Source: an uncultured Clostridia bacterium | Lineage (GTDB): Bacteria; Bacillota; Clostridia; Christensenellales; Aristaeellaceae | Length of the DNA stretch: 64,000 bases | NCBI GenBank assembly: GCA_946536315.1 | Contig: CAMNEH010000001.1 | Span: 592 to 64,591, forward strand | Direction: 5' to 3' | Part shown: piece after piece, positions 1 through 64,000 of the stretch | Numbering within the stretch: position 1 is the stretch's first letter | Layout of the letters: each line of letters begins with the position of its first letter | Translations under genes and position numbers: made by a program | The notes under the pieces: model-generated | What the model saw: only the letters and a program-made list of their open reading frames with translations | Database searches by the model: none | Told to the model about the DNA's origin: nothing

Positions 1-308
1 TCGCGCTGTTTCCGCTGATGTACTGGGGGCTGGGGGTGTGGACCGTTTCGCGGATCCGCGGGCGGTTTACCCGGCTGCAGCGCGAGAAGGGCTACGGCCG
101 GATGCTGCGCAGCAGCCTGGGCTGTGTGATCTTCCTGGGCGTCGCCGCGCTGGCGGACCTGGTGCGCATGGTGACAGCGGGCGGGCCTGAGCAGGACCTG
201 CCCGGATGGCTGGCGCTGCTCGGCGCGTTTCTGGCCGCGCTGCTCGCGTTCAGCCGCCAGCGGCGGCTGGAGCGGCATATTGTGGAAACGGGCGGTGAAA
301 AGACGTGA
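1..308 (+). CDS. hypothetical membrane protein, 3' fragment (reading frame stays open to the window edge)
   Basis: Frame is open from base 3. Hydrophobic segments are present (VIFLGVAALADL, WLALLGAFLAALLAF). The stop overlaps the next gene's GTG start (GTGA at 305-308). Confidence 0.4.
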   Translation, partial: ALFPLMYWGLGVWTVSRIRGRFTRLQREKGYGRMLRSSLGCVIFLGVAALADLVRMVTAGGPEQDLPGWLALLGAFLAALLAFSRQRRLERHIVETGGEKT

Positions 309-823
309 AATGGTTGACCAGGGTGATGATCGGGCTGGCCGTCCTGCTGGTTGTTGCCGGCTGCTTCGGGATCTATTACGCGGTCCGCGCGCGGATGCAG
401 GCCTCGGAGTACCAGTTCCAGGTGGACGCGGTGCTCGCGGCCGCCACGGTCGCCAATGGCGGCGAACTGACCGGGGACCCGGACAAAGCGGTGATCGCCC
501 GGTATCAGGACCGCAGCGCCGCCGTCGCGCCGGGCAACTACCGCGCGCTGTCCTATTACCTGCGCATGGACGCGATGATGCCGCCCTGGGGCAGGGTGAA
601 CGAGGACCAATGCCTGACCGTCACGGTCTGCGGGGAGGCGGTCTTTTCGGTCATGCCGCTGAATGAAAGCGGGGACAGCGTCCTCATCCGGCTGACCACG
701 CAGGGCCAAACCTTCCTGATGCGCGCCAGGGGCGGCAACCTGTGGCAAAACCTGCTCGAATGCGCTCTGAACGGCACCTATCATGACCAGAACCTGATCC
801 TGAGCGGGGAGGAGCTATCGTAG
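305..823 (+). CDS. hypothetical membrane-anchored protein
   Basis: 172-aa ORF with an N-terminal signal-anchor (MKWLTRVMIGLAVLLVVAGCFG). It is translationally coupled to the upstream ORF. I recognised no family motif. Confidence 0.5.
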   Translation: MKWLTRVMIGLAVLLVVAGCFGIYYAVRARMQASEYQFQVDAVLAAATVANGGELTGDPDKAVIARYQDRSAAVAPGNYRALSYYLRMDAMMPPWGRVNEDQCLTVTVCGEAVFSVMPLNESGDSVLIRLTTQGQTFLMRARGGNLWQNLLECALNGTYHDQNLILSGEELS

Positions 824-881
824 TTCCTCCCCCTTTTGATATGCCTTCAGGCGAAATTGGCGCATCGTCCTCAGACCGCCC

Positions 882-3389
882 TCACAAAAAACTTCCGGTC
901 ACGCTCTTGGGGCTTTGGGCGACCGCTTCAGGCGTGCCGGAGGCGACGATGCGCCCGCCGTCCTTACCGCCGCCGGGCCCCATGTCGACGATGTAGTCCG
1001 CGCTGCGGATGACGTCCAGATCGTGCTCGATCACGATCACGGTCGCGCCGAGGTCGATCAGCCGCTGAAACACCGCGAGCAGCGTGCGCACGTCCAGGGG
1101 ATGCAGGCCGATGGTCGGTTCGTCGAACACAAAAACGGCGTCGGACTGTCCGCGGCCCATCTCGCTGGCGAGCTTCAGCCGCTGCGCCTCGCCGCCGGAC
1201 AGGCTGGGCGTTTCCTCGCCCAGGGTCAGGTAGCCCAGCCCCAGGTCGTGCAGCACCTGCAGCCGGCTGCGTACCGTGCTCAGGTCCGCGCACTCCCTGA
1301 GCGCCTCGTCCACGCTGAGCGCCATCAGCTCCGGCAGGGAGCGGCCCTCACCGCTCTTTTTGCTGCGGGGAATGGCGTAGGCCGCGCGCGCGTAGCGCGA
1401 GCCGTGGCAGTCCGGGCAGGGGATGTCCACGTCGGGCAGGAACTGCACGTCCAGACTGATGGTGCCGGTGCCGTCGCAGGTCGGGCAGCGCAGAGCGCCG
1501 GTGTTGTAGGAAAAATCGCCCGCCTTGACGCCCTGCTCACGCGCGGCGCGGCTGCGGGCGTACACCTTGCGCAGCTCGTCGTGCACGTTGGCGTAGGTGG
1601 CGACGGTCGAACGGACGTTGATACCGATGGGGGTCGCGTCGATCAGCTTGACCTGACGGATGCCGTCGGCGTCCACGCTGCGCACGTGGTCGGGCAGCGG
1701 ACGCCGGGCCAGTTGCGCTTCCAGCGCGGGCAGCAGGCTTTCCAGGATCATGGTCGTCTTGCCGGAGCCGGATACGCCGGTGACCACGGACAGCCTGCCC
1801 CTGGGAAAGCGCACGCTGAGCGGACGCACCGTGTGGATCGCGTCCGTCTCCAGCCGAAGCTCGCCGAGCGCGAACAGCTCGCCCTCCGGCGTGCGTGGGC
1901 GCAGCGCCGTCCGTGCGTCGGGGCGCAGGAAGGGCCCGATCATGGACGCGGGGTGATGCGCGAGCGCGTCGGGCGCGCCCTCCGCGATGACGTTGCCGCC
2001 GCCGGCGCCGGCTTCCGGACCGAGCTCGATCAGCCAGTCCGCGTGGCGCAGCACCTGTGTGTCGTGATCCACGAGGACAATGGAATTGCCGTCGGCGACC
2101 AGGTCGTCCATCACGCCGGTCAGTCCCTCCAGATTGGACGGGTGCAGGCCGATGGACGGCTCGTCCAGCACGTAGAGGACGCCGGTGGTGCGGTTGCGCA
2201 CGGCGCGCGCGAGCTGTGTGCGCTGGCGCTCGCCCGTGGAGAGCGTGGACGCCGCGCGGTCCAGCGACAGGTAGGACAGCCCCAGGTCCACCAGGCGCCT
2301 GGCGGTGTGGTGGAAGGCCTCGCAGATGCTGACGGCCATCGGCCGCATTTCCCCGGGCAGCGAGGCGGGCACGCCGTCGACCCAGTGGATGAGCTCCGAC
2401 AGGGGCAGGGCGCAGACCTGGTCCAGCGATACACCGCGCAGGCGCAGCGAACGCGCGCGCGGGGACAGCCGGGTGCCGCCGCAGGCGGGGCAGGGGGCCT
2501 GCTTCAGGAACTTCTCCACCCGCTTCATGCCCTTTTCGTCCTTGACCTTGGACAGCGCGTTTTCCACGGTATACCGGGCGCTGTAGTAGGTAAAATCCAT
2601 TTCCGCGGCGACGTTGGTCTTCTCGTTGGTGTAGATGAAATGCCGCTTCTCGGCGGGGCCGTGCAGCACGATCTCGCGCTCGCGCGGCGTCAGCTCGGAA
2701 AACGGGACGTCGGTGCGGACGCCCATCTGGCGGACGATGTCCTTCATCAGCGACCACATCAGCGACTGCCACGGCGCGACCGCCCCCTGGTCGATGGACA
2801 GGGATTCGTCCGGCACGAGGGTCGATTCGTCCACGGTGCGCACGACGCCGGTCCCGTCGCAGTCGGGGCAGGCGCCGGCGCTGTTGAACGCGAGCTCCTC
2901 CGCGCCGATCGGCTGAACGACGACGCCGCAGACGGGGCAGCGGCATTCCTTCTCCGCCGCGAAGTCCATCGTGGGCGGCACCTCGTGCCCGTTGTCGCAG
3001 CGGTAGCAGGACAGGCGGGAAAACATCAGCCGCAGGCTGTTGAGCAGCTCGGTGGAGGTGCCGAAGGTGCTGCGGATGCCCGGTACGCCGGGCCGCTGGC
3101 GCAGCGCGAGCGCGGCGGGCACGTAGCGCACATCGTCCACCTCCGCGCGCGCGGCCTGGGTCATGCGCCGGCGCGTATAGGTGGAAAGGGATTCCAGGTA
3201 CCGCCGGGAGCCTTCCGCGTACAGGACGCCCAGCGCCAGGGACGATTTGCCGGAGCCGGAGACCCCGGCGACGCCGACGATGCGGTTCAGCGGGACGTCG
3301 ACGTCGACTGCCTTCAGGTTATGTACGCGCGCGCCGCGGATTTCGATGTGGTCGGGCGTGGAACGGGTGGTCAGGGGTTCGTTGTGCAT
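882..3389 (-). CDS. UvrA-like ABC ATPase, class II type lacking the UvrB-binding domain
   Basis: 835 aa. N-terminus reads HIEIRGARVHNLK...GVSGSGKSSLA. A second Walker A is GVSGSGKTT. Two signature motifs are present (LSTGERQR, LSGGEAQR), plus Cys-rich zinc modules. Only about 45 aa separate CYRC from ACPDCDGTG, where canonical UvrA carries a roughly 150-aa insertion. Confidence 0.85.
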   Translation of the reverse strand: MHNEPLTTRSTPDHIEIRGARVHNLKAVDVDVPLNRIVGVAGVSGSGKSSLALGVLYAEGSRRYLESLSTYTRRRMTQAARAEVDDVRYVPAALALRQRPGVPGIRSTFGTSTELLNSLRLMFSRLSCYRCDNGHEVPPTMDFAAEKECRCPVCGVVVQPIGAEELAFNSAGACPDCDGTGVVRTVDESTLVPDESLSIDQGAVAPWQSLMWSLMKDIVRQMGVRTDVPFSELTPREREIVLHGPAEKRHFIYTNEKTNVAAEMDFTYYSARYTVENALSKVKDEKGMKRVEKFLKQAPCPACGGTRLSPRARSLRLRGVSLDQVCALPLSELIHWVDGVPASLPGEMRPMAVSICEAFHHTARRLVDLGLSYLSLDRAASTLSTGERQRTQLARAVRNRTTGVLYVLDEPSIGLHPSNLEGLTGVMDDLVADGNSIVLVDHDTQVLRHADWLIELGPEAGAGGGNVIAEGAPDALAHHPASMIGPFLRPDARTALRPRTPEGELFALGELRLETDAIHTVRPLSVRFPRGRLSVVTGVSGSGKTTMILESLLPALEAQLARRPLPDHVRSVDADGIRQVKLIDATPIGINVRSTVATYANVHDELRKVYARSRAAREQGVKAGDFSYNTGALRCPTCDGTGTISLDVQFLPDVDIPCPDCHGSRYARAAYAIPRSKKSGEGRSLPELMALSVDEALRECADLSTVRSRLQVLHDLGLGYLTLGEETPSLSGGEAQRLKLASEMGRGQSDAVFVFDEPTIGLHPLDVRTLLAVFQRLIDLGATVIVIEHDLDVIRSADYIVDMGPGGGKDGGRIVASGTPEAVAQSPKSVTGSFL

Positions 3390-3421
3390 AGCGTATGGTG
3401 CGGCGCCAGAGCGCCATCTCC

Positions 3422-4531
3422 TTATTCTTTGATCAGCGGCATGAGCGGGTTGCCGCTTTCGTCCGATATATGGATGTCCGAGTTGTTGCGCTTGGCGGTG
3501 ATCCAGAGGGGATCGCCGGGGGTCAGCTGCCGCCAGTCGCTTTCAGCCATCCGGTAGGTAGTGACGCTGTTGTCGCGGGTATTGGTGACGCGGATGCGGT
3601 AGGCTTCCGCGCGGTCGCCCTCGCGCTCGTCATTGGCCAGCTGCGGATCTGGCCAGTAGGGCTGCTGGTCCGTCCCGGACGCGGACGCGGTGCGCGTGGG
3701 CGTCCAGCGCATGATGTCGTAATCGTATCTGGTCTGGTATCTGGCGACCTGCTTGTATACCGGCCGCCGCTCTGTATCGGTATAGTATTCCGTTTTGTAA
3801 ACCGGATTCTCGTGCGGCACCTGCTCAAACAGGCCGTTGCCCAGGTCGTTGTAGGTGTAGGTGGTTTCGTAATGATCGATCACGCGCCGCGAGCGCTGGA
3901 CCTCAACGTTCTCATAGTGGTCCACGACGTTGTCGTAATGGTGGACCTCGCTGCGCTGACCGGTGATGGTGCCGCCGGCGGGCACGGACCAGCCGGATTC
4001 ATGATACAGGATGTGCTGCTCCACCTGGATATGGCGTTCCCAACTGACGCCGCTCAGCAGGTAGTCCCCGCTGGTCGTGTTCCCGTTCAGGTAGGTGAAG
4101 AGCCCGACGATGGCGAGCGCCAGCACGGCCAGGATCAGGAGGAACGATTTGGAGGAGCGCCTGCCCGTGGCCGGGGTCGCCGTGGCCCTGGCCGCGTCGA
4201 GCTTGGCGCGCATCTGGAAATAGTTGGCCTCCGAGTCCGAGCGCGAAGCCCCGCAGCTGCGGCAGGTGTCCGCGTTGTCGCTGTTCAGCGTCTCGCAGAA
4301 GGAGCAGTACCAGTCCGGATTCCGGTTGACGTGGCGCGCGGTTTCCTCGTCGATGTACTCGATATCGGCGGTGTCATCCGCCCGGCGCGCCTGGTTCTGC
4401 GCCTGTCCCTTCATGTAAAACCGGACCTGTCCGCGCGGGCGTCCGCACGAGGGACAGACGGCCTGATCGCCGCGCACTCCCTTGGTGTCACAGTAGGGGC
4501 AGTCCCAATATCCCATGACGATCTTACTCAT
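3422..4531 (-). CDS. double zinc-ribbon membrane protein (hypothetical)
   Basis: 369 aa. Two CxxC...CxxC ribbons (CPYCDT..CPSCG and CSFCET..CRSCG) precede one TM helix (FLLILAVLALAIVGLF). The C-terminal domain of about 220 aa is rich in Y, H, D and T. Confidence 0.6.
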   Translation of the reverse strand: MSKIVMGYWDCPYCDTKGVRGDQAVCPSCGRPRGQVRFYMKGQAQNQARRADDTADIEYIDEETARHVNRNPDWYCSFCETLNSDNADTCRSCGASRSDSEANYFQMRAKLDAARATATPATGRRSSKSFLLILAVLALAIVGLFTYLNGNTTSGDYLLSGVSWERHIQVEQHILYHESGWSVPAGGTITGQRSEVHHYDNVVDHYENVEVQRSRRVIDHYETTYTYNDLGNGLFEQVPHENPVYKTEYYTDTERRPVYKQVARYQTRYDYDIMRWTPTRTASASGTDQQPYWPDPQLANDEREGDRAEAYRIRVTNTRDNSVTTYRMAESDWRQLTPGDPLWITAKRNNSDIHISDESGNPLMPLIKE

Positions 4532-4712
4532 AGGCTGATGTCCTTTCTCACGCTTGTCGGCTGACGTTTCTGCGGCACCATTGTAGCAGAACCGGCGGCA
4601 AAAGGCAACAGATTTCCCGGCGATGGGCGGCCAGAGCGTCCCGCTGGACGGCCTGCCGGAAAAAGTGGGAAAAGCCCGAAATCCGGACGTGAAAAAAAAG
4701 TTTCACCGGCCC

Positions 4713-4740
4713 TTGACATCCGGGCAAAAAAGAGTATAAT
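4713..4740 (+). promoter_or_regulatory. SigA-type promoter of clpB
   Basis: TTGACA (4713-4718), 16-nt spacer, TATAAT (4735-4740), about 70 nt upstream of the clpB ATG. Confidence 0.75.
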
Positions 4741-4748
4741 GCTATACG

Positions 4749-4805
4749 AAGGTCAAAGAAAGTCAGGAGTGTTGACCTTCCAATCTTGACGAAAGGCAGG
4801 TCAAC
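4749..4805 (+). promoter_or_regulatory. CtsR-like operator / GTCAA half-site cluster
   Basis: GGTCAAAgaaAGTCAGG (4751-4767) resembles the CtsR direct repeat (A/G)GTCAAA-NAN-(A/G)GTCAAA. AAGGTCAA (4749-4756) and TTGACCTT (4772-4779) form a perfect 8-bp inverted repeat. A further TTGAC lies at 4786-4790 and a GGTCAAC at 4799-4805. Confidence 0.45.
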
Positions 4806-4808
4806 CCT

Positions 4809-7430
4809 ATGGCAGATAATAAATATACACAGAAGAGCATGGAAGCCATCAACGGCGCGCAGGCGCTGGCGACGGAGTACAGCCATCAGCAGCTGGAGCA
4901 GGCGCATCTGCTGTCCGCCCTCCTGCAGGACGACAACGCCCTGATCCCGCAGCTGCTCAAGAAAATGGGCAAGGATGTCCCTCAGATCACGGCGCAGGTG
5001 AAGGAGCTGGTGGAAAAGTGCCCGCGCGTGAGCGGGGCGGCGCGTGAGCAGGGAAAAATCTATATCTCCCAGGACCTGGACCGCGCGATCAACGCGGCCG
5101 CGCAGATCAGCCAGCGCATGAAGGACGAATACATCTCGGTGGAGCACCTCTTCCTGGCGCTGCTGGAAAACCCGGACCGCGACCTGGCGAAGCTGTTCAA
5201 GAGCCACGATATCCGCAAGGAGGGCTTTTTGCAGGTGCTGTCCACGGTGCGCGGCGCGGCGCAGGTGACCAGCGACAATCCGGAGGACACCTACAACGCC
5301 CTGCAGAAGTACGGCACCGACCTGGTGGAGCGCGCGCGGCAGAACAAGCTGGACCCGGTGATCGGCCGTGACAAGGAGATCCGCGACGTCATCCGCATCC
5401 TCTCCAGAAAAACCAAGAACAACCCGGTGCTGATCGGCGAGCCCGGCGTCGGCAAGACCGCCATCGCCGAGGGCCTGGCGCTCAGGATCGTTCGCGGCGA
5501 CGTGCCGGATACGCTGAAGGACCGCACGATCTTTTCGCTGGACATGGGCGCGCTGATCGCCGGCGCCAAGTTCCGCGGCGAGTTTGAGGAGCGCCTCAAG
5601 GCGGTGCTCAACGAGATCAGGAAGTCCGAGGGCCGCATCATCCTGTTCATCGACGAGCTGCACCTGATCGTGGGCGCGGGCAAAACGGAAGGCTCGATGG
5701 ACGCGGGCAACCTGCTCAAGCCGATGCTGGCCCGCGGCGAGCTGCACTGCATCGGCGCGACCACGCTGGACGAGTACCGCAAGTATGTGGAGAAGGACGC
5801 CGCTTTGGAGCGCCGCTTCCAGCCCGTGATGGTGAATGAGCCCACGGTGGAGGATACCATCTCCATCCTGCGCGGACTCAAGGAGCGCTACGAGGTGTTC
5901 CATGGCGTCAAAATCCAGGACGCGGCGCTGATCGCCGCAGCGACGCTGTCGAACCGCTATATTCAGGACCGCTTCCTGCCGGACAAGGCGATCGACCTGG
6001 TGGACGAGGCCTGCGCGATGATCCGGACCGAAATGGATTCCATGCCGGCCGAGCTGGATGAGGTCCGCCGCAAGATCATGCAGCTGGAAATCGAGGAGGC
6101 CGCCCTGCAGAAGGAGACCGACACCATGAGCGCGGAGCGCCTGCAGCGCCTGCGCAAGGAGCTGTCGGAGGAGCGGGAAAGCTATCAGGCAATGAAATCC
6201 CGCTGGGAAAACGAAAAGGCGGATATCGGCAAGGTGCAGCGCCTGCGTGAGGAGATCGAAAAGACGAACGCCGATATCGCGCAGGCCGAGCGCAAGTATG
6301 ACCTGAACAGGGCCGCCGAACTGAAGTACGGCACGCTGCCGCGCCTGCAGGAGGAGCTGCGTCAGGCCGAGCAGACCGAAAAGCCGGATAACGTGCTCCT
6401 GCGCGACAAGGTGACGGAGGAGGAAATCGCCCGGATCGTCGCGCGCTGGACGGGCATTCCCGTCAGCAAACTGATGGAGACCGAGCGCGAAAAGCTGCTG
6501 CGCCTGCCGGAGGAGCTGCACCGGCGCGTCATCGGGCAGGACGAGGCGGTGCAGGCCGTCGCGGACGCCATCCTGCGTTCCCGCGCCGGCATCGCGGACG
6601 AAAACCGCCCGATCGGCTCTTTCCTGTTCCTCGGCCCGACCGGCGTGGGCAAGACCGAGCTGGCGAAGACGCTGGCGCAGGCCCTGTTCGATGATGAGAA
6701 GAGTCTGATCAGGATCGACATGTCGGAGTATATGGAAAAGTTCTCCGTCACCCGCCTGATCGGAGCGCCTCCGGGATACGTGGGCTACGACGAGGGCGGT
6801 CAGCTGACCGAGGCCGTGCGCCGCAAGCCGTACGCGGTCGTCCTGTTCGACGAAATGGAAAAGGCGCATCCGGACGTATTCAACGTGCTGCTGCAGATCC
6901 TGGATGACGGCCGCCTGACCGACGGCCAGGGCAGGGTGGTGGACTTCAAAAACACGATCCTGATCATGACCAGCAACCTGGGCTCTCAGCAGATCCTGGA
7001 AGGCATCGATGACAGCGGAGCGCTGAGCGACACTGCGCGCGAGCAGGTGATGAGGCTGTTGAAGACGTCTTTCCGTCCTGAGTTCCTGAACCGCATTGAC
7101 GATACGGTCATCTTCACCTCGCTGACCAAGGGCCAGGTGGAGCAGATCGTGGAGCTGCTGCTCAACCGTCTGCGTTCGCGTCTGGCCGCGCAGCAGCTGA
7201 ACCTGGAACTGACCCAGGCCGCCAAGGACAAGCTGCTGGACCTGGGCTATGACCCGGTCTATGGCGCGCGCCCGATGAAGCGCGTGCTGCAGGCGAAGAT
7301 CGAGACGCTGGTCGCGCGGAAGCTGATCGAAGGCGCGGCCCTCCCCGGCAGCACGCTGGTGGCGGACGCCGCGGACAACGAGGACGGATTCGTGATCTCG
7401 GTGGTCGAGGAAAAGCCGAAGCTCGACTGA
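4809..7430 (+). CDS. clpB: ATP-dependent chaperone ClpB
   Basis: 873 aa. Has a Clp N-domain, two AAA+ modules ([20 protein letters not shown]), a long coiled-coil middle domain between them, and GARPMKR near the C-terminus. Confidence 0.95.
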
Positions 7431-7466
7431 CGGAATACCCTCACCGGAAACGGTGAGGGTATTCCG
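7431..7466 (+). terminator. perfect 16-bp hairpin after clpB
   Basis: CGGAATACCCTCACCG-GAAA-CGGTGAGGGTATTCCG sits immediately after the stop. No U-tract follows, so it may act as a terminator or a stabiliser. Confidence 0.55.
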
Positions 7467-7486
7467 CGTCACAAACAGATGAAAGG

Positions 7487-8569
7487 ATGCGCATGAACGA
7501 TTTGGAAATCCGACGGACCCTGGCCGAAGGGCTGCGCGCGCAGCGGGAACGGTATCCGGCCATGGAGGACGGCGACGCGGTCAAGTATGTGTTCCAGGCG
7601 ATGCTCGGCGTGGGGCATCTGCTGGGAGAACGCGATACGGTGGCGGCGCGCGCGGCCGATGAGATGGCCGGGCTCAGCCCGGATCCTGCCGAGCCGCTGA
7701 CGGAGCCGGTGGGTCCGGCCTGGGCCAGGCTGAACCTGCGCCGCGCGAAGGCGGAGGGACTCACGCCGCAGGCGGTCGCCGGGCTGATGCTGAGTTCAGG
7801 CGCGGCGCTGGCATACACGCGGCAGCAGGTGGCCGACGCCTGCGCGGGGCTGGGGATCGCCCCGGAAGCGCTTTCCAATGTGCTGGACGAACGGTGGCTG
7901 CCGTCGCATTCGCCGGCCTACCGCGCACAGTACGCGCCCGCTTACCGGCTGATCGCGGCGGACTGGACGCCGCTGCTCAAGGCCGTGGCGGCCATTTCGC
8001 GAAGGCAGGCGGACGCGCAGCGCGTGCTGGTGACGCTGGACGGCCCCTGCGCGACCGGCAAAACCACGCTGGCCGCGCGGCTGGCGGAGGTGTTCCGCGC
8101 CGGGGTCCTGCATACGGACGATTTCGTGATTCCGCACGCGCAAAAAACGCCGGAGCGGCTGGCGATCCCGGGCGGAAACTGCGACGCGGAGCGGCTGGCG
8201 CAGGAAGCGGTCGCGCCGTGGAAGCGCGGCGGGAGCGCCCGGTTCCGCCGCTATGACTGGACGCTGCGCGCGCTTCTGCCGGCCGAGGTCCTGCCGCCGT
8301 GTGACACGCTGATCCTGGAGGGCAGCTACTGCAACCTGCCGGCGCTCAGGGCATACGCGGACGTCAGGCTGTTCCTGACGGCGCCGTGGCCGCTGCGCGA
8401 GGCGCGGCTGCGCCGCCGCGAAAGCCCGGCGTCCTTCCGCCGCTTCCTGGACCTGTGGATCCCGCTGGAGGACGCCTATTTTGACGCGTACCGCCTCCCG
8501 GACGAGGGCTGCGTGGTGATCGGCGCGGAACCCGGCGGGCCTGACGGAAACGTAGAGCGGGTCCCCTGA
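7487..8569 (+). CDS. P-loop kinase (uridine-kinase-like C-terminal half) fused to an unassigned N-terminal domain
   Basis: 360 aa. Walker A reads LDGPCATGKTTLA, followed by HTDDF. The N-terminal ~170 aa show no motif I recognise. Confidence 0.55.
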   Translation: MRMNDLEIRRTLAEGLRAQRERYPAMEDGDAVKYVFQAMLGVGHLLGERDTVAARAADEMAGLSPDPAEPLTEPVGPAWARLNLRRAKAEGLTPQAVAGLMLSSGAALAYTRQQVADACAGLGIAPEALSNVLDERWLPSHSPAYRAQYAPAYRLIAADWTPLLKAVAAISRRQADAQRVLVTLDGPCATGKTTLAARLAEVFRAGVLHTDDFVIPHAQKTPERLAIPGGNCDAERLAQEAVAPWKRGGSARFRRYDWTLRALLPAEVLPPCDTLILEGSYCNLPALRAYADVRLFLTAPWPLREARLRRRESPASFRRFLDLWIPLEDAYFDAYRLPDEGCVVIGAEPGGPDGNVERVP

Positions 8570-8624
8570 ACCGTGGCCGGTCTGGCAGAAGCGCGTCCTC
8601 CTTCGTATGCTGCCGCTGAAACCC

Positions 8625-8653
8625 TTGCCAAACTGTATGAAATCATGTAAAAT
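8625..8653 (+). promoter_or_regulatory. putative metG promoter
   Basis: TTGCCA (8625-8630), 17-nt spacer, TAAAAT (8648-8653). Two short GC hairpins lie in the ~85-nt leader. Confidence 0.5.
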
Positions 8654-8737
8654 ACAGGCAGAGGGGCGGCGGGATATCCGGCGCCGTCCCGGCGTGCGCG
8701 CGGGAAGCGCGCAAACACAGAAAGGACGCGATGTGCC

Positions 8738-10741
8738 ATGCAGGACAGGAAGACCTTTTATATCACGACGCCGATCTATTACCCGAGCGGGAATATGACC
8801 ATCGGGCATACCTATACCACCGTGGCTGCCGACACCATGACGCGCTTCAAAAAGCTGACGGGGTACGACACGTACTTCCTGACCGGTACGGACGAGCACG
8901 GGCAGAAGATCGAGAAGAAGGCCGCCGAGGCGGGCGTGACGCCGATCGAGTATGTGGATAAGATCGTGGCCGAAACCAAGGAGCTGTGGAAGCTGATGGA
9001 CATCGAATATGACGATTTCATCCGCACCACGGAGGAACGGCATACCCGCATCGTGCAGAAAATCTTCCGTCAGTTTTACGACCAGGGCGACATCTACAAG
9101 TCCGAGTACGAGGGCATGTACTGCACGCCCTGCGAGAGCTTCTGGACCCCGACCCAGCTGAAGGACAAGGACGGCGAAAAAGTCTGCCCGGACTGCGGGC
9201 GTCCCTGTCAGCCCATGAAGGAGGAGAGCTACTTCTTCCGCATGAGCAAATATCAGGACTGGATGATCGACTATATCGAGCAGCATCCGGATTTTATCCA
9301 GCCCGCGTCCCGCGCCAACGAGATGATCAACAACTTCCTGAAGCCCGGCCTGCAGGACCTGTGCGTCAGCCGTACCAGCGTCAAGTGGGGCATCCCGGTG
9401 GACTTCGATCCCAAGCATACGGTGTACGTCTGGATCGACGCGCTGAGCAACTATATTACCGCGCTGGGCTACGGCACGGCGCATGACGAGCTGTACCAGA
9501 AGTACTGGCCTGCCGACGTTCACCTGGTCGGCAAGGAGATCGTACGCTTCCACACCATCTACTGGCCGATCATGCTGCACGCGCTCGGCCTGCCCCTGCC
9601 CAAACAGGTGTTCGGGCACGGCTGGCTGCTGTTCGGCACGGACAAAATGAGCAAGTCCAAGGGCAACGTGGTGTACCCGGGGCCGATCGTGGCCCGCTAC
9701 GGCGTGGACGCGCTGCGCTATTACCTGATGCGTGAAATGCCCTTCGGCTCGGACGGCAACTATACCAACGAATCCTTCCTGACCCGCGTGAACGCCGACC
9801 TGGCCAACGACCTGGGCAACCTGGTCAGCCGTACGGTCGCGATGATCGAAAAATACTTCGACGGCGCGCTGCCCGCCTGGACCGACGAGGGCTTTGTGGA
9901 GGCGGAGGACGCGCCGCTGCGCGACCACTGCGCCGCGCTGCCGGCGCTGGTGGAGGCGCAGATGGACAAGCTGCAGTTCTCCCAGGCGCTGACGGAAATC
10001 TGGAAGGTGATCGGCGAGTGCAACAAGTACATCGACCTGACGCAGCCCTGGATCCTGGGCAAGGACCCGGACAAAAAGGCGCGGCTGGCCAACGTGCTGC
10101 TGAACCTGGCGGAATGCGTCCGCTTTGTGGGCGTGCTGGTGGGCCCGTTCATGCCCAAGACGCCCGCGCGCATCTTTGAGCAGCTCGGCCTTTCGGACGA
10201 CAGCCTGAAGTCCTGGGACAGCCTGGGCAACTTCGGCCGGCTCCCCGAGGGGCTCAGGGTGAAGAAGGGCGAGGCGCTGTTCCCGCGCATCGACATCAAG
10301 AAGGACCTCGAGCTGCTGAGCGGCAGCACGACGGCTCCCGCGAAAGCGCCGGCGCAGCCGGCGGCGCCGAAGGCCCCGGAGGGAGACAAACCGCAGCCCG
10401 CGGGCGAAATCGGCATTGAGGATTTTGAGCGGATCCAGCTCCGCGCCGCGAAGGTCCTGACCTGCGAGAAGGTCAAAAAGAGCGAAAAGCTGCTGCGCTT
10501 CACGCTCGACCTGGGCACAGAGACGCGCACGGTGTTTTCCGGCATCGCGAAGTCCTACCCCGAGCCCGAAGCGCTGGTGGGCAGGACGCTGATCCTGCTG
10601 TCCAACCTGAAGCCCCGCAAAATGATGGGGGAGATGTCCCAGGGCATGCTGCTGTCCGCGCTGGACGAGGCCAGCGGCGCGCTGCGCCTGCTGACGGTCG
10701 ACCGCGCGGAGGATGTCGCGCCGGGCAGCGAGGTCGGCTGA
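8738..10741 (+). CDS. metG: methionine--tRNA ligase with C-terminal tRNA-binding domain
   Basis: 667 aa. Has a HIGH-region equivalent (PSGNMTIGH), KMSKS (DKMSKSKGN), a zinc knuckle (CTPC...CPDCG), and a C-terminal EMAP/Trbp111-like domain (IEDFERIQLRAAKVL...). Confidence 0.95.
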   Translation: MQDRKTFYITTPIYYPSGNMTIGHTYTTVAADTMTRFKKLTGYDTYFLTGTDEHGQKIEKKAAEAGVTPIEYVDKIVAETKELWKLMDIEYDDFIRTTEERHTRIVQKIFRQFYDQGDIYKSEYEGMYCTPCESFWTPTQLKDKDGEKVCPDCGRPCQPMKEESYFFRMSKYQDWMIDYIEQHPDFIQPASRANEMINNFLKPGLQDLCVSRTSVKWGIPVDFDPKHTVYVWIDALSNYITALGYGTAHDELYQKYWPADVHLVGKEIVRFHTIYWPIMLHALGLPLPKQVFGHGWLLFGTDKMSKSKGNVVYPGPIVARYGVDALRYYLMREMPFGSDGNYTNESFLTRVNADLANDLGNLVSRTVAMIEKYFDGALPAWTDEGFVEAEDAPLRDHCAALPALVEAQMDKLQFSQALTEIWKVIGECNKYIDLTQPWILGKDPDKKARLANVLLNLAECVRFVGVLVGPFMPKTPARIFEQLGLSDDSLKSWDSLGNFGRLPEGLRVKKGEALFPRIDIKKDLELLSGSTTAPAKAPAQPAAPKAPEGDKPQPAGEIGIEDFERIQLRAAKVLTCEKVKKSEKLLRFTLDLGTETRTVFSGIAKSYPEPEALVGRTLILLSNLKPRKMMGEMSQGMLLSALDEASGALRLLTVDRAEDVAPGSEVG

Positions 10742-10742
10742 T

Positions 10743-11717
10743 ATGAGCGAAGGGGCAGGGGAACACGAGCGGCTGAGAAAACGGATCCGGATCCTCCGGG
10801 TATGCAGGAGGGTGATTCTCCTGCTGACCATCGCATGGCCGTTCCTGGCCATGCTGCTGCGTCCTGACCGACTGCTGGTCACTTACCCGATCAAAAAAGG
10901 CGATACCGGCCAGATGCTGCTTGTGGTGGCGAGTCTGCTGCTGCCGTGGGCGCTGCTGGCCGCAGGCATGCTGATCGTCATGCTGAAAGAGAACGCGTTG
11001 TGGAAACGCTTTGCGCAGGTCACAGCCGCCCAGGCGGACCTGCCGGCGCTGCTGCGCAGCCATATGGACGTTGAGATCGAGGACCTGGGGGATTGTCTCA
11101 CGATCCAGCAGCTGATCTCAGCGGGACTCATCCATGAAGGCGAACGCATGACCATCACGGGAAGAAATCGCTTTTCGGGGTTCTACGCAGGACGTTTCCC
11201 TCTCTGCTCTTCGTGGCTGCGTATCGATTGGAGAGTCACGAGCAGCCCCATCACCCTGTACACCGGACAGGTCGCGCTGCTGGAAACGCCGGTCTCCTTC
11301 ACAGGCAAGCTGCTCCTGTACAGGCCATCCGTCCATGCCAGGCTGATCAACAGTGTATTTGGCGGGGGGGACTTCGGACGGAAGTCGCAGGCGGTCACCG
11401 GTGTGCGCCTGCCGCTGGGCTGGGCCGTGGAAAGCGATGTACCGGACGCCGCGCGGGCGGCGCTGGCGGACAACCCGGCATTCCTGGACAAACTGAGGGA
11501 CGCGGAGCAGCTGGACTTTATGCTGGTCCATGACAGGCATCTTGTGCTGGGCGGCCATTTCGATTTCACGCCGCAGGACTTGAACGACGCCGCGCCGGCC
11601 GATACCTGCCGCCGGGCGGTCCGCGACCTGTTCGAGCGCGGGATCGACGTCGCGCTGGCCTTCATCCCGTCGGACGGATCCGCGGGTTCTGTGAGCATTT
11701 CAAAGCGGGATTCATGA
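10743..11717 (+). CDS. hypothetical membrane protein
   Basis: I chose the ATG at 10743, 1 nt after the metG stop, over the track start at 10713, which overlaps metG. Two N-terminal TM helices are present. No family motif recognised. Confidence 0.5.
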   Translation: MSEGAGEHERLRKRIRILRVCRRVILLLTIAWPFLAMLLRPDRLLVTYPIKKGDTGQMLLVVASLLLPWALLAAGMLIVMLKENALWKRFAQVTAAQADLPALLRSHMDVEIEDLGDCLTIQQLISAGLIHEGERMTITGRNRFSGFYAGRFPLCSSWLRIDWRVTSSPITLYTGQVALLETPVSFTGKLLLYRPSVHARLINSVFGGGDFGRKSQAVTGVRLPLGWAVESDVPDAARAALADNPAFLDKLRDAEQLDFMLVHDRHLVLGGHFDFTPQDLNDAAPADTCRRAVRDLFERGIDVALAFIPSDGSAGSVSISKRDS

Positions 11718-11741
11718 CATGAATAGGAGGAGGTATCACCC

Positions 11742-12614
11742 ATGAAAAAAATCACCGCGCTGTTGCTGCTGCTGGCGCTGTTCGCCTCGATGGCGGCCGT
11801 CGCGTCGGCGGAAAACCTGGACTATTATTTCGTCGCGACCTTCAACACATCGCCCAAATTCTATACCGGGCCCGGCACCAACTACCTGCGCGCGAACAAC
11901 GGCAAGGCGCAGTACGGTGGCGGTGGCGCCGCGCGCGTGTACGGGTACGAGGGCCGGTGGCTGATGCTGGGCTATGAGACCAAAGACGGCTTGTACCGTA
12001 TCGGCTATTTCCAGGATACGTACCTGCAGAACATGTCCTCTTCCAGCGGCCAGAAGCCGCGCAAGCTGAACTTTGAGTACCGCTCGGCCTGGCTCAACCG
12101 GAAGGTGGACATCACGGATGATCCGGTGATCATGAACGTGCCTTTTGCCACGCTGGCCTCCGGCACCGCGTGCAGCTATCTGGCGAGCTACGACGACCGC
12201 TGGGCCTACATCGAGGTGACCGTTCCCAAGGAAAACCGCAAGGCTCGCGGCTTTGTCCCGATGGAGGCGGTCAGCTTCGGCACGCACACCGTGACGGCGG
12301 TACCCTATACGTTCACCACACCGGTTCCGCAGACGGGGACCCCTGACTATTCGACGGGCTTCTTCGGCAACGGGACCTGGGCGACCGCGAGCACGCCGCT
12401 GAGCACCTACTCCGGCCCCGGGGCGTATTACACCTTCACCGGCACCTTCTATGTGCAGAACCAGCCGATCTATTGCCTGTCCAAGCACTATGACGGCTCG
12501 GGCTGGTGGATCCTCTGCCGCATTTCGGACGGCAGCGGCGCGCAGTACGTATGGGCGAACGCCGGCTGCTTCTTCAATTCTGACTGGCTGCTGAACCGGC
12601 TGCCTCAGGAGTAA
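11742..12614 (+). CDS. secreted protein with SH3b-like repeats (hypothetical)
   Basis: Signal peptide MKKITALLLLLALFASMAAVASA. Three segments of the type YTGPGTNY...RWLMLGY / SYDDRWAYIEV / YSGPGAYY...GWWILCRI are reminiscent of bacterial SH3 domains. Confidence 0.5.
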   Translation: MKKITALLLLLALFASMAAVASAENLDYYFVATFNTSPKFYTGPGTNYLRANNGKAQYGGGGAARVYGYEGRWLMLGYETKDGLYRIGYFQDTYLQNMSSSSGQKPRKLNFEYRSAWLNRKVDITDDPVIMNVPFATLASGTACSYLASYDDRWAYIEVTVPKENRKARGFVPMEAVSFGTHTVTAVPYTFTTPVPQTGTPDYSTGFFGNGTWATASTPLSTYSGPGAYYTFTGTFYVQNQPIYCLSKHYDGSGWWILCRISDGSGAQYVWANAGCFFNSDWLLNRLPQE

Positions 12615-12627
12615 TCCGCAAACTACG

Positions 12628-12679
12628 GCTGCGGCAGGCGCGTTCAAACTATGCTGGACGGCCTGCCGCAGCTTTTATT
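12628..12679 (+). terminator. intrinsic terminator
   Basis: GCTGCGGCAGGC (12628-12639) pairs perfectly with GCCTGCCGCAGC (12661-12672), followed by TTTTATT. It overlaps the ORF-track start at 12651, which argues for a downstream start of the next gene. Confidence 0.65.
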
Positions 12680-12704
12680 GAATGGGAACGATGAGGAGCT
12701 TCGC

Positions 12705-14429
12705 TTGAAATCACTGCTCGTTTATCTGAAAAAATACCGCCTGGAATGCGTGCTGGCGCCGCTGTTCAAGCTGACGGAGGCGCTCTTGGAGCTGCTGGTG
12801 CCGCTGGTGATGGCGGAACTGATCGACCGCGGCATCGCGGGACAGAACGCGCCGCTGATCTGGCGCATGGGGCTCAGGCTCGCGCTGCTGGCAGCGGTGG
12901 GACTGGGCTTTTCAGTCGTCGCGCAGTACTTCAGCGCGAAGGCGGCCACAGGGTTCACGTTCGAGCTGAAGGCGGCGCTCATGCGGCACATCCAGCGCCT
13001 GTCCTACCGGCAGATCGACGAGCAGAGCGTCCCGACCCTGATCACCCGCATGACCGGCGACATGAACCAGGTGCAGACCGGGGTCAACCTGACCTTGCGG
13101 CTGCTGCTGCGCTCGCCCCTGGTCGTGTTCGGGGCCATGGTGATGGCGTTCCGCGTGGACGCGCCGTCCGCGGTGGTGTTCGCCGTGCTGATCCCCGCGT
13201 TGGGGCTGGCGGTGTACGGCATCATGCGCGTGACGCTGCCGGGGTACCGCCGCGTCCAGCGCGCCAGTGACGAAACGCTCGCGCGTGTGCGCGAGAGCCT
13301 GACGGGCGTCCGCGTGATCCGCGCGTTTTCACGCCAGGCGTACGAGGAGGAGCGCTTCGCGGACACACACGCGCGGCTCAGCGGCCTGCAGCTCAGGGTA
13401 CAGCGCGTGTCCGCGGCGCTGAATCCGCTGACGCTCGTCATGGTCAACGCGGGGCTGGCGGTGCTGCTGTATACGGGCGGGGTGCGCGTGAATATCGGGC
13501 AGCTGACCCAGGGCCAGGTGGTCGCGCTCGCGAATTATATGAGCCAGATCCTGGTGGAGCTGCTGAAGCTGGCCAATCTGCTGACGACCATCTCACGCTC
13601 GCTGGCCTGCGCGGACCGCATCGCGGAGGTCCTGCGGGTGACGCCCGATATGCCGGACGGCGAGGCCGAACCGGACCTGGGCGCGTCGCCCCTCATCGAG
13701 TTCAGGAACGCGGGGCTATCCTATACCGGCAAGGGCAAGGAGGCGGTCCGCCATCTGAACCTCAGCCTGAAGCCGGGGGAGAGCCTGGGCATCATTGGCG
13801 GCACGGGCTCGGGCAAGTCCAGCGCGGCCGCCCTGATCGCCCGGCTGTACGACGCGACAGAAGGCGCGGTGCTCGTCGGCGGACAGGACGTGCGCCGCCT
13901 GCGCCTGAGCGCGCTGCGCGGCGCCGTCGGCTACGTGCCGCAAAAGGCGCAGCTGTTTTCGGGCACCGTGCGGGACAACCTGACCCTGGGCCGGAGCGTC
14001 TCGGACGAAGCGCTGTGGGAGGCGCTGGACACGGCCCAGGCGGCCGATTTTGTACGCGCGCTTCCGGAGGGGCTGGATGCGCCCGTACAGCAGGATGGAC
14101 GCAATTTTTCGGGCGGACAGCGTCAGCGCCTGACGATCGCGCGCGCGCTGGTCGGCCGCACGCCGATCCTCATCCTGGATGACAGCGCGTCCGCGCTGGA
14201 CGCGCAGACGGACGCCCGGCTGCGGCGCGCGCTGGACGCGCGGCTGCCCGGCACGGCGAAGGTGATCATTTCTCAGCGCGCCTCCAGCGTCATGCGCCTG
14301 GACCGCATCCTGGTGCTTGAAAACGGCGAGCCGGTGGGGCTAGGCACGCACGAACAGCTGATGCGGACGTGTCCGGTCTATATCGAAACCTATCGCGCGC
14401 AGTTCCCGGAGGAGGTGAGCGCAGAATGA
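12705..14429 (+). CDS. ABC exporter, fused permease/ATPase (heterodimer partner 1)
   Basis: TTG start at 12705 with a GAGGAG RBS 6 nt upstream. Six-TM domain, then Walker A GGTGSGKSS, signature FSGGQRQRL and Walker B ILILDD. Confidence 0.85.
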   Translation: MKSLLVYLKKYRLECVLAPLFKLTEALLELLVPLVMAELIDRGIAGQNAPLIWRMGLRLALLAAVGLGFSVVAQYFSAKAATGFTFELKAALMRHIQRLSYRQIDEQSVPTLITRMTGDMNQVQTGVNLTLRLLLRSPLVVFGAMVMAFRVDAPSAVVFAVLIPALGLAVYGIMRVTLPGYRRVQRASDETLARVRESLTGVRVIRAFSRQAYEEERFADTHARLSGLQLRVQRVSAALNPLTLVMVNAGLAVLLYTGGVRVNIGQLTQGQVVALANYMSQILVELLKLANLLTTISRSLACADRIAEVLRVTPDMPDGEAEPDLGASPLIEFRNAGLSYTGKGKEAVRHLNLSLKPGESLGIIGGTGSGKSSAAALIARLYDATEGAVLVGGQDVRRLRLSALRGAVGYVPQKAQLFSGTVRDNLTLGRSVSDEALWEALDTAQAADFVRALPEGLDAPVQQDGRNFSGGQRQRLTIARALVGRTPILILDDSASALDAQTDARLRRALDARLPGTAKVIISQRASSVMRLDRILVLENGEPVGLGTHEQLMRTCPVYIETYRAQFPEEVSAE

Positions 14430-16162
14430 AGACCTCTCTGCGCCAGCAGCGGCCGGTCATGCGCCGGTTGTTCAGGGAACTGGGACGAAGCCGCGGGCTG
14501 CTGGCTCTGTGTGTCCTGTTTTCCGTGCTGCAGGCCGTAGCGCAGCTGCTGATTCCCGTGTTTTCGGGGCGCGCGATCGACCTGATGCTCGGCCCGGATG
14601 CGGTGGATCTGCGCGCGCTTGCGGGCATTCTGACCGGCATGGCGGTGCTCGCCGCCGCCGCGGGGCTGTGCCAGTACCTGCTCGGTCTGGCCAACAGCCG
14701 ACTGACCGTACGCGCGGTGGAAGGGCTGCGGCGGCGGGCGTTCGAGCGCCTGTCCCGCGTTCCGCTTGCGCAGCTCGACCGCCGGCCGACCGGCGAGACG
14801 GTCAGCCGCGTGATGACGGATGTGGACACGCTGGCGGACGGCCTGCTGATCGGGCTCACACAGCTGTTGGGCGGCGTGACCGCGATCGTGGGAACGCTGG
14901 TCATGATGCTCATCACCCAGCCGTGCATCGCGCTGCTGGTGGTGCTGGTGACGCCGCTGTCCCTGTTCGCCGCGACGTTCATCGCCCGCAGGACGCACCG
15001 GCTGTTCACGCGGCAGTCCGAGGCGCGCGCGGGGCAGACCGTTCAGATTGACGAAATGCTGAACGGCGGCAAGCTGATCGCCGCGTTTCAGGCGGGGGAC
15101 TGGTTTATCGGCAAGTTCGACGCGCAGAACGAACGCCTGCGCGACGCCTCGCTGAAGGCGACCTTTTACTCCTCGCTGACCAATCCGGTGACACGGTTTG
15201 TCAATGCCGTCATTTACGCGGCGGTCGGGCTCTCCGGGGCGCTGACGGTGCTGTCGGGCGGGATGACGGTCGGCGCGCTCTCGGCGTTTTTGTCCTATGC
15301 GAGCCAGTATACGCGTCCGTTCAACGAGATCTCCGGCGTCATGACGGAAATGAGCAACGCGCTGGTCTGCGCGGCCAGGGTGTTCGAGGTGATCGACCTG
15401 CCCGTCGAAAGCGACGGGGACGCGCCGGCGCTGCCGGTGCCGGAGGGCCGCGTGGGGATGTCGGACGTCGCCTTCTCCTACACGCCGCAGCGGCCGCTCA
15501 TCGAGGGCCTGACGCTGGACGTGCGCCCGGGGGAACGCGTCGCGATTGTCGGTCCGACGGGCTGCGGCAAGACGACGCTGATCAACCTGCTGATGCGCTT
15601 CTACGATGTCAACGGCGGGGCCGTGACCGTCGACGGGACTGACGTCCGGTCGGTCACGCGGGAAAGCCTGCGCCGCGCCTATGGCATGGTGCTGCAGGAT
15701 ACCTGGCTGCAGTCCGGGACCATCCGCGACAACATCCGATACGGACGGCCCGATGCGACGGAGGACGAGATCCGCCGCGCCGCCCGCGCCGCGCATGCGG
15801 AGCAGTTCATCCTGCGGCTGCCACAGGACTACGATACCGTGATCGGTGAAAACGGCGGCAGCCTTTCTGTGGGGCAGAAGCAACTGCTGTGCATCGCGCG
15901 GGTCATGCTGACGCACCCGCAGATGCTGATCCTGGACGAAGCGACCAGCAGCATCGACACGCGCACCGAGCAGCTGATTCAGAGCGCTTTTCATACGATG
16001 ATGGAGGGACACACCAGCTTTATCGTCGCGCACAGGCTGTCTACCATCCGCACCGCCGACCTGATCCTGGTCATGCGGGACGGCCATGTCGTCGAGCAGG
16101 GAACGCACGAAGCGCTGCTCGCGCAAAAGGGGTTCTACTATGAACTGTATACAAGCCAGTAG
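14426..16162 (+). CDS. ABC exporter, fused permease/ATPase (heterodimer partner 2)
   Basis: The ATG at 14426 overlaps the upstream stop (ATGA). Walker A GPTGCGKTT, signature LSVGQKQLL, Walker B MLILDEATS. Confidence 0.85.
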   Translation: MKTSLRQQRPVMRRLFRELGRSRGLLALCVLFSVLQAVAQLLIPVFSGRAIDLMLGPDAVDLRALAGILTGMAVLAAAAGLCQYLLGLANSRLTVRAVEGLRRRAFERLSRVPLAQLDRRPTGETVSRVMTDVDTLADGLLIGLTQLLGGVTAIVGTLVMMLITQPCIALLVVLVTPLSLFAATFIARRTHRLFTRQSEARAGQTVQIDEMLNGGKLIAAFQAGDWFIGKFDAQNERLRDASLKATFYSSLTNPVTRFVNAVIYAAVGLSGALTVLSGGMTVGALSAFLSYASQYTRPFNEISGVMTEMSNALVCAARVFEVIDLPVESDGDAPALPVPEGRVGMSDVAFSYTPQRPLIEGLTLDVRPGERVAIVGPTGCGKTTLINLLMRFYDVNGGAVTVDGTDVRSVTRESLRRAYGMVLQDTWLQSGTIRDNIRYGRPDATEDEIRRAARAAHAEQFILRLPQDYDTVIGENGGSLSVGQKQLLCIARVMLTHPQMLILDEATSSIDTRTEQLIQSAFHTMMEGHTSFIVAHRLSTIRTADLILVMRDGHVVEQGTHEALLAQKGFYYELYTSQ

Positions 16163-16179
16163 TTCCTCTGCTCCCCTGT

Positions 16180-16260
16180 GGCCGGCGCGCCGCGCCAGCC
16201 GGACGGAGCCGTATGAAAACTTTCGTGAATTCAGGCGTTTTCATTTCAGTTTGTATTCTT
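16180..16260 (+). terminator. two candidate terminator hairpins after the ABC pair
   Basis: A GC hairpin at 16180-16200 has one mismatch and no U-tract. ATGAAAAC (16213-16220) pairs with GTTTTCAT (16237-16244), followed by T-rich sequence. Confidence 0.4.
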
Positions 16261-16315
16261 GAGGTATTTTGGTCGCGTTCGGGGAAAATATAACCTAAAT
16301 GTAACCGATATATAA

Positions 16316-16344
16316 CTTAAATATTTTTATTTTTCTGCTATACT
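16316..16344 (+). promoter_or_regulatory. candidate promoter of the glycopolymer locus
   Basis: Extended -10 TGcTATACT (TATACT at 16339-16344) lies in a conspicuously AT-rich ~150-nt patch. The -35 is weak (TTAAAT-like). About 115 nt of leader precede the start at 16462. Confidence 0.35.
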
Positions 16345-16461
16345 AACAAATGGGTTTTTCTAACCATTCGCACTGATGGAGACCATGCGTCTGGGACGGA
16401 AAGGCGCAACCCTGGAAAGGAGAAACACGCTTCCCTGGCAGACCAATGCCGCGCGGAAACG

Positions 16462-18015
16462 TTGACGGGTATGACGAACAAGAGTGTGAAGATTGACCTG
16501 GTCAAACTCGCATTATACATCATGAAACGGTTCTGGCTGGTCGTGCTGTGCGGCGTGATCGGCTTTACCGCCTTCTACTGGCGCGCGAACGCCCAGAAGG
16601 TGGATACCTATACGGCCAACGGCACCATGTACGTATACAACGGCAACCCCAACGTGGTCAACTATCAGTATACCAACACTGCCGATCTGAACAGCGCCGT
16701 ACAGCTGCTGGACACCTATATCGTGGTGGTCAAGAGCAACAAGGTGCTCGAGGCGGTGGCCGACCGCCTGATCCCGGATTATCCGGGCATCACGCCCTCG
16801 TATATCGCGAGCACGGTGTACATGGGTTCCATCGCGGAAACGGGCGTGGTACGGGTCAGCTGCACCACGGACCAGGCCCAGAAATCCGCCGATATCTGCA
16901 ACGCGGTCCTGAATGTGGCGCCCGCGGAAATCATCCGCGTCGTGAGCGCCGGCAATATTGAGATCATCGACTACGCGACGCCGCCGCTCAAGCCCGACAG
17001 CTGGTCGCCACTGCGCAGCAGCCTGATCGGCGCAGCCATCGGCGTGGTCGGCGCGTGCCTGGTCCTTTTCCTGATTTTCCTGATCAACCAGAGCATCGCC
17101 AATTCCCGTGAACTGACCGAGGACTACATCCCCCCGGTGCTGGCGTCCATCCAGCGCGAAAAAAGCAAGAGCAAGGATCCTTCCAAGTTCGTGCTGACGA
17201 CGGAAAGCCCGCTGGATTTGATCGAGAGCTACGCCAAGCTGCGCATGAACCTGCTGTATACCCTGGTGGGCAAGGAAAGCCACGCCGTGGTGGTGACCAG
17301 CTCATTCTCTGGCGAGGGCAAAACGACCATCGCGGCCAACCTGGCGATCTCCAGCGCGATGGGCGGCAAGCACGTGCTGCTGATCGACGCGGACATGCGG
17401 CGTTCCAGCCAGCGGGAAATGTTCCACTTTCCGCAGCATGTGCCAGGCCTGTCCAACGTGCTGATCGGGGAATGCACCTGGCAGGAAGCCCTCATCAAGC
17501 CGAAGCAGGACGGCCTGGATATCCTGCCCTCCGGTCAGAAGCCGCCGAACCCTGCGGAGCTGCTGGAGTCCAGCGTCATGCACGAGCTCCTCAGCACGCT
17601 CAATCCGCTGTATGACCTGATCATCATCGACGCGCCGCCCGTGAACATCGTATCCGACCCGTTGGCGCTTTCGGATCAGACGGCCGGCAGCCTCTTCGTA
17701 GTGCGTCAGAATTTCTCGGATCACAAGGAGCTGCGAAAGGCGCTGAATTCCGCCGAGCTGACAGGCATGAATGTGCTGGGCTTCGTCTTCTACGGCGAAA
17801 AAGTCAACCGTAAGAATTACTACTATCATAAGTATTACCGCAATTACTACAACAAGTATGACCCGCGCGTGATCGAGACCGCGAACTTGAAGGCCGCCGC
17901 CATGGCGGCGAAGGAGGCTGAGCATGACAGACAAAAGGCCAAGGACGGTTCTCAGGGTGCTGGCCGTGACGCTGCTGGCGGCAGCCATGCTGACGGCGGG
18001 AGTCGCCGCGGCTGA
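16462..18015 (+). CDS. fused Wzz-type chain-length regulator / BY-kinase (polysaccharide tyrosine autokinase)
   Basis: 517 aa. N-terminal Wzz-like domain flanked by two TM helices. Walker A SFSGEGKTTIAANLA, A' LLIDADMR, B LIIIDAPP. C-terminal tyrosine cluster YYYHKYYRNYYNKY. Confidence 0.85.
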   Translation: MTGMTNKSVKIDLVKLALYIMKRFWLVVLCGVIGFTAFYWRANAQKVDTYTANGTMYVYNGNPNVVNYQYTNTADLNSAVQLLDTYIVVVKSNKVLEAVADRLIPDYPGITPSYIASTVYMGSIAETGVVRVSCTTDQAQKSADICNAVLNVAPAEIIRVVSAGNIEIIDYATPPLKPDSWSPLRSSLIGAAIGVVGACLVLFLIFLINQSIANSRELTEDYIPPVLASIQREKSKSKDPSKFVLTTESPLDLIESYAKLRMNLLYTLVGKESHAVVVTSSFSGEGKTTIAANLAISSAMGGKHVLLIDADMRRSSQREMFHFPQHVPGLSNVLIGECTWQEALIKPKQDGLDILPSGQKPPNPAELLESSVMHELLSTLNPLYDLIIIDAPPVNIVSDPLALSDQTAGSLFVVRQNFSDHKELRKALNSAELTGMNVLGFVFYGEKVNRKNYYYHKYYRNYYNKYDPRVIETANLKAAAMAAKEAEHDRQKAKDGSQGAGRDAAGGSHADGGSRRG

Positions 18016-21000
18016 GGACGCGCTCAGTCTGCCTGACTTCACGGAAACGGAATGTGTCTGGGATTCCGCGGGCAACCTGTATCTGGAAATTTCCAATGAC
18101 CTGTCCGGTCAGCCTGCGCTCAACCGGCGTGGCTTTGCGCGCGCCGTGTACGCCCTGGACGACTACGGCAACATTATCACTGAAATGTACTTCGGCACAG
18201 ACCTGTCGCTGGTCGATATCGACACGGGCTACGCCAGGGCGGAGTACACCTATGAGGTGGACGAAGAGGGTACCGCGCACCTGCTGACCGAGGACCGGTA
18301 CACCGCGGATGGAAAGCGCGCCGACATTCCCGGCGGCTACAGCTACCGCAGGGACGTCTGGCAGGGCAATCAGCGCCTGTCCAGCCGCTACTACAATGCG
18401 AATGGCGAGCTGACGCGCCCCACCGGCGGATACGCGGAGATCCTGTACGATATCGACTATGACGAGTCGGAGATGACCATCCTCAAGCGCTACCTGGATG
18501 CGGACGGCTCCCCCCTGATCGGCACGGAGGGCGGCGCGACCGCGCTGTTCAAATACCACTTCAGGACGTATTCCGCTGACGAGGATCAGCTGGAGCTGCT
18601 GGAGGAGATGAAGCGCGGCCTGTCGCTGGACGATTACCGGCTGCTGGATGAAAACTGGCGCCTCCTGGATTCCGTTGAGATTTTCGGAGCGGACGGGAGC
18701 CGCACGCTGGGCGCGGACCGCTACCACCGCCAGGTCAATACCTATGATGATCACGATAACCTGCTTCGCACGGACTATTATGATCAGGACGGCGACCGGA
18801 TTTCCGCCGGCACCGGCTACGCTTCGCTGGAAAACGAATACGATTCGCTGAACCGCCTGGTCAAGGTGAGCTATCTGGGCACCGAAGGACAGCTGATCAA
18901 GATGGTGAACGGCTATGCCCGGGTGACCTACGAATATTATGGCGGTACGGACGTCATTCATTACGAGCGCTATTTCGGCACCGACGGCCAGCGGACCATG
19001 ACCTCCGCCGGTTTTTCCATGATCGAGTACGAGTACAACGGCCCGAACTACGACTACCGTATCACGTACTACGATATCAAGGATGACTACAGCATGTTCA
19101 ACGCGGGCTACGCCCGGATCGAAAAGATCTACGGCGGCGCGCTCGCGTGGAACCGCAACGAGATCAACCAGCGCGTCGTCGTGACTTCGATGGCGGACAT
19201 CGAGCGCTATTACGGCACGGACATGAAGCTCATCGAGCTGAAGTCCGGCATCGCCGGGTACGTCAACGAGCGCAACCAGCACGGCCAGGTTTCGCGCACC
19301 ACCTATATGGACAGCAACTGGCAGCCCACCCGCAACGATGAAATGCAATACGCCTACATCGAGTACCTTTATGGCAGGGACACTGTGGACGCCCCGCCAG
19401 TGCAGGAAGCGTATTTCGACAAGGACGGGAAGCCCTGCGAGGGCCTGACCGGCACGTATATCCGGACGATGGCCTACGGCGGTCCGAACCAGAGTCTGCT
19501 GGTCGCCGAGGCGTATTACGACGCTTCCGGACGCCCGGATACCTGCGTGACGCACGGCGCGTACCGCGTGGAATACGGATTCAACGCGGAATACCGTCAG
19601 ACCTCGGTCCGGTTTTTCGATGTCAATCGTCAGCCGGTCAACAGCAATTACGGCTATGCGACGCTGCTGAGGGAGTACAGCGAAGGCAGCCGCTTGCTGT
19701 GGGAGGCCGCGTTTGACCAGAATGGCGCGCTCACGATCCTGGACGGACGGTACGCCGTCAGGGTCAACAGCTATGATTTTACCGGTCACCAGACCGGAAC
19801 ACGGTTCTACGACGAGCGCGGCGACGTCATGACCCAGGCGGAGGGCTACGCGACTGCGCTGTACACCTATGACCTGGACGGAAATGTCACCAGCACCACG
19901 TACTATAACGCAGCAGGAGAGCCGACGCTGATCAACGGCCGCGCGCGCGTCGTCCGCGAATTCGACGCGGATCACAATGTCGTTTACGAGGCATACTTTG
20001 GCACTGATTTTCAGCCGATCCGGCTCGGCGCGGGGTACGCGGCGTTCCGCTCCTCCTATGATCCGATGACCGGCGTGCTGGAGAAGATCGTGTATCTGGA
20101 TACCGACGGCCAGCCGGTGCTGCTGGCGCAGGGCTTTGCGTCATACGAGCTGAAATATGACACGAACGGGAACCTGCTCAGGCGCGCCTATTTCGATGAG
20201 GACGGTCAGCCGGTGGCCCCGGTCTCCGAGGGCTACGCCTGGTTCGAGCGCAAGTGCGACGCCTCCGGCCATGTGCTGGAGGAGGCCTACTATCAGGCGG
20301 ACGGATCACTGCTGGTCAATCGTGACAAGTACGCGGTGGTCGCCTGGACCTATGATGCGGCGGGCAACCAGACCTCGGTCACCTACCTCGGCGCCGACCG
20401 CCGGCCGGTGGATACCGCCCTGGGCTATGCCCGGATGGAGCTGTCCAGCGACTATATGGGCAATAAGACCAGCGAGGCGTACTATGACGCCGCGCTCAAA
20501 CCGACCAATATTTCCGACGGCTACCATCGCGCGGTCTTCACATGGGACGAGAGCGGACATATGCTGTCCGAGGCGTATTATGACGCGTCCGGCCGCGCGG
20601 CGGAATGCCCGTCTGGCTACGCTTCCTTTGTCAGGGAGTACGACGTGCGCGGCAACCTGACCCGCGAGGTGTACTATGACAAGGACGGCAAAATCACGAA
20701 CGTCAGCGCTGGCGCGGCCAGGATCGAGCGGGAATACGACATTTACAGCCGACTGATCAGCGAGCGTTACTATGACGAAGCCGGCCAGCCGTATATGCTG
20801 CGCGGCGACTATGCCGCCGTGGAGTACGCCTATAACCAGCAGGGGCTGATCCTGTTTGAAAAATACCTGGGCGTCGACGGCGAGCCGGTGGTATCCTCCA
20901 AGGGCTACGCGCTGATGGAGCGCGAGTATGACGCGACCGGCCATCTGCTGCATGAGCGCTTCACGGACGGCAAGGGGACGCTGATCGTTCAAAGCAACGG

Positions 21001-23785
21001 CTACGCGCATCGCGCGCAGACGTGGAACGAGCAGGGCTATCTGACCAGCGTCGCTTATTTCGGCGAGGATGACTTCTTCGTCCTTCAATCCGGGCGTTAC
21101 AGCTATATCACCTACAAGCGCGACGCGAACGGCAACTGCACCGAGCAGGCGTGGTATGTCTACGAAGGGCTGCCGACCACGATGCCGGGCGGCTACAACC
21201 GCGTGACCAATGAGTACGACAACGCTGATCACTGCGTCAAAACCACCTACTGGTACGACGACAAGACGGTCATGCTTGAGGATGGCTATGCCGCGGTCGC
21301 GTACACCTATGACGCGCGCGGACGCTTGACGCAGGAAAGCTATCTGGATCAGCGCGACCGCCGCGTGACGACAGAAAAGGGCTTCTCGGCCATCGCCTAT
21401 GTGTATGACAATTCCGGCAATACGTTGGAAGTGCGCTATATGGATACGAAGGACAAGCTGGTCCGCCTGCCCGAGGGCTTCAGCGTATGGCAGCGCGAGT
21501 ATGACCAGTACAACCACGTCATCCGTGAGCAGTACCTGGATGAGCAGGGCCGCATCGCCTCGCTGACGGACCGCGTGTCCGTGATCCGGCGGTACTTTGA
21601 CGCCCGCGGCAACCTGATCCGCCTCGAAAACCTGAGCGCCGCGCTGCAGCCGGTCGAAACCGCGCTGGGCTTCTCCACGGTCCTGTACAGCTATGACGAC
21701 CAGGACCGCCTCCTGGCGGAGGACTTCCTGAACACGCGCGGTACCAGTACGCTGATTTCTGCCGGCTACGCCGGGGTACGCTATGAGTACGGCGCTCAGG
21801 GGCGCGTCTGGCGTGTCACCTATGTGGATACCTCCGGCCAGGCGACCCTGTTCAGGGACGGCTACGCCATGGCGGAGTACTATTACGACAGCAATCTGTA
21901 CCTGACGCAGATCTACTATTTCGACGACAAATACAGCCGCGCTTATATCAGCGACGGATATTCCGCGGTGCTGCGCACGGTCAACAAAAACGGCAACATC
22001 CTGACGGAAACCTACCTGGACAACAACAACGTGCCGGTGGTCAACGCCAACGGATATGCCGCGATGCGGAATACCTGGGACGAGCGCCAGCGGATCGTCA
22101 AACGGGAGTATCTGGACGCCGAGGGCCAGCCCACGCAGCTGAGCGGCGGTTACAGCGCCATCGGCTACGCGTATGATAACATGAACAACCTCATCCGCCG
22201 TTCCTATTATAATAAGAAGGGCGCGCTGACCTGGAACGAACAGGGCTACTGCGAGATCGTATATACCTATGACGACCGCAACCACTGCGTGGAGGAAAAG
22301 CTGCTCAACGCGCAGGGAAAGCCCGCGATCCACACGCTGGGCCAGTTCTCCTCCCTGACCAGGGAGGTGGACATCGACGGCCATGTGATGTCGGTCAAGT
22401 ATTTCAGCGTCAACGGCAACCCGACTTCGTATCAGAACGAGTATGCCGAGGTCCGCTACACCTACGACCTCGCGGGCCGCGAAACGTCCGCCAGCTATTA
22501 CGACCGCTACGGTCAGCTGACCAAGGGCACCCGCGGGTATGCGAGCGTGTCCACCGCATACAACGACCTGGGCAACGTGACCGAGATCTCCTATTACGAC
22601 GAGAACGGCTCGCTGGCGAATACCAGCAAAGGCTACGCGAGGGTGGTCTATACGTACGACGCGCTGGGCAATATGACCTCGGAACGGTATTATGATACCT
22701 GGGCGCTGGGCGTCACGCCCGAGGACGCGCTCTACGCCTTCTGCCTGATGGACCATGACAGCGAAGGCCGGCTGCTCAACGAGGAGTACTATGATGAGAA
22801 TGGATGGTACGTGCTCAACAAGGACGGCTATGCGGCCCATTTCATCACGTATTCGGAAAGCGGCCACATTGCTGAGGAATACTACCTGGACGAGATGCGC
22901 GACGGCGTAGCGATCGGGGGCTTCAGCCACCGCTGGCTCATTTCTGAGGACGAAGAGCAGCGTACCTATGTCATGCAGGAAACCATCGAAAATCCGGACG
23001 AGGATGACGGGTATGTCACCCGGATCCAGACCTATGACCGCTATGACCGCCCGATCCGTACGCGTTATTATGACGCGGAGGGGAGGACGGCGCTCGGCCC
23101 GGAGGGCTGCGCGGAGGTCGTGCGCGAATACACCAGCCGCGGCGAGGTGTCCCTGCTGCTCTATTACGACGGCAACGGCAAGCCTGTGGCGATCAACGGC
23201 GCGTATGGCGTCAGCCGGACGTATAACGCGTACGAGAATCTTGAAATGGAGACCTGGCTGGACGCGTCCGGTCACCCGACCGTCTCCAGCGAAGGATATG
23301 CCTCCGCGTATTACGATTACGACCTGAGCAATTCTGCGCGCGTGGAAAAGTATTACAAGTATTATCGGGATGCGAACGGGCAGCCGACCGCCGCGAGCAA
23401 CGGCGCGTGGGGCGTGAGCACCGTCTATTATCCGACGACGCGCGTGCACGAGGTCACCTTCCTCAACGAGAACGGCCAGCCGGTGACCACCCTTGAAGGG
23501 TACGCCATCCTGGAGTATGAAGAGGATGAGTGGGGCCACCGCACATGGGAAGGCTACTACGACGACCGTCACGCGCAGGCCAACTGCGAGGCCGGCTATT
23601 CCAGCGTGGAGCGCACCTATGACAGCCAGGGCCGCCTGATTGCCGAGCGCTACCTGGACCGTTACAACAAACTGACCAACAACGTGGACGGCGTGGCGGG
23701 CTGGAACGGGTATTATGACGGCCAGGGCAATCTGGTCATCAACAACCGCTACGACGCCAACCGGCAGCCGGTGTCCGCGCGGTAA
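17924..23785 (+). CDS. giant secreted YD-repeat (RHS-repeat-like) protein without recognisable toxin tip
   Basis: 1953 aa. AGGAGG RBS (17912-17917) lies 6 nt before the ATG. Signal peptide RVLAVTLLAAAMLTAGVAAAED. The rest is almost entirely ~38-aa units of the form GYA-x5-Y-x-YD-x2-GN-x6-YYD-x2-G-x-P. Confidence 0.8.
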   Translation: MTDKRPRTVLRVLAVTLLAAAMLTAGVAAAEDALSLPDFTETECVWDSAGNLYLEISNDLSGQPALNRRGFARAVYALDDYGNIITEMYFGTDLSLVDIDTGYARAEYTYEVDEEGTAHLLTEDRYTADGKRADIPGGYSYRRDVWQGNQRLSSRYYNANGELTRPTGGYAEILYDIDYDESEMTILKRYLDADGSPLIGTEGGATALFKYHFRTYSADEDQLELLEEMKRGLSLDDYRLLDENWRLLDSVEIFGADGSRTLGADRYHRQVNTYDDHDNLLRTDYYDQDGDRISAGTGYASLENEYDSLNRLVKVSYLGTEGQLIKMVNGYARVTYEYYGGTDVIHYERYFGTDGQRTMTSAGFSMIEYEYNGPNYDYRITYYDIKDDYSMFNAGYARIEKIYGGALAWNRNEINQRVVVTSMADIERYYGTDMKLIELKSGIAGYVNERNQHGQVSRTTYMDSNWQPTRNDEMQYAYIEYLYGRDTVDAPPVQEAYFDKDGKPCEGLTGTYIRTMAYGGPNQSLLVAEAYYDASGRPDTCVTHGAYRVEYGFNAEYRQTSVRFFDVNRQPVNSNYGYATLLREYSEGSRLLWEAAFDQNGALTILDGRYAVRVNSYDFTGHQTGTRFYDERGDVMTQAEGYATALYTYDLDGNVTSTTYYNAAGEPTLINGRARVVREFDADHNVVYEAYFGTDFQPIRLGAGYAAFRSSYDPMTGVLEKIVYLDTDGQPVLLAQGFASYELKYDTNGNLLRRAYFDEDGQPVAPVSEGYAWFERKCDASGHVLEEAYYQADGSLLVNRDKYAVVAWTYDAAGNQTSVTYLGADRRPVDTALGYARMELSSDYMGNKTSEAYYDAALKPTNISDGYHRAVFTWDESGHMLSEAYYDASGRAAECPSGYASFVREYDVRGNLTREVYYDKDGKITNVSAGAARIEREYDIYSRLISERYYDEAGQPYMLRGDYAAVEYAYNQQGLILFEKYLGVDGEPVVSSKGYALMEREYDATGHLLHERFTDGKGTLIVQSNGYAHRAQTWNEQGYLTSVAYFGEDDFFVLQSGRYSYITYKRDANGNCTEQAWYVYEGLPTTMPGGYNRVTNEYDNADHCVKTTYWYDDKTVMLEDGYAAVAYTYDARGRLTQESYLDQRDRRVTTEKGFSAIAYVYDNSGNTLEVRYMDTKDKLVRLPEGFSVWQREYDQYNHVIREQYLDEQGRIASLTDRVSVIRRYFDARGNLIRLENLSAALQPVETALGFSTVLYSYDDQDRLLAEDFLNTRGTSTLISAGYAGVRYEYGAQGRVWRVTYVDTSGQATLFRDGYAMAEYYYDSNLYLTQIYYFDDKYSRAYISDGYSAVLRTVNKNGNILTETYLDNNNVPVVNANGYAAMRNTWDERQRIVKREYLDAEGQPTQLSGGYSAIGYAYDNMNNLIRRSYYNKKGALTWNEQGYCEIVYTYDDRNHCVEEKLLNAQGKPAIHTLGQFSSLTREVDIDGHVMSVKYFSVNGNPTSYQNEYAEVRYTYDLAGRETSASYYDRYGQLTKGTRGYASVSTAYNDLGNVTEISYYDENGSLANTSKGYARVVYTYDALGNMTSERYYDTWALGVTPEDALYAFCLMDHDSEGRLLNEEYYDENGWYVLNKDGYAAHFITYSESGHIAEEYYLDEMRDGVAIGGFSHRWLISEDEEQRTYVMQETIENPDEDDGYVTRIQTYDRYDRPIRTRYYDAEGRTALGPEGCAEVVREYTSRGEVSLLLYYDGNGKPVAINGAYGVSRTYNAYENLEMETWLDASGHPTVSSEGYASAYYDYDLSNSARVEKYYKYYRDANGQPTAASNGAWGVSTVYYPTTRVHEVTFLNENGQPVTTLEGYAILEYEEDEWGHRTWEGYYDDRHAQANCEAGYSSVERTYDSQGRLIAERYLDRYNKLTNNVDGVAGWNGYYDGQGNLVINNRYDANRQPVSAR
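18150..23782 (+). repeat. degenerate coding repeat array (~114-nt / ~38-aa YD double units, roughly 45-50 copies by eye)
   Basis: Recurrent GY(A/S)...Y.YD..GN...(Y/F)YD..G.P blocks are read directly from the translation. The DNA copies are diverged, not identical. Confidence 0.7.
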
Positions 23786-23803
23786 CCGGAAGGGAGGAAG
23801 AAG

Positions 23804-24874
23804 ATGAAGCTGATCAATACCCTCAGGTCCGGGAAGTGCCGCCGCCTGCTGGCGTGCGCCGCCGCGCTGATGATGCTGGCCGTATCGGCCCTGCCCGCGC
23901 GCGCGGCCGCGCCGGCGGACGACTGGGTCACCTTCCTGCTGATCTGCAACGAAGGCATGAACAATGACAAGGGCAATGCCGGCAGCACCATGATGGTGGT
24001 CAGCATGCACCCGGTGCAGGGAAAAATCCGGCTGATGATGTTCACGTGGGACACCTTCATCGATTATGAGGGATACGACATGCCACAGCTGCTGAATATG
24101 CCTTACCGCAACAACGGCCCGGAGGAGACGGTCAAGGTATTCAACCAGAATTTCGGTACGAACATCCAGCTGTTCATGTCCCTGAACTACCTGAACCTGG
24201 CCTCGCTGATCGACAGCTACGGCGGTGTGCGGGTGGATATCACGCGGGCGGAGCGCAACGCCCTGAACGGTATGGTCGCCTCCAAAAAGCAGCAGCTGCT
24301 CGAACAGGCAAATGCCGGGCTGATCAGCCAGGTGCTGATCGACAGGCTCGCGCAGGATTACTATCTGGACAGCTTCGGGCCGGAAACGCAGCTGAACGGC
24401 CTGCAGGCGGTCGGCTTCGGCTGGCTGCAGTATGACTCGGTATACAATTGCTGCCTGCGCGATGTCAAGGTCATCGCCGGACTGTTTCACAGCGCGGCGC
24501 AGGTGGTTTCCGAGCGCATCGCCTTCTACACCGACGAGACGGGCTACCCGGATTATACCGAGGGACGCCGCGCGATCAACCTGGACGGGATCACTGAGGA
24601 GGATTACGAATTCTTCCGCCAGCAGATGGGGCCCATTTTCCAGATGTCCTACAATAACCTGACGGAGGACGATATTACCGGCATTTCCACGGCCCTGGCG
24701 CGCATTGCCTACTATGCCGCCCGGCAGGGCGTCAACATCTTTGACCACCTGGACTATGTGGTGCTGCCGCTGGAAGCGACCAACGAATACGACATCGTGG
24801 CCGGCGCGAAGGGGCATATCATCGACAAGGCCGCCAATGCCGCCGCCATTCAGGAGTTCCTGTACGGAGACTGA
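23804..24874 (+). CDS. LCP (LytR-CpsA-Psr) family protein, divergent
   Basis: 356 aa. N-terminal signal-anchor. Segments TMMVVSMHPVQGKIRLMMFTWDTFI and LNYLNLASLIDSYGGVRVDI resemble the LCP core. The typical Arg-rich motifs are not obvious. Confidence 0.6.
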   Translation: MKLINTLRSGKCRRLLACAAALMMLAVSALPARAAAPADDWVTFLLICNEGMNNDKGNAGSTMMVVSMHPVQGKIRLMMFTWDTFIDYEGYDMPQLLNMPYRNNGPEETVKVFNQNFGTNIQLFMSLNYLNLASLIDSYGGVRVDITRAERNALNGMVASKKQQLLEQANAGLISQVLIDRLAQDYYLDSFGPETQLNGLQAVGFGWLQYDSVYNCCLRDVKVIAGLFHSAAQVVSERIAFYTDETGYPDYTEGRRAINLDGITEEDYEFFRQQMGPIFQMSYNNLTEDDITGISTALARIAYYAARQGVNIFDHLDYVVLPLEATNEYDIVAGAKGHIIDKAANAAAIQEFLYGD

Positions 24875-25061
24875 GGGATTTGTCAATCCTGCGGCCACGG
24901 GTCTGACGGGTCCGGCGCTGGCAGCGCTTCGGAATTCCTGAGGGATCATGACGGAGCTCAACCTGCACTGATCGGATTGACAGGCGGGGGAGCTCCCGAA
25001 ACACGCATTTGCCTGACGGGTCCGGCATTCTGGGAGTTTTCCAGGATTGACCGGCGGGCGG
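24871..25061. repeat. intergenic short direct repeats
   Basis: CTGACGGGTCCGGC occurs at 24903-24916 and 25013-25026. GGATTGAC(A/C)GGCGGG occurs at 24974-24990 and 25044-25061. CTGAGGGAT occurs at 24871-24879 and 24938-24946. Confidence 0.5.
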
Positions 25062-25100
25062 AGCAATGGGTATGGGAAAGGAGGCGGAGTACGGAAGACA

Positions 25101-26108
25101 ATGAGCGAAAGCGCACAGTCAAGAATTGACTCTATTGATTTTCTGAAGGTCGTCGGCCTGACGGGCATCGTCATTGCCCATACGTCGCCGCCTGGCTGGC
25201 TGCTGATGCTGCGCTGCTTTGATGTGCCGCTGATGGTCATTCTTTCGGCGATCTTAGTGACGCAGTCCTATCGGCGCAGGCGCGCCTCGCCCAACGGGAC
25301 GCGCGGGTATTACGTGGGCAGGTTCAAGCGCATCGTCTTCCCTACCTGGATTTTTCTGGTCATCTATTTCACGTATGACCTCCTGGCGGGCGGCGGCCTG
25401 AAGCCCTTCAGGTACTACCTGGATTCGTTTCTCCTGACCCGGTACGGCATCGATTATGTCTGGGTCATGCTGATTTACCTGTACAGCGCGGCGCTGGTCC
25501 CGCTGCTGGACAGCCGTCCGCTGTCGTGGAAAAGCTTTCTCCCCGTGGCGGCGGCATACCTGGTGTACGAGGTCGCCTATTACCTGAAGCTTGGGACCGA
25601 TGTCCGCTTCATCGACACGACGTTCTATTATATCGTGCCGTACGGCGCGCTGACATGGCTGGGCGTGCACTACAGGGAAATGGGCAAGGGTCTCCGGCGC
25701 GCGATCCCGGTGGCGGCCTTAGCGGTCTTCATCGCGATGGCGCTCGTGTACCGCGCAAGGACCGGCGCGTTCTACAGCGCGCAGAACGTCAAGTACCCGC
25801 CGCGGATCTATTTTCTGTCCTACGGCGTGATGTGCACGTTCGCGCTGCTCTGGTTCTGCGAAAAATTCAGGCTGCGGCTGTATTCCGCGCCGCTGGTGCG
25901 ATGGATCGCTTCGCATTCGATGTGGATTTATCTGTGGCATATCCTGGCGCTGTCCGTGGTTGACAGGCTGGGCCTGCCGCAAATCTGGTGGCTGAAGCTG
26001 GCCATTGTTTATCCCGCGGCGGCGCTGTTCACGCTGGCGGTCAACCGCTGCCTGGACGCGGTCGGACGGAAGCGCTGTCCCGCATTTTTCAAATATCTTC
26101 GAAATTAA
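25101..26108 (+). CDS. acyltransferase-3 family membrane O-acyltransferase
   Basis: ATG at 25101 is preceded by GGAAAGGAGG. Polytopic protein with N-terminal IDFLKVVGLTGIVIAHT and about 10 hydrophobic helices. Confidence 0.75.
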   Translation: MSESAQSRIDSIDFLKVVGLTGIVIAHTSPPGWLLMLRCFDVPLMVILSAILVTQSYRRRRASPNGTRGYYVGRFKRIVFPTWIFLVIYFTYDLLAGGGLKPFRYYLDSFLLTRYGIDYVWVMLIYLYSAALVPLLDSRPLSWKSFLPVAAAYLVYEVAYYLKLGTDVRFIDTTFYYIVPYGALTWLGVHYREMGKGLRRAIPVAALAVFIAMALVYRARTGAFYSAQNVKYPPRIYFLSYGVMCTFALLWFCEKFRLRLYSAPLVRWIASHSMWIYLWHILALSVVDRLGLPQIWWLKLAIVYPAAALFTLAVNRCLDAVGRKRCPAFFKYLRN

Positions 26109-26121
26109 TCGCGCGGAAGTG

Positions 26122-26150
26122 TTTTCAGCGGAGAAAAAACGTGGTATACT
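26122..26150 (+). promoter_or_regulatory. candidate promoter of the esterase gene
   Basis: TTTTCA (26122-26127), 17-nt spacer, extended -10 TGgTATACT (TATACT at 26145-26150). Confidence 0.4.
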
Positions 26151-26246
26151 GCTCACAGGGCAGCAGCCTGCGACGTTTTTGATCACGCTGGTTCATCAAA
26201 GGATATCTGTTGCTGTTTGCCCAACTGTTGTTAATGGAGGTTCACC

Positions 26247-28451
26247 ATGCGTAGTCATTCCAAGCCGAGTCTGTTGCGCCATCTGATGGCGGCGGTGATC
26301 TGCCTGGCCATGCTCATGACGGCCGTGGCCGTGCCAGCCCTCGCCGAGGAAGCCGTTTCTGACGAAAATCTCTTCAATAAGAACGATCCGGACTTTGTCG
26401 AAGGATATAACTATGTCCAGTCGACCAGTGAAATTACTGAGGAGAGCAGCAGTTTCATGACTGGATATATCGCCGTGCAGTCGGGCGATATCATCAGCGT
26501 GAACCTCCACAGCACGCGGGACGCGGATTTTGTCAAATACGCCCTGTTCGACACGAATATGAACTGGATCGACACGATCAAGACGAATTACGTGTCTGAA
26601 CTGACCATCCGCATCTTCCAGGACGGGTTCGTGCGCATTACCGTGTTTGGCCTGGAATATGAAGAGACCATCACCATCTTCAAGAGCGCTCAGGGGGCCG
26701 CCAGCGCGGCGGACATCCCCGAGTCCCTGCTGATGTCCTCCAATAACACCAACATCGTGGTCAAAACGACGGAGGAGGATCCTGAGGTCTTCAACAAGGA
26801 CTGGTTTGACCGCTCTGACCCCGACTTCCTCGATATGCACAACTACGTTCAGTATACCAGCAGCATCGTGGAGGAGAGCGACAGCTTCATCACCGGTTAC
26901 ATTCCGGTGGGCAAGGGCGACGCGGTCACGGTATCGCTGAACCTCGACGAGCGGACCTCCCCGTTCATCAAATGCGCGTATTATAATAAGAACAAGGAAT
27001 GGCTCCGCAACGAACGCTTCAATTATGTGACGACCGTGACCCTGACGATGGAGGAGGCCGGGTATCTCCGCTTCTCGATCAACGGCCGGCTCTTCAAGAA
27101 TACGGCGTCGATCTACATCCATCCGTCCACCAAGCTCTTCTCCGATCAGCAGATCGAGGACGTCATCCTGCCGTCCATCGCGAACACCGACCGCTATATG
27201 GAAACCTTCAACCAGGTTTACCTGTCGGGCGAGACGGTGGATCTGTTCAACCGCAACGACGACAGCTTCGAGATGGATAAGGGCTACAGCCAGCTGACCG
27301 GCGACGTCATCGACGACGAAGGCTCCTTCCTGACCGGCTACATCCCGGTGGCCGCCGGACAGGTGATCGTCGTCAGCTTCTCCCAGGCGAGCGAGTTTGC
27401 GAAGTACGCGCTGTATGACAGCGACCGCCAGTGGCTGACGACATCGCGTGTCAACAATCCGACCGCGCTGATCGTTCCCATCGAACAGGCCGGCTACTTC
27501 CGCCTCCATGGCCATGACAACGCCATCAACGGCACCACGATCACCATCCCCACTGTCCGGAAGCTCGATATCAGCGCAGTGTCCGGCGATATCGGCGCCC
27601 GACTGGAGCGCCTGGAATCCACGGTGTCCGTCATCGACCAGGTCGACCTGATCGTCTTTATGGGCCAGTCCAATATGGCCGGCCGCGGCATCGTCACCGA
27701 AGAGTTCCCCGAGGACGCGCCGGCTGTCACCGAAGGCGCCGGGTGGGAATTCCGCGCCGTCTCCGACCCGACCAAGCTCTATCCGATCGACAAGTATTTC
27801 GGCCTGTATGAAAACGTCGAGGGCGCTATCAATGACGGCAACAGCAAGACCGGCGGTCTGGTGCCCGCGTTTGTGAACGCCTACTATGAGAAAAACGGCC
27901 ATGTGCCCGTGGTCGGCGTTTCCGCCAGCGAAGGCGGTACGTCCCTGGTCGACTGGCAGCCCGGCACCGAGCGGTTTGACGACCTGCTCAACCGCCTGAC
28001 CACCAGCGTCGCCTGGCTTCAGGACAACGGCTATCACATCCGCCACCAGTACATCGTATGGTGCCAGGGCGAGACCGACGACATCGAGATGGAGGAGTGG
28101 TACATCACCAACTTCAACGCGATCCTGAACACGCTGAAGGAAGCGGGCATTGAAAAATGCTTCATGATCCGTGTGGGCAACAGCAACCCTGCGACCCAGG
28201 ACAAGATCACGCTGATGGAGACGCAGAACCGCATCTGCCAGAACGACAAGGACGTGATCATGATTTCCACCGACCTGGCCGGCATGCTGGAACGCGGACT
28301 GATGAAGGACGATCTGCACTACTATCAGCAGGCCTATAACGAGACAGGCGAACACGCCGGCGTGAACATGGCCTTCTACGTGATGAACGGGAAAGAGCCC
28401 TTCATGTATGACCCGCAGTTCGGCGATCTCTATTACTCCATCGTGAACTGA
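26247..28451 (+). CDS. secreted carbohydrate esterase (SASA/sialate-O-acetylesterase-like SGNH domain) with three N-terminal tandem domains
   Basis: Has a signal peptide. Three ~130-aa repeats each begin (L/V)FN(K/R)(N/D)...DF and contain SF(M/I/L)TGYI(A/P)V..G(D/Q). The C-terminal domain carries GQSNMAGRG and DDLHYY motifs. Confidence 0.75.
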   Translation: MRSHSKPSLLRHLMAAVICLAMLMTAVAVPALAEEAVSDENLFNKNDPDFVEGYNYVQSTSEITEESSSFMTGYIAVQSGDIISVNLHSTRDADFVKYALFDTNMNWIDTIKTNYVSELTIRIFQDGFVRITVFGLEYEETITIFKSAQGAASAADIPESLLMSSNNTNIVVKTTEEDPEVFNKDWFDRSDPDFLDMHNYVQYTSSIVEESDSFITGYIPVGKGDAVTVSLNLDERTSPFIKCAYYNKNKEWLRNERFNYVTTVTLTMEEAGYLRFSINGRLFKNTASIYIHPSTKLFSDQQIEDVILPSIANTDRYMETFNQVYLSGETVDLFNRNDDSFEMDKGYSQLTGDVIDDEGSFLTGYIPVAAGQVIVVSFSQASEFAKYALYDSDRQWLTTSRVNNPTALIVPIEQAGYFRLHGHDNAINGTTITIPTVRKLDISAVSGDIGARLERLESTVSVIDQVDLIVFMGQSNMAGRGIVTEEFPEDAPAVTEGAGWEFRAVSDPTKLYPIDKYFGLYENVEGAINDGNSKTGGLVPAFVNAYYEKNGHVPVVGVSASEGGTSLVDWQPGTERFDDLLNRLTTSVAWLQDNGYHIRHQYIVWCQGETDDIEMEEWYITNFNAILNTLKEAGIEKCFMIRVGNSNPATQDKITLMETQNRICQNDKDVIMISTDLAGMLERGLMKDDLHYYQQAYNETGEHAGVNMAFYVMNGKEPFMYDPQFGDLYYSIVN

Positions 28452-28490
28452 CGTTCGCGCCACTGCGGCTGCACCACTTTCGTATTGACG

Positions 28491-28528
28491 CTCACCTTCT
28501 CCGGCACGACCGGGGAAGGTGAGTTTAT
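28491..28528 (+). terminator. intrinsic terminator after the esterase gene
   Basis: CTCACCTTCTCCGG-cacga-CCGGGGAAGGTGAG forms a 14-bp stem with one G-U pair, followed by TTTAT. Confidence 0.7.
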
Positions 28529-28566
28529 ACTGACTGACGATCATCCATGGCCGGAGCGGGAAAGGT

Positions 28567-29439
28567 ATGCAGGAATACGATCAGGCGCTGTTAAAAAGAG
28601 TCCAGAAGGTCGATCTGGAGATGGCGAAGTACTTTGTCCGGTTTTGTCAGGAAAACGGGCTGCTGTGCTACTTCTGCGGCGGCGGTTGCATCGGCGCCGT
28701 GCGCCATCACGGCTTTATCCCCTGGGACGACGACCTGGACTTTTTCATGCCCAGAAAAGACTATGAGCGGCTGAAGACGCTGTGGAAGGATGACGGCCGC
28801 TATGCGCTCAGGTACCCGACGGCGGAAAACCAGGACCATAATATGTTCATGACCGTGCGTGACCGCCAGACGACCATGATCAAACCGACCCAGCAGGACC
28901 TGGACATCGTTCACGGCATCGCGCTGGATGTTTTCCCGCTCGACGGCTATCCCAACAGTGCGCTCCAGCGTGCGGCGCAGGTCTTCTGGGGCCTGACGTA
29001 TCAGCTGTTCTGCGCGCAGGTCGTGCCGGAGAATCACGGCCGCCTGGTGACCGCCTTTGGCAAGCTGCTCCTGGCGATCGTCCGGCGTCCGGCCGCACGC
29101 TACCGGATCTGGAAGCACGCGGAAGCCAGAATGTCACGCTATCCCATCTCACAATGCGAAGCGATCACGGAAATCTGCGCCGGACCGCACTACATGCGTA
29201 ACCGTTACCCGAAGGAGATTTTTGCCGACGCGCTGTTTCTGGACTTTGAGGACACGAAGATGCCGGTGCCGGTGGGGTATGACCGGTATCTGCGTATCGC
29301 CTTCGGCGACTATATGCAGCTCCCGCCCAGGGAGAAGCAGGTGCCGGCCCACGACGCGGTCCTGCTGGATCCGGACCACCCCTATACCCAGTATAAGGGC
29401 CGGTACTATTGCGTAACGCGCAGGGAGGCGAACCGATGA
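28567..29439 (+). CDS. LicD-family phosphotransferase (phosphocholine / alditol-phosphate transferase type)
   Basis: CYFCGGGCIGAVRHHGFIPWDDDLDFFMPRKDY is the LicD nucleotidyltransferase-fold DxD region. Confidence 0.85.
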   Translation: MQEYDQALLKRVQKVDLEMAKYFVRFCQENGLLCYFCGGGCIGAVRHHGFIPWDDDLDFFMPRKDYERLKTLWKDDGRYALRYPTAENQDHNMFMTVRDRQTTMIKPTQQDLDIVHGIALDVFPLDGYPNSALQRAAQVFWGLTYQLFCAQVVPENHGRLVTAFGKLLLAIVRRPAARYRIWKHAEARMSRYPISQCEAITEICAGPHYMRNRYPKEIFADALFLDFEDTKMPVPVGYDRYLRIAFGDYMQLPPREKQVPAHDAVLLDPDHPYTQYKGRYYCVTRREANR

Positions 29440-30413
29440 AGCCGCTGATTTCGGTCGTCGTGCCCGTATACAACGTCGCGTCCTATCTGGAAAAATGTCT
29501 GGACTCCATCCTGGCGCAGACGTTTCAGGACATGGAGGTGATCGTGGTCGACGACGGCGCCACGGACGGAAGCGGCGCGATCTGCGACCGCTATGCCCGG
29601 CAGGATCCCCGTGTGCGTGTGATCCATCAGGCCAACGGCGGGCTCAGCGCCGCGCGCAATTGCGGCATTGAGCACGCCTCGGGAACATACATCGGCTTTG
29701 TCGACAGTGACGACTATATCGCCCCGGATATGTATGAAACGCTCCTCGGACTGCTCACGTCGCAGCGGGCGGATATCGCCATGTGCGCCCTGTATGATAT
29801 GTACGACGGGCAGCCGGTCAAGGTGAACACGACGGAGCAGGTGATGACCGTCGGCCGCGAGGAGGCCATGAAAATCGTCCTGGAGGCGGAAATCGTATCC
29901 GTGACGGCGGTCAACAAGCTTTATCGACGTTCACTGTTCGATACGGTCAGGTACCCCGTCGGCAAGACCGCGGAGGACGCGTTCGTCATCATCGAGCTGC
30001 TCGACCTGTGCGATACCGTGGTCATTACGTCCGCGCAGAAGTATTATTATATCCACCGCGGCAACAGCATCACGTCCCGAAGCTTCAATCCGCATACCCT
30101 GGACACGATCGAGGCGTACCGCAAAAACGCGGCGCTGATCGAACGGAAATATCCGCAGCTGCGGGATACGGCGGAAATGCGCCTGTGCTGGGCGTACTTT
30201 TACGTACTGGACCGACTGGTCTATGATACATCCCCGGAATACGTTCAGACCAGGCAGGAGGTCGTCGCCTTTTTGCGGCGCCGCTTCGCCTTTATCATGA
30301 AGGACCGGCGGTTCACACCCGCCAGGAAGCTGAGCGAGCTCATGCTGATGGTCAGTGTCAGGGCTTACCGGGCCTGCGTCGACCTGCAGAACCGCCGCTA
30401 CAGAATCACCTGA
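29436..30413 (+). CDS. glycosyltransferase family 2
   Basis: The ATG overlaps the licD-like stop (ATGA). Motifs: VVVPVYNVASYLEKCLDSILAQT, VVDDGATDGS, GFVDSDD. Confidence 0.85.
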   Translation: MKPLISVVVPVYNVASYLEKCLDSILAQTFQDMEVIVVDDGATDGSGAICDRYARQDPRVRVIHQANGGLSAARNCGIEHASGTYIGFVDSDDYIAPDMYETLLGLLTSQRADIAMCALYDMYDGQPVKVNTTEQVMTVGREEAMKIVLEAEIVSVTAVNKLYRRSLFDTVRYPVGKTAEDAFVIIELLDLCDTVVITSAQKYYYIHRGNSITSRSFNPHTLDTIEAYRKNAALIERKYPQLRDTAEMRLCWAYFYVLDRLVYDTSPEYVQTRQEVVAFLRRRFAFIMKDRRFTPARKLSELMLMVSVRAYRACVDLQNRRYRIT

Positions 30414-30432
30414 AGAAACAGAGGATGAACCT

Positions 30433-31149
30433 ATGACGACAGCGATTGTGATCGCCGGCGGCGCCGGCAGCCGGATGGGGCAGGATATCCCCAAGCAGTT
30501 TATTCACGTATACGACAAGCCGGTGCTGATCTATACGCTGGAGGGCTTTCAGAAGCATCCGCAGATCGACGCGATCGAGCTGGTCTGCATCGACGGCTGG
30601 CACGACGTGGCCCTGGCGTACGCGAAGCAGTACAACATCACCAAGCTGCAGTGGATCGTATCCGGCGGCGCCAGCGGACAGGAATCGATCCGCAACGGCG
30701 TGTTCCATCTCGAGGGCAAGGCCGCGCCCGATGACATCATCATCATTCACGACGGCATCCGGCCGCTGGTGGATGAGTCGGTCCTCAGCGACGTGATCCT
30801 CAAATGCAGGCGGTATGGGAACGCCGTCACGTCCATGCCGTATAACGAGCAGATATTCGTGGCGGACGACGACATCAGCACCACGCGGTTTATCCCCCGT
30901 GAAACGCTGCGCAGGGTCGCGACCCCGCAGGCGTATCGTTTTGATCTGCTCGATGAAAAGTATCACGAGGCGTTTGAAAAGGGCATCGGCATCCACGGCT
31001 CGCATTACACCAACACCATGATGGTCGAGCTGGGCGTACGGCTGTACTTTGCCGCCGGCTCGGACAAGAACATCAAGCTCACCACCAAGGACGACCTGGA
31101 AATGTTTAAGGCCTACCTGAAGTCGGACAAGCAGAACTGGCTGAAATAA
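30433..31149 (+). CDS. IspD/TarI-like cytidylyltransferase (CDP-alditol synthesis)
   Basis: MTTAIVIAGGAGSRMGQDIPKQFIHVYDKPVLIYTLEGF matches the IspD-family N-terminal P-loop-like motif. The track start at 30355 was rejected because it overlaps the GT2 gene. Confidence 0.85.
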   Translation: MTTAIVIAGGAGSRMGQDIPKQFIHVYDKPVLIYTLEGFQKHPQIDAIELVCIDGWHDVALAYAKQYNITKLQWIVSGGASGQESIRNGVFHLEGKAAPDDIIIIHDGIRPLVDESVLSDVILKCRRYGNAVTSMPYNEQIFVADDDISTTRFIPRETLRRVATPQAYRFDLLDEKYHEAFEKGIGIHGSHYTNTMMVELGVRLYFAAGSDKNIKLTTKDDLEMFKAYLKSDKQNWLK

Positions 31150-31160
31150 AGGGGCGACAG

Positions 31161-32222
31161 ATGAGTCTGTATCAGAATGCGTTATATCTCGAGGACGTTC
31201 GCAAAACGGCCGCTGAGGCGCTGCCGTGGGACATGCTTGCGCAAAAGCGTGTGATGCTGTCCGGCGCGACCGGCATGATCGGCAGCTTCCTGGTGGACGT
31301 CCTGATGGAAAAGAACCGGGAGGGGCTGGATTGCACCGTGTACGCGCTCGGGCGCAGCGAGGCGCGGGCCAGGGCGCGGTTTGACGCGCACGCCGGGGAC
31401 CCCCGGCTGATCTTTGTCCCGTATGACGCGCAGCGCCCGTTTTCCGGCGAAGGGGTCGAAGCGGTGGATTACGTGCTGCACCTGGCGTCCAACACGCACC
31501 CGATGCAGTATTCGCTGGACCCGATCGGCACCATCCTGACCAATCTCCTCGGCGCGCAGAGCCTGCTGGAGTATGCCGCTTCGCACGGCGCGTCGCGGTT
31601 CGCGTTTGCCTCATCCAACGAGGTCTACGGCGAAAACCGGGGCGATACGGAGCTGTTTGATGAGCGCTACTGCGGGTATCTGAACCCGAACACCCTGCGC
31701 GCCGGCTACCCTGAAAGCAAGCGCTGCGGCGAGGCGCTCTGCCAGGCCTACCGGGCCCAGAGGGGGCTGGATGTCGTGATTCCCCGGCTGACGCGCACCT
31801 ACGGCCCGACCATGCTGATGTCCGATACCAAGGCGGTCAGCCAGTTCATCCGCAAGGGCGTGGCCGGGGAGGACATCGTCCTCAAGTCGGCCGGCGCGCA
31901 GTACTACAGCTTTCAGTACATGGCGGACTCGGTCAGCGGCCTGCTCACGGTGCTGCTGAAGGGCGAAAGCGGCGAAGCCTATAATATCGCCGAAGCGGGG
32001 TCCGACATCACCCTTCGGGACCTGGCCGCCCTGATCGCCCGCGTGAGCGGCACGCAGGTCGTATTTGAAATCCCTGACGCGGTCGAGGCGGCGGGCTACA
32101 GCACGGCCACCAAGGCCCGGCTGGACGGCCGCAAGCTGGCGGCGCTGGGCTGGCGCCCGCGGTACGATATTGCCGCCGGCATCGAGCGCACGGTGGCGAT
32201 CCTTCGGGAGGTGCGGCCGTGA
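31161..32222 (+). CDS. extended SDR NAD(P)-dependent reductase/epimerase
   Basis: Rossmann motif LSGATGMIGSFL and catalytic YxxxK (YPESK). 353 aa, directly downstream of the cytidylyltransferase. Confidence 0.8.
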   Translation: MSLYQNALYLEDVRKTAAEALPWDMLAQKRVMLSGATGMIGSFLVDVLMEKNREGLDCTVYALGRSEARARARFDAHAGDPRLIFVPYDAQRPFSGEGVEAVDYVLHLASNTHPMQYSLDPIGTILTNLLGAQSLLEYAASHGASRFAFASSNEVYGENRGDTELFDERYCGYLNPNTLRAGYPESKRCGEALCQAYRAQRGLDVVIPRLTRTYGPTMLMSDTKAVSQFIRKGVAGEDIVLKSAGAQYYSFQYMADSVSGLLTVLLKGESGEAYNIAEAGSDITLRDLAALIARVSGTQVVFEIPDAVEAAGYSTATKARLDGRKLAALGWRPRYDIAAGIERTVAILREVRP

Positions 32223-32264
32223 CGCGCTTTCCTGTGACAGATCATCCGTAAATGGGGCCGCAGT

Positions 32265-33467
32265 ATGGAAAAACAACAATCAAAGTATATCCGGCAGAAC
32301 GCGCCGGGCATGCGGGATGTGACCCTGATCGAGCTGCTGTTTGACGGCATGATTATCGTCAACCTGGCGATCATGCTGTCCTATCCGGTCTACGCGGCGA
32401 TCAACGATTACTTTCACCGCTACATTTTTGCCTTCGTCGTGCTGATGATCGTGGCCGGGACGAAGTTTGAGTTTTCGCTCATGCGCATCATCGGCCTGGT
32501 CGTGTTTTTGGGGCTCGGCCTGCTGATCCTGAAGCTCAATCATTCCTCGCTCGGCGCGGTGTTCCAGTTCGTGTGGCCGCTGTCGATCATCTATGCGATC
32601 AAAAACCTCGACCTCTCGGAGTATTACGCGGAGCGGATCAACATCATCATGTCCGTCGCCTGGGTGCTCGCGATCTTTGAGGCCTACCGCAATACGTCCA
32701 CGTATTTCTATGAGACGGACCTGGGCAATCACGCCGGCATGATCAATCCCAACACAACGGCGATCGTGATTGCCGGCACCTGCCTGTTCATCGGGTTTTA
32801 CGCGGAGAAGATCACCGATTCCGTATGGATCAAGCTGTTCATTTACGCGGTCAGCCTGGTGGGCATCCACCTGACCAAGTCGCGTGGCTCGCTGCTGGCG
32901 CTGGCGGTCGTCATCGTGGTCGAGTTTGTCTTCCGCAACGCCATCATCCGCTCCAGACGCTTCGCGGTCACGCTGCTGACGCTGGCGATATTTGGCGGCA
33001 TCGCGTTCCCGTTCATCTATATCGCGCTGTATAACACGGGCATCCTGACGCTCAGCACCACCTTCCTGGGCAAGCGCGTATTCACCGGCCGTCAGTACAT
33101 ATGGAACAACGTGGTGGAATACATGCTCGCCAACAAGCAGGCGCTGCTCATCGGCACGGGATATAATGAGGAATTGTACTATGCCGGTACGTTCAACCTC
33201 CACAACGGCTATATTCAGCTGTTCGCGCAGTTCGGCCTGCCGGTGCTGCTGGTGTACATGATCTATCTGATCTGTGTGGTAAGCGGCATGTTCGGCGAGA
33301 AGAAGTATCTGACGCATCACCAGTTCATGTGCTACCAGATCATCCTGCTCACTGTGTGCATCGGCTATGGCGAGACCATTTTTTCCTATATTCAGTGCAT
33401 GCTGTTCTATGTGATCGCGCTGGGAATCGGCTGCCGGGAAACGAACGGAGGAGGGCGCTTGACGTGA
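32265..33467 (+). CDS. O-antigen polymerase/ligase-like (Wzy-type) membrane protein
   Basis: 400 aa with 10 or more hydrophobic helices. Has HLTKSRGSLLAL and HNGYIQLFAQFG segments typical of the O-antigen ligase domain. AT content is visibly higher than in neighbouring genes. Confidence 0.6.
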   Translation: MEKQQSKYIRQNAPGMRDVTLIELLFDGMIIVNLAIMLSYPVYAAINDYFHRYIFAFVVLMIVAGTKFEFSLMRIIGLVVFLGLGLLILKLNHSSLGAVFQFVWPLSIIYAIKNLDLSEYYAERINIIMSVAWVLAIFEAYRNTSTYFYETDLGNHAGMINPNTTAIVIAGTCLFIGFYAEKITDSVWIKLFIYAVSLVGIHLTKSRGSLLALAVVIVVEFVFRNAIIRSRRFAVTLLTLAIFGGIAFPFIYIALYNTGILTLSTTFLGKRVFTGRQYIWNNVVEYMLANKQALLIGTGYNEELYYAGTFNLHNGYIQLFAQFGLPVLLVYMIYLICVVSGMFGEKKYLTHHQFMCYQIILLTVCIGYGETIFSYIQCMLFYVIALGIGCRETNGGGRLT

Positions 33468-34255
33468 TACCCAGGGTGATCCACTACTGCTGGTTCGGAG
33501 GCGCGGAGAAGAGCGAAATGATCCGCCGCTGCGTCGCCAGCTGGCAAAAATACTGCCCGGATTACGAGATCATCGAATGGAACGAGTCCAATTACGACGT
33601 CACGGCCCAGCCGTTCGTCCGCCGCGCTTACGAGGCCAAAAAGTGGGCGTTCGTGTCGGATTACGCGCGCATCGACATCCTGAACCGTCAGGGCGGCGTG
33701 TATCTGGATACGGACGTGGAGCTGCTCAAGCCGCTGGACCCGTTCCTGGCCTATGATTTCTTTGCCGGCTTCGAAAGCCGGGACTACGTCGCCTTCGGTC
33801 TGGGGTTCGGCGCGGTCGCCGGTCATCCGGTGCTCCGTGACATCCTGAATACCTATGCCGCCATCGATTTTACGGACGATCCGCTGGCGCTGGAAAAGAC
33901 CTCCTGCCCCAAAATCCAGACGGAAGCGCTGAAGAAGGTCGGCCTGATCTGCGATAACCGGAACCAGACGCCGGGCGGCTGCCATATTTTCAGCACCGAA
34001 TACTTCTGCCCGATGTCCTTTGAAACGGGACAGACGGTCATCACGGAAAACACGGTCAGCATCCATCACTATGATATGTCCTGGTTCATGGACGCCTACA
34101 GGAAGGCCAAGCAGCAGGAATGGCGGATGGTCCGCCGCTTCGGCCCGCGCTGGGGGAAGCGCGTCGCCTCACTGCTCAGCTTCCCCGCCAAGCTGGCGGC
34201 GCACGCTCAAAAGGGAACGCTGTTTTCGTACCTCCGCAGCCTGCTGCGCCATTAA
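33464..34255 (+). CDS. GT32-like glycosyltransferase (DXD sugar-binding region)
   Basis: The GTG at 33464 overlaps the wzy-like stop (GTGA). Motifs: IHYCWFG and DYARIDILNRQGGVYLDTDVE. Confidence 0.75.
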   Translation: MIPRVIHYCWFGGAEKSEMIRRCVASWQKYCPDYEIIEWNESNYDVTAQPFVRRAYEAKKWAFVSDYARIDILNRQGGVYLDTDVELLKPLDPFLAYDFFAGFESRDYVAFGLGFGAVAGHPVLRDILNTYAAIDFTDDPLALEKTSCPKIQTEALKKVGLICDNRNQTPGGCHIFSTEYFCPMSFETGQTVITENTVSIHHYDMSWFMDAYRKAKQQEWRMVRRFGPRWGKRVASLLSFPAKLAAHAQKGTLFSYLRSLLRH

Positions 34256-34266
34256 AGGAAATCAGT

Positions 34267-35163
34267 ATGAGTGAAACATTGGTCAGCGTGGTTATCCCGA
34301 CCTATTCCCGGCCCCGGGTGCTGAAACGCGCGCTGGACAGCGTGCTGAATCAGACCTACCGGAACCTGGACATCATCGTGGTGGACGACAACGCCGACAG
34401 CGCGGAAAACCGCGCCGAGGTCGCCCGCATCGTGAACGCGGCGAACGACCCGCGCGTGACGCTGATCCAGAATGAGAAAAACCTGGGCGGCTCGCTCACG
34501 CGCAACGCGGGCATCGCACGCGCGAAGGGCGAGTACATCGCGTTTCTGGACGATGACGACGAATACCTGCCGGAACGGATCGCCCGGCAGCTGGAACGCT
34601 TCCGGCAGACGGAGCTGCCGAACGTCGCGCTGGTCTACTGCCATACGGTGACGATGCTGAGCAGTACGGAATCCGCGGAGGAATACCGCTATACCTTCCG
34701 GGGGAACTGTGTGTTCGACGGCATGTGCGACTGCATCGCGGCCACATCGCAGTGGATGTGCAGAAAGGATGCCCTGCTGGCGGTCGGCTGTTTTTCCGAC
34801 GTGCCCTGCAAGCAGGATTCCACAGTGATCGTGAAGCTGCTCGTCCATGGCTACGCGGTGGACTATGTGCCGGAAATCCTCTCCAGGTATTACCGCGACG
34901 CCGGCGCGGGGATCAGCACCCAGGGTCACCGCAAGCGCGTGGCGGGTGAGGAGGCGCTGCGCGCGCTGTGCCGGGCGCATTACGCGCTGATCACGCCCGC
35001 TCAGCAGAAGGAGGTCGAGTATCACGCGGCCTGCCGCCTGCTGGAGCACTACCGCGCGCTGGGCATGCGCCGCGAGGCGGCACAGGCGTGGCGGACGATT
35101 CTCCGGTTCCCGCTGAAGCGCAAAACCCTGAGCGTGGTCAAAAGAAATCTGTTGAACAGGTGA
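34267..35163 (+). CDS. glycosyltransferase family 2
   Basis: VVIPTYSRPRVLKRALDSVLNQTY, IVVDDNADS, AFLDDDDE. The track start at 34120 was rejected because it overlaps the previous gene. Confidence 0.85.
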   Translation: MSETLVSVVIPTYSRPRVLKRALDSVLNQTYRNLDIIVVDDNADSAENRAEVARIVNAANDPRVTLIQNEKNLGGSLTRNAGIARAKGEYIAFLDDDDEYLPERIARQLERFRQTELPNVALVYCHTVTMLSSTESAEEYRYTFRGNCVFDGMCDCIAATSQWMCRKDALLAVGCFSDVPCKQDSTVIVKLLVHGYAVDYVPEILSRYYRDAGAGISTQGHRKRVAGEEALRALCRAHYALITPAQQKEVEYHAACRLLEHYRALGMRREAAQAWRTILRFPLKRKTLSVVKRNLLNR

Positions 35164-35170
35164 GACGGAC

Positions 35171-36688
35171 GTGCGAATCGATATCGTCAGCAACGCGAAA
35201 AAAAATATCTCATTCGGCATCATGAACCGGGTGATCGTGCTGATCTGCCCGTTCATTGAGCGTATCGCTATCCACCATGTGCTCGGCGCCCAGTACCTGG
35301 GCCTGGGCAGCCTCTTTTCGTCCATCATCACGGTGCTCAGTCTGACGGAAATGGGCTTCAGCGCCGCGATGGTGTACAACATGTACAAGCCGGCGGGAGA
35401 GAACGATATTCCCCGGATGAACGCCCTGCTGAACTACTACCGGCGGGTTTACCGCGTGATCGGGACGACCATTCTCCTGATCGGCGTTCTCCTGATCCCG
35501 TTCCTTCCTCGGCTGATCAAGGGCACCTATCCTGAAGGCGTCGACCTGACGAAGCTCTACCTGATCTACCTGGGCAACACGGGCATCAGCTATTTCATGT
35601 ACGCGTACATGACGTCCATCATCGTGGTGCATCAGCGCGACGATGTCAAGAGCCTGGTCAACAGCCTGGTGAAGCTTTCACTGACCGCTGCGCAGATCGC
35701 GGTGCTGTACAGTACGCGCGATTATTACCTGTTCACCCTGCTGATGCCGCTGTTCACTGTCATCAACAACCTCTGGATGGGCTGGCGTGTTCATCGGCTG
35801 TTTCCGCAGTACAGGCCGGAGGGCGAGCTGAGCGAAAAGGACAGGAAGGGCATCCGCAGGCTGGTCGCCGGCACGTTCATTCAGGAAGCCTGTACCGTGA
35901 CCAGAAACTCCCTGGACAGCATCTGCATCTCCGCGTTCATCGGCCTGACGGTCACGGGCATCTACAACAACTACTATCTGATCCTCAATGGCATCACCAT
36001 GTTTACCGGCCTGGTCACCACCGCCTTTACGGGCGGCGTGGGCAACCATGTGGCCACCAGGCGTCCGGAGGACAATTATGCCGAAATGAAGCGGCTGGAC
36101 TTCGTTTACCTCTGGCTGGGCGGCTGGTGCGGCATTTGCCTGATGTGCCTGTATCAGCCGTTTATGACGCTGTGGATGGGGGAGGACATGCTGCTGCCCG
36201 TTTCGGCGGTGGCGCTGCTGTCGGTGTATTTTTACCTGCTGAAGCTGGGTGACATGCGTTCGATGTACACGTCCGCCAGCGGCCTTTGGTGGGAGCAGCG
36301 GTACCGCGCGATCGGGGAAACGCTGATGAATGTCGTGCTGAATATCGTATTGGGCAAGTGGCTGGGCATTCACGGCATCATCCTGGCGACCATGATTTCG
36401 CTGTTCCTGTGCAATTACCTGTGGGCGGCGAACATTACCTTCCGGCACTATTTTTCACTGACCAGACTGAATGATTATTATCTGTACCAGGGCCGGCAAA
36501 GCGCGCTGGCGGTAGCTGCGGGCGGCGTCACCTATGGACTGTGCATGCTGCTGCCGATGCAGAGCATGCTGGCGCAGTTCCTGCTGCGCGCGGTTCTGTG
36601 CGTGGTGGTGCCCAACCTGATCTTCTGGCTGGTATACCGGAAAACCGACGCCTTCGCCTATGCCCGAAAAGTGATTTTCAAACGCTGA
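35171..36688 (+). CDS. Wzx-type flippase (MOP superfamily polysaccharide biosynthesis protein)
   Basis: 505 aa with about 12-14 TM helices. The N-terminal region NISFGIMNRVIVLICPFIERIAIHHVLGAQYLGLGSLF is typical of PST-family flippases. Confidence 0.8.
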   Translation: MRIDIVSNAKKNISFGIMNRVIVLICPFIERIAIHHVLGAQYLGLGSLFSSIITVLSLTEMGFSAAMVYNMYKPAGENDIPRMNALLNYYRRVYRVIGTTILLIGVLLIPFLPRLIKGTYPEGVDLTKLYLIYLGNTGISYFMYAYMTSIIVVHQRDDVKSLVNSLVKLSLTAAQIAVLYSTRDYYLFTLLMPLFTVINNLWMGWRVHRLFPQYRPEGELSEKDRKGIRRLVAGTFIQEACTVTRNSLDSICISAFIGLTVTGIYNNYYLILNGITMFTGLVTTAFTGGVGNHVATRRPEDNYAEMKRLDFVYLWLGGWCGICLMCLYQPFMTLWMGEDMLLPVSAVALLSVYFYLLKLGDMRSMYTSASGLWWEQRYRAIGETLMNVVLNIVLGKWLGIHGIILATMISLFLCNYLWAANITFRHYFSLTRLNDYYLYQGRQSALAVAAGGVTYGLCMLLPMQSMLAQFLLRAVLCVVVPNLIFWLVYRKTDAFAYARKVIFKR

Positions 36689-36712
36689 TCGGCGCTCGAA
36701 TCTGAAGAAAGC

Positions 36713-37627
36713 GTGAACAAACGGATGATCAAAGTGACGGTGTTTACCCCGACGTACAACCGCGCGGAGCATATCCCCAACCTGTACCGCTCGCTGTGCG
36801 CGCAGACGGTCAAGGATTTCGAGTGGCTCGTGATCGATCAGGGGACGGACGGGACAGAAGCGCTGGTCCGCGGGTTTCAGGCGGAGGCGCCGTTCCCTGT
36901 CGTCTATCACCGTCTGGAGGGAGAGCGCGGCATCAGCCGCGCCATCAATCGGATGACGGACCTGGCGCATGGCGCGCTGGTATTCCGGGCCGACGATGAC
37001 GATCAGCTGACGCCCGACGCGGTCGAAGCGGTGCTCGGGATGGCCTCCACGCTGACGGACCGCACGGACTATGCGGGCGTCAGCGGCGTCAAGATGTACC
37101 CGGATGGCCGCGCGATCGGCGGCGAGTGGCAGCTGGCGTCCGACTGGATCGACTGCACGAACCTGGAGCGGGAAAAGTACGGCCTGATGGGCGACAAGGC
37201 GGAAGCGTATTTCCTGGACGTGCTGCGGGAATTCGGGCCGATGCCGACGGTGCCGGGAGAGTACTATACCTGGGAAGGAATTCTCTGGGACCGTATCGCC
37301 CACGCAGGCAGGAAGATCCGCTGGTTCAACCAAAAAATATACATCGCGGAATATCTCCCGGGCGGCGCGACGGACACGAGCGCCGCGGCCAAGCTGAGCA
37401 ACCTGCGGACCTACACGCTGTTTGTGTCTGAGAGGATGGTCTATCGCGAGCTGCCGCTTCTCACCCGCTTCAAGCTCTGCTGCCGGTATTTTGAACTGGT
37501 GCGGCAGAAGGGCTGGCGCTACGCGGACGTAAAGGACGCCTTTTCACGGTGCCGGCTGATGGCATGGACGGCGTACCTGGCGAGCGCGGTGACCCGGCAC
37601 ATCGGGCAGGAACCGGTGAAGCCATGA
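36713..37627 (+). CDS. glycosyltransferase family 2
   Basis: VFTPTYNRAEHIPNLYRSLCAQT, VIDQGTDGT, FRADDDD. Confidence 0.8.
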   Translation: MNKRMIKVTVFTPTYNRAEHIPNLYRSLCAQTVKDFEWLVIDQGTDGTEALVRGFQAEAPFPVVYHRLEGERGISRAINRMTDLAHGALVFRADDDDQLTPDAVEAVLGMASTLTDRTDYAGVSGVKMYPDGRAIGGEWQLASDWIDCTNLEREKYGLMGDKAEAYFLDVLREFGPMPTVPGEYYTWEGILWDRIAHAGRKIRWFNQKIYIAEYLPGGATDTSAAAKLSNLRTYTLFVSERMVYRELPLLTRFKLCCRYFELVRQKGWRYADVKDAFSRCRLMAWTAYLASAVTRHIGQEPVKP

Positions 37628-38748
37628 ACGCGGACACGCCATTTTTCGGGCTTCTCCGCTGCGCGCTGTGGGGCGGGGAGGCGCCGGCGGCGGACGAAAC
37701 GGTGTTCGAACTGTTCAAACGACAGACGCTGATTGCGCTTCCCGCGCCGGTGCTTTCGCGCGTCCCCATGCCGGAAGCCCTGCGCGGCGGGTGGGAAAAA
37801 GCCGTCTATGCCCAGGTTTCCCGCAATGTGTATTACAGCCGGGCGGAAGCGGCGCTGCCCGTGACCGTGCCGTACGCGGTGCTGAAGGGCTCATCCGCCG
37901 CGAAATATTATCGTTTTCCCGAGTACCGCGCGGTGGGCGATATTGATATCATGCCCCGCCAGGACGATTTCGAAGCGGCCTGCGAGGCGCTGCTGGCGGC
38001 GGGCTATACCGAAAACACCGTGCATTTCCCCAATGAGCCGCTGCGCCATCGCCGCTTTCTCCGGCACCGGGTCGAGGTGGAGGTCCATGCGCGCTTCGCG
38101 CAGCTGAAGGATGAACAAAAATCGCGTCAGCTGGACCGTCTGATCATCGACAGCGCCGGTCCTAACCACAGCCTGCCGGATCCGGTGAATGGCCTCGTGC
38201 TGCTGGAGCATATCCGACAGCACCTGCAGGAAGGCGTGGGACTCCGGCAGATCATCGACTGGATGATGTTCGCGCATCGCTGCCTGGACGATCCGCAGTG
38301 GCCGGCGTTCCGGCCCAACGCGGAGACGTTTGGCCTGGTCCGGCTTGCGCAGGTCTGCACGCAGATGTGCGTCCTGTATCTGGGTCTGCCGGCGCGCGCG
38401 TGGTGCGCCGGGGTGGACGCATCCCTGTGTGATCGTCTGATGGACGATATTCTGACCGGCGGGAATTTCGGACACGAATACGGGCGCGACAGCCGGGTCA
38501 GCCAGAAGGTGCTTGCTGCCGCCGGGTCGCCGCGGGCCGTGTTTCACCTGCTGCAGAGCCGGGGACTGGATAACTGGCCGGCTTCCCGGACGACACCGCT
38601 GCTTCGTCCCTTCGCCTGGCTGTACCAGCTGGGACGTTACCTGAAAAAAGGCGCGCTGCGCCCGGCCGCGCTTCGCCGTCTGAGAAACGAAGCCGCGACC
38701 GTCAGGCGGCGCGGCGCGCTGCTGAAAGCGCTTGGAGCAGATCAGTAA
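37624..38748 (+). CDS. uncharacterised nucleotidyltransferase-like protein (NTP_transf_5-like)
   Basis: The ATG overlaps the upstream stop (ATGA). LKGSSAAKYYRFPEYRAVGDIDIM resembles the minimal nucleotidyltransferase GS...D.D signature. Confidence 0.55.
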   Translation: MNADTPFFGLLRCALWGGEAPAADETVFELFKRQTLIALPAPVLSRVPMPEALRGGWEKAVYAQVSRNVYYSRAEAALPVTVPYAVLKGSSAAKYYRFPEYRAVGDIDIMPRQDDFEAACEALLAAGYTENTVHFPNEPLRHRRFLRHRVEVEVHARFAQLKDEQKSRQLDRLIIDSAGPNHSLPDPVNGLVLLEHIRQHLQEGVGLRQIIDWMMFAHRCLDDPQWPAFRPNAETFGLVRLAQVCTQMCVLYLGLPARAWCAGVDASLCDRLMDDILTGGNFGHEYGRDSRVSQKVLAAAGSPRAVFHLLQSRGLDNWPASRTTPLLRPFAWLYQLGRYLKKGALRPAALRRLRNEAATVRRRGALLKALGADQ

Positions 38749-39755
38749 TGGAAGACATCATTACGGTTTCAGTCATCATTCCGGTGCTGAACGAGGAAAA
38801 ATACATCGATCAGTGCATCGACGCCTTCCTGGGGCAGACGTACCCGCAGGAGCGCATGGAATGCCTGATTGTCGACGGTCATTCCGCGGACCGGACGGCG
38901 GACATGGTCAGGGAGCGCATCGCGCGCGGCGCGGGCAGTCTGAGACTGCTGACCAATGAGCGCCGGACGCAGGCCTGCGCCATGAACATCGGCATCCGTC
39001 ACGCGCGCGGGAAGTACATCGTCCGCTGGGACGCCCACGCGGATTACGCGCCGGACTATATCGCGGTGTGCGTCGAATTGCTGGAGACGGGCAAATACGA
39101 CAACGTCGGCGGCGTGGCGGACACCCGGGGCCGCACGCCGTTTGGGCGGACGGTGGCACGGATGATGTCGTCCCCGTTTGGGGTCGGCAATTCCACCTTC
39201 CGGACCGAGGTCACCAGCGCGGAGGTCGATACCGTGCCCTTCGGCGCGTTCAAAAAGACCCTGTTCGACCGGATCGGCGGCTTTGATGAGCGTCTGGACC
39301 GGAACGAGGACAACGAGATCAATTTCCGGATCCGGAAGAAGGGCGGCGTTGTCTATCTGTCCGACCGCATCCGGTTCACCTATTATTGCCGGGATACCCT
39401 GCGAGGTATACTGAACATGGCCTTCCAGAACGGCAAGTGGACGGTGCTCGCGTCCAGGCTTTGTCCGGGCGCCATGCGGGTCAGGCATTTTGTACCGTTT
39501 GCTTTCCTGCTTTCAGTCATCGCCGGTATCCTGCTTTCGCCGCTGGCCGACTGGATCCGCGGGCTGTTTCTGCTGGAGCTGCTGGCCTATCTGGCGCTGG
39601 ACCTCTTTTTTTCCGCGAGGGCGGCGTCCGGACCGAGGCAATTCGCCGTTTTGCTGTGCCTGTTTCCCGCCTTTCACCTGAGCTATGGCGCGGGGTCTCT
39701 GGCGGGACTGCTGCGCATGGGCGGTATCACCACCGCGCGGCAGGAGGTGAAATGA
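38748..39755 (+). CDS. glycosyltransferase family 2 with C-terminal TM helices
   Basis: VIIPVLNEEKYIDQCIDAFLGQTY, LIVDGHSADRT, NEDNE. Three to four C-terminal hydrophobic helices. Confidence 0.8.
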   Translation: MEDIITVSVIIPVLNEEKYIDQCIDAFLGQTYPQERMECLIVDGHSADRTADMVRERIARGAGSLRLLTNERRTQACAMNIGIRHARGKYIVRWDAHADYAPDYIAVCVELLETGKYDNVGGVADTRGRTPFGRTVARMMSSPFGVGNSTFRTEVTSAEVDTVPFGAFKKTLFDRIGGFDERLDRNEDNEINFRIRKKGGVVYLSDRIRFTYYCRDTLRGILNMAFQNGKWTVLASRLCPGAMRVRHFVPFAFLLSVIAGILLSPLADWIRGLFLLELLAYLALDLFFSARAASGPRQFAVLLCLFPAFHLSYGAGSLAGLLRMGGITTARQEVK

Positions 39756-41335
39756 TGATTTCTGGAGCCCTTCACCGGGCCATACGGCTGGCGGTGATGG
39801 CGTGCTTTGTGACGGCACTGGTAGTCGCTGCGTATCACAATGCGCAGCTGGTGATTGAACCCGCAGGCCAATACCTGTCTGGGAACGCCACATTCGATGA
39901 AACGACGAAGGCGATCGCGTCCGGCTACCTGTCGGACGGCCTGTGGGCCAAACGCAGCTTTGTCGAGCTGAACGGCCTGTTCTCGAGATGGACCGCGCGA
40001 AAAAAGGTGAACGGAGTCATCCGGCTGAATAACGGCATGCTGAGCAATACGGAGGACGCGAAAATGGCGCTGCTCGATCTGAGCGACGCAGTGGAAAGCA
40101 TGTCGGCTTTTTCCGAATACCTCGCGAGCCTGGGCACCCGGTTCATCTACGTCCTGCGGCCTGAGAAAATGGACGTCCGGCAGGAGCTCCTGCCCGCGGG
40201 GCTGCAGAACCATACAGATGAAAATGACACCGCGTTGCTCAGTCAGCTGTCGGAGCGCGGGGTTCGGACCATCGACCTTCGCCCGGAGACCATGTCCTCC
40301 GTCGAGGCGATCGACCGCAGTTTTTACCGGACAGATCACCATTGGACGCCGGACGGCGCGATGCTGGCCTACGGCGTCATCATGAATGCCCTGCATGAGC
40401 TGGACGAGACCATCCAGCCTGCCTATACAGATCCGGCCATGTGGCAGCGGCACAGCAAGGACCACTGGTTCCTGGGCAGTGCGGGCAAGCGCGTGGGCAC
40501 GCTGTACGCCGGAACGGACCCCCTGATCTGGTTCACGCCGGCGTTCGAGACAGAGATGTCCTGTGTCATACCGCGCCACCGGCAGATCTTCAAAGGCGAT
40601 TTCGTGCAGGTGAATATCCGGGATGTGTATATAGAACGCGCGGATTATTATCATGATAATCCGTACTGCGTCTATATCGGCGGACACTATCCGCTGGTCG
40701 TGCACAGAAACGCGCTCGCGAAAAATCATCAGCGTATCCTTTTGGTCAATGACAGCTTCATGCTTCCGCTGCAAGCCTTCCTGTCAACGGAATTCGCGGA
40801 GATGGACGTGATCGACCCACGCATGTACAAGGATTTCAGCATCGCGGAATACTGCGCGATGACGAGGCCGGATGTTGTGCTGATGATGACTTCGCCACAG
40901 CTCCTGGTGACGAACGACTATTCAGAATACGGGGTAGCGGAAGCGCGCGCGTCCCACGACGCCCAGAAGTGGACGAATCTGCTGGAAGATTATGAGGTGC
41001 GCCTCCCCGCCAAAGCGGACAATTACAACTTCGCGCAGATCCCGGTCACGCTGGAGCGCGGAAGAACTTACCGGTTCAATTTTGAAAGCGCGGAGATAAC
41101 AGACGGACAGACAGACGGTATCGGTGTGGTGCTGTTCCGCTGGGACGATAATGGCATCGTCCAGAATAACATCTACGATGTCGGATTTTGCGCGCAAAAC
41201 GGCGGTGAACCGTGGCATTTCAGAGTACCCAATGACCAGTACAGATATGCGCTGCTGGTGTATGCGGGCCTGCTGGGAAAGACAGCGGGCAACGGCATGA
41301 GGATGGACGGCATCTCCGTCCTGCAGATGGAATAA
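39752..41335 (+). CDS. DHHW-motif / AlgX-AlgJ-like SGNH O-acetyltransferase candidate (paralog 1, motifs intact)
   Basis: The ATG overlaps the upstream stop. N-terminal TM anchor. FYRTDHHWTPDGAMLAY and LLVNDSFM motifs are present. The C-terminal ~130 aa form an extra domain. Confidence 0.7.
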   Translation: MMISGALHRAIRLAVMACFVTALVVAAYHNAQLVIEPAGQYLSGNATFDETTKAIASGYLSDGLWAKRSFVELNGLFSRWTARKKVNGVIRLNNGMLSNTEDAKMALLDLSDAVESMSAFSEYLASLGTRFIYVLRPEKMDVRQELLPAGLQNHTDENDTALLSQLSERGVRTIDLRPETMSSVEAIDRSFYRTDHHWTPDGAMLAYGVIMNALHELDETIQPAYTDPAMWQRHSKDHWFLGSAGKRVGTLYAGTDPLIWFTPAFETEMSCVIPRHRQIFKGDFVQVNIRDVYIERADYYHDNPYCVYIGGHYPLVVHRNALAKNHQRILLVNDSFMLPLQAFLSTEFAEMDVIDPRMYKDFSIAEYCAMTRPDVVLMMTSPQLLVTNDYSEYGVAEARASHDAQKWTNLLEDYEVRLPAKADNYNFAQIPVTLERGRTYRFNFESAEITDGQTDGIGVVLFRWDDNGIVQNNIYDVGFCAQNGGEPWHFRVPNDQYRYALLVYAGLLGKTAGNGMRMDGISVLQME

Positions 41336-41347
41336 GCCGGAGAGCAG

Positions 41348-42937
41348 ATGAAAATGAAAAAACAACTGTTACACAAAATCATCCGCTGCATGGTCGTAGC
41401 GGGTACGGTGATTTGCGTGATGATCGCCACGGTCACCAACGCGCAGATCTTTTTGACGCCTGCGGGGCAGTTTCTGTCGGGCGATATTTCCTTCGATCAG
41501 ATGTCGGACAGGATCACGACGGGGTATGAGTCCGACGCGCTGTGGGAAAAAGAACGCTTTGCCGAGCTGAATGGCCTGTTTCTGCGCATGGCGGCGCGCC
41601 GCGTCGTGAACGGCGTCACACGGCTGAACAACGGAATGCTGACCTTTTCCTACGAAGCGCAGCGGATCAAGATGCCGGTGGACCGTGCCGCGCCGAAGAT
41701 CGCCCGGTTTTCCGATTATCTCAGCACGCAGGGGATTCCCTTTGTGTACGTGCTGCAGCCGGAGAAAATGGACGTCAACCATGCGCTGCTGCCCCTGGGA
41801 CTGCAGAACCACATGATTGAAAACGGGACCGACCTGCTGAGCCGCCTGTCCGAGGCCGGTGTTTTCACCGTGGACCTCCGTCAGGAGCTGGTCGGATCTG
41901 CTGAGGTTGTGGCCCGCCATTTTTACCGGACAGATCAAAGCTGGAACCCGGACGGCGCTTTCGCGGCTTACCGCGTCATCATGAACGCGCTGCAGGAGCT
42001 GGACGCGTCCGTACGGCCGGGCTTTACGGACGCCGCGCTATGGGAACGCCACTGTCAGGAGGACTGGTTCCTGGGCAATCAGGGCCAGCGCACAGGCGCG
42101 CTTTATGCGGGGCTTGATCCGATGATCTGGTATACCCCTTTGTTCGACACGGACATGCGCTGCATCATCCATGAGAATCAACAGGATTTCAGCGGGAATT
42201 ACGTACAGGCCAATCTGCGCGCCCGGTATCTCGCTCAGCGTGAATTCGGGGAAGACAGCCCCTGCTATGTGTATGTGGGCGGCGATTATTCGCATGTGCA
42301 GCATCAGAATGCGCAAGCGCCGAATCAGAAGCGGATCCTGCTGATCAAGAACACCCAAATGCTGCCGCTGCAGACCTTCCTTGCGACCGAATTCGCGGAG
42401 GTGGACGTCATCGATCCCAGGTATTACGGCGCTTCCGGTATTGCCAGATACTGCGCGATGACCCGCCCGGACTGCGTGATCATGATGGCCACTCCGGAAA
42501 ACTGCCTGACCAGCGATTATTCCGACTTTGGGGTGGACAGGGCGCAGGCGGAAAAGGCGGGCGAAAACTGGACCTCTGTGCTGGATGGATACGAGGTGAG
42601 CCTGAGCGCGGAGGATAACAATTATCATTTCGCGCAAATCCCCGTTTCACTGGCGGCAGGAAAAACGTACCGCTTCGCGTTTGACGGGCTTGAGCTGACA
42701 GCGGGTGATACCGCGGCTATCAACGCGGTGCTGTTCAGATGGAACGGCAACCGGATAATCCGGAACCATATTTACGATATCAGCTTCAGCGCCTCCGGCG
42801 GCGAACCGTGGTATTTTACGGTGCCGGAGGAGGATGAAGAGTATGCCCTGCTGGTCTATGCGGGCATCAACGGACAGACTGCCGGGAACGGCCTGCAGAT
42901 GACCGGCATCTCGGTCGCCAGAATGGAGACACCGTAA
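41348..42937 (+). CDS. DHHW-family paralog 2 with degenerate catalytic motifs
   Basis: Collinear with paralog 1 over the full length by eye. The motifs read FYRTDQSWNPDGAFAAY and LLIKNTQM instead. Confidence 0.7.
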   Translation: MKMKKQLLHKIIRCMVVAGTVICVMIATVTNAQIFLTPAGQFLSGDISFDQMSDRITTGYESDALWEKERFAELNGLFLRMAARRVVNGVTRLNNGMLTFSYEAQRIKMPVDRAAPKIARFSDYLSTQGIPFVYVLQPEKMDVNHALLPLGLQNHMIENGTDLLSRLSEAGVFTVDLRQELVGSAEVVARHFYRTDQSWNPDGAFAAYRVIMNALQELDASVRPGFTDAALWERHCQEDWFLGNQGQRTGALYAGLDPMIWYTPLFDTDMRCIIHENQQDFSGNYVQANLRARYLAQREFGEDSPCYVYVGGDYSHVQHQNAQAPNQKRILLIKNTQMLPLQTFLATEFAEVDVIDPRYYGASGIARYCAMTRPDCVIMMATPENCLTSDYSDFGVDRAQAEKAGENWTSVLDGYEVSLSAEDNNYHFAQIPVSLAAGKTYRFAFDGLELTAGDTAAINAVLFRWNGNRIIRNHIYDISFSASGGEPWYFTVPEEDEEYALLVYAGINGQTAGNGLQMTGISVARMETP

Positions 42938-42998
42938 AGCCGGCCGGTCAGGACGGGGCTGAGATGGCCATCCTGATTCTTCTCAGAGAGGATCGACA

Positions 42999-44486
42999 AT
43001 GAAAAAAAGCAAGAAGCAAAAAGCTGCTCCTCCTGCTGCTCCGTCTCCGGTGACGGCGCTTCCGGCCGCTGCGCCGGACCTGCGGGCTGACCGCCCCGCT
43101 GGTCAGCTGATATCGTGGCGGAAGGTCGCGCTGTTCATCGCCATATGCTGGCTTCCCTTTTTTGTCTACACCATGCCGGGCAATATCGCCTGGGATACGG
43201 GCGCAGGGATCGGCCAGTTTATGAAGATCGGAGCTGAGAATCCGAACAACCCGTATTTCCAGAATTATCTGATGGGCGCGTTCTGCTACTTCGGGCGGTT
43301 GGCCGGCAATACCAATCTCATGGTGCTGCTGTACTGTCTGCTGCAGACTGTCGCAGAAATTCTGGTGCTCTCCCGCATCATCGCGCGCGTGGGGGAGCAC
43401 AGCCGCGTCGCGGGCTACATCCTGCTGGCGTTTTACTGCTTCGTGCCGACCGTGCCGATCTACGCGATGACGATGGGCAAGGATTCCAACCTCGCGGTCG
43501 CGGTGCTGTTGTACCTGGCCTGCGCGCTGCAGGCGATGCGCGATGACGCGTACTGGAAAGAGGAACGCCATGAAACGCTGTTTGCATCCAGCATCCTGCT
43601 GATGACGCTGTTCAGGAATCATGCGGGCTGGGTACCGGCCGTGGCGTTTGTCCTCTACACGATCTTTGCGGTCCGGCAAAAGCGGCTGGTGCTTCACTCC
43701 CTGGCAGTGCTGGGCGCGGTGGCCATGCTGTCCGTGGGGCTTCCTGCGCTGCTGGATATCCCGAAAGTGGAGATCAAGGAAAGCCTGACGGTGCCGATGC
43801 AGACGATGGCGTACTTCATCAAGACGCGGCCGGAAGACCTGACCGATGAGGAACGTGGGATCATCACGCAGGTCATCGACATCGACCGGATGATGCGGCA
43901 TTATGATCCGAACATCGTCGATTCCATGAAGAAGCGCATGGTCCTGGACGAAAAGACGACCGGGCCGTTTCTCCGCCTGTGGCTGCGCAAATGTTTCCAG
44001 CATCCCCTGACTATGCTGCAGGGCATGTATCAGAGCACGTATATCTATTTGATCCCGACGGAGCGAAGCGCCAACAAGGGACAGGCGACGGTGGGCTATG
44101 ACATCAGCGAGGAGGTGAAGGAAAAAATGAACATGTACAATGACAACCCGAACGTCGTCCGGATTAAAAACTATCTGAAGCGCTGGATCAACGCGCCCGT
44201 CCTGGGCCTGCTGGTGAGGATCGGGCTGTTTTCCTGGCTGCTTGCGCTGCTGGTGATTCTGATCTTCGTGTTCCGCCGGCCGCGGTACCTGTTATGCGCC
44301 GCGCCGCTTCTGACGATCTTCATTGGCTGTCTGCTTTCGCCCCTTAACGGCTACTACCGCTACGCCCTGTCCATGATCGTCGGCGTGCCCGTCGTGCTGG
44401 CTGACCTGCTCAGCACGGTGACGGCCAACCTGCGCTTCCCGCCGATCAGGCGGCGCGTCAGGAACACGAGCCCCGCCGGGAGGTGA
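42999..44486 (+). CDS. polytopic membrane protein, possible GT-C-like glycosyltransferase (function unassigned)
   Basis: 495 aa. Lys/Pro/Ala-rich N-terminus followed by 10 or more hydrophobic helices. Loop motifs include NIAWDTGAG and YAMTMGKDSN. Confidence 0.45.
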   Translation: MKKSKKQKAAPPAAPSPVTALPAAAPDLRADRPAGQLISWRKVALFIAICWLPFFVYTMPGNIAWDTGAGIGQFMKIGAENPNNPYFQNYLMGAFCYFGRLAGNTNLMVLLYCLLQTVAEILVLSRIIARVGEHSRVAGYILLAFYCFVPTVPIYAMTMGKDSNLAVAVLLYLACALQAMRDDAYWKEERHETLFASSILLMTLFRNHAGWVPAVAFVLYTIFAVRQKRLVLHSLAVLGAVAMLSVGLPALLDIPKVEIKESLTVPMQTMAYFIKTRPEDLTDEERGIITQVIDIDRMMRHYDPNIVDSMKKRMVLDEKTTGPFLRLWLRKCFQHPLTMLQGMYQSTYIYLIPTERSANKGQATVGYDISEEVKEKMNMYNDNPNVVRIKNYLKRWINAPVLGLLVRIGLFSWLLALLVILIFVFRRPRYLLCAAPLLTIFIGCLLSPLNGYYRYALSMIVGVPVVLADLLSTVTANLRFPPIRRRVRNTSPAGR

Positions 44487-45037
44487 ATGCGCTGCGTATC
44501 TGGAAGGATATCCTGGCACAGGGACAGTACCTGTTCCGGGCTGGATTGGTCACGGCACTGATTCTTCTGGCCTCCGTGCTTTATCCGGACGGGCGGAGCG
44601 GCGCGGGGCAGCGCCTCAGGCGCCTGTTGAAGCGGCCGTGGCGGATCGCGTTCGCGTTTTATTGCGTGTTCATTCTGACCAGCACGGTCCTGGGCCGTTC
44701 GTTTGTCAATCCGACCGAGCACGTGCTCACCCATTTCGGATTCACACATCAGGGCGCGTTCAACGACCAGCTGGTGGAAAACATCCTGTTCTTCATTCCA
44801 CTGACGTTTTTTTACCTGAACGCGTTCCCGGTCCGGCACCCGTTCAGAAACGCGCTGCAGCTGTCCGTGGGTATGACGCTGCTGGTGGAAATGTGCCAGC
44901 TGCTGGGCAGGCTGGGGGAATTCCAGCTGGCGGACATGGCGCAGAATATCGTTGGCGGGCTGCTCGGCTGGGCGCTGTGGCGCCTCACCCGGATCCTGTT
45001 TCCGTCAGGTCGTTCCTCACGCGAAAACGGTTTGTAA
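44483..45037 (+). CDS. VanZ-like family membrane protein
   Basis: The GTG overlaps the upstream stop (GTGA). ENILFFIPLTFF and EMCQLL...LADMAQNIVGGLLGW resemble VanZ-family helices. Confidence 0.65.
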   Translation: MNALRIWKDILAQGQYLFRAGLVTALILLASVLYPDGRSGAGQRLRRLLKRPWRIAFAFYCVFILTSTVLGRSFVNPTEHVLTHFGFTHQGAFNDQLVENILFFIPLTFFYLNAFPVRHPFRNALQLSVGMTLLVEMCQLLGRLGEFQLADMAQNIVGGLLGWALWRLTRILFPSGRSSRENGL

Positions 45038-45064
45038 ATGTGGCCGCCGCGCAGACGGATTTTC

Positions 45065-45093
45065 TTGACAGACCGGAGGATTCTTAATATAAT
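45065..45093 (+). promoter_or_regulatory. consensus SigA promoter of the RiPP operon
   Basis: TTGACA (45065-45070), exactly 17 nt, TATAAT (45088-45093). GGAGGG RBS at 45107-45112 lies before the TTG start at 45123. Confidence 0.8.
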
Positions 45094-45122
45094 TTGACTG
45101 TGAGCCGGAGGGATGAGGAAGC

Positions 45123-45599
45123 TTGCGCGATTACGCAACCGTGCGCACGATGCCTGCAGCGCAGTACTTTGCGCTGGTCAGGCAGTCGCTTCAGGATACG
45201 GGGCAGGCCTATGTCCGCGTGACGGGCGCCAGCATGCGCCCGCTGCTCAGGCACAGGCGGGACGGGGTCATCCTCGGACGGCCGGAAACGCTCCGCCGGG
45301 GCGATATCGTGCTGTTTGACCGCGGTGACGGCCGCTACGCGCTGCACCGCGTGATCCGTCTGCGGCCGACCGGGTTTGATATGGCCGGCGATCATCAGCG
45401 CAATGTCGAAACCGACCTGCCGTATGCGCAGGTCGTCGGTGTCGTGACCGCCGTTGATCGGGGCGGACGCCGTATCTCCCGTTCAAACTTTTTTTTTCAA
45501 TTATTGGCGTTTTTACTGCCACGTCTCGCGGAGCTGCGTATCAATGTACGGAAGGCGCTGACGGCAGGCCGGAGCCTTCTGAAGCGCGGACGGGCATGA
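45123..45599 (+). CDS. S26-family peptidase of the Ser-His (SipW/Sec11-like) type
   Basis: 158 aa. GASMRP carries the nucleophile Ser. GDIVLFDRGDGRYALHRVIRL matches the GDI..F...HR(V/I) box of ER/archaeal-type signal peptidases. No clear N-terminal TM anchor. Confidence 0.65.
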   Translation: MRDYATVRTMPAAQYFALVRQSLQDTGQAYVRVTGASMRPLLRHRRDGVILGRPETLRRGDIVLFDRGDGRYALHRVIRLRPTGFDMAGDHQRNVETDLPYAQVVGVVTAVDRGGRRISRSNFFFQLLAFLLPRLAELRINVRKALTAGRSLLKRGRA

Positions 45600-45606
45600 A
45601 AGGATC

Positions 45607-45879
45607 GTGCGCATGCGAATTCGACCGGGATATGTTCTGCGTCAGGTCATGGACATGTATGTTGTCGTGGGCGTGGGGAGCGAAACATACCGCCCAAACC
45701 AGATCATGAGTCTCAATGAGACCGGCGCGGCGCTCTGGCGTAAGCTGGAGCAGGGGGCTGACACGCAGACGCTCATCCGCAGCCTGACAGAGGAATTTGA
45801 AGTGGACCCTGTCACAGCCGGGAACGATCTGAACGCCTTCCTCACCCAGCTGCGCGAGCACGCGCTGATCGACGAATGA
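45607..45879 (+). CDS. PqqD-like RiPP recognition element protein
   Basis: 90 aa. LNETGAALWRKLEQGADTQTLIRSLTEEFEVDPVTAGNDLNAFLTQL is typical PqqD-family sequence. The stop overlaps the rSAM start (ATGA). Confidence 0.8.
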   Translation: MRMRIRPGYVLRQVMDMYVVVGVGSETYRPNQIMSLNETGAALWRKLEQGADTQTLIRSLTEEFEVDPVTAGNDLNAFLTQLREHALIDE

Positions 45880-47024
45880 GGGAAAAGGTCTGGCAGCCGG
45901 ACCGGATTGCCGACCAGCTTCAGATGCGGGCGATCCGCCTGCGCCGTCCGCTGAGCTGTACGCTGGAGCTGACCTGCCACTGCAACTTTCACTGCGTGAT
46001 GTGCTACATCCGCATGAATGAAGCGCAGGCGGCGGCCCATGGCCGGATGAGGACGCCGGAGGAGTGGCTGGACATGGCCCGGCAGCTCAGGGAAGCGGGC
46101 GTACTGTACCTGCACCTGACCGGCGGGGAGTGCACCCTGTACCCGGGGTTTGAGCGCCTGTACGCGAGGCTTTCGGAGATGGGCTTCAGACTGAGCGTGA
46201 TGAGCAACGCGGGAGCCTATACGGACAGCGTGCGCCGGGTGTTCACCCAGTATCCGCCGCTCAGCGTGGCGGTCACGCTGTATGGCGGCTGCGCGGCGAC
46301 CTACGGCCGGGTGACCGGCGACGCCGGAGGCTTTGACAGGGTCGTGGACAATATCCGCTTCCTGCAGTCCGCCGGGATCCCGGTGACCGTCAACTTTACC
46401 ATGATCCGGCAGAACGCGCAGGATTATCCAAAGGTGGCTGAACTGTGCCGTACGCTGGGCATCGCGTTCACGCTGAACACGGACATCACGCCCCATCGGT
46501 ATGACGCCTCGTATTCCGATGCGATGCGCTGCTCTCTGACCCCGGCGGAACGGGCGTGTGTCGCATGCCACTCCCCTTCTGAGGTGGACATTGCCCTGAA
46601 CGCGGCCAAGACGCTCGAACAGGAGCTGTCGCATTTCACGCCTCCGCAAGGGCCCGCGGGCGTCCTGCCCGAGCAGGAGGCCTGCATCGCCGGCTCCGCA
46701 GGCTGCGCGATCGCCTGGAATGGCGACATGCAGACCTGCGTCTCCCTGAACGCATGGCAGAGCGTGAAGCCGTTTGAAATCGGCTTTGAGGCCGCCTGGG
46801 CGCAGCTCAAAGCCGCGCAGGACAGGACGTTTGCGCGCCCGAGCGTATGCGCTCAGTGCGAAATGCGGACAGACTGCGATCACAACTGCCCCGGCAGGCG
46901 GTTCGAAGGCACGGGGAATATCCACACCCCCGACCCGCGGGTATGTCAGTACACGTACCTGCTGAGGCTGTACCGCGCCAGGCGCGGCACGGTGTCCACG
47001 CCAGGCACGCCCGGCTGCGTCTGA
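45876..47024 (+). CDS. radical SAM enzyme with C-terminal SPASM domain (peptide maturase)
   Basis: CNFHCVMC (Cx3Cx2C) lies near the N-terminus and is followed by a GGE motif (LTGGECTL). The C-terminal SPASM pattern is CIAGSAGCAIAWNGDMQTC ... CAQCEMRTDCDHNC ... VC. Confidence 0.9.
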   Translation: MREKVWQPDRIADQLQMRAIRLRRPLSCTLELTCHCNFHCVMCYIRMNEAQAAAHGRMRTPEEWLDMARQLREAGVLYLHLTGGECTLYPGFERLYARLSEMGFRLSVMSNAGAYTDSVRRVFTQYPPLSVAVTLYGGCAATYGRVTGDAGGFDRVVDNIRFLQSAGIPVTVNFTMIRQNAQDYPKVAELCRTLGIAFTLNTDITPHRYDASYSDAMRCSLTPAERACVACHSPSEVDIALNAAKTLEQELSHFTPPQGPAGVLPEQEACIAGSAGCAIAWNGDMQTCVSLNAWQSVKPFEIGFEAAWAQLKAAQDRTFARPSVCAQCEMRTDCDHNCPGRRFEGTGNIHTPDPRVCQYTYLLRLYRARRGTVSTPGTPGCV

Positions 47025-47079
47025 GCGTCCCGCCGCTGCCCTGATCCGGATGAAGACCGTACCACAGGAGGAATCATCC

Positions 47080-47262
47080 ATGAGAAAAAAGTATGTCGCG
47101 CCGAAACTGTTTGTCGATGTATACGCTGCGGACACCATGATCGCTTCGGACGACCCCACCCCGGTGTTTGAAGCCAAGGAAGGCAATCCGAACAATCAGA
47201 ACTGCTATGGCTATAAGGACATTCCCGGGGCGTTCGTAGACGGCAACATCTGCATCATGTGA
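47080..47262 (+). CDS. candidate RiPP precursor peptide A (60 aa, no GG site)
   Basis: AGGAGG (47066-47071) lies 8 nt before the ATG. Sequence: MRKKYVAPKLFVDVYAADTMIASDDPTPVFEAKEGNPNNQNCYGYKDIPGAFVDGNICIM. It has two Cys (C42, C58) and sits directly after the rSAM gene. Confidence 0.55.
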   Translation: MRKKYVAPKLFVDVYAADTMIASDDPTPVFEAKEGNPNNQNCYGYKDIPGAFVDGNICIM

Positions 47263-47266
47263 CGGG

Positions 47267-48103
47267 ATGACCTGTACGTTTGGCCGCTATGCGCTCGACA
47301 TCGGAGGTTTTCCGGAAGCGCTTCACTCCATCTCCGCGTCATGGAAGGACTACGTGGGTCAGACGGGAGTATCGCCGCCTGACGCTCGGCTCACGCTGCT
47401 GACCGCGCCGACAGCCCCGGATGAACGGACGGACGGATGGTATGCGTCAGCGGGAGAAGCGGAAGAGCTGGAAGTGACCTGCGTACGGGCCGGCCAGCGC
47501 CTGTTCACGCTGCGTTATGGCGGCGAGAGGGGCAAAGTGACGCTGATCGCCGACGAAGCGCGGCCAGGGAGCGTTCGCCTGGGCCTGCGGTACGGCATGC
47601 TGCTGGCCCTGCGAAAGACCTGTCTGGGCCTGCACGGTGTCACCCTGCTGTGCGGGAATGAGGTGGTGATCCTCTCCGCGCCCAGTGGGACCGGCAAAAC
47701 GACGCTGGCTTCGCTCCTGGAGCGGTATGAGGACGCCATTGTGATCAACGGCGATTTCGCGCTGCTTACGCCGGCGGAGGATGGTCTCTGGTTTGAACCC
47801 ACGCCCTTCTGCGGTACGTCACACAGGTGTCTGAACGTTCGTACGCGGGTGCACCGGATCGTTTTCCTGGGCCAGTCGCCTGTGAACGTCTGGCGGACCC
47901 TGGACGCGCGGGAAGCCGCCCTCTGTCTGCTGAGCAACGCATTCGTCCCCGAGTGGGACTTGTCCGCACAGCAGACGCTGCAGGAGCACGCGCTGCGCTG
48001 CATATCCCTTGCGCGCATGGACCGGTTTGACTTCGCGCCGACCCGTGAGGCGGCCGGGATCGTGATTCATCAGCAACTGCATGAAGAGCAATCTTCTCAG
48101 TAA
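47267..48103 (+). CDS. HprK C-terminal-domain-like P-loop protein (putative peptide kinase)
   Basis: 278 aa. LHGVTLLCGNEVVILSAPSGTGKTTLASLL resembles the HPr kinase/phosphorylase catalytic P-loop region. Confidence 0.65.
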   Translation: MTCTFGRYALDIGGFPEALHSISASWKDYVGQTGVSPPDARLTLLTAPTAPDERTDGWYASAGEAEELEVTCVRAGQRLFTLRYGGERGKVTLIADEARPGSVRLGLRYGMLLALRKTCLGLHGVTLLCGNEVVILSAPSGTGKTTLASLLERYEDAIVINGDFALLTPAEDGLWFEPTPFCGTSHRCLNVRTRVHRIVFLGQSPVNVWRTLDAREAALCLLSNAFVPEWDLSAQQTLQEHALRCISLARMDRFDFAPTREAAGIVIHQQLHEEQSSQ

Positions 48104-48123
48104 TAAAACATGGAGGTGTCAAC

Positions 48124-48360
48124 ATGGAGTTCAAACAACCGACCAGCCAGGCTGAAATGGATGCCCTGCGCAAGAGCCTGCGCCAGAAGCTCGACGATGC
48201 TGACCTCGAAAACGTGGTCGGCGGCAATGACGACGTCAAGGGCAAGGGGAATCCCACCCCCTGGACCTGCCTGTGGTGCGGCCAGACGTTCATGCTGAAA
48301 AAGCTGCAGGACGCCGCCAAGCACTGCGCGCATGACTGCCCGAAGAATCCGTACAAGTAA
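48124..48360 (+). CDS. double-glycine-leader precursor peptide B (78 aa; 44-aa Cys4 core)
   Basis: GGAGG lies 7 nt upstream. The leader ends LDDADLENVVGG, with hydrophobics at -4, -7 and -12. Core: NDDVKGKGNPTPWTCLWCGQTFMLKKLQDAAKHCAHDCPKNPYK. Confidence 0.75.
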   Translation: MEFKQPTSQAEMDALRKSLRQKLDDADLENVVGGNDDVKGKGNPTPWTCLWCGQTFMLKKLQDAAKHCAHDCPKNPYK

Positions 48361-48375
48361 TCGACCGGAGGTCTT

Positions 48376-48399
48376 GCCTGGCAGTTTGTTCTGCCAGGC
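48376..48399 (+). terminator. hairpin (attenuator-like) after precursor B
   Basis: GCCTGGCAG-TTTGTT-CTGCCAGGC is a perfect 9-bp stem followed by a weak T-tract (tgcctttc). Confidence 0.45.
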
Positions 48400-48429
48400 T
48401 GCCTTTCATGTGAAGTTGCTCTCAGACCG

Positions 48430-50139
48430 ATGTCAATGATAAACTATCTGGCGAAAATCAAGTCCATCCTCAAAGGCCGCACGCTGCCGGATATCGTCCG
48501 CTGGACCAGGCCGGTCCATGCGATGCTGCTGTGGCTGAGCGTTCTCAACGTGGTGAGCTCGCTGCTCTCGCTGGGCGTGACGCTGGTGACACGGGAGCTG
48601 ATCGACGGCGCAGTCAGCGCGAACGCGAATGCGCTCACACGCTACGGTGTGATGCTGGCAGCGCTGATCATCGTCATGCGCGTGCTCGATGTATTGTATT
48701 CCGGCCTGCGCAGCCGCGCCTCTGTCCGGCTGCAGCGGGAAATGCAGCGCATGATCACACAGGCGGTGCTTTCCAGGGAATATGCTTCGCTGAAATCCTA
48801 CCACAGCGGCGACCTGATCAACCGAATCTTTTCGGATGCGGAGGTGGTCAAGAACGGCGTCATCAACACGCTGGCGGGCATCATCAATACCCTGGTCAGC
48901 TTTATCGGCGCCGCGATCATCCTGATTTCCATGGACTGGCGCTTTGTGCCCGTGCTGATCCTGGGCGGACTGATCGGCGTCGTGATCACGCTGCTGTTCC
49001 GAAATCCCATGAAGCGCCGTCACACGCGCATGCAGGAGGCGGAGAGCGCGCTGCGCGCAGGCACGCAGGAAACGCTGGAAAGCCTGCGCGTCGTCAAGGC
49101 CAGCCTCTCAGAAGCGCGCGTAATGCGTCAGCTGGAGGACAGCCGTGAGCGCCTGAGCCTGGAACAGCTGCGCAACGCCCGCCTGAGCATCGCCATGAAC
49201 AACGGAATGGGTGTCCTGTTTGACGTGTCCTGGCTGGTGTGCAATCTATGGGGCTGCGTCAAGATTTACCGCGGTGAGTTCACCTACGGCGGCCTGGCCG
49301 CCATGATCCAGCTGATCGGCCGGATTCAGGCGCCGATCGCGTCAGCAGTCCAGATGGCCAGCCAGATCTACGGTGTGCTGGCGTCGGCAGAGCGTCTGCA
49401 GGAGGTCATTGGCCTGCCTGAGGAGCCGAACACGGGCAAAATCAGTTCGTTTGACCGGATCGCGCTCGAGAATGTTTCGTTCCAGTATGAGGATGGTACG
49501 GATGAGGTTCTGCTCAACGTCACCGCAAGCATCCGGCGCGGAGATTTTATCGCCCTGACCGGGCGGTCCGGCGGTGGAAAAACCAGCCTGTTCCACCTGC
49601 TGCTGGGCCTTTACCGCCCGACGCACGGCGCGGTGGTCTTTGAATCCGGCGCCGAGCGGATACTCGCCGGTCGGGGCACCCGGGCACTGTTCGCCTATGT
49701 GCCGCAGGGCAACACGCTGTTTTCCGGTACGCTTCGCGAAAACCTGACGCGTTTTACCGACAGCGCGTCGGATACGGAGGTCATTGCCGCGGCGAAGGCT
49801 GCCTGCATCGACGACCTCGTTGCGGAAATAGGGCTGGACGCCGTTCTGGGAGAACATGGTGTCGGTCTGTCAGAGGGCCAGGCGCAGCGGGTGGCGGTGG
49901 CGCGCGCCTTGCTCAGCCGGGCGCCGATCCTGCTGCTGGACGAAGCGACCTCCGCGCTGGATGAGGCGACGGAAGCGAACATGCTGACCAATATCGGCCG
50001 CATGCGCGATAAAACGGTCCTGATTGTGACGCATCGCCGCGCGGCACTTGACATTTGCGACGTTCGGTGGCATATTGAGGAGGGACGGATGTCCGTCACG
50101 CGCCTTGCGCGGCATTCTGACGATGGGGGAAGCATGTGA
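48430..50139 (+). CDS. ABC exporter, fused permease/ATPase (no peptidase domain)
   Basis: 569 aa. Six-TM domain, Walker A GRSGGGKTS, signature LSEGQAQRV, Walker B ILLLDEATS. Confidence 0.85.
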   Translation: MSMINYLAKIKSILKGRTLPDIVRWTRPVHAMLLWLSVLNVVSSLLSLGVTLVTRELIDGAVSANANALTRYGVMLAALIIVMRVLDVLYSGLRSRASVRLQREMQRMITQAVLSREYASLKSYHSGDLINRIFSDAEVVKNGVINTLAGIINTLVSFIGAAIILISMDWRFVPVLILGGLIGVVITLLFRNPMKRRHTRMQEAESALRAGTQETLESLRVVKASLSEARVMRQLEDSRERLSLEQLRNARLSIAMNNGMGVLFDVSWLVCNLWGCVKIYRGEFTYGGLAAMIQLIGRIQAPIASAVQMASQIYGVLASAERLQEVIGLPEEPNTGKISSFDRIALENVSFQYEDGTDEVLLNVTASIRRGDFIALTGRSGGGKTSLFHLLLGLYRPTHGAVVFESGAERILAGRGTRALFAYVPQGNTLFSGTLRENLTRFTDSASDTEVIAAAKAACIDDLVAEIGLDAVLGEHGVGLSEGQAQRVAVARALLSRAPILLLDEATSALDEATEANMLTNIGRMRDKTVLIVTHRRAALDICDVRWHIEEGRMSVTRLARHSDDGGSM

Positions 50140-50846
50140 GGACGTTTATCATCGGCGATATTCACGGCTGTGATAAGGCGCTGAACCGGCTGCTGATCCG
50201 GCTCAGACCGCATGAGGACCGTGATCAGCTGATTCTGCTGGGCGATTTGTTTGACCGCGGCCCGGACGCCTGGGAAGTGTTCCGGACCGTCAGACAGCTG
50301 GCGGACGCGTACGGCGAGCGCTTTGTCCTGATCCTGGGCAATCATGAGGATTTCCTGATGAGGGAGAAGCTCTCGCTGATGGAGCGCATGACGTGGAATC
50401 GCGTCGGCCGCCTGACGACGGTGCGCTCGTTCAAAGCGCACGGCGATGATCCGGCGTCTGCGATTCCCTGGCTGAAAGCGCACGCGCAGCTGACCTACCG
50501 CGACGAGCGCGTACAGTGCGCTCACGCGGCCGTCCGCGTCGAGCCTGTCGAGGCGAATGATCGTCAGACGCTGGTGCACGACCATCATACGCTCGTCGAA
50601 AACAGCTACGCGGGGCGGTTGACCGTCACCGGACATATGGCGCTGGAGGCGCCGACCTGGTTCGCCGGTGATCGCGAGACGGCGGAACAGATTCCGTACG
50701 GCGAATGGCGGCCCCTGCCGCAGCGGGGCGTGCTGTGCATAGATACCGGTTGCGGCAAGGGCGGGCGATTGACCGGGATGCAGCTGGAAGAGGACCCGGA
50801 CAGCGGCGCGCTGCGTTACCGGCTGGAGCGGGCGAAAGAAGAATAA
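50136..50846 (+). CDS. PPP-family metallophosphoesterase (Ser/Thr phosphatase / ApaH-like)
   Basis: The GTG overlaps the ABC stop (GTGA). Motifs: GDIHGC, GDLFDRGP, GNHE. Confidence 0.85.
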   Translation: MRTFIIGDIHGCDKALNRLLIRLRPHEDRDQLILLGDLFDRGPDAWEVFRTVRQLADAYGERFVLILGNHEDFLMREKLSLMERMTWNRVGRLTTVRSFKAHGDDPASAIPWLKAHAQLTYRDERVQCAHAAVRVEPVEANDRQTLVHDHHTLVENSYAGRLTVTGHMALEAPTWFAGDRETAEQIPYGEWRPLPQRGVLCIDTGCGKGGRLTGMQLEEDPDSGALRYRLERAKEE

Positions 50847-50864
50847 AAAAATCTTTCGGTTTTT
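50833..50864 (+). terminator. weak AT-rich terminator candidate
   Basis: CGAAAGA (50833-50839) pairs with TCTTTCG (50852-50858), followed by GTTTTT. It overlaps the stop codon. Confidence 0.35.
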
Positions 50865-51026
50865 CCTGCCATCCTGCCCCGGGGCGCGTATATAGTATTG
50901 GAATGAGTCCATCGGACATTCCACCGAGCGGAACAAAACGCCGCAGGACGGCTGTTCCGTGCCGATGGCGCTCTGCTCCGGAACAATGTTTGCAAAGTCC
51001 AACATCTTTTAAAGGAGGATTTGACC

Positions 51027-51251
51027 ATGGCACGCGTACAGCTCAACGACAATCAGCTGGAACAGGTTTCCGGCGGCGCTTTCAACTTCTACAAGAAGGA
51101 TGACCAGAACCAGTGCTACGTGGACGGTATGGGCACCTTCAACTGCAGCGCGGATGCGTCCAACTGGGTGCTCCAGCGCATGGCGACCACCGGCGCGCCG
51201 GTGTCCACCGTGATCGCGGAAGCGGTGGAAAAGGGACTGTTCTGGAAGTAA
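51027..51251 (+). CDS. double-glycine-leader bacteriocin precursor C (74 aa; 57-aa core)
   Basis: AGGAGG (51013-51018) lies 8 nt before the ATG. Leader: MARVQLNDNQLEQVSGG. Core: AFNFYKKDDQNQCYVDGMGTFNCSADASNWVLQRMATTGAPVSTVIAEAVEKGLFWK (C13-x9-C23). Confidence 0.8.
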   Translation: MARVQLNDNQLEQVSGGAFNFYKKDDQNQCYVDGMGTFNCSADASNWVLQRMATTGAPVSTVIAEAVEKGLFWK

Positions 51252-51330
51252 TCCGACGCTGATGCCCGCCTGACGCGGACACACCGTTCAGGCCGCATCG
51301 TATTCATGCCACAGTTAAAGACGCGTCTCA

Positions 51331-51382
51331 CCTCTCAGCCTTTCGGGGTTTCCCGCGAAGGCTGGGAGGTTGTACTGTTTTC
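51331..51382 (+). terminator. long imperfect hairpin plus T-rich tail after precursor C
   Basis: CCTCTCAGCCTTTCGGGG...CCCGCGAAGGCTGGGAGG pairs over about 17 bp with bulges, followed by TTGTACTGTTTTC. Confidence 0.6.
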
Positions 51383-51405
51383 GGCCAATCAAAAAGGAGC
51401 TTTCT

Positions 51406-51894
51406 ATGCAGGATCAGCAGAAACCCAAACTGTTTCGAGAAAAAAGCCTCGAGGCGATTGAGTCGCCTGAGGCGCTGAATGATTACCTTCGCGTCACTTC
51501 CCCCGGGGTCTGGCTGGTGATGGCCGCTGTGATCACGCTGCTGGTCGGGCTGCTTCTGTGGAGCATCCTGGGACGCATCGACACCACGATGCGCGTGGCG
51601 GTCGAGGCAGACAATGAGCGCACGGTTTGCTATGTGCCATACGACGCGCTGCAAAAGATGAAGGATGAAGGCAAGCTGACCATTGACGGGAAGGAGTATT
51701 CCCTGCAGCTCGGCGGTGAAGCCAGCGTGGTCATCGTCTCGGAGGAAACAAATCCCTATCTTCGCGTGGCGGGCGGCCTGCAGCTGGGGGATGTGACCGT
51801 GCAGGTGCCGGTCGCGGCGTCCCTGGCCGAGGGCGTATACTCAGGTACGATCGTGACGGACCGCCTTCAGCCGATCACGCTGCTGATACAGTGA
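51406..51894 (+). CDS. short HlyD-like secretion adaptor (NHLM-system type N-terminus)
   Basis: RBS AAGGAG is present. LFREKSLEAIESPEALNDYLRVTSPGVWLVMAAVITLLVGLLLW matches the N-terminus plus TM of bacteriocin-system HlyD adaptors, but the protein is only 162 aa. Confidence 0.6.
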   Translation: MQDQQKPKLFREKSLEAIESPEALNDYLRVTSPGVWLVMAAVITLLVGLLLWSILGRIDTTMRVAVEADNERTVCYVPYDALQKMKDEGKLTIDGKEYSLQLGGEASVVIVSEETNPYLRVAGGLQLGDVTVQVPVAASLAEGVYSGTIVTDRLQPITLLIQ

Positions 51895-54086
51895 GGGAGG
51901 GGAAACGCGTGGCTCGAAAACCAAATATTCCCCGTCCGGTTGAAAAAGGGTTTGTCCGGGTGCCGGTGGTCATGCAGCTGGAGACGCTGGAGTGCGGCGC
52001 CGCTTCGCTGACAATGGTCATGCATTACTACCGCAAGTGGATCCCCCTGGAACAGGCGCGCGTGGACTGCGGCGTGTCCATGAACGGCGCGAACGCGAAA
52101 AACATCCTCGCCGCCGCGCGAAGCTACGGCATGAAGGCAGACGCCTGGGGCCTGGAGGCGGAAGACCTGCCGGACCAGGGGCCGTTTCCGTGCATCATCC
52201 ACTGGGGATTCAATCATTTTGTGGTCCTCTGCGGCTTTCAGGGCAAGAAGGCGGTCATCAACGATCCGGCGCGGGGGAACGTGGTGGTCGACTGGGAAGA
52301 GTTTGACAGGGAGTTCACCGGCGTCTGCATCACGCTTGAGCCGGGGCCGGATTTCGTGCCCTCCGGAAAACCGAAGACCGTCATGGATTACGCGCGCGAG
52401 CGCCTGAAAGGGTCCGGCGCGGCGGTGACGTTCGTCGTTCTGACGACGACCATTTCGTCACTGATCGGCATCATTCAGCCGGCCTTTGCGCGGACCTTCC
52501 TGGACCGGCTGCTCACCGGACGGAATCCGGAGTGGCTCCGCCCGTTCATGCTGCTCTTTTCACTGCTGATTCTGGTCAGCATTGTCACGTCCTGGATTTC
52601 CGCGGTCTATTCCCTGCGTATTCAGGGCAAAATGGCATCCTATGGCAGCGCGTCGTACCTGTGGAAGGTGCTCAGGCTGCCGATGCAATTTTTCAGCCAG
52701 CGCATGTCGGCGGACATTGCGGACCGGCAGGCGACCAACGCGTCCATCGCCGGCACGATGGTCGAAACCTTCGCGCCGCTGGCGCTTCAGGCGCTGATGA
52801 TGGTGTTTTACCTGGTCGTCATGGTCAGCTACAGCCCGCTTCTGTCGGCGGTCGGCATCGGCGCGATCGCGCTGAACCTGCTGGTCTCTGCCATGGTGAC
52901 CAGGCGCCGCGTCAATATCACGCGCGTCCAGCAGCGTGACGCCGCCAAGCTCTCGTCAACCACCATGTCCGGCATCAGCATGATCGAGACCATCAAGTCC
53001 AGCGGCGCGGAAAACGGCTTTTTTGAGCGCTGGGCGGGATATCAGGCGAGCGTCAACACGCAGTCGGTCCGGTTCACCCGGCTGAATCTGTTTTTAGGTT
53101 CCCTGCCGCAGGCCATCACGACCATCGCCAATCTGGCCGTGCTCGGTCTGGGTGTGCTGCTCGTCCTGCGCGGCGAGTTCACTGTCGGTATGGTGATGGC
53201 CTTCCAGACCTTCCTTTCTTCGTTCATGTCCCCGGCGACGTCGCTGATCACCGCGGGCCAGTCGATGCAGGAAATGATCACGCAGATGGAGCGTGTGGAC
53301 GACGTGATGAGCTATCAGGAGGATCCCACGTTCGCCCCGCGCCCCAAGACCGGCGAATACCAGAAGCTGTCCGGCGCGGTCGAGCTGAAGAACGTGACGT
53401 TCGGCTATTCCCGGCTGGATAAGCCGCTCATCACTGACTTTTCCATGACGCTCAAGCCGGGACAGAAGGTTGCCTTTGTCGGCAGGACGGGCTGCGGCAA
53501 GTCCACCCTGGCCAAGCTGATCTCCGGATTGTACCAGCCCTGGAGCGGTACCGTCACATTTGACGGCGTCCCCCTGCAGGAAATAGACCGGAACGTGTTT
53601 ACAGGCTCCGTTTCCGTCATCGATCAGGACATTACGCTGTTCGAGGACACGATTTCCGAAAACATCCGGATGTGGGACGGTTCCATTGAAGACTTCGAAG
53701 TAACGCTGGCGGCGCGCGACGCGGGCATCTATGACGATATCGTGACCCGCGACGGCGGGTTTACGCACCGGCTGCTGGACGGCGGACGCGACCTGTCCGG
53801 CGGGCAGCGGCAGCGCCTGGAAATCGCGCGCGCCCTTGCGCAGGATCCGACCATCTGCATCATGGACGAGGCGACCTCGGCGCTCGACGCCAGGACGGAG
53901 CATGAGGTCATCCGCTCCATCAACGACCGCGGCATTACCTGTGTGATCATCGCGCACCGCCTGTCCACGATCCGCGACTGCGACGAGATCATCGTGCTGG
54001 ACAAGGGCAAAATCGTCGAACGCGGGACGCATGAGGAACTGTACGCCAAGGGCGGGCTGTATGCCAGCCTGGTGAGCAACGAGTAA
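51891..54086 (+). CDS. bacteriocin ABC exporter with N-terminal C39 peptidase domain
   Basis: The GTG overlaps the upstream stop. QLETLECGAASLTMVMHYY carries the C39 catalytic Cys region. Also has a six-TM domain, Walker A GRTGCGKST, signature LSGGQRQRL and ICIMDEATS. Confidence 0.9.
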   Translation: MREGKRVARKPNIPRPVEKGFVRVPVVMQLETLECGAASLTMVMHYYRKWIPLEQARVDCGVSMNGANAKNILAAARSYGMKADAWGLEAEDLPDQGPFPCIIHWGFNHFVVLCGFQGKKAVINDPARGNVVVDWEEFDREFTGVCITLEPGPDFVPSGKPKTVMDYARERLKGSGAAVTFVVLTTTISSLIGIIQPAFARTFLDRLLTGRNPEWLRPFMLLFSLLILVSIVTSWISAVYSLRIQGKMASYGSASYLWKVLRLPMQFFSQRMSADIADRQATNASIAGTMVETFAPLALQALMMVFYLVVMVSYSPLLSAVGIGAIALNLLVSAMVTRRRVNITRVQQRDAAKLSSTTMSGISMIETIKSSGAENGFFERWAGYQASVNTQSVRFTRLNLFLGSLPQAITTIANLAVLGLGVLLVLRGEFTVGMVMAFQTFLSSFMSPATSLITAGQSMQEMITQMERVDDVMSYQEDPTFAPRPKTGEYQKLSGAVELKNVTFGYSRLDKPLITDFSMTLKPGQKVAFVGRTGCGKSTLAKLISGLYQPWSGTVTFDGVPLQEIDRNVFTGSVSVIDQDITLFEDTISENIRMWDGSIEDFEVTLAARDAGIYDDIVTRDGGFTHRLLDGGRDLSGGQRQRLEIARALAQDPTICIMDEATSALDARTEHEVIRSINDRGITCVIIAHRLSTIRDCDEIIVLDKGKIVERGTHEELYAKGGLYASLVSNE

Positions 54087-54101
54087 AGGGGGGAGAAGTT
54101 C

Positions 54102-56282
54102 TTGGGGTGGTTTGACGAACAAATTGAATACAGAAAGAAGTATGAACGGGAGCTTCTCAGCGATTCCCTGGAGAATATCGCCCGGTCTGTCACCGGCCGC
54201 CGCATCGTCAGCGCGTTCAGGGATGACGCGGACGTCAGCGACGCAGTCTCCGCGCTGCTCAAGCATCTCGGCGTGAAGGAGAAGGAAGTCCCCGCCAACA
54301 TCAGCGGGCTGCAGGATAAGCTGGATTATCTGCTCTCCTCCACGGGCATCCTGTACCGTGAGGTCAAGCTGACCAAAGGCTGGCACGCGGACGCGATGGG
54401 CGCCATGATCGCGACGCTCAATGACGGCGCTGTCATCGCGGTGCTGCCCTCCGACCTGGGCGGCTATGAGTATACCGATCCCAAAACCGGCCAGCGCGTC
54501 CGTGTGAATGCCAAGCAGGAGGACAATATCAGCCGTGAAGCGCTGTGCTTCTACCGCCCGCTGCCTTTGCGCGCGCTGACGATCCGGGATCTGCTCAAAT
54601 ACATGTACAGCTGCCTGACGGTCCGCGACCTGGTCAGCTTTGCGCTGGCCGCCCTGGCGATCACGCTGGTCGGCATGCTGATGCCCAAGCTGAACCAGAT
54701 CCTGATCGGGCCGGTGATCTCCTCGGGCAGCGAACGGCTGCTGCTGGCGGTCATGCTGTTCATGCTGTTCGCTTCGATCGGCAGCATTCTGATCGCCATC
54801 ATCCGCGCCCTGCTGCTCAACCGCATCCGCTACAAAATGAATGTGGATGTGAGCGCGGCGACCATGATGCGCATCCTTTCGCTGCCGACGTCGTTCTTCA
54901 AGCTGTATTCCGCCGGCGAGCTGAACCAGTACATCAGCTACATGGACAGCCTCTGCACGACCATTGTGAATTCCGTGTTTTCCACGGCGGTGACCGGCGT
55001 GTTCTCACTGGTGTATCTCGGCCAGATCTCCGCGTTCGCGCCGAGCCTGGTATGGCCCAGCCTGCTGGTCACGCTGCTGACGCTGGGGGTCAGTCTGCTC
55101 TCCGCTTCGGTGCAGATGCGCATCGATTCGGAAAAAATGGTATACAGCGCGAAGGAGCGCGGCTTGGTTTACTCGCTGATCACGGGCATACAGAAAATCC
55201 GCCTGAGCGGCGCAGAAAACCGCGCCTTCAGCAAGTGGTCCCAGACGTATGTCCGCAGCTCTGAGCTGACGTACAATCCGCCGGCCATCATCCGTCTGTC
55301 AGCGGTCATCACCACGGCCATCTCGATGATCGGGACGGCGGTGGTCTATTATGTGTCTGTCCGAAACGGCGTGAGCGTGGCGGATTATTATGCGTTCAAC
55401 TCCGCGTACGCGTATATCTCCTCCGCATTCTCGTCGCTGGCCGCCATGGCGCTGTCCGCGGCGTCCATCCGACCGATCATTAAAATCATCGGGCCGTTCC
55501 TGGCCGCCGTTCCTGAAACCGCGGATGCCCGGGAAACGGTGACGCGTCTGTCCGGCAGCATCGAGCTGTCGCACGTGACCTTCGGGTACGATCCGGAGAG
55601 CAAGCCGCTGTTCGAGGACTTCTGCCTCACCATCCCGGCGCGTCAGTACGTGGCCATCGTCGGCCGGAGCGGCTGCGGCAAGTCCACGCTGGTGCGCCTG
55701 CTGCTGGGCTTTGAAAAACCCTCGCGCGGCGTCATCAACTATGACCGCAAGGACCTGCAGCGCCTGGACCTGCGCTCGCTGCGCCGCCAGATCGGCACGG
55801 TGATGCAGGATGGCCGGCTCTTCTCCGGCAGCATCTTTGACAATATCGTCATCTCCGCGCCGACGCTAAAGCTGGAGGACGCATGGAAGGCGGCGGAAAT
55901 CGCCGGGATCGCGGACGACATCCGCGACATGCCCATGGGCATGAACACCATCCTCCAGGAAGGCGGCGGCACGATCTCCGGCGGTCAGCGCCAGCGGCTG
56001 ATGATCGCCCGCGCGATCGCGCCTAAGCCGAAAATCCTGATTTTCGACGAGGCGACCTCAGCGCTGGACAACATCACGCAGAAGAAGGTCTCAGAGGCGC
56101 TGGACACCATGAAGTGCACCCGCATCATCATTGCGCACCGCCTCTCCACGATCAAAAACTGCGACCGGATCCTGGTGATCGACGGCGGAAAGATCGCGGA
56201 GGATGGCACCTACGAACAGCTGATGGCCAGGAACGGCATCTTTGCTGAGCTGGTCGAGCGTCAGCAGCTGGGTAACAAGTAA
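54102..56282 (+). CDS. partner ABC exporter with degenerate (Cys-less) C39-like N-domain
   Basis: 726 aa. The N-terminal ~150 aa lack the QxxxxCG motif. Walker A GRSGCGKST, signature ISGGQRQRL, ILIFDEATS. Confidence 0.85.
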   Translation: MGWFDEQIEYRKKYERELLSDSLENIARSVTGRRIVSAFRDDADVSDAVSALLKHLGVKEKEVPANISGLQDKLDYLLSSTGILYREVKLTKGWHADAMGAMIATLNDGAVIAVLPSDLGGYEYTDPKTGQRVRVNAKQEDNISREALCFYRPLPLRALTIRDLLKYMYSCLTVRDLVSFALAALAITLVGMLMPKLNQILIGPVISSGSERLLLAVMLFMLFASIGSILIAIIRALLLNRIRYKMNVDVSAATMMRILSLPTSFFKLYSAGELNQYISYMDSLCTTIVNSVFSTAVTGVFSLVYLGQISAFAPSLVWPSLLVTLLTLGVSLLSASVQMRIDSEKMVYSAKERGLVYSLITGIQKIRLSGAENRAFSKWSQTYVRSSELTYNPPAIIRLSAVITTAISMIGTAVVYYVSVRNGVSVADYYAFNSAYAYISSAFSSLAAMALSAASIRPIIKIIGPFLAAVPETADARETVTRLSGSIELSHVTFGYDPESKPLFEDFCLTIPARQYVAIVGRSGCGKSTLVRLLLGFEKPSRGVINYDRKDLQRLDLRSLRRQIGTVMQDGRLFSGSIFDNIVISAPTLKLEDAWKAAEIAGIADDIRDMPMGMNTILQEGGGTISGGQRQRLMIARAIAPKPKILIFDEATSALDNITQKKVSEALDTMKCTRIIIAHRLSTIKNCDRILVIDGGKIAEDGTYEQLMARNGIFAELVERQQLGNK

Positions 56283-56322
56283 CTGGCTGTCCCTTTTGTC
56301 CGAAGTTTTACGATTTCGGGTA

Positions 56323-56352
56323 TTGCATTTCACAGTGTACGCAAGGTATAAT
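56323..56352 (+). promoter_or_regulatory. candidate degV promoter
   Basis: TTGCAT (56323-56328), 18-nt spacer, TATAAT (56347-56352). Confidence 0.55.
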
Positions 56353-56377
56353 AGGCCAGTATGGAGGGAAAAGAGAG

Positions 56378-57241
56378 ATGGCCTTTGCAGTATTTGCGGA
56401 CGGCAGCGCGAATCTGCCGAAGAAGTTTCTGGACGGGATCAGCCTCCTGCCCTGCAGTTTCAGCGTCAACGGGAAAGAAGAAGCCTATGCGGGCGACATC
56501 GACCGGTTTGACGCGCACGCATATTATGAATCCCTGCGCCATGGCACGATCGTGCGCACCAGCCTGCTCAATACGCAGCTCTTTCTTTCGCAGTTCATGC
56601 CCAAGCTGAAGCAGGGGCTGGACGTGATCTATATTTCGATGAGCTCAGGCATCAGCGGGACCTACCACGCGGCGACTGTCGCCGCGCAGGAGCTGATGGA
56701 ACAGTTTCGGAGCCGTTTTGTCCACATCGTGGATTCCAAGGGCTGCGGCTTCGGCAACGGCCTGCTCGCGATTCGCGCCGCGCAGCTCAGCCGGGAGGGG
56801 ATGGACGCGAAGGCGGCCGCGCGCGTGCTGGACGAGGACGTTCCCCATACCTGCCAGTACTTCACCGTGGATGACCTGAATTACCTGAAGAAGACGGGCA
56901 GGGTCAACGGCGTGACCGCCGCCATGGCCACGGTGCTCAATATCAAGCCCATTCTGTATGGCAACAAGGAAGGGCATATCGTTTCCTGCGGGAAGGTGCG
57001 CGGACGGCGCAAGGCCATTGAAAGCCTTGTGCAGAAATACCGGGAAAAGCGTCTGGAGGTGCCCTCTCCGACGGTCTTTATTTCCCACGGCGATTGCCTG
57101 GACGACGCTGAAACCCTCGCGGAGCTGGTCCGCGGTGTGACGCCGGATGCCAATATTCAGATCTGCCAGCATGAGCCGTTCTCCGGCGCGCACGTCGGTC
57201 CCGGCATGCTCGGACTGTTCTTCCACGGAAAAGAAAGATAA
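56378..57241 (+). CDS. DegV family fatty-acid-binding protein
   Basis: 287 aa. ADGSANLP and YISMSSGISGTY are typical DegV motifs. Confidence 0.9.
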   Translation: MAFAVFADGSANLPKKFLDGISLLPCSFSVNGKEEAYAGDIDRFDAHAYYESLRHGTIVRTSLLNTQLFLSQFMPKLKQGLDVIYISMSSGISGTYHAATVAAQELMEQFRSRFVHIVDSKGCGFGNGLLAIRAAQLSREGMDAKAAARVLDEDVPHTCQYFTVDDLNYLKKTGRVNGVTAAMATVLNIKPILYGNKEGHIVSCGKVRGRRKAIESLVQKYREKRLEVPSPTVFISHGDCLDDAETLAELVRGVTPDANIQICQHEPFSGAHVGPGMLGLFFHGKER

Positions 57242-57252
57242 ATTGTTGCCCA

Positions 57253-57299
57253 AACGCCGCAGCCTTTAGCTTGGTTTAAGGTTGCGGCGTTATTCTTTT
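57253..57299 (+). terminator. intrinsic terminator after degV
   Basis: AACGCCGCAGCC (57253-57264) pairs with GGTTGCGGCGTT (57280-57291), with one G-U pair, followed by ATTCTTTT. Confidence 0.65.
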
Positions 57300-57344
57300 G
57301 CCTGGGAAGCGTGAGCGCTTCCGTGCAAAGGAGGGCATTCAACC

Positions 57345-58478
57345 ATGAGCAAAGCAGAAAAGCACCCAGTGCTGCGCCGTTTGTGTATTGATGTGGTCTG
57401 CACGGTGATCGCACTGATCGTCTTCGCACTGTTTCACCACGTGCTGCCCCGGCAGCAGACGTCCATGGGCATCGTCATCGAGAACCCATATAAAACGCCG
57501 TCCGGTACCCACTGGCTGGATAGCTCGCTGGTGCTGGCGGCTTCCGGAAGCAGCGATGTCTCTGCGACCTATACCCAGTCCGCCAGGAGCGGCGGCCGGA
57601 ACAGCGGTGGCCGGAACGGCGGGCGGAATGGCAGCGAAAACGGCAGCAAGGGCGGCAGCGCGCTGACGGAGGAGACGGTGGTCAGCGAAACGGCCGACGA
57701 TACGCCCATCGCGGATAAATTTGCCGACCGGTATACGGACACTGTACAGGTCACGGACAACAGCTACACCAGTCCGGACATCTCGGTCACCGTGACGGAG
57801 GAGACGACCGCTGACGGACGCATCACGTACTACCTGGCGGATATCTATGTCCGGGACATCACCTGCTTCCAGTCCGCCATGGCGAACAATACTTACGGCA
57901 CGGGCTACCGCGACAGCATCAGCCATATGGCGCTGATCAACAACGCGCTGCTGGCCATCAACGGCGATTATTATGGCAATACCAACGAGGGCGTGGTGAT
58001 CCGCAACGGCGTCATCTACCGGGCCAACCGCACCAATTGCGATGTGTGCGTCCTGTACTATGACGGCACGATGCGCGTGATGCCCGGCTCGTCGTTTTCC
58101 GTGGAGGACGCTGTGCGCGACGGCGCCTGGCAGGCATGGACCTTCGGCCCGGCGCTGCTGGACGCGGACGGGAGCGCGCTGTCGGCCTTTTCGAGCACCA
58201 GCCGCATCATTTCCGCGAACCCGCGCACAGCGATCGGGTACTATGAGTCGGGGCATTACTGCATGATCGTGGTGGACGGGCGCGGTGAGTCGGCGGGCAT
58301 CAGCCTGCCTGATCTGAGCCGGCTGTTTGAGGACCTCGGCTGCGTGGCGGCCTATAACCTGGATGGCGGCAACAGCTCCATCATGGTGTGGCAGGACGCG
58401 GTCATCAACAACCCGTCCGGCGGAGGCCGGACCAGCAGCGACGCGCTGCTGATCGCGGAGGTGAACGAGCATGAGTAA
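57345..58478 (+). CDS. phosphodiester glycosidase (NAGPA-like) family protein
   Basis: Has an N-terminal TM anchor and a Gly/Arg/Asn linker. Motifs: AINGDYYG, PRTAIGY, AYNLDGGNSS. Confidence 0.75.
   Translation: MSKAEKHPVLRRLCIDVVCTVIALIVFALFHHVLPRQQTSMGIVIENPYKTPSGTHWLDSSLVLAASGSSDVSATYTQSARSGGRNSGGRNGGRNGSENGSKGGSALTEETVVSETADDTPIADKFADRYTDTVQVTDNSYTSPDISVTVTEETTADGRITYYLADIYVRDITCFQSAMANNTYGTGYRDSISHMALINNALLAINGDYYGNTNEGVVIRNGVIYRANRTNCDVCVLYYDGTMRVMPGSSFSVEDAVRDGAWQAWTFGPALLDADGSALSAFSSTSRIISANPRTAIGYYESGHYCMIVVDGRGESAGISLPDLSRLFEDLGCVAAYNLDGGNSSIMVWQDAVINNPSGGGRTSSDALLIAEVNEHE
57591..57659 (+). repeat. short in-frame low-complexity repeat (GGRN units)
   Basis: Encodes GGRNSGGRNGGRNGSENGSKGGS within the linker of the glycosidase-like protein. 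Confidence 0.6.
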
Positions 58479-58665
58479 GCTGAAAGCGCTGCTGAGCCAC
58501 CTGACAGTCATCCTGTCGCTGATGTTTCTGACCTTTCTGGTGCTGGACCAGTTCAACCCAATGATGAATTTTGTCGATCACCCGATTTCCTGCGGCCTGC
58601 TCACGGCGCTGTGCGTATGCGGCATCGCCCGGAGCGTGATACTGTATCAGGAGAAAAAAGAATGA
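58471..58665 (+). CDS. small membrane protein (hypothetical)
   Basis: 64 aa with two hydrophobic helices. Start and stop both overlap neighbouring genes (ATGA junctions), consistent with translational coupling. Confidence 0.4.
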   Translation: MSKLKALLSHLTVILSLMFLTFLVLDQFNPMMNFVDHPISCGLLTALCVCGIARSVILYQEKKE

Positions 58666-60326
58666 GGAAACATCATTTCGGGCGGGCGGTTGCCCTGCTG
58701 GTGTCGCTGGCCATTCTGTCGGCGTTCCCCGCGCGGCCGGCAGCCGCGACCGCGGAGACAGTCGACGTGACGACTCTCTACAAGGCCAGGGACGTGGACG
58801 CGTCCTGGAGCCCTGCCAAGGCGGAAGTCATTGACCTGAGCGCGCTGTCCCCGACGACGCTGACCATCTCAGCCGCGGGAGACTATGTTCTCTCCGGCGT
58901 ATGGCAGGGCCAGGTGATCATCGAAGCGGGGAAGGATGACAAGGTCAGGCTGATCCTGAACGGCGTTTCCATCACCAGTCCGCAGGGGCCGGCGATCTAT
59001 GAAAAACAGGCGGACAAGCTGATCGTCACCCTCGCCGAGGGGACCTCGAACACGCTGACCGACGGCGCAAAGGTGCAGGACGGCGACGATGAGATCGGCG
59101 CCGCGCTGTACGCGGAGGATGACCTGTCCATCAACGGCGCCGGCGAGCTGACCGCGCACGGCACGGCGAAGCACGGCATACAGAGCAAGGCCGATTTGGT
59201 CCTTGCGGGCGGCCGTGTGACCATCGACGCGGTAAACGACGGGCTGCGCGGACGGAATTCGGTGCTTGTCCTGGACGGGGAGCTGCGCGTGACGGCCGGT
59301 GGGGATGGCATTGTCAGTACCCGAGAGGACGCGGAAGGGAAAGGCTGGGTGGTCATCAGCGGCGGGAACGTGACAGTGCAGACGGGCGACGGCGCGGGGG
59401 AAATGCAGGCGCGTTCCTCCGGTAAGAACGGCGGCTGGGGCCGCGGCTGGACGGAACCTGTCCGCCAGACCGGCGACAATGCTGTCTCACAGAAGGGCAT
59501 CAAGGCGGCGACGGACCTGACGGTGCTGGACGGTACGCTGGCGCTCGACTGCGCCGACGACGGCCTGCACGCGGCGAATGTCACCGTCAGCGGCGGCAGC
59601 CTGAGCGTCCGCAGCGGTGACGATGGACTGCACGCGGACGCGTCGATGCGGGTAGACGGCGGCGTGATCGATATTTCGCAGTGCTATGAGGGTGTCGAGG
59701 GCACGGATGTGACCATCGCCGGGGGCAGCCTGCGGATCGTCGCGTCAGACGACGCGGTGAACGCTGCGGGTGGCAATGATCAGTCTGGCTTCGGCGGACG
59801 CGGCAACGATCGTTTCTCGCGGGGCGACAGCGCCATGCTGGCCATTTCAGGCGGCACGCTCACGGCCATCGCGGGCGGGGACGCGCTGGACAGCAACGGC
59901 AGCATCCTGATCACCGGCGGCGTCACCGGGGTATGGGCGGCGAGCCGGACCGGCGAGGGCGCGATCGATTTCAACGGGTCGGGGACGGTCAGCGGCGGCA
60001 CGCTGCTGGTCGCCAGCACGGGCGGCGTGATGCAGGATACGGCGCAGCTGACCGGCCAGAGCATACTGAGCGTATCCGTTCAGGGGGAGCAGGGGCCGAT
60101 CACGCTGCTGAACGGCGACGGTGACACGCTCGCTGTCTTTGATCCTGAAAACGCGTATGATACGGTGCTGATCTCATCGGACCGGCTGGCGGATGGCGAC
60201 GCGCTGACGCTCCTCTCGGGCGAAGCGCAGGTCTTCGCAGGCACAATGAGCCACTCATTGAGCGGCGGGGGGAACCAGGGCTTTGGCAATCAGGGGTTTG
60301 GCGGAGGCGGCCGCCGGCGCAGGTGA
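58662..60326 (+). CDS. secreted beta-helix carbohydrate-binding protein (Cthe_2159-like, from memory)
   Basis: ATG at 58662 with a signal peptide (AVALLVSLAILSAFPARPAAA). Has repetitive G/D/A-rich beta-helix-like turns (DDGLHA, GDDGLHAD, SDDAVNA) and a Gly-rich tail ending GGGGRRRR. Confidence 0.6.
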   Translation: MRKHHFGRAVALLVSLAILSAFPARPAAATAETVDVTTLYKARDVDASWSPAKAEVIDLSALSPTTLTISAAGDYVLSGVWQGQVIIEAGKDDKVRLILNGVSITSPQGPAIYEKQADKLIVTLAEGTSNTLTDGAKVQDGDDEIGAALYAEDDLSINGAGELTAHGTAKHGIQSKADLVLAGGRVTIDAVNDGLRGRNSVLVLDGELRVTAGGDGIVSTREDAEGKGWVVISGGNVTVQTGDGAGEMQARSSGKNGGWGRGWTEPVRQTGDNAVSQKGIKAATDLTVLDGTLALDCADDGLHAANVTVSGGSLSVRSGDDGLHADASMRVDGGVIDISQCYEGVEGTDVTIAGGSLRIVASDDAVNAAGGNDQSGFGGRGNDRFSRGDSAMLAISGGTLTAIAGGDALDSNGSILITGGVTGVWAASRTGEGAIDFNGSGTVSGGTLLVASTGGVMQDTAQLTGQSILSVSVQGEQGPITLLNGDGDTLAVFDPENAYDTVLISSDRLADGDALTLLSGEAQVFAGTMSHSLSGGGNQGFGNQGFGGGGRRRR

Positions 60327-60344
60327 GCGGAGGAGGATGCACGG

Positions 60345-61019
60345 ATGAAGCTGCTGTTTGCGGAAGACGACCGGGACCTTGCAGCGGCAGTGACCGCTTT
60401 GCTGGAGCGGTCCGGGTATGCCGTGGATACGGTCGGGGACGGCCAGAGCGCGGTGAACTATGCGGAGGACGGTCACTATGACGGCATCATCCTGGACTGG
60501 ATGATGCCGGAAATGGACGGCGTCACCGCCCTGCGGACGCTTCGCGCCCGGGGCGTCGCCGTGCCCTGCATGCTGCTGACCGCGCGGGACGCGGTGGAGG
60601 ACAGGGTGTCCGGGCTGGACGCGGGGGCGGATGATTATCTGCCCAAGCCATTCAATGCCAGCGAGCTCCTCGCCCGCGTCCGGGCCATGCTCCGGCGGCG
60701 GGAGGCCTATGTACCGGACGTAGTGACCTTTGAAGACCTCAGTCTGGACAAGGGCAGCTGCGAACTGAGCTGTGACGGAAAGACGATGCGTCTGACCGGG
60801 AAAAGCTATCAGCTGCTGGCGCTGATGATGGAGAATCCGCATTTGCTGTTTTCCGTTCAGCAGCTGATGGAACGCGTGTGGGGCTGGGATTCTGAAGCGG
60901 AAATCAATGTGGTCTGGGTCAATATATCGCAGCTGCGCAAGCGGCTGGCAGAGCTCGGTACACGGGCGGAAATCCGGGTACACCGCGGCAGCGGTTACTC
61001 GCTGGAGAAAAAGGAATGA
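60345..61019 (+). CDS. OmpR-family response regulator
   Basis: Receiver domain (LFAEDD, IILDWMMPEMDG, LPKPF) plus a winged-helix output domain (RVHRGSGYSL). Confidence 0.9.
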   Translation: MKLLFAEDDRDLAAAVTALLERSGYAVDTVGDGQSAVNYAEDGHYDGIILDWMMPEMDGVTALRTLRARGVAVPCMLLTARDAVEDRVSGLDAGADDYLPKPFNASELLARVRAMLRRREAYVPDVVTFEDLSLDKGSCELSCDGKTMRLTGKSYQLLALMMENPHLLFSVQQLMERVWGWDSEAEINVVWVNISQLRKRLAELGTRAEIRVHRGSGYSLEKKE

Positions 61020-62260
61020 TCAGGAAGCTGAAACGCCGCTTTATCCGGATCGCCGTGATCGCGCTCTCGGTGGCGATGGTGCTGGTGACCGGCATCGTGA
61101 ATCTGGTCAACTGGCTCAGTGTGCGCGCGGAGCTTCAGGGTACGGCTGAGTTCCTGGCTGAATCGTCGCAGGCGGATATGAAGGCGGGCCTGGGTCTCCG
61201 GCTGAAAGGAAAGAGCAAGCACACCCGCAACCTGATCAGCCAATCGAGCTGGTTCGGCGCGTATGTCAGCCCCGGCGGTGAGGTGCAGCTGTATGACCTG
61301 GAGGAAGCCGTGGATCCCGATGAAGAGGCCGCTGCCGTCCTGGTGGGTCAGGCGGTGAGCGCAGGCCGGGACAGCGGCTTTCTGCCGGATTACCTGTATA
61401 TCGTGCAGTACCAGAAGTCGGGCGGAAGAACCGTCACCCTGCTGAACGTCGAAACGTCGATGGCGGCTGTGCGATCGCTGGCGCTGATCTCAGCGGCCGC
61501 GTGCCTGGGCGGCATCGCGCTGGCCTGCCTGATCATGACGCTGGCCAGCCGGAAGGCCATCGCTCCGACGCTGCGGAATATGGAGCAGCAGAAACGCTTT
61601 ATCACCGACGCGAGTCACGAGCTCAAGACGCCGCTGACGGTGATCTCTACCAATATGGAGCTGCTGCAGATGGAGTCGCCGGGCAATCAGTGGGTCGCGA
61701 GCACACAAAAACAGGCCGCCATGATGCGGCGGCTGGTGGATGAGCTGGTCTATCTTTCACGGATGGAGGAGGAGGGAGCCCCCCTGCGGATGGAGACGCT
61801 TTCCCTCGGCGCGCTGCTCAGGGAGACAGCGGAGCCGTTCGAAGCGATGGCCGAGTTTTCCGGCCGCGAGCTGACCGTGCGCGCGGACGATACGGTCAAA
61901 ATCACCGGCGACCGCGCGTCCGTGCAGCGTCTGATCTCTGTGCTGTGTGACAATGCCATGAAGTACGCGGCAGGGGACGGCGCGGTCATCGCTGAAGCGA
62001 AGGCGGAAGGCCGTTACGCGCTGCTGACCGTTTCCAACGAGGTGGCTGAGCCATTGACCAGGGAGCAGTGCGATCAGCTGTTCCATCGCTTTTACCGCGC
62101 GGACGCTTCGCGCAGCAAGGACAAACGGTCCGGCTTTGGGATCGGGCTGGCCATCGCGTCGGCCATCATCGAAAAGCATGGCGCTGCGATCTCCGCGCGG
62201 ATGGCGGACGATGGCCGCCTGGTGTTTACCTGCCGCTTTGCCCGCGCGGCCGACAGGTAA
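61016..62260 (+). CDS. sensor histidine kinase
   Basis: Two TM helices, HisKA H-box ITDASHELKTPLTVI, N-box CDNAMKY, G-box GFGIGLAI. The start overlaps the response-regulator stop. Confidence 0.9.
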   Translation: MIRKLKRRFIRIAVIALSVAMVLVTGIVNLVNWLSVRAELQGTAEFLAESSQADMKAGLGLRLKGKSKHTRNLISQSSWFGAYVSPGGEVQLYDLEEAVDPDEEAAAVLVGQAVSAGRDSGFLPDYLYIVQYQKSGGRTVTLLNVETSMAAVRSLALISAAACLGGIALACLIMTLASRKAIAPTLRNMEQQKRFITDASHELKTPLTVISTNMELLQMESPGNQWVASTQKQAAMMRRLVDELVYLSRMEEEGAPLRMETLSLGALLRETAEPFEAMAEFSGRELTVRADDTVKITGDRASVQRLISVLCDNAMKYAAGDGAVIAEAKAEGRYALLTVSNEVAEPLTREQCDQLFHRFYRADASRSKDKRSGFGIGLAIASAIIEKHGAAISARMADDGRLVFTCRFARAADR

Positions 62261-62317
62261 ACCGAATATTTGATGGGTAAACCGGATCAATTGGGCGGAC
62301 ATTGTCTCCGGCAGAGG

Positions 62318-63256
62318 TTACTGAAGCGCCTTTCGCCAGGCTTCAAGCTCTTCCCTACTGGCCAGCACGCTGTGTCCGGGCTCCACCTCGGTCAGCTGCG
62401 GCTGTTCCTGGCCGTAATGGTGTACTGATGGATCGTAGGGAGTGGTCACGCGGTCGCGCTCCGTGAGCGGGTCCGGCTGAGGAATGGCCGAAATCAGGGC
62501 CTTCGTATACGGGTGCAGCGGATGGCGGAAGATGGTTTCCGTATCGCCCAGCTCAACGATCTGGCCCTTGTAGATGACCCCGAGACGGTTGGTAATGAAT
62601 CGCATGATGGACAAGTCGTGCGCGATGAACAGATAGGTCAGCCCGTACTGCTGCTGCAGCGACATCAGCAGGTTGAGCACCTGGGCCCGGATGGAAACAT
62701 CCAGCGCGGAAATGGGTTCATCCGCGATGACCAGCTCAGGGTTCATGATGAGCGTGCGCGCAATGCCGATCCGCTGGCGCTGGCCGCCGGAAAACTCGTG
62801 CGGAAACCGGCTGGCAAATTCCGGGGGAAGGCCCACGTCCAGCATGGCTTTGCGGACCTTTTCACGGCGCTCCTCCTCCGTGGAGAAGCCTTTGATGTTG
62901 TACAGCCCTTCGGATACGATGTAATCGACCTTCGCGCGCTCGTTGAGCGAGGCCATCGGGTCCTGGAAGATCATCTGAATATTCCGGATGACCTTTCGCT
63001 GGGTCTCCGGGCGGATACGCCCGCTGATCTTTTCTCCGCGGTAAAGGATTTCGCCCTGGCTGACCGGATTGATGCGGATGATGGCGCGGCCGATGGTCGT
63101 TTTACCGGATCCGGATTCTCCGACCAGGCCAAACGTTTCACCCTGATAAATATCGAAGCTGACGCCGCGAATGGCTTCAAACCGTTTGCGGCCCTTGCCG
63201 AATACAACGTGTATATCCCGGACCTCCAGCAGCTTTTCCCTTGATTGTTCAGACAC
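62318..63256 (-). CDS. oligopeptide/dipeptide ABC transporter ATP-binding protein (OppF/DppF type)
   Basis: Walker A GESGSGKTT, signature FSGGQRQRIGIA, ADEPISALD, and the C-terminal Opp-type extension. Confidence 0.85.
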   Translation of the reverse strand: MSEQSREKLLEVRDIHVVFGKGRKRFEAIRGVSFDIYQGETFGLVGESGSGKTTIGRAIIRINPVSQGEILYRGEKISGRIRPETQRKVIRNIQMIFQDPMASLNERAKVDYIVSEGLYNIKGFSTEEERREKVRKAMLDVGLPPEFASRFPHEFSGGQRQRIGIARTLIMNPELVIADEPISALDVSIRAQVLNLLMSLQQQYGLTYLFIAHDLSIMRFITNRLGVIYKGQIVELGDTETIFRHPLHPYTKALISAIPQPDPLTERDRVTTPYDPSVHHYGQEQPQLTEVEPGHSVLASREELEAWRKALQ

Positions 63257-64000
63257 GGTCGGCGGCCTCCCTTCCTCTCGCCATCATGCGCTGGACAGTG
63301 TCCGGCGGCGCGGTTTCCGGCGCGCGCGGGTCCTCCAGCCAGCTGCGCACCTTGTGGGTCGGTGACAGCTCAAAATACGGGGGCCGGATCAGGTAATCGA
63401 TTTTCAGCGCATACGGATTGCGCGGCGCGAACGCGTCGCCCTCGATGGCCTTGAACAGGTTGGGCGGCGTGCCCTGAATGGAGAACAGCGGCTCTCCCTT
63501 GACCCCCAGCTGTGGCAGGGAGGAGAGCAGCGCCCAGGTATATGGATGCCGGGCGTGATAGAAAATTTCATAGCTGGTGCCGATCTCGATGATGTCGCCG
63601 GCATACATGACCGCCACCCGATCCGCGACCTTGGCGACGACGCCCAGGTCATGCGTGATGTAGATGATCGTGAGGTGGTATTTTTTTTGCATGTCGCGCA
63701 GCAACTCGATGATTTGCGCCTGAATCGTGACGTCCAGCGCGGTCGTCGGCTCGTCGCAGATGAGGATTTCGGGATTGCAGGCCATCGCGGTCGCGATCAC
63801 GGCGCGCTGGCGCATTCCGCCGGAAAACTCGTGCGGGTACTGCCTGTAGCGCTTCTCGGGCGCGGGAATGCCCACGTCTGTCAGGTATTCGATGGTTTTC
63901 TGCCGGGCAGCCCTGCCCTTGAGACCCTGGTGCAGCTCTACCGCCTCCTGAATCTGCCGTCCCACGGTCTTCAGCGGGTTCAGCGAGGTCATGGGGTCCT
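63249..64000 (-). CDS. oligopeptide/dipeptide ABC transporter ATP-binding protein (OppD/DppD type), N-terminus outside window
   Basis: Signature FSGGMRQRA and Walker [13 protein letters not shown] are present. Walker A is not seen and the frame is open to the window edge. Confidence 0.8.

Follow-up and report, generated by a model that had tools for sequence, protein, structure and literature searches.

Proteins of the Rhs/YD type are understood almost wholly as toxin containers or as the teneurin adhesion receptors of animals. In their solved shells (RhsA, 7q97 and 7pq5; TcB-TcC, 4o9x; teneurin, 6fb3) the YD hairpins form a continuous antiparallel sheet. The capsule loci of Firmicutes, for their part, begin with the conserved cpsA-cpsD block, in which a co-polymerase/BY-kinase and an LCP protein make up a cassette. 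The locus described here shares features with both: it carries such a cassette, and the large secreted repeat protein encoded between its kinase and LCP genes has a predicted fold of the YD-sheet type. We know of no component of this kind in the described cps, eps or teichoic-acid systems, and the literature searched on YD-repeat/Rhs proteins (in connection with LCP/tyrosine kinase, nSTAND1, TIR and teneurin-like proteins) contained no description of such a protein.

Gene Organization and Export Signal

The repeat protein, for which we use our own label REP, and its two partner genes lie in the window (the whole stretch of 64,000 nucleotides analysed) as follows.

16462..18015, + strand: fused Wzz co-polymerase and BY-type tyrosine kinase (Pfam Wzz, residues 10-102; AAA_31/CbiA/ParA, residues 274-394)
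~17818-17859, + strand: C-terminal tyrosine cluster of the kinase, YYYHKYYRNYYNKY (read from the sequence)
17911..17917, + strand: Shine-Dalgarno sequence AAGGAGG, 6 nt 5' of the REP ATG (read from the sequence)
17924..23785, stop included, + strand: REP coding sequence, a 1953-aa secreted all-repeat YD-like protein (translation of the open reading frame from its ATG)
17924..18013, + strand: predicted Sec signal peptide, residues 1-30, with cleavage at AAA/ED (hydrophobic segment, residues 7-25)
23804..24874, + strand: LCP (LytR-CpsA-Psr) glycopolymer transferase, with a GGGAGG ribosome-binding site (Pfam LytR_cpsA_psr)

The open reading frame noted in the preliminary description was found to be genuine, with 1953 codons from an ATG that is preceded by a Shine-Dalgarno site. 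The public annotation of the contig begins REP at GTG 17957 (1942 aa), a start that would cost the signal peptide its basic n-region. The suspected signal peptide has the features of the Sec type, namely a KRPR n-region and a 19-residue hydrophobic core followed by AAA/ED, and an equivalent hydrophobic leader occurs in all seven of the REP orthologues aligned at the N-terminus. The signal peptide contains no lipobox cysteine, and its removal would leave a mature protein of 1923 residues. No Rfam match was obtained anywhere in the 64-kb window.

The placement of REP between a BY-kinase and an LCP ligase, proposed earlier from the sequence, is borne out by the Pfam matches, to Wzz and a P-loop kinase upstream and to LytR_cpsA_psr downstream. 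The LCP product scores 45.5 bits against PF03816 (cut-off, 24.6) and has a hydrophobic N-terminus (membrane segment); a homolog with 68% identity is named "LCP family protein" at NCBI, and the LCP clade at 63-76% identity comprises at least 120 clusters. The three genes are indeed tightly packed: the 3' end of the kinase reading frame overlaps the start of REP by 92 nt, the REP stop codon is separated from the LCP ATG by 18 nt, and no terminator was found between them. They thus form a three-gene, operon-like cassette.

Conservation of the Kinase-REP-LCP Cassette

In the 56 related loci examined, the order kinase-REP-LCP was kept without exception. Of these, 49 are metagenome loci; wherever their flanking sequence was long enough, the kinase was upstream (36 of 36) and the LCP gene downstream (35 of 35). 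The kinase orthologues upstream of REP share 43-66% identity (found also in loci L001, L005-L007 and L010-L012), and the LCP orthologues directly downstream share 60-81% (also in L001, L006, L007 and L010-L012). The trio is intact in these last six loci, three of which were chosen solely by their LCP homology, and the REP-LCP spacer measures 15-22 nt in all annotated loci. REP is not, then, an insertion peculiar to one locus; sequence comparison indicates that in a clade of rumen/gut Clostridiales it is the obligatory middle gene of the trio. Some of this synteny may be owed to common descent and not to selection, since the genomes concerned are fairly close relatives, as the LCP identities show; all neighbours outside the trio are nevertheless reshuffled among them, and the flanks differ from locus to locus.

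Downstream of the trio the window contains the following region.

25047..45037, + strand: variable Wzy-type glycopolymer biosynthesis island (Pfam)

It encodes Acyl_transf_3, SASA esterase, LicD, GT2, IspD/TarI-like, epimerase/reductase, Wzy_C, GT2, NTP_transf_5, two AlgX-like, DUF6020 and VanZ proteins. In L006, L011 and L001, LCP and the homologues of the window genes at 45123-50846 have no such island between them; L010 has part of it, and L012 has other glycan genes in its place. Of the seven annotated loci, at least four have no polysaccharide biosynthesis genes within 10 kb after LCP, although in L001 a glycosyltransferase gene lies upstream. The earlier statement that REP is embedded in a glycan locus therefore holds for this window and fails for several orthologous loci, in which the downstream glycan genes are missing. 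The island is context in this window, outside the conserved cassette, and the link of REP to any particular glycan is consequently indirect.

The Repeat Array

Nearly the whole of REP after the signal peptide consists of repeats, as had been supposed; this was evident both from a repeat HMM and from the AlphaFold2 models.

18041..23782, + strand: array of ~57 beta-hairpin units of 32 aa, residues 40-1953 (repeat HMM; AlphaFold2 secondary structure)

The unit consensus is GYARVEYEYDERGNLTEEAYYDADGKPVL plus 3 residues, and 32 is the commonest spacing between the units detected by the HMM. The initial estimates of a ~38-aa unit and of 45-50 units counted by eye must both be replaced: the HMM recognizes 48-57 units, single units reaching E-values of 1e-16, and the two AlphaFold2 half models contain 57 hairpins in total. 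The HMM scores units from residue 70, while the first hairpin of the model is already present at residues 40-59. At the other end, the protein does stop inside a repeat, as first described, since the final unit is truncated and only 34 aa extend beyond the last scored unit. No tandem repetition was found at the DNA level within REP, which indicates that the units are old and diverged and led us to reject a recent expansion of the repeats at that level.

Each unit carries two YD-like turns, YDxxGN and YYDxxGxP, at unequal spacings of 11 and 21 residues. The interpretation of the units as paired YD/RHS repeats is supported as to the YD/Rhs-like fold (see below), but a plain pair of canonical 21-aa YD repeats would not describe them. 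Existing sequence models recognize the array poorly. Pfam RHS_repeat (PF05593) scores 31.2 bits (cut-off, 22) in just three stretches among the ~57 units, and in an ortholog with 55% identity (P0001) the score falls to 20.1, under the cut-off. At E<=1, REP matched none of the NCBIfam YD-repeat models (including TIGR01643), none of the PDB sequences (phmmer), and neither MORN model (PF02493 and PF07661). The Pfam models of cell-wall-binding repeats and anchors (CW_binding_1, Choline_bind and SLH) were equally without a match at E<=1, so that the repeats do not match those families, a possibility raised in the preliminary description. When a profile of the repeat family was compared with PDB sequences, a teneurin-like protein was the sole match, and a marginal one (E 4e-4).

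Predicted Structure

The models of the two halves of REP have pLDDT values of 90.9 and 85.1. In them, every unit forms one beta-hairpin followed by a 14-residue connector, with strands at positions 4-9 and 15-21 and, near position 27, a single bridge residue; one face of the strands is hydrophobic/aromatic and the other polar. In Foldseek searches of the PDB with both halves, the best 35-42 matches were Rhs, Tc-BC or teneurin YD shells, bar the mosquito protein SGS1 (8fjp), and these shell matches had E-values of 1e-31 to 1e-14 and a probability of 1.0. The local fold is accordingly predicted to be the YD-type beta-hairpin sheet of Rhs, teneurin and Tc proteins. In the viral structure library the best matches were MORN proteins (E 5e-15 and weaker), and a weak structural match to TcsL (E 5e-9) was also recorded.

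The overall shape is another matter. Judged from Foldseek TM-scores only, the half-length models do not superimpose on the closed Rhs, Tc or teneurin cocoons (global TM 0.09-0.32; rmsd ~30 Å over ~1000 columns), and the term "shell" used in the preliminary description is not supported by them. REP could nonetheless close into a large Rhs/Tc-like cocoon, or form a wall-spanning conduit, around an unknown cargo or glycan. The local fold is that of the YD shells, our count of ~114 strands is similar to the strand number of the TcB-TcC shell, the fixed length of REP (see below) fits a closed architecture, and one face of the sheet is hydrophobic/aromatic. We consider such a closure improbable all the same, given the poor fit of both halves to every solved shell, a pTM of just 0.54-0.61, and the absence from REP of an N-terminal plug, an Rhs core sequence, an aspartyl-protease motif and a cargo domain.

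Length and Conservation of the Orthologues

Among the 35 full-length REP orthologues, at 49-62% identity, the mature protein measures 1887-1959 aa; no orthologue differs by the insertion or deletion of a whole 32-aa unit, and none carries a C-terminal extension. One protein of 1092 aa (P0002) was dismissed as a short natural variant: its tblastn match continues in frame to the end of a contig of 3x coverage, and its stop codon is probably an error. Two regions stand out in the alignment.

18560..18655, + strand: variable, partly helical insertion inside one hairpin, residues ~213-244 (pLDDT <50 and two helices in the N-half model)
21473..21568, + strand: most conserved unit, residues 1184-1215, EGFSVWQREYDQYNHVIREQYLDEQGRIASLT (mean column conservation 0.89 in the 35 orthologues)

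Residues ~213-244 have the lowest conservation of any window (0.30) and the largest run of indels, and are the sole long indel-prone region among the orthologues. In the unit at 1184-1215, the invariant columns are near-continuous (alignment A5), which marks it as a possible site of function or contact. Conservation is also among the highest (0.86) in the C-terminal window, 1900-1931. Within the units, structural positions are the most conserved and turn tips the least; hence no ligand-binding face is singled out.

These data bear on whether REP might be an adhesin, or some other surface or secreted protein that binds its environment (e.g., plant fibre, host glycans or other cells) and is merely co-transcribed with its neighbours without taking part in the assembly of glycopolymer. 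Among adhesins, long beta-repeat proteins that carry a signal peptide, as REP does, are common. The names of the source MAGs (RUG and RUI series) presumably reflect polysaccharide-rich rumen habitats, and tyrosine-rich surfaces (tyrosine accounts for 10.9% of REP residues) would fit carbohydrate binding. The repeat arrays of adhesins, however, usually vary in copy number, whereas the unit number of REP is fixed in 35 orthologues, and in every locus REP has stayed between kinase and LCP as all other neighbours changed. An adhesin of this kind is thus rather unlikely.

Toxin, Core and Anchor Features

The preliminary description reported no RHS core, C-terminal toxin, immunity gene, LPXTG motif, S-layer-homology domain or choline-binding anchor, and Pfam, NCBIfam and motif searches agree with it on each. 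Neither database yielded an Rhs core or a toxin domain in REP, the regular expressions DP.G[LWIV] and P.{4}DP.G were empty, and REP showed no match to the secretion-system domains PAAR, VgrG and LXG. There is no immunity gene after REP, the next gene being LCP. LP.TG and NP.TN sorting motifs and a C-terminal hydrophobic segment were likewise absent. PADLOC returned no match for REP or for its TIR, STAND and Metallophos relatives; a single relative was matched, through its generic kinase domain alone.

The view of REP as something other than a contact-dependent toxin is accordingly strengthened, and a canonical Rhs toxin is ruled out by the missing core, toxin and immunity gene together with the conserved C-terminus. 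A polymorphic Rhs toxin that is degenerate or has no tip, the toxin being lost or supplied by a separate gene, would account for the RHS_repeat score above the cut-off and for the strong structural matches to T6SS Rhs effectors. Polymorphic toxins, however, have hypervariable tips, while the C-terminus of REP is among its most conserved parts and no extended ortholog was found. With an LCP gene next in line, no secretion-system domain, and short tails throughout the wider repeat family (see below), this explanation is close to refuted.

No retention signal was seen in REP (LPXTG, SLH, cell-wall-binding repeat or lipobox), and the protein could therefore simply be released. The question of anchoring also arises if REP is a surface glycoprotein or layer protein that itself receives the lipid-linked glycan from the neighbouring LCP enzyme, the length of the glycan being set by the Wzz/BY-kinase. 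An LCP enzyme that glycosylates a surface protein is known from Actinomyces oris, in which LcpA acts on GspA (PMC6381275). The strict REP-LCP spacing and the occurrence of the pair in every locus are in keeping with such a relationship, as are the large size of REP, its export and a composition that is acidic and rich in Tyr, Thr and Ser. GspA, however, is sortase-anchored and REP has no anchor signal; REP also lacks a glycosylation motif or a low-complexity Ser/Thr linker, and a protein that served purely as acceptor would have no obvious need of a fixed architecture of 57 units. We regard the acceptor role as unlikely.

The Wider Family of 32-aa Repeats

The REP repeat belongs to a large family (4242 representatives at E<=1e-3), for which no dedicated Pfam or NCBIfam model exists. 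The architecture of 145 representatives was analyzed by hydropathy and repeat position. Most consist of an N-terminal domain, one hydrophobic helix, the repeats and a short C-terminal tail, and all but 3 of the 145 have no more than 178 aa beyond the last repeat. The N-terminal domains include TIR_2/ThsB_TIR, nSTAND1, Pkinase (Ser/Thr-kinase) and Metallophos (phosphoesterase). Two members with ~25% identity to REP, P0006 and P0007, both adjoin Acyl_transf_3 genes; P0006 is located in a polysaccharide locus (flippase, GT10), and P0007 adjoins PAP2/GDPD and sugar-nucleotidyltransferase genes. Some distant relatives have MORN_2 Pfam matches, which are either sub-threshold or without an aligned stretch.

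From these architectures, the repeats would usually form the extracytoplasmic part of single-pass TIR, STAND or kinase membrane proteins. Their occurrence as predicted ectodomains of TIR, STAND, kinase and phosphoesterase proteins suggests a ligand-binding or scaffold module of the envelope rather than a toxin container.

Proposed Role of REP

In the interpretation that we favor, with a rough probability of 0.45, REP serves the kinase/LCP module outside the cytoplasm, as its scaffold or as a partner that binds glycan, and it is probably a third, hitherto undescribed part of the surface-sugar machinery. The exported protein would remain on the outer surface of the membrane or within the wall, where it may provide a rigid, tyrosine-rich platform for joint action with the co-polymerase/kinase and the LCP ligase through the extracytoplasmic domains of both. 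The nascent glycopolymer, or the peptidoglycan that accepts it, would be bound or guided by this platform during chain-length control and attachment of the polymer. Such a role would be generic, whatever the chemistry of the glycan, as with the cpsA-D block that heads streptococcal capsule loci. We infer that REP is a physical partner of the kinase and LCP proteins and that it binds glycan or wall, its association with glycan being suggested by gene context.

A bolder version makes REP the structural third component of Gram-positive surface-glycopolymer assembly, overlooked until now, a YD shell or superhelix of fixed size docked on the co-polymerase/BY-kinase and LCP proteins that guides or cages the polymer across the wall. 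This is speculative, and we think it rather improbable. If true, REP would be the monoderm functional counterpart of Wza/OPX in Gram-negative Wzy systems, and the 32-aa module would be an envelope-polymer-sensing ectodomain of TIR, STAND and kinase membrane proteins. In any case, since the repeat is the predicted ectodomain of many such proteins, its ligand could reveal how TIR, STAND and Ser/Thr-kinase proteins sense events beyond the membrane.

Comparison with Known Systems

Several described systems share part of these features. MORN and MORN_2 (YwqK-type) proteins also consist of arrays of short beta-hairpins with an aromatic-x-x-G turn, but their period is 22-23 aa against 32 aa in REP, and the Rhs-shell matches of REP are far stronger. 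Clostridial CROP and choline- or cell-wall-binding solenoids, which bind glycan or teichoic acid, resemble REP in their Tyr/Gly-rich hairpin-plus-loop repeats; their structural matches to REP, however, fall short of those of the Rhs shells by over 20 orders of magnitude. From the Rhs/YD shells themselves, with repeats of ~21 aa, REP differs in its 32-aa unit with two unequal YD-like turns, in the absence of core/autoprotease, plug, toxin, immunity gene and secretion-system adaptor, and in its Sec export, its kinase/LCP context and a global TM of at most 0.32.

The LcpA-GspA pair of A. oris (PMC6381275) offers a precedent for an LCP enzyme that acts on or with a specific large surface protein, although GspA is a sortase substrate and not YD-like, and glycosylation of REP is hypothetical. 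As with the cpsA-cpsD block of capsule loci, variable glycan-specific genes follow the cassette in the window, in L010 and in L012. In contrast to that block, the co-polymerase and kinase are fused here, no CpsB-type phosphatase was seen, and a 1953-aa secreted repeat protein is interposed between kinase and LCP. Toxin-less, Sec-exported, of fixed length and locked between a tyrosine kinase and an LCP protein in every locus examined, REP points to a new job for the YD fold in the assembly of cell-envelope glycopolymers, and to a component missing from the standard picture of the Gram-positive Wzy/LCP pathway.

The repeat protein and its gene

REP, the 1953-aa repeat protein, is secreted, toxin-less and of fixed length; its fold is YD-like. 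It is one of a large, unmodelled family of proteins in which the repeats are predicted to be extracytoplasmic, and is the invariant middle gene of the following Wzz/BY-kinase-REP-LCP cassette:

16462-18015: upstream ORF carrying Wzz and P-loop kinase domains plus the tyrosine cluster YYYHKYYRNYYNKY
17924-23785 (+): REP, 1953 aa
23804-24874: LCP protein, starting 18 nt past the REP stop codon

The presence of the REP ORF was confirmed. A Shine-Dalgarno sequence, AAGGAGG, precedes the ATG by 6 nt. Residues 1-30 are a predicted Sec signal peptide: a basic n-region leads into a hydrophobic core of 19 residues and then AAA followed by ED, and there is no lipobox cysteine. The public gene call on the same contig begins REP at GTG 17957, 11 codons downstream of ATG 17924 (1942 aa); judged from the ribosome-binding site and signal peptide, ATG 17924 is the better fit. 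Neither LPXTG nor NPxTN was found in REP by regular expression.

The 3' end of the kinase ORF overlaps the start of REP by 92 nt (17924-18015), running 30 codons beyond its tyrosine cluster; at the same junction elsewhere, locus L010 has a 47-nt overlap and other orthologous loci have gaps of 13-69 nt. No terminator-like site was detected between the kinase, REP and LCP genes, the terminator count being at chance level. At ∼16 kb (window 15000-17000) the GC content falls from ∼0.67 to 0.575, which marks the border between housekeeping genes (ClpB, 4809-7430; MetRS, 8738-10741; two ABC exporters, 12651-16162) and the envelope cassette. ORFs of 880, 389, 360, 334, 290 and 505 aa (window 915-4564, 7487-8569, 10713-12614 and 35171-36688) gave no Pfam match at the thresholds used.

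A 32-residue repeat of constant copy number

Splitting REP at its G[YF][AS] anchors yields a period of 32 aa, also the commonest HMM unit spacing, which replaces the ∼38-aa unit of the preliminary description. A first HMM, made from 15 exact 32-aa units, found 57 matches in REP, many of them scoring between 1e-10 and 1e-16 (E-value) as single units; once the model had been iterated on all homologues, a single time, 48 strong units remained at a modal spacing of 32. The consensus is GYARVEYEYDERGNLTEEAYYDADGKPVL plus three residues, and each unit holds two YD-like turns, YDxxGN and YYDxxGxP, spaced 11 and 21 residues. Unit positions 2, 3, 5, 9, 15, 16, 20 and 21 are mainly hydrophobic or aromatic, positions 7 and 27-30 are hydrophobic in about half, and polar or charged residues prevail at positions 6, 8 and 17-19. 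Tyrosine makes up 10.9% of REP, and no tandem repetition was found at the DNA level.

Among 35 full-length orthologues (49-62% identity), the mature length was 1887-1959 aa (median 1924), and none had gained or lost a whole unit. In seven aligned orthologues, apart from a few short gaps (1-3 residues), indels fell only within the signal peptide and at residues 114-118 and 220-243. Conservation across the 35 peaked at residues 1184-1215 (0.89) and 1900-1931 (0.86) and was lowest in a helical insertion (window 215-246; 0.30).

Pfam gave only a marginal RHS_repeat match (31.2 bits, cut-off 22; three stretches). No YD-repeat model (such as TIGR01643) or Rhs-core model of NCBIfam matched REP, nor did a regular expression for the core motif, in agreement with the earlier reading that an RHS core is absent; a degenerate Rhs toxin, to which the marginal match might point, is nearly excluded. 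A phmmer search of REP against PDB sequences found no match, and the sole match of the repeat-family profile was a teneurin-like protein (E 4e-4).

Predicted structure

Alignments of 32-33 family members were the input for models of REP in two overlapping halves.

Models of REP
N-terminal half: residues 31-1152, pLDDT 85.1, pTM 0.54
C-terminal half: residues 994-1953, pLDDT 90.9, pTM 0.61

In the models, each 32-aa unit forms one beta-hairpin, whose strands occupy positions 4-9 and 15-21 of the unit; the 14 connecting residues that follow include one bridge residue. Across both halves there are 57 hairpins, of which the first spans residues 40-59. Low-confidence insertions occur at residues ∼217-244 (helical), 386-433 and 507-542 of the N-terminal model, and a low-confidence unit at ∼1249-1283 of the C-terminal one.

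The first 35-42 Foldseek ranks in the PDB consisted solely of Rhs effectors, Tc BC components, teneurins and mosquito SGS1 (E 1e-31 to 1e-14), and engineered OspA single-layer sheets came next. The best matches in viral models were MORN-repeat proteins (E 5e-15). The PDB matches have TM-scores of only 0.09-0.32 and an rmsd of ∼30 Å. Locally, the fold is therefore of YD type, whereas the overall course predicted for the sheet seems to depart from that of a closed cocoon. Less probably, REP could be a closed shell or conduit.

Conservation of the cassette

P0001, an ortholog with 55% identity, is likewise flanked by a Wzz/kinase gene and an LCP gene, and so are the REP orthologues (59% identity) of the two GTDB species found, which are the Clostridiales MAGs RUI553 and RUG10690. 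The LCP protein has relatives at 63-76% identity in at least 120 clusters. Three loci picked through LCP alone (L010, L011 and L012) each encode a kinase, a 1937-1969-aa protein without a Pfam match and LCP; the middle protein is REP, aligned by tblastn as a single collinear HSP (53-63% identity). A metagenome scan with the ortholog alignment yielded 49 loci. Where the flank reached at least 600 nt, the kinase was upstream of REP in 36 of 36 and LCP downstream in 35 of 35. REP thus stands between the two genes in all related loci compared with sufficient flank.

Outside the trio, almost nothing is common between loci. In L006, L011 and L001, homologues of window genes at 45-51 kb come immediately after LCP, and therefore the window's glycan genes at 25-45 kb constitute a variable island. 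Of the glycan locus proposed in the preliminary description, the position of REP between kinase and LCP is kept, while these glycan genes are not a fixed part.

One homologue, P0002 (L005 1842-5894), was called complete at 1092 aa, but its tblastn alignment to REP runs on until the contig ends. With the contig at 3x coverage, the stop codon probably reflects an error rather than a natural short form.

The 734-aa protein at window 26247-28451 has a SASA (sialate O-acetylesterase-like) domain at residues 466-703 only, its N-terminal 460 aa giving no Pfam match; this protein (56% identity) and Acyl_transf_3 are kept directly after LCP in L010. A RiPP-like cluster occupies window 45123-56282, and homologues of its genes directly adjoin the cassette in L006, L011 and L001:

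45123: S24-like peptidase
45607-45879: PqqD-type recognition protein
45876-47024: radical SAM enzyme
47050-47262: 70-aa ORF with a Cys-containing C-terminus
between the 70-aa ORF and 48430: 278-aa protein
48430: ABC exporter
50136: metallophosphoesterase
51891-56282: two ABC exporters, of which the first has a C39 peptidase domain

The wider repeat family

A word-indexed search found only two close relatives of REP and 29 distant ones; an exhaustive search of representatives brought the count to 4242 proteins at E<=1e-3, 1223 of them at E<=1e-30. Distant members carry, in order, an N-terminal domain (TIR_2/ThsB_TIR, nSTAND1/AAA_16, protein kinase or metallophosphoesterase), a hydrophobic helix and the repeats, and the tail after the repeats is at most 178 aa in all but 3 of 145 representatives. 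Since these N-terminal domains are cytoplasmic, the repeats should be extracytoplasmic. A signal peptide with repeats only, as in REP, characterizes a minority of the family, and other members (e.g., P0006-P0008) have a multi-pass N-terminus. The family is described by no Pfam, NCBIfam or PADLOC model.

The P0006 locus is a polysaccharide locus (flippase, GT10, Acyl_transf_3, SH3_3, MBOAT), and P0007 adjoins PAP2/GDPD, Acyl_transf_3 and sugar-nucleotidyltransferase genes. Both distant members (L002 7788-16144 and L063 2870-10288; ∼25% identity to REP) lie just 3' of the Acyl_transf_3 gene, with an SH3_3 gene in between in L002; an Acyl_transf_3 gene also follows the cassette in the window and L010.

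In hundreds of single-pass membrane proteins (among P0004-P0031 and P0037-P0176), the 32-aa repeat is the predicted ectodomain and the cytoplasmic domain is TIR, nSTAND1, Ser/Thr kinase or metallophosphoesterase; PADLOC has no model for this receptor-like architecture. The surroundings of the L011 cassette (1-1364 and 19008-20927) and of P0011, a Metallophos-TM-repeat relative (L064 3632-16664), share giant FecR/MBG_2 proteins and CHASE2- or dCache-SpoIIE phosphatases.

Proposed role and comparison with known systems

The proposed site of action is the outward face of the membrane or the wall, where REP may work with the co-polymerase/kinase and the LCP ligase and offer the glycopolymer, or its acceptor, a rigid and aromatic-rich scaffold or binding platform. 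This role would be generic, because the glycan genes beside the cassette vary or are missing. The secreted repeats could also belong to an adhesin unrelated to the flanking genes. Alternatively, the LCP enzyme could use REP itself as its protein acceptor, comparable to LcpA and its acceptor GspA in Actinomyces oris (PMC6381275). Literature searches on YD-repeat and Rhs proteins turned up no YD-like component of kinase/LCP cassettes. The fold class of REP is already known from such proteins; its repeat unit, the absence of a core and toxin, its extracytoplasmic use and its gene context are new.

What the first reader, a model, noticed from the sequence alone, without database searches (positions are those of the whole stretch)
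45065..56282. Composite RiPP/bacteriocin island that does not map onto a characterised RiPP class
A perfect TTGACA-17-TATAAT promoter is followed by 12 same-strand genes, many with overlapping stop/start codons. In order: Ser-His S26-like peptidase, PqqD-like RRE, rSAM/SPASM maturase, 60-aa Cys peptide A, HprK-like P-loop protein, GG-leader peptide B, ABC exporter, PPP phosphatase. After a weak terminator come GG-leader peptide C, a short HlyD-like adaptor, a C39-ABC and a pseudo-C39 ABC. I see no LanB/LanC/LanM, YcaO, lasso cyclase, B2 transglutaminase or ATP-grasp gene. The combination of radical-SAM chemistry, a kinase/phosphatase pair and a non-canonical leader peptidase around three dissimilar precursors is not something I can assign to a known pathway. 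It is the strongest candidate for an undescribed system in this window.
Basis: partly seen in the sequence, partly recalled or inferred. Interest (0 to 1): 0.85.

Follow-up and report, generated by a model that had tools for sequence, protein, structure and literature searches.

The report
Radical-SAM variant of phosphorylated-peptide gene cluster
This is a real, conserved 12-gene peptide-maturation and export island from an uncultured gut or rumen Clostridia bacterium; most of it matches a peptide family first described in 2026 (linear polyphosphorylated peptides), but it adds a radical-SAM cross-linking enzyme that has not been described for that family.

Summary
There is a perfect sigma-70 promoter at 45065-45093 and 12 tightly coupled same-strand genes with nearly all the predicted identities.

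The interpretation needs updating. Genes 1-8 closely parallel the LPP (linear polyphosphorylated peptide) RiPP family (ribosomally made, post-translationally modified peptides) of Popov et al. 2026. Shared parts:
- a SipW/archaeal-type signal-peptidase-like leader peptidase
[quoted passage not shown] - VanZ and Metallophos neighbours
- a PF14907 NTP-transferase gene upstream
- a location inside a cell-surface polysaccharide locus
- a YxxP leader with Ser exactly 18 residues after the Tyr

What is new is a radical-SAM/SPASM enzyme plus a Cys-containing core. This rSAM is linked to the kinase in 47 of 51 complete related loci from gut and rumen Bacillota and Coriobacteriia. I found no paper describing this combination.

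This clade also carries a GG-leader, zinc-finger-like peptide B. Genes 9-12 form an NHLM-type C39 export module with a second GG peptide. The whole 12-gene order recurs in two other metagenomic lineages.

Verdict: a new variant of a known kind. The product chemistry is inferred, not shown.

The parts
37624..38748 (+). PF14907 NTP_transf_5 gene (LppN-like), 6.4 kb upstream in the same-strand polysaccharide locus. Probable accessory tailoring enzyme.
   Evidence: Pfam E 4.2e-25. Homologous to the NTP_transf_5 genes that sit next to the SpI-like gene in other loci: 56% identity to L012, 20-26% to about 20 others.
44483..45037 (+). VanZ-family membrane protein immediately upstream of the promoter.
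   Evidence: PF04892 E 2.2e-12. The same ALGX-VanZ-cassette order occurs in L084. VanZ is a frequent LPP neighbour (31 co-occurrences with the SpI peptidase in Suppl. Data 2 for the 126-member SSN cluster 1).
45065..45093 (+). Sigma-70-type promoter, TTGACA-17 nt-TATAAT.
   Evidence: 12/12 consensus match.
45123..45599 (+). g1: SpI-like (SipW/archaeal-type signal peptidase I-like) leader peptidase, an LppS homologue.
   Evidence: PF00717 and TIGR02228 weak hits. BLAST to LppS E 1e-8 over the full length. 38% identity, E 5e-24, to the Desulfosporosinus SpI of SSN cluster 4. Ser37, His75 and Asp90 are invariant; Glu96 aligns with LppS D93.
45607..45879 (+). g2: discrete PqqD-type RiPP recognition element (RRE).
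   Evidence: PF05402 63 bits. Lasso-type PqqD NCBIfam hits. 36% identity, E 2e-22, to the RRE next to the Desulfosporosinus SpI. Weak match to LppB, E 9e-5.
45876..47024 (+). g3: radical SAM/SPASM peptide maturase, translationally coupled to g2 by an ATGA overlap.
   Evidence: PF04055 74 bits. Below every curated NCBIfam cutoff (ScmE 73.8 vs 400; SkfB 69.8 vs 300). Invariant C36/C40/C43 plus seven C-terminal Cys. Profile vs PDB: SkfB 7.6e-19, SuiB 2.7e-10.
47080..47262 (+). Peptide A (60 aa): the precursor. YxxPxL leader (Y5, P8, L10), invariant DTMIAS junction with Ser23, and a core with Cys42 and Cys58.
   Evidence: AGGAGG 8 nt upstream. Orthologues in 10 loci. Aligns without gaps to LPP leaders, with Ser at Tyr+18. 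No NCBIfam or Pfam model.
47267..48103 (+). g5: HprK-like P-loop kinase (LppK-like).
   Evidence: AF2 pLDDT 91. Foldseek top hits are HprK/P (1knx, 3tqf, 1kkl; E about 1e-5) and PEPCK. hhalign to LppK: prob 77.7%, E 1.9e-5, 114 columns. Relatives hit HprK_rel_A/B and ScmC weakly.
48124..48360 (+). Peptide B (78 aa): double-glycine leader (cleavage predicted after G34) and a core with invariant C49, C52, H67 and C72.
   Evidence: Alignment of 13 homologues. AF2 core is a beta-hairpin plus helix, pLDDT 72-81. Top Foldseek hits are C2H2/TRAF zinc fingers but are not significant. Found only in the close clade, always directly after the kinase gene.
48376..48404 (+). GC-rich 9-bp hairpin after peptide B; possible attenuator.
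48430..50139 (+). g7: MsbA-like ABC exporter (permease plus ATPase) with no peptidase domain.
   Evidence: PF00664 and PF00005; MsbA models about 222 bits.
50136..50846 (+). g8: PPP-family (calcineurin-like) metallophosphatase, overlapping the stop codon of g7.
   Evidence: PF00149 64 bits; ApaH/PrpE-like NCBIfam hits. Overlap shown. The ABC-PPP pair is conserved in L002, L004, L008, L009, L012, L068 and L084.
50833..50866 (+). Weak A/U-rich hairpin followed by UUUUU. It spans the g8 stop codon.
   Evidence: Not reported by the terminator scan.
51027..51251 (+). Peptide C (74 aa): GG leader and a two-Cys core; bacteriocin-like.
   Evidence: Orthologues in L012 (51%) and L084 (64%) keep the GG motif and both Cys. 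No family hit.
51370..51894 (+). g10: short (162-174 aa) HlyD-like membrane protein. The likely start is the ATG at 51406.
   Evidence: TIGR03794 positions 3-46 only, 34 bits vs cutoff 156. The same short form occurs in L004, L012 and L084.
51891..54086 (+). g11: NHLM-type ABC transporter with an N-terminal C39 peptidase domain.
   Evidence: TIGR03796 892 bits (cutoff 853); PF03412 E 3.8e-30.
54102..56282 (+). g12: NHLM-type ABC partner with no detectable C39 domain.
   Evidence: TIGR03797 689 bits (cutoff 709.4). No C39 hit and no similarity to the g11 N-terminus.
56297..56322 (+). Terminator-like hairpin at the end of the island.

Best explanation
The island has two modules.

Module 1 (45123-50846) is a RiPP pathway related to the linear polyphosphorylated peptides (LPPs), with an added radical-SAM cross-linking step. 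The proposed order of events is:
1. The PqqD-type RRE (g2) binds the YxxPxL motif of the peptide A leader. This is inferred from LppB and lasso B1 precedent.
2. The RRE presents the peptide to the radical SAM/SPASM enzyme (g3). That enzyme cross-links the core, most plausibly as thioethers from Cys42 and Cys58. This is inferred.
3. The HprK-like kinase (g5) phosphorylates Ser23, perhaps several times. Ser23 is invariant in this clade and occupies the same position relative to the leader Tyr as the phospho-Ser3 of LppA. This is inferred by register.
4. The SpI-like Ser/His peptidase (g1) removes the leader at the DT-M-IAS junction in an RRE-dependent way. This is inferred from LppS.
5. The MsbA-like pump (g7) exports the product.
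6. The translationally coupled PPP phosphatase (g8) trims or removes the phosphate. This step is speculative.
7. The PF14907 NTP transferase upstream may decorate the phosphate, as in pseudomycoidin. This step is speculative.

Module 2 (51027-56282) is an NHLM-type C39-ABC export machine. It cleaves and secretes the GG-leader peptides: peptide C, and probably peptide B, whose own module encodes no GG peptidase.

The biological role is unknown. The system sits at the end of a 29-kb cell-surface polysaccharide locus, as its relatives do.
For: Gene identities.

Homology to LPP parts. g1 vs LppS gives E 1e-8, with the catalytic Ser and His aligned and invariant. The g5 profile vs LppK gives hhalign E 1.9e-5. 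g2 vs LppB gives E 9e-5.

Leader register. Y-x-x-P-x-[LIVM] and Ser at Tyr+18 align without gaps in both LppA sequences and in all 11 clade precursors.

LPP biochemistry comes from the paper, not from this work. It covers Ser3 polyphosphorylation by LppK, RRE-dependent cleavage by LppS (S29/H68/D93), location in capsule loci, and VanZ and Metallophos neighbours.

Co-occurrence. Among 51 complete loci holding a related rSAM, 47 have the kinase, at least 40 the RRE, 27 the SpI, 29 an ABC exporter, 18 NTP_transf_5 and 25 cps markers.

Conservation. Module 1 is conserved at 44-66% identity in about 10 loci. The full 12-gene order is conserved in L012 and L084.

Window context. Positions 16.4-45 kb hold Wzz/Tyr-kinase, LytR, LicD, GT2, Wzy, NTP_transf_5, ALGX and VanZ genes.

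Against: - No chemistry is shown for any member that carries the rSAM.
- g5 has no significant sequence hit to HprK models, and BLAST to LppK is not significant.
- The acidic-Thr pair of the LPP motif is shifted by one residue, and most other motif positions differ.
- The LPP authors classed the RREs next to the SSN-cluster-4 SpIs, which are the relatives of g1 and g2, as 'other' rather than LPP-type.
- Some close-clade cores have no Ser or Thr other than the junction Ser. In other sub-families the invariant Ser is C-terminal instead, so the phosphorylation site may differ between clades.
- The NTP transferase is 6.4 kb away in this window.
- Module 2 is absent within 10 kb of module 1 in L002, L008 and L009.
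- The ABC proteins of module 2 are far more conserved (84-87%) than the module 1 enzymes (44-66%). This may mean a separate evolutionary history.
Confidence: 0.6

Rival explanations
1. Two independent systems lie side by side: an rSAM RiPP operon and an unrelated NHLM-exported class II bacteriocin (peptide C). There is no functional coupling between them, and peptide B is processed by a transporter encoded elsewhere.
For: Module 1 occurs without module 2 within 10 kb in L002, L008 and L009. In L004 the NHLM pair lies on the opposite strand, 5 kb away. A 180-nt gap with a weak hairpin separates g8 from peptide C. The conservation levels are very different: 84-87% for the NHLM ABC proteins and 44-66% for the module 1 enzymes.
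Against: The identical 12-gene order is found in three lineages that have diverged to about 55-65% identity: the window, L012 and L084. The NHLM pair is also close by in L004. Peptide B has a strictly conserved GG cleavage motif, yet module 1 has no C39 peptidase.
Confidence: 0.3
2. Module 1 makes an ordinary sactipeptide or ranthipeptide bacteriocin. The P-loop protein is an ATPase or scaffold rather than a peptide kinase, the Metallophos protein is unrelated housekeeping, and the S24-like protein is just a leader protease.
For: The rSAM/SPASM enzyme is nearest to SkfB among solved structures. The core contains Cys. g5 lacks sequence-level HprK hits.
Against: The kinase-like gene accompanies this rSAM family in 47 of 51 complete loci. 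Its fold matches HprK/P best, and its profile matches the proven peptide kinase LppK. The junction Ser is in register with the LPP phosphosite. In the 21 type-B precursors the C-terminal residue is always Ser, which is the paeninodin-type kinase target. The rSAM scores far below every curated sacti/ranthi maturase cutoff.
Confidence: 0.12
3. The product is not an antimicrobial. It is a cell-envelope component or signal tied to capsule or exopolysaccharide synthesis, for example a phospho-glycosylated peptide made together with the adjacent polysaccharide locus.
For: The cassette lies inside or at the edge of polysaccharide loci in the window. In about 20 Acutalibacteraceae loci it sits between CpsB/CpsCD and NTP_transf_5/Bac_transf. 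In L002, L004 and L009 it follows Wzz-kinase, a giant protein and LytR. LPP and paeninodin clusters show the same association, and the lpp genes are co-induced with an EPS gene. No immunity gene was identified in module 1.
Against: Type-B and simple type-C loci lack cps genes. The window carries dedicated exporters and classic GG-leader peptides typical of bacteriocins. The role of LPPs themselves is unknown.
Confidence: 0.25

Closest known systems
Linear polyphosphorylated peptides (LPP; lppA-K-B-S-D-N of Paenibacillus alginolyticus; Popov et al., Nat Commun 2026, PMC13381572)
   Same: Shared features: an SpI-like Ser/His leader peptidase, a discrete PqqD-type RRE, an HprK-like kinase and an MsbA-like exporter. 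Also shared: a PF14907 NTP transferase in the locus, VanZ and Metallophos neighbours, a position in a polysaccharide locus, and a YxxP leader with Ser at Tyr+18.
   Different: The window adds a radical SAM/SPASM enzyme and a Cys-containing core, so the product is probably not linear. Sequence identity to LppS and LppB is only 21-23%. The authors grouped the relatives of g1 and g2 in a separate SSN cluster (number 4) and classed their RREs as 'other'. The host is Clostridia rather than Bacilli. This clade also has peptide B and an NHLM exporter.
Paeninodin/pseudomycoidin-type lasso peptide tailoring (HprK-like kinase plus nucleotidyltransferase)
   Same: An HprK-like kinase acts on a leader-bearing precursor that is recruited through a [Y/W]xxP motif and a discrete RRE. 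An NTP transferase can add sugars to the phosphate. In related type-B loci the C-terminal Ser is invariant (21 of 21).
   Different: The 12 genes and their 10-kb flanks contain no macrolactam synthetase and no B2 peptidase. In the window clade the peptide does not end in Ser.
Sactipeptide and ranthipeptide maturases (SkfB, AlbA, CteB/SCIFF type)
   Same: A radical SAM enzyme with C-terminal auxiliary Fe-S Cys motifs, dependence on an RRE, and a Cys-bearing core. SkfB is the best solved-structure match.
   Different: Scores are far below all curated family cutoffs. The RRE is a separate protein. A kinase, a phosphatase and an SpI-like peptidase are not part of any described sacti/ranthi pathway in the papers I could search.
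NHLM/NHLP bacteriocin export system (TIGR03794, TIGR03796, TIGR03797)
   Same: g11 passes the TIGR03796 cutoff and g12 falls just below the TIGR03797 cutoff. The order of adaptor, C39-ABC and ABC partner is kept.
   Different: The adaptor is a 162-aa stub. Peptides B and C gave no hit to any NCBIfam or Pfam family, so they are not recognisable NHLP- or Nif11-type precursors.
SynChlorMet cassette (ScmC/ScmD/ScmE/ScmF; NCBIfam TIGR04249-04251), defined only by comparative genomics
   Same: The same trio of part types: an HprK-like protein, a PqqD protein and a radical SAM/SPASM enzyme. ScmE is the top NCBIfam hit of g3, and ScmC is a weak hit of kinase relatives.
   Different: All scores are far below the cutoffs: 73.8 vs 400 for g3, 19-29 vs 125 for the kinase relatives, and no ScmC hit for g5 itself. 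My recollection is that the SynChlorMet cassette is defined without an SpI-like peptidase and without an identified precursor; I did not check this with the tools.

Membership tests
LPP (linear polyphosphorylated peptide) RiPP family | SpI-like (archaeal-type signal peptidase I) leader peptidase with a Ser/His/Asp triad | tested here: met
   g1 vs LppS E 1e-8 over the full length. Ser37 and His75 are invariant. The LppS D93 column holds Glu96 (88% Glu in this family), and Asp90 is invariant.
LPP (linear polyphosphorylated peptide) RiPP family | Discrete RRE of the LPP clade | tested here: inconclusive
   g2 is a discrete PqqD protein, but its match to LppB is only 23% identity, E 9e-5. Its closest listed relative (36%, E 2e-22) was classed 'RRE other' by the authors. 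No RRE phylogeny was run.
LPP (linear polyphosphorylated peptide) RiPP family | HprK-like kinase (LppK) | tested here: met
   Fold match to HprK/P. hhalign to LppK E 1.9e-5, prob 77.7%. BLAST is not significant. The LppK sequence was rebuilt from a machine-read PDF, so small errors are possible.
LPP (linear polyphosphorylated peptide) RiPP family | PF14907 NTP transferase (LppN) in the cluster | tested here: met
   Present at 37624-38748 on the same strand but 6.4 kb upstream. Homologous to the SpI-adjacent copies in other loci. Similarity to LppN itself was not tested.
LPP (linear polyphosphorylated peptide) RiPP family | MsbA-like exporter | tested here: met
   g7 scores about 222 bits against the MsbA models and has no C39 domain.
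LPP (linear polyphosphorylated peptide) RiPP family | Leader motif YxxPxVLxHQxIxFETxxS | tested here: inconclusive
   Y1, P4, a hydrophobic residue at 6 and S19 are kept in register. The acidic-Thr pair is shifted by one residue, and the HQ, I and F positions are not kept.
LPP (linear polyphosphorylated peptide) RiPP family | Linear product: no cyclising or cross-linking enzyme | tested here: not met
   A radical SAM/SPASM gene is translationally coupled to the RRE gene.
LPP (linear polyphosphorylated peptide) RiPP family | Polyphosphorylation of a core Ser near the cleavage site | not testable with these tools
   Needs mass spectrometry.
Sactipeptide / ranthipeptide | Radical SAM maturase with SPASM or twitch auxiliary clusters acting on a Cys-containing core | tested here: met
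   CxxxCxxC plus seven invariant C-terminal Cys. Peptide A has two Cys.
Sactipeptide / ranthipeptide | Membership of a curated maturase family (AlbA, SkfB, StsB and the like) | tested here: not met
   Best scores are 38-74 bits against cutoffs of 300-850. A SCIFF maturase model was not among the 25 families listed.
Sactipeptide / ranthipeptide | S-to-C(alpha/beta/gamma) thioether in the product | not testable with these tools
   Needs MS/NMR.
NHLM/NHLP bacteriocin export system | C39-ABC subunit (TIGR03796) | tested here: met
   892.1 bits against a cutoff of 853.3.
NHLM/NHLP bacteriocin export system | Second ABC subunit (TIGR03797) | tested here: inconclusive
   689 bits against a cutoff of 709.4, over the full length.
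NHLM/NHLP bacteriocin export system | Full-length HlyD-type secretion protein (TIGR03794) | tested here: not met
   34 bits against a cutoff of 156.2; only profile positions 3-46 of 421 match.
NHLM/NHLP bacteriocin export system | NHLP- or Nif11-type precursor | tested here: not met
   Peptides B and C hit no NCBIfam or Pfam family at E of 0.01 or better.
Lasso peptide (paeninodin type) | Macrolactam synthetase (C) and B2 transglutaminase-like peptidase | tested here: not met
   Neither is among the 12 genes or within 10 kb on either side by precomputed Pfam.
SynChlorMet cassette | ScmC, ScmE and ScmF equivalogs | tested here: not met
   g3 scores 73.8 and 60.9 bits against cutoffs of 400. g5 has no ScmC hit. 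Kinase relatives score 19-29 bits against a cutoff of 125.

The most novel reading that the evidence does not exclude
A large, undescribed RiPP class exists in gut and rumen anaerobes. In it, a ribosomal peptide is first cross-linked by a radical SAM enzyme and then (poly)phosphorylated on a defined Ser. That phosphate is the attachment point for sugars or a polysaccharide built by the surrounding capsule genes, through the PF14907 transferase and the glycosyltransferases. The product would be a ribosomally templated, peptide-linked cell-surface glycopolymer rather than a bacteriocin. In the window's clade the dedicated phosphatase would make the phosphorylation a transient checkpoint that gates leader removal and export.
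Probability: 0.12. Interest if true: 0.9.

Novelty: new variant of a known kind. Interest (0 to 1): 0.6.

Why it matters
If the model is right, three things follow.

First, the just-described LPP and SpI-peptidase logic is not confined to linear peptides of Bacilli. It would be a modular tailoring platform made of a recognition protein, a kinase, an SpI peptidase and an exporter. Clostridia and Coriobacteriia of the gut and rumen would have combined that platform with radical-SAM cross-linking. This would be the first radical-SAM RiPP family with an obligate kinase and a signal-peptidase-like leader protease.

Second, the family is large. About 1,660 clusters at 50% identity match the kinase profile at E of 1e-10 or better, although that profile may also pick up LPP-type and lasso-type kinases. 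More than 360 rSAM proteins match in this clade alone, nearly all from uncultured organisms.

Third, the repeated placement inside capsule loci points to a still unknown link between modified peptides and the cell envelope. One cultured carrier, Collinsella ihumii GD8 (L036), offers an experimental entry point.

Tried and rejected
- Sequence-level confirmation of 'HprK-like' for g5 failed. Pfam, NCBIfam, and PDB phmmer and profile searches gave only P-loop hits. Only the fold search and hhalign against LppK gave support.
- PF27840 is precomputed on some g5 relatives, but it is not in the local Pfam copy, so I could not learn its name.
- Peptide A and nine related precursors hit no NCBIfam model.
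- 'Pseudo-C39' for g12 has no support from Pfam or from BLAST against the g11 C39 domain.
- The peptide B zinc-finger idea remains a suggestion. The AF2 core is beta-beta-alpha and the top Foldseek hits are zinc fingers, but all have E above 1.
- Rfam found nothing in the window.
The nearest species-level genomes are Christensenellales and Clostridia MAGs at no more than 62% rSAM identity.
- Literature searches combining HPr kinase or a signal peptidase with radical SAM RiPPs found no description of this combination. The held main text and supplements of the LPP paper do not mention radical SAM, but Supplementary Data 2 is truncated in the stored copy.
- I considered a lanthipeptide-like route (kinase followed by elimination) and rejected it, because no lyase or cyclase domain is present.

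Full report
**What is in the sequence.**
Between 45065 and 56322 the + strand carries a perfect sigma-70 promoter, TTGACA-17-TATAAT at 45065-45093. It is the only 12/12 match in 13.5 kb. Twelve ORFs follow.

Gene packing is operon-like. g2/g3, g7/g8 and g10/g11 overlap by 4 nt. Other gaps are 4-20 nt. Each of the three small peptide genes has a GGAGG-type ribosome-binding site. A strong GC-rich hairpin follows peptide B. A weak A/U-rich hairpin plus UUUUU follows g8. A terminator-like hairpin closes the island at 56297-56322. GC content (0.59-0.65) is like the rest of the window at 0.617. Rfam finds no RNA family in the window.

**Gene identities.**
- g1 is a weak S24/S26 hit. Its best NCBIfam hit is archaeal-type signal peptidase I.
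- g2 is a PqqD-type recognition protein.
- g3 is a radical SAM enzyme. C36, C40 and C43 are invariant, as are seven C-terminal Cys typical of SPASM. It falls far below every curated maturase cutoff. Its nearest solved relatives are SkfB and SuiB.
- g5 gives only P-loop hits by sequence. Its confident AlphaFold model (pLDDT 91) matches HprK/P and PEP carboxykinase best.
- g7 is an MsbA-like ABC exporter without a peptidase domain. g8 is a PPP-family metallophosphatase.
- g11 passes the curated cutoff for the NHLM C39-ABC subunit. g12 is just below the cutoff for its partner. g10 is a 162-174-aa stub that matches only the N-terminus of the NHLM HlyD protein.
- The 'pseudo-C39' label for g12 could not be verified.

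**Is the gene set a unit?**
The window is identical over this region to an ENA metagenome scaffold. The rSAM has more than 360 homologues at 58-66% identity.

Contexts from metagenomes and from one genome per species show module 1 conserved in about ten loci. That set is SpI-like, RRE, rSAM, peptide A, kinase, peptide B, ABC and PPP. In one locus the ABC-PPP pair has moved upstream.

The complete 12-gene order recurs in L012 and L084. L084 also has ALGX-VanZ upstream. Identities to L084 are 44-66% for the module 1 enzymes and 84-87% for the NHLM ABC proteins.

A far wider family has rSAM identity of 28-35%. It spans Oscillospiraceae, Acutalibacteraceae, Lachnospiraceae, Ca. Fimenecus, Atopobiaceae and Collinsella ihumii, plus two contigs binned as Bacteroidaceae. 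It keeps the rSAM with the kinase-like gene in 47 of 51 complete loci. The RRE is present in at least 40, the SpI-like peptidase in 27 and an ABC exporter in 29. The kinase profile finds 53 clusters at 50% identity at E of 1e-30 or better, and 1,661 at 1e-10 or better. Chance juxtaposition of the module 1 genes is excluded.

**The precursors.**
Every sub-family has one to three small genes encoding M-K-K-x-Y-x-x-P-x-[LIVM] leaders. These run on to a conserved I-A at positions 17-18 after the Tyr and then a Cys-containing core. No curated model recognises them.

In the window clade the junction D-T-[M/V]-I-A-S is nearly invariant, and its Ser is invariant in all 11 sequences. The core carries N-Q-N-C and a distal [N/D]-x-C. 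In the 'type B' sub-family all 21 precursors end in Ser.

**The link to known biology.**
A May 2026 paper (Popov et al., PMC13381572) defines the linear polyphosphorylated peptides (LPPs). According to that paper:
- The core genes are an SpI-like leader peptidase LppS, a discrete RRE LppB, an HprK-like kinase LppK, an NTP transferase LppN and an MsbA-like exporter LppD.
- The clusters are embedded in capsular polysaccharide loci.
- VanZ and Metallophos are recurrent neighbours.
- The leader motif is YxxPxVLxHQxIxFETxxS.
- LppK adds several phosphates to core Ser3.
- LppS (S29/H68/D93) cuts after Thr-1, and only when LppB presents the peptide.

I tested the window against that paper's sequences:
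- g1 aligns to LppS over its full length (E 1e-8). The catalytic Ser and His are matched and invariant in 41 homologues.
- g1 is 38% identical (E 5e-24) to the Desulfosporosinus SpI of the paper's unstudied SSN cluster 4. g2 is 36% identical to that protein's neighbouring RRE.
- The g5 family profile aligns to LppK over 114 columns (hhalign E 1.9e-5).
- Peptide A aligns without gaps to the two LppA leaders. Its invariant Ser23 falls on the column of the LppA phosphosite, Tyr+18.

The window's surroundings fit as well. Positions 16.4-45 kb form a cell-surface polysaccharide locus: Wzz/Tyr-kinase, a 1,953-aa RHS-repeat protein, LytR-CpsA-Psr, an acyltransferase, LicD, GT2 glycosyltransferases, an epimerase, Wzy, a PF14907 NTP transferase at 37624-38748, ALGX twice, DUF6020 and VanZ. 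In about 20 Acutalibacteraceae loci the cassette sits between CpsB/CpsCD and NTP_transf_5/Bac_transf.

HprK-like kinases and NTP transferases are also the known tailoring pair of paeninodin- and pseudomycoidin-type lasso peptides.

**What is not known.**
The LPP paper's main text and held supplements never mention a radical SAM enzyme, although one supplement is truncated in the stored copy. My literature searches found no description of an rSAM RiPP with an HprK-like kinase or an SpI-like peptidase.

The nearest bioinformatic analogue is the SynChlorMet cassette. It has an HprK-like ScmC, a PqqD protein and two rSAM/SPASM proteins. The window proteins are far below its cutoffs.

Peptide B is confined to the close clade and always follows the kinase gene. 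It has a conserved GG leader and an invariant C-x2-C...H-x4-C core. That core is predicted to be a beta-hairpin plus helix, like a C2H2-type zinc finger, but the structural matches are not significant. Module 1 has no GG peptidase, so the C39-ABC of module 2 is the obvious processing enzyme for peptides B and C.

**Most likely mechanism.**
Steps marked inferred or speculative have not been shown for any member.
1. The RRE binds the YxxPxL leader (inferred).
2. The rSAM/SPASM enzyme cross-links Cys42 and Cys58, probably as thioethers (inferred).
3. The kinase phosphorylates Ser23 (inferred).
4. The SpI-like peptidase removes the leader at the DT-M-IAS junction (inferred).
5. The MsbA-like pump exports the product. 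The coupled PPP phosphatase trims the phosphate. The upstream NTP transferase may decorate it (speculative).
6. Module 2 cleaves and exports the GG peptides.

The biological role, whether antagonism or a cell-envelope function, is open.

**Verdict.**
This is a real, conserved and widely distributed system. It is a new variant of a very recently defined kind (LPP-like plus radical SAM), joined to a standard NHLM exporter. It is not categorically new.

Noticed in passing
window 16462-45037 (+ strand): A 29-kb same-strand cell-surface polysaccharide locus precedes the island. It holds Wzz/Tyr-kinase (16462-18015), LytR-CpsA-Psr (23804-24874), an acyltransferase, a SASA esterase, LicD, GT2, an epimerase, Wzy (32265-33467), NTP_transf_5, ALGX twice, DUF6020 and VanZ. 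In L002, L004 and L009 the trio of Wzz-kinase, giant protein and LytR directly abuts the cassette. The window lineage therefore appears to have about 20 kb of glycan genes inserted between them.
   Followed up: partly
window 17924-23785 (+): A 1,953-aa protein whose only Pfam hit is an RHS repeat. Orthologues of 1,950-2,030 aa sit upstream of the cassette in L002, L004 and L009. Function unknown.
   Followed up: no
L043, L051, L052, L054, L056, L069-L073, L077, L080, L082 (about 8-11 kb in each locus): A 'type B' architecture runs in this order: a giant secreted GH2-domain protein (about 2,500 aa), an 80-aa precursor, a 240-aa lipoprotein-like protein, the HprK-like kinase, the rSAM and PqqD. 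It has no SpI peptidase and usually no ABC exporter nearby. All 21 precursors end in Ser, which is the target position of paeninodin-type kinases.
   Followed up: partly
L002 12698-13261; also L004, L006, L008, L009, L011: Sister loci carry a membrane-anchored thioredoxin-like protein (YCPWC motif, about 185 aa, no Pfam hit) between peptide B and the ABC gene. It is absent from the window, L012 and L084. Those three are the loci with the adjacent co-oriented NHLM module, and their peptide A has only two Cys.
   Followed up: no
L036 (Collinsella ihumii GD8, NZ_FCOU01000008.1) 9.2-17.8 kb: This is the only named cultured isolate among the loci returned. It has PqqD, two tandem rSAM genes each followed by its own YxxP precursor, and an ABC exporter, an SpI-like peptidase and a kinase on the opposite strand.
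   Followed up: no
L068: An ABC-PPP pair 61% and 57% identical to g7 and g8 lies next to a distant rSAM (32% identity) and a 516-aa P-loop protein. The exporter-phosphatase pair may therefore move between sub-families.
   Followed up: no
window 47267-48103 relatives (e.g. P0139, P0149): A precomputed Pfam family PF27840 is recorded on some close relatives of g5. It is absent from the local Pfam copy, so its name and definition are unknown here.
   Followed up: partly
L002 15746-16506; also L008, L009: In loci without the NHLM module, the phosphatase gene is followed by a 93-121-aa protein and, in L002, an ECF-type sigma-70 factor (L008 and L009 have a 162-aa ORF that I did not annotate). This may be a dedicated regulator of the cassette.
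   Followed up: no
window 56378-58478: A DegV/FakB-like protein and a NAGPA (phosphodiester glycosidase) domain protein flank the island downstream. They are probably unrelated, although NAGPA acts on sugar-phosphodiester bonds.
   Followed up: no

Follow-up and report, generated by a model that had tools for sequence, protein, structure and literature searches.

A Sec11/SipW-fold peptidase as the likely leader peptidase of a radical SAM-containing RiPP cassette in rumen Clostridia

A six-gene cassette and its surroundings

The window, i.e. the whole 64,000-nucleotide stretch of DNA that was analysed, carries on its forward strand a cassette of six genes headed by a small peptidase gene. Genes called independently on the source contig were the same. 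The cassette and the features around it are as follows.

37624..38748, + strand: NTP_transf_5 nucleotidyltransferase (LppN-like), possible accessory (Pfam, E 3.5e-25)
44483..45037, + strand: VanZ-like membrane protein (Pfam), accessory, directly upstream of the peptidase
45065..45093, + strand: sigma-70-type promoter-like site 5' of the peptidase gene, TTGACA-17-TATAAT (12/12 consensus matches)
45123..45599, + strand: LppS-type SipW/Sec11-like (S26B-like) peptidase, 158 aa, TTG start (ORF, homology, AF2/Foldseek)
45607..45879, + strand: discrete PqqD-family RiPP recognition element (RRE), 90 aa (Pfam PqqD, E 2.6e-17)
45876..47024, + strand: radical SAM (rSAM)/SPASM maturase, 382 aa (Pfam Radical_SAM, E 1.8e-20; weak SPASM)
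47080..47262, + strand: precursor peptide A, 60 aa, MRKKYVAPKL..., ATG at 47080 (ORF, RBS, homologue starts)
47267..48103, + strand: HPr-kinase-fold P-loop protein, 278 aa, an LppK-like/ScmC-like putative peptide kinase (AF2, Foldseek)
48124..48360, + strand: peptide B, 78 aa, sixth cassette gene, with a double-glycine leader (...VVGG-NDD...) and a conserved Cys/His-rich C-terminus
48380..48403, + strand: terminator-like hairpin 3' of peptide B (consensus scan only; the count of such hairpins does not exceed that in shuffles)
48430..50139, + strand: MsbA-like ABC exporter without a C39 domain (Pfam ABC_membrane and ABC_tran)
50136..50846, + strand: calcineurin-like metallophosphoesterase (Pfam Metallophos, E 2.4e-17)

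A GGAGG sequence lies ~11 nt upstream of the TTG start at 45123, and the full sigma-70 consensus at 45065-45093 supports the original prediction that the peptidase is the first gene of an operon. The order peptidase-PqqD-rSAM-peptide A-HprK-like-peptide B is kept in 8/8 related loci, namely 7/7 loci from GTDB species-representative genomes and one further locus (L010), and the hosts are rumen Clostridia, Christensenellales-like MAGs. The MsbA-like exporter adjoins the cassette in four of the seven GTDB loci. The NTP_transf_5 gene is situated 6.4 kb upstream, within a polysaccharide locus; of the related loci, L008 and L010 alone have such a gene close to the cassette, and it was rejected as an obligatory cassette member, being within 10 kb only in L008 among the GTDB loci. 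The metallophosphoesterase is possibly a phosphate-trimming enzyme, and Metallophos proteins are also encoded beside distant relatives of the peptidase (L011 and L019).

Sequence matches of the PqqD/RRE protein in the PDB included the lasso B1 proteins TfuB1 and TbiB1. The rSAM/SPASM enzyme has no fused N-terminal RRE, and its translation contains CxxxCxxC near residue 35 and CX2CX5CX3C in the C-terminal part. Its NCBIfam matches, led by ScmE, SkfB and PqqE, all score far under cut-off, and its homologues form a tight family of ~383 aa for which the most specific name is 'radical SAM protein'. The 278-aa protein was modeled with confidence (AF2 pLDDT 90.9), and its top Foldseek matches were the HprK/P structures 1knx, 3tqf and 1kkl (E ~1e-5); a PDB sequence search returned P-loop matches only, the HprK fold being seen by structure search. 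Its GxSGxGKT and NGD motifs are invariant. Pfam PF27840 (ScmC) is on record for some of its relatives and is 'weak' in L010, and the window's protein has no match to the NCBIfam ScmC model.

Peptide A most likely starts at the ATG at 47080, judging from an AGGAGG sequence 8 nt upstream and from homologues that start likewise (MKKYEAP); the in-frame ATG at 47050, taken in the original reading, is probably not its start. The leader reads MRKK-Y5-VA-P8-KLFVDVYAADTM, the junction DTM-IAS (with Ser23) is conserved, and the core contains NQNC42 and C58. A YxxPxL motif of RRE type (Y5VAP8KL10) is conserved in nine orthologous precursors. There is no GG in the translation, in keeping with the earlier observation that peptide A lacks a double-glycine site.

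Family and putative active site of the peptidase

Both motifs on which the peptidase had originally been recognized, GASMRP and GDIVLFDRGDGRYALHRVIRL, are present in the 158-aa product, and its boundaries and strand were reproduced. Ser37 (GASMRP), His75 (ALHRV), Arg76, Asp61 and Asp90 are invariant in 120/120 close homologues, in which position 96 is Glu (115 sequences) or Asp (5 sequences). By the evidence of this alignment, such conservation is far beyond chance. Ser37, His75 and Glu96 form the putative triad, to which Asp90 of the GD box can be added. In alignment A3, Ser37 shares a column with Ser29 of LppS, Ser56 of SEC11A and Ser119 of LexA; His75 with His68 of LppS, His96 of SEC11A and Lys156 of LexA; and Glu96 with D93 of LppS and D122 of SEC11A. 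The S56/H96/D122 numbering of the SEC11A sequence checks out. No conserved Lys was found anywhere in the aligned peptidase family, the 120 homologues included. The prediction of a catalytic His in place of Lys was thus borne out, with His75 occupying the Lys156 column of LexA.

The sole Pfam match of the peptidase is Peptidase_S24, at 22.2 bits (cut-off 23.3), and the NCBIfam model for archaeal-type signal peptidase I (TIGR02228, sigpep_I_arch) scores 24.2 bits (cut-off 51.85). The original assignment to the Ser-His peptidases of family S26 stands as regards the catalytic motifs, but the curated S24/S26 models all score below their cut-offs. In a Foldseek search of the PDB, the AF2 model (pLDDT 89.3) matched human SEC11C best (7p2q_A, E 5.4e-4), followed by SipA, LexA and UmuD. 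PDB sequence searches with the peptidase alone or with its family profile returned nothing relevant, and the S26 assignment for this reason rests on the AF2 model, Foldseek and the alignments. Homologues currently carry the label 'S24/S26 family peptidase' (NCBI) and in some cases 'signal peptidase I'. The reading given here would correct the routine annotation of such proteins, which is 'S24/S26 family peptidase', 'signal peptidase I' or 'hypothetical'.

Kinship with LppS and with other peptide systems

LppS of Paenibacillus alginolyticus, a SipW-like Ser/His/Asp peptidase, was shown by Popov et al. (Nat Commun, May 2026, PMC13381572) to be the leader peptidase for linear polyphosphorylated peptides (LPPs). 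It cuts its precursor only in the presence of its RRE protein, LppB, and the S29A, H68A and D93A mutants are dead; LppS is poorly soluble and acts on the leader peptide in a membrane-free translation system (PMC13381572). Our literature searches for S24/S26 peptidases in connection with PqqD, radical SAM or RiPPs yielded this paper as the one relevant result; occurrences of 'S24' elsewhere proved to be figure numbers. The window's peptidase is homologous to LppS (WP_029196374.1; hhalign probability 96.8%, E 2.6e-10, 120 columns) over nearly its full length, both terminal helices included. By BLASTP the two are 21% identical with an E-value of 1e-8, which lies outside the edge cut-off of E<1e-23 for cluster 1 of the LPP sequence similarity network (SSN) (PMC13381572). 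Both proteins have ~150 aa, an N-terminal helix without an N-terminal anchor and a C-terminal hydrophobic helix, and they have in common the motifs GxSMxP, GD(I/V)xLF, xHR and GDxxxxx(D/E). They differ in the third catalytic residue, which is Glu here and Asp in LppS, and in host, rumen Clostridia as opposed to Bacilli.

The gene neighborhoods are also alike. The LPP core set of SpI peptidase, RRE, HprK kinase, NTP transferase and MsbA exporter is present in full in the window, and the PqqD/RRE protein is 23% identical to LppB (E 9e-5). The LPP system likewise has an adjacent discrete RRE, a YxxPx(L/V) leader, an HprK-like kinase and an MsbA-like exporter, with NTP_transf_5, VanZ and Metallophos neighbors and a polysaccharide locus. 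In Supplementary Data 2 of PMC13381572, RRE, HprK, MsbA, NTP transferase, VanZ, Metallophos and glycosyltransferases co-occur with LPP clusters, and all of these listed families are found in the window. The two systems differ in that the RRE and precursor genes are separated here by a radical SAM/SPASM gene, which the published LPP system lacks; rSAM enzymes go without mention in the text of the LPP paper and in the searched part of its supplementary files, and our literature searches gave no other instance of the combination. Peptide A, in addition, has conserved Cys residues in its core and lacks both the FET-AQSWN motif of LPP precursors and the wider precursor motif YxxPxVLxHQxIxFETxxS. 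The second conserved peptide with a GG leader, peptide B, is a further difference from the LPP system.

Other known systems resemble the cassette in part. Enzymes of the SipW/Sec11/archaeal signal peptidase I group (MEROPS S26B) share the SF-clan fold and the Ser-His-acid motifs, but the peptidase lacks their N-terminal signal-anchor, which puts the active site outside the cytoplasm, and scores below the TIGR02228 cut-off; it also has Glu where they have Asp, and a cytoplasmic RiPP context as opposed to the Sec pathway. SynChlorMet (ScmC/ScmD/ScmE/ScmF) and GeoRSP/HPr-rel-A cassettes likewise combine an HprK-like/ScmC protein, a PqqD-family protein and a PqqE-like rSAM/SPASM enzyme. The window's proteins score well below the respective models (ScmE, 73.8 vs 400 bits; ScmD, 14.5 vs 100; GeoRSP_rSAM, 50.6 vs 400), and we know of no definition of SynChlorMet or GeoRSP cassettes that includes an S26-like peptidase. 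SynChlorMet, GeoRSP and HPr-rel-A are uncharacterised bioinformatic NCBIfam/TIGRFAM families, and a literature search on SynChlorMet/Scm found nothing relevant. The lasso B1/B2 logic is similar, in that a discrete RRE brings the leader to a cytoplasmic peptidase of its own, and the PCAT (C39-ABC) architecture is mimicked by peptidase-ABC fusions in the wider peptidase family. Lasso B2 and PCAT, however, use a Cys protease, whereas the window's peptidase is a serine S26-like enzyme without an accompanying macrolactam synthetase; no lasso-peptide genes were found among the genes examined around it (window positions 37.6-54 kb), another point of difference from the LPP system.

Substrate, cellular location and proposed pathway

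We consider it likely that the peptidase is a cytoplasm-facing, RRE-dependent leader peptidase of Sec11/SipW fold, with a Ser37-His75-Glu96 site and a distant homologue in LppS. For the window's protein the analysis establishes homology, conserved residues, fold, absence of a signal anchor, linkage of genes and fusions of domains; catalysis and RRE dependence come from published work on LppS alone, and by this analogy the peptidase most likely removes the leader of modified peptide A. The original prediction of a dedicated RiPP leader peptidase is to that extent supported, and those of its refuting conditions that could be put to the sequence all turned out in its favor. Its description of an S26-type enzyme in this role as unusual has been overtaken by the publication of the principle, for LppS, in May 2026 (PMC13381572).

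Peptide A aligns with LPP precursors without gaps from the Tyr and Pro as far as the Ser on which LppA carries phosphate; Y, P and S alone are in register, and HQ..FET is missing. The same Tyr-to-junction register recurs in the precursors of distant peptidase relatives. The LppA register would place Met at -1, an unusual residue there for S26 enzymes, and the scissile bond in peptide A is therefore uncertain. A cut site that is not pinned down would also suit an active cluster peptidase with a different job (processing of peptide B or C, degradation of spent leaders, or immunity), as would the conservation of peptide B, which is kept as strictly as peptide A in the cassette. We think such a role unlikely: the leaders of peptides B and C are of the classical double-glycine type, with a C39-ABC exporter gene close by, and peptide A alone has the YxxPxL motif for the RRE on which LppS-type cleavage depends. 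Moreover, in the gene contexts of five sampled distant relatives (two further contigs were short and uninformative), the peptidase and RRE are accompanied by one YxxP peptide, with no peptide-B-like gene noted there.

As to topology, the N-terminal maximum of the Kyte-Doolittle 19-residue window is <=0.64 in 26/26 family members scored, the threshold for a TM helix being about 1.6, and a 15-residue gap stands in the peptidase opposite the SEC11A TM. The absence of an N-terminal TM helix or signal anchor, as initially noted, was thus confirmed. Residues 12-26 are an amphipathic helix. Residues 123-157 are a conserved C-terminal helix, moderately hydrophobic and cationic, that AF2 predicts as one long helix, and this could be a membrane anchor. 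Such an anchor would allow the peptidase to cut peptide A after export, as an extracellular or intramembrane, tail-anchored enzyme. A hydrophobic segment at the C-terminus is a feature of SipW as well. The poor solubility of LppS (PMC13381572) can be read in the same direction. We nevertheless hold this arrangement to be improbable, since the segment (Kyte-Doolittle ~1.0-1.4, up to 1.94 in P0117) is under the TM threshold in 25 of the 26 members, has Pro/Arg within it and runs into a strongly cationic tail, RKALTAGRSLLKRGRA, that should by the positive-inside rule stay cytoplasmic. The RRE that LppS requires is cytoplasmic as well, and fusions of family members to PqqD or to the N-terminus of an ABC exporter place the domain in the cytoplasm.

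An ordinary secretory signal peptidase I of SipW/archaeal type, cutting Sec signal peptides of, e.g., polysaccharide-locus proteins, would have the observed Ser/His/acid motifs, SEC11C as best fold match, a weak sigpep_I_arch match and homologues labelled 'signal peptidase I'. It is very improbable and was largely refuted: 0/26 members have an N-terminal signal anchor, the score is 24 bits against 51.85, linkage of the gene to the cytoplasmic RiPP machinery of PqqD, rSAM and kinase is strict and extends in some cases to fusion, and the LppS homologue is active on a leader peptide without membranes (PMC13381572). Least credible is a self-cleaving regulator or mutagenesis factor of S24 LexA/UmuD/cI type with a Ser-Lys dyad, which is suggested by the Peptidase_S24 match, the NCBI label and the LexA and UmuD' Foldseek matches, but is refuted by the alignment (His in the Lys column, no conserved Lys), by the lack of a DNA-binding domain (only ~36 residues precede the Ser), by the RiPP operon context and by a Pfam score below gathering.

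For an RRE-dependent leader peptidase acting on peptide A, we infer the substrate, cleavage site, order of steps and radical-SAM chemistry as follows. The discrete PqqD protein would bind Y5-x-x-P8-x-L10 of peptide A and offer it to three enzymes one after another. The rSAM/SPASM enzyme, lacking an RRE of its own, would most likely cross-link the Cys-containing core (NQNC...C); the conserved core Cys makes Cys-to-carbon thioethers plausible, and similarity to the sactipeptide/ranthipeptide maturases SkfB, AlbA and StsB is sub-threshold only. A core Ser, possibly the invariant Ser23, may be phosphorylated by the HPr-kinase-fold protein. This step is weakly supported because register position 19 is not always Ser, being Asp in L019 despite a kinase and Ser in L017 without one. 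The N-terminal helix of the peptidase would then dock on the RRE-leader sheet and the enzyme would cut inside the DTM-IAS junction, 15-19 residues past the Tyr. The product would exit via the MsbA-like ABC exporter, with the metallophosphoesterase and NTP_transf_5 protein as optional tailoring enzymes.

S26-type peptidases were not known in RiPP biosynthesis until May 2026, and LppS, from Bacilli and acting on linear phosphorylated peptides, is the sole characterised case. This locus adds the recruitment of the peptidase/RRE/kinase module alongside a radical SAM/SPASM enzyme in a tightly conserved operon of rumen Clostridia. The cassette may represent an undescribed RiPP class in which one discrete RRE serves three unrelated enzymes, a rSAM/SPASM cross-linker, an HprK-fold peptide kinase and a cytoplasmic Ser-His-Glu leader peptidase of signal-peptidase type, a proposal that we hold to be slightly less likely than not. 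If it is true, the cassette would make a peptide with cross-links and possibly phosphate groups, associated with polysaccharide loci of the cell envelope, and the peptidase family would mark a large RiPP space well past LPPs. The cassette is in any case a test case for one RRE coordinating several enzymes.

The peptidase family has 2,821 cluster representatives at E<=1e-10 (50%-identity clusters). Its natural fusions are to PqqD (P0026, P0480), to an ABC exporter N-terminus (P0433) and to NTP_transf_5 (P0457, P0462, P0488 and P0491), and the PqqD fusions would indirectly support RRE-dependent cleavage. Since the family is large, with thousands of clusters, and repeatedly fused, the peptidase offers genome mining a practical way to reach unexplored RiPP clusters. 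Homologous radical-SAM enzymes also accompany more distant relatives of the peptidase.

The operon and its neighborhood

The peptidase gene is plausibly the first gene of its operon, as the original prediction had it, because a perfect sigma-70 consensus (TTGACA-17-TATAAT, 12/12 matches, at 45065-45093) and a GGAGG lie before its TTG start. The source contig, from a metagenome assembly, carries the same gene calls, and MAGs from rumen and omasum are its closest relatives.

Genes and signals in and around the cassette
39386-41335 and 41348-42937, two tandem ALGX-domain paralogues, upstream of the peptidase gene
42999-44486, DUF6020 membrane protein, upstream of the peptidase gene
44483-45037, VanZ, directly upstream of the peptidase gene
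45123-45599, + strand, peptidase ORF, 158 aa, TTG start
45607-45879, + strand, PqqD protein ORF, 90 aa, 7 nt 3' of the peptidase gene
45876-47024, + strand, radical SAM/SPASM protein ORF, 382 aa, 4-nt overlap with the PqqD gene
47080-47262, + strand, peptide A, small ORF, most likely start ATG 47080
47267-48103, P-loop protein ORF, 278 aa, downstream of peptide A
48124-48360, peptide B ORF, GG leader
48380-48403, terminator-like hairpin 3' of peptide B
downstream of that hairpin, MsbA-like ABC exporter (gene call)
50136-50846, metallophosphoesterase (ApaH/PrpE-like, sub-threshold), overlapping the stop of the ABC exporter gene
51021-51251, peptide C, GG leader, weak match to class IIb lactobin/cerein 7B bacteriocins
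51370-51894, short HlyD/NHLM-like fragment, 174 aa
51891-54086, C39-ABC exporter

Upstream of the cassette is a polysaccharide locus with glycosyltransferases, the two ALGX proteins, NTP_transf_5, DUF6020 and VanZ. In having a RiPP operon inside an exopolysaccharide locus, the window resembles the clusters of linear polyphosphorylated peptides (LPPs), which were described by Popov et al. (Nat Commun, 20 May 2026) and are located in capsule loci (PMC13381572). Peptide C, the HlyD-like fragment and the C39-ABC exporter may be a separate bacteriocin export unit beside the cassette. This trio is intact in one related locus (L008), and the fragment and/or the exporter also flank three others (L002, L003 and L005). 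The GC content of the window falls near 16 kb, from ~0.64-0.68 (1-16000) to ~0.57-0.62 (16000-64000).

Catalytic residues, fold and topology of the peptidase

The tight peptidase family comprises at least 137 clusters at 90% identity, and its few source-named members are all from Clostridia or Clostridiales MAGs. Among 120 members, Gly35, Ser37, Met38, Pro40, Asp47, Asp61, Arg67, Leu74, His75, Arg76, Gly89, Asp90 and Gly106 are invariant, position 96 holds Glu (115 members) or Asp (5 members), and no Lys is conserved. The family was aligned with LppS (the SpI-like peptidase of the LPP system), other RRE-linked homologues from the LPP paper, human SEC11A and the LexA C-terminal domain. Ser37 shares a column with LppS S29, SEC11A S56 and LexA S119, His75 with LppS H68, SEC11A H96 and LexA K156, and Glu96 with LppS D93 and SEC11A D122; the SEC11A and LexA sequences used agree with the published catalytic numbering. 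The AF2 model (pLDDT 89.3) matched human SEC11C best in the PDB (7p2q_A, E 5.4e-4), with S. pyogenes SipA, LexA, UmuD' and SpsB next in order. Together, the structural matches and the catalytic columns indicate an SF-clan enzyme of Ser-His (S26B-like) type whose third residue is acidic, in keeping with the proposal of a Ser-His rather than a Ser-Lys S26 peptidase.

The proposed lack of a clear N-terminal transmembrane helix was likewise borne out, since Kyte-Doolittle 19-residue maxima at the N-terminus were <=0.64 in 26/26 members examined and the family has an alignment gap exactly opposite the SEC11A signal anchor. An amphipathic helix (12-26) takes the place of the anchor. The conserved C-terminal helix (123-157) is moderately hydrophobic (~1.0-1.4; peptidase 1.18, LppS 1.32), has Pro/Arg within it and a strongly cationic tail at its end, and we infer that it is not a transmembrane pass but an interfacial or packing helix. 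Two family assignments were rejected. The Pfam Peptidase_S24 score is sub-threshold (22.2 vs a cut-off of 23.3 bits), and S24 membership is countered by the lack of a conserved Lys; a bona fide S26B signal peptidase would have an anchor, and the score against the NCBIfam archaeal-type SPase I model is below cut-off (24.2 vs 51.85 bits).

Relation to LppS and the added radical SAM enzyme

Deletion of lppS abolishes leader removal, LppS cleaves only with the RRE protein LppB present and does so in a cell-free system, and its S29A, H68A and D93A mutants are inactive; the kinase LppK polyphosphorylates core Ser3, and the LPP leader motif is YxxPxVLxHQxIxFET|xxS (PMC13381572). Using the LppS sequence from Supplementary Data 1 of that paper, the window peptidase family matched LppS by hhalign (96.8%, E 2.6e-10) over 120 columns including both terminal helices, and pairwise BLASTP gave 21% identity (E 1e-8). 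Between LppB and the window PqqD protein, identity is 23% (E 9e-5), and lasso B1 proteins are about as distant from the latter. All classes in the published LPP co-occurrence table (SpI, RRE, HprK, NTP transferase, MsbA, VanZ, phosphatase/Metallophos and glycosyltransferases; PMC13381572) are present in the window. The peptidase agrees with the LppS type in both sequence and context, but falls outside the narrower LPP cluster definition.

LppS homology and the LPP-type context support the suggested dedicated role, and the window peptidase is probably a RiPP leader peptidase. The original prediction also held an anchor-less Ser-His leader peptidase to be unusual; it is not unprecedented, as a 2026 paper established the principle with a distant homologue, its authors noting that SpI-like peptidases were previously undescribed in RiPP pathways (PMC13381572). 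What appears to be undescribed is a conserved Clostridia operon, mostly from rumen MAGs, that joins an SpI-like peptidase/RRE/HprK module, the peptidase having Glu as its putative third catalytic residue, to a Cys-containing precursor and a radical SAM/SPASM maturase.

Compared with LPP clusters, the cassette adds the radical SAM/SPASM gene, a term absent from the text of PMC13381572 and from its supplementary files (one of them in the part available). Close homologues of the window enzyme form a uniform ~383-aa family named no more specifically than 'radical SAM protein', and no curated NCBIfam family matched (ScmE, SkfB and PqqE far below cut-off). Its Radical_SAM domain begins at residue 31 without an N-terminal RRE, so the enzyme presumably needs the discrete PqqD in the way that PqqE needs PqqD. 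At two loci of distant peptidase relatives (L017 and L019), the radical SAM proteins are homologous to the window enzyme over their full length (31-32% identity, E 1e-45 to 1e-48), so the association of radical SAM, peptidase and RRE predates the tight rumen family.

For the 278-aa protein, Pfam and NCBIfam gave no assignment except P-loop. Its AF2 model (pLDDT 90.9) first matched HPr kinase/phosphorylase (1knx, 3tqf, 1kkl, 1ko7; E ~1e-5) and then the related PEPCK fold, and its relatives carry Pfam PF27840 'ScmC'. A putative kinase paired with a phosphoesterase suggests that phosphates may be added and trimmed. Metallophos genes accompany LPP clusters and the distant relatives L011 and L019. 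One sheep-omasum MAG (L004) has a second divergent HprK-like gene (4703-5062) ~5 kb upstream of the cassette, with 27% identity over the P-loop half.

Cassette conservation and precursors

Seven GTDB loci carry a peptidase homologue, all in rumen/omasum Clostridia, Clostridiales or Christensenellales MAGs. The order peptidase-PqqD-rSAM-pepA-HprK-like-pepB is kept in 7/7, and the ABC exporter and metallophosphoesterase adjoin it in 4/7. The cassette is also present at locus L010, where peptidase and PqqD form a single fusion protein of 254 aa (P0026, 189-953). A profile search of 1.84 billion representatives returned 2,821 proteins at E<=1e-10 and only 14 at E<=1e-30; most are 145-170 aa long and keep one architecture from end to end, with GxSMxP, LHR and GDxQxxxE. 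Family members are fused to PqqD in both orders (P0480, P0026), to NTP_transf_5 in both orders (P0457, P0462, P0488, P0491) and, in P0433, to an ABC exporter at the exporter's N-terminus, an arrangement like that of PCATs except that the peptidase is a serine enzyme. These fusions argue for a cytoplasmic, RRE-coupled role. The five sampled loci of distant relatives are all modular. In the broad alignment A5, P0365 has Gly for the nucleophile Ser (TSTGMEP) and Arg for the catalytic His (GLRRV), and may be an inactive pseudo-peptidase.

Gene contexts of distant peptidase relatives
L011, Metallophos, peptide, HprK-like, peptidase, PqqD
L016, PqqD, ScmC, peptidase
L017, PqqD, rSAM, peptide, peptidase
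L018, NTP_transf_5, peptidase, ABC, within a polysaccharide locus
L019, Metallophos, PqqD, rSAM, peptide, ScmC, peptidase

Peptide A had been started at 47050; ATG 47080 is most likely instead, because AGGAGG lies 8 nt upstream and all orthologues begin MKKYEAP. The orthologues share the leader consensus MKKYEAPxLxVDx(F/Y)Ax(D)(T/S)(M/V)IAS, followed by a variable, often Gly-rich linker and a core of NGNxxNNQNC with one to three further Cys. A MAFFT alignment of 12 sequences (pepA orthologues and three LPP precursors) is gapless from the YxxP Tyr/Pro through the Ser phosphorylated by LppK, with the Tyr in 11/12 and the Pro and Ser in 12/12, and sets the site FET|AQS of the LPP precursor LppA against DTM|IAS of peptide A. 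Junction spacing is kept in precursors from the distant relatives L017 (...MEP-IAS), L019 (...QES-IAD) and L011 (...EGG-IMC), and register position 17 is Ile in each. The constant distance between Tyr and junction is consistent with the RRE acting as a ruler that would present the scissile bond to the peptidase. In peptide A, DTM|IAS is one candidate for this bond, and DT|M and IAS| are alternatives; for S26 enzymes, a Met or Pro at -1 would be unusual. The Ser at register position 19 does not track kinase presence among the precursors compared, so phosphorylation of Ser23 in peptide A is only a hypothesis.

In one Christensenellales MAG (L007), tandem peptide A paralogues (1909-2130 and 2249-2461) have different cores, which suggests core diversification behind a fixed leader. 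The second conserved precursor is peptide B, whose gene is always sixth in the cassette and whose leader is of the classical double-glycine kind (…LDxVVGG|NDD…; orthologues in L002-L008 and L010). Its conserved C-terminus, W(T/V)CPxCG…(D/E)xxKH…KCPxNPYK, looks like a metal-binding or disulfide motif of the form CxxC…H…C.
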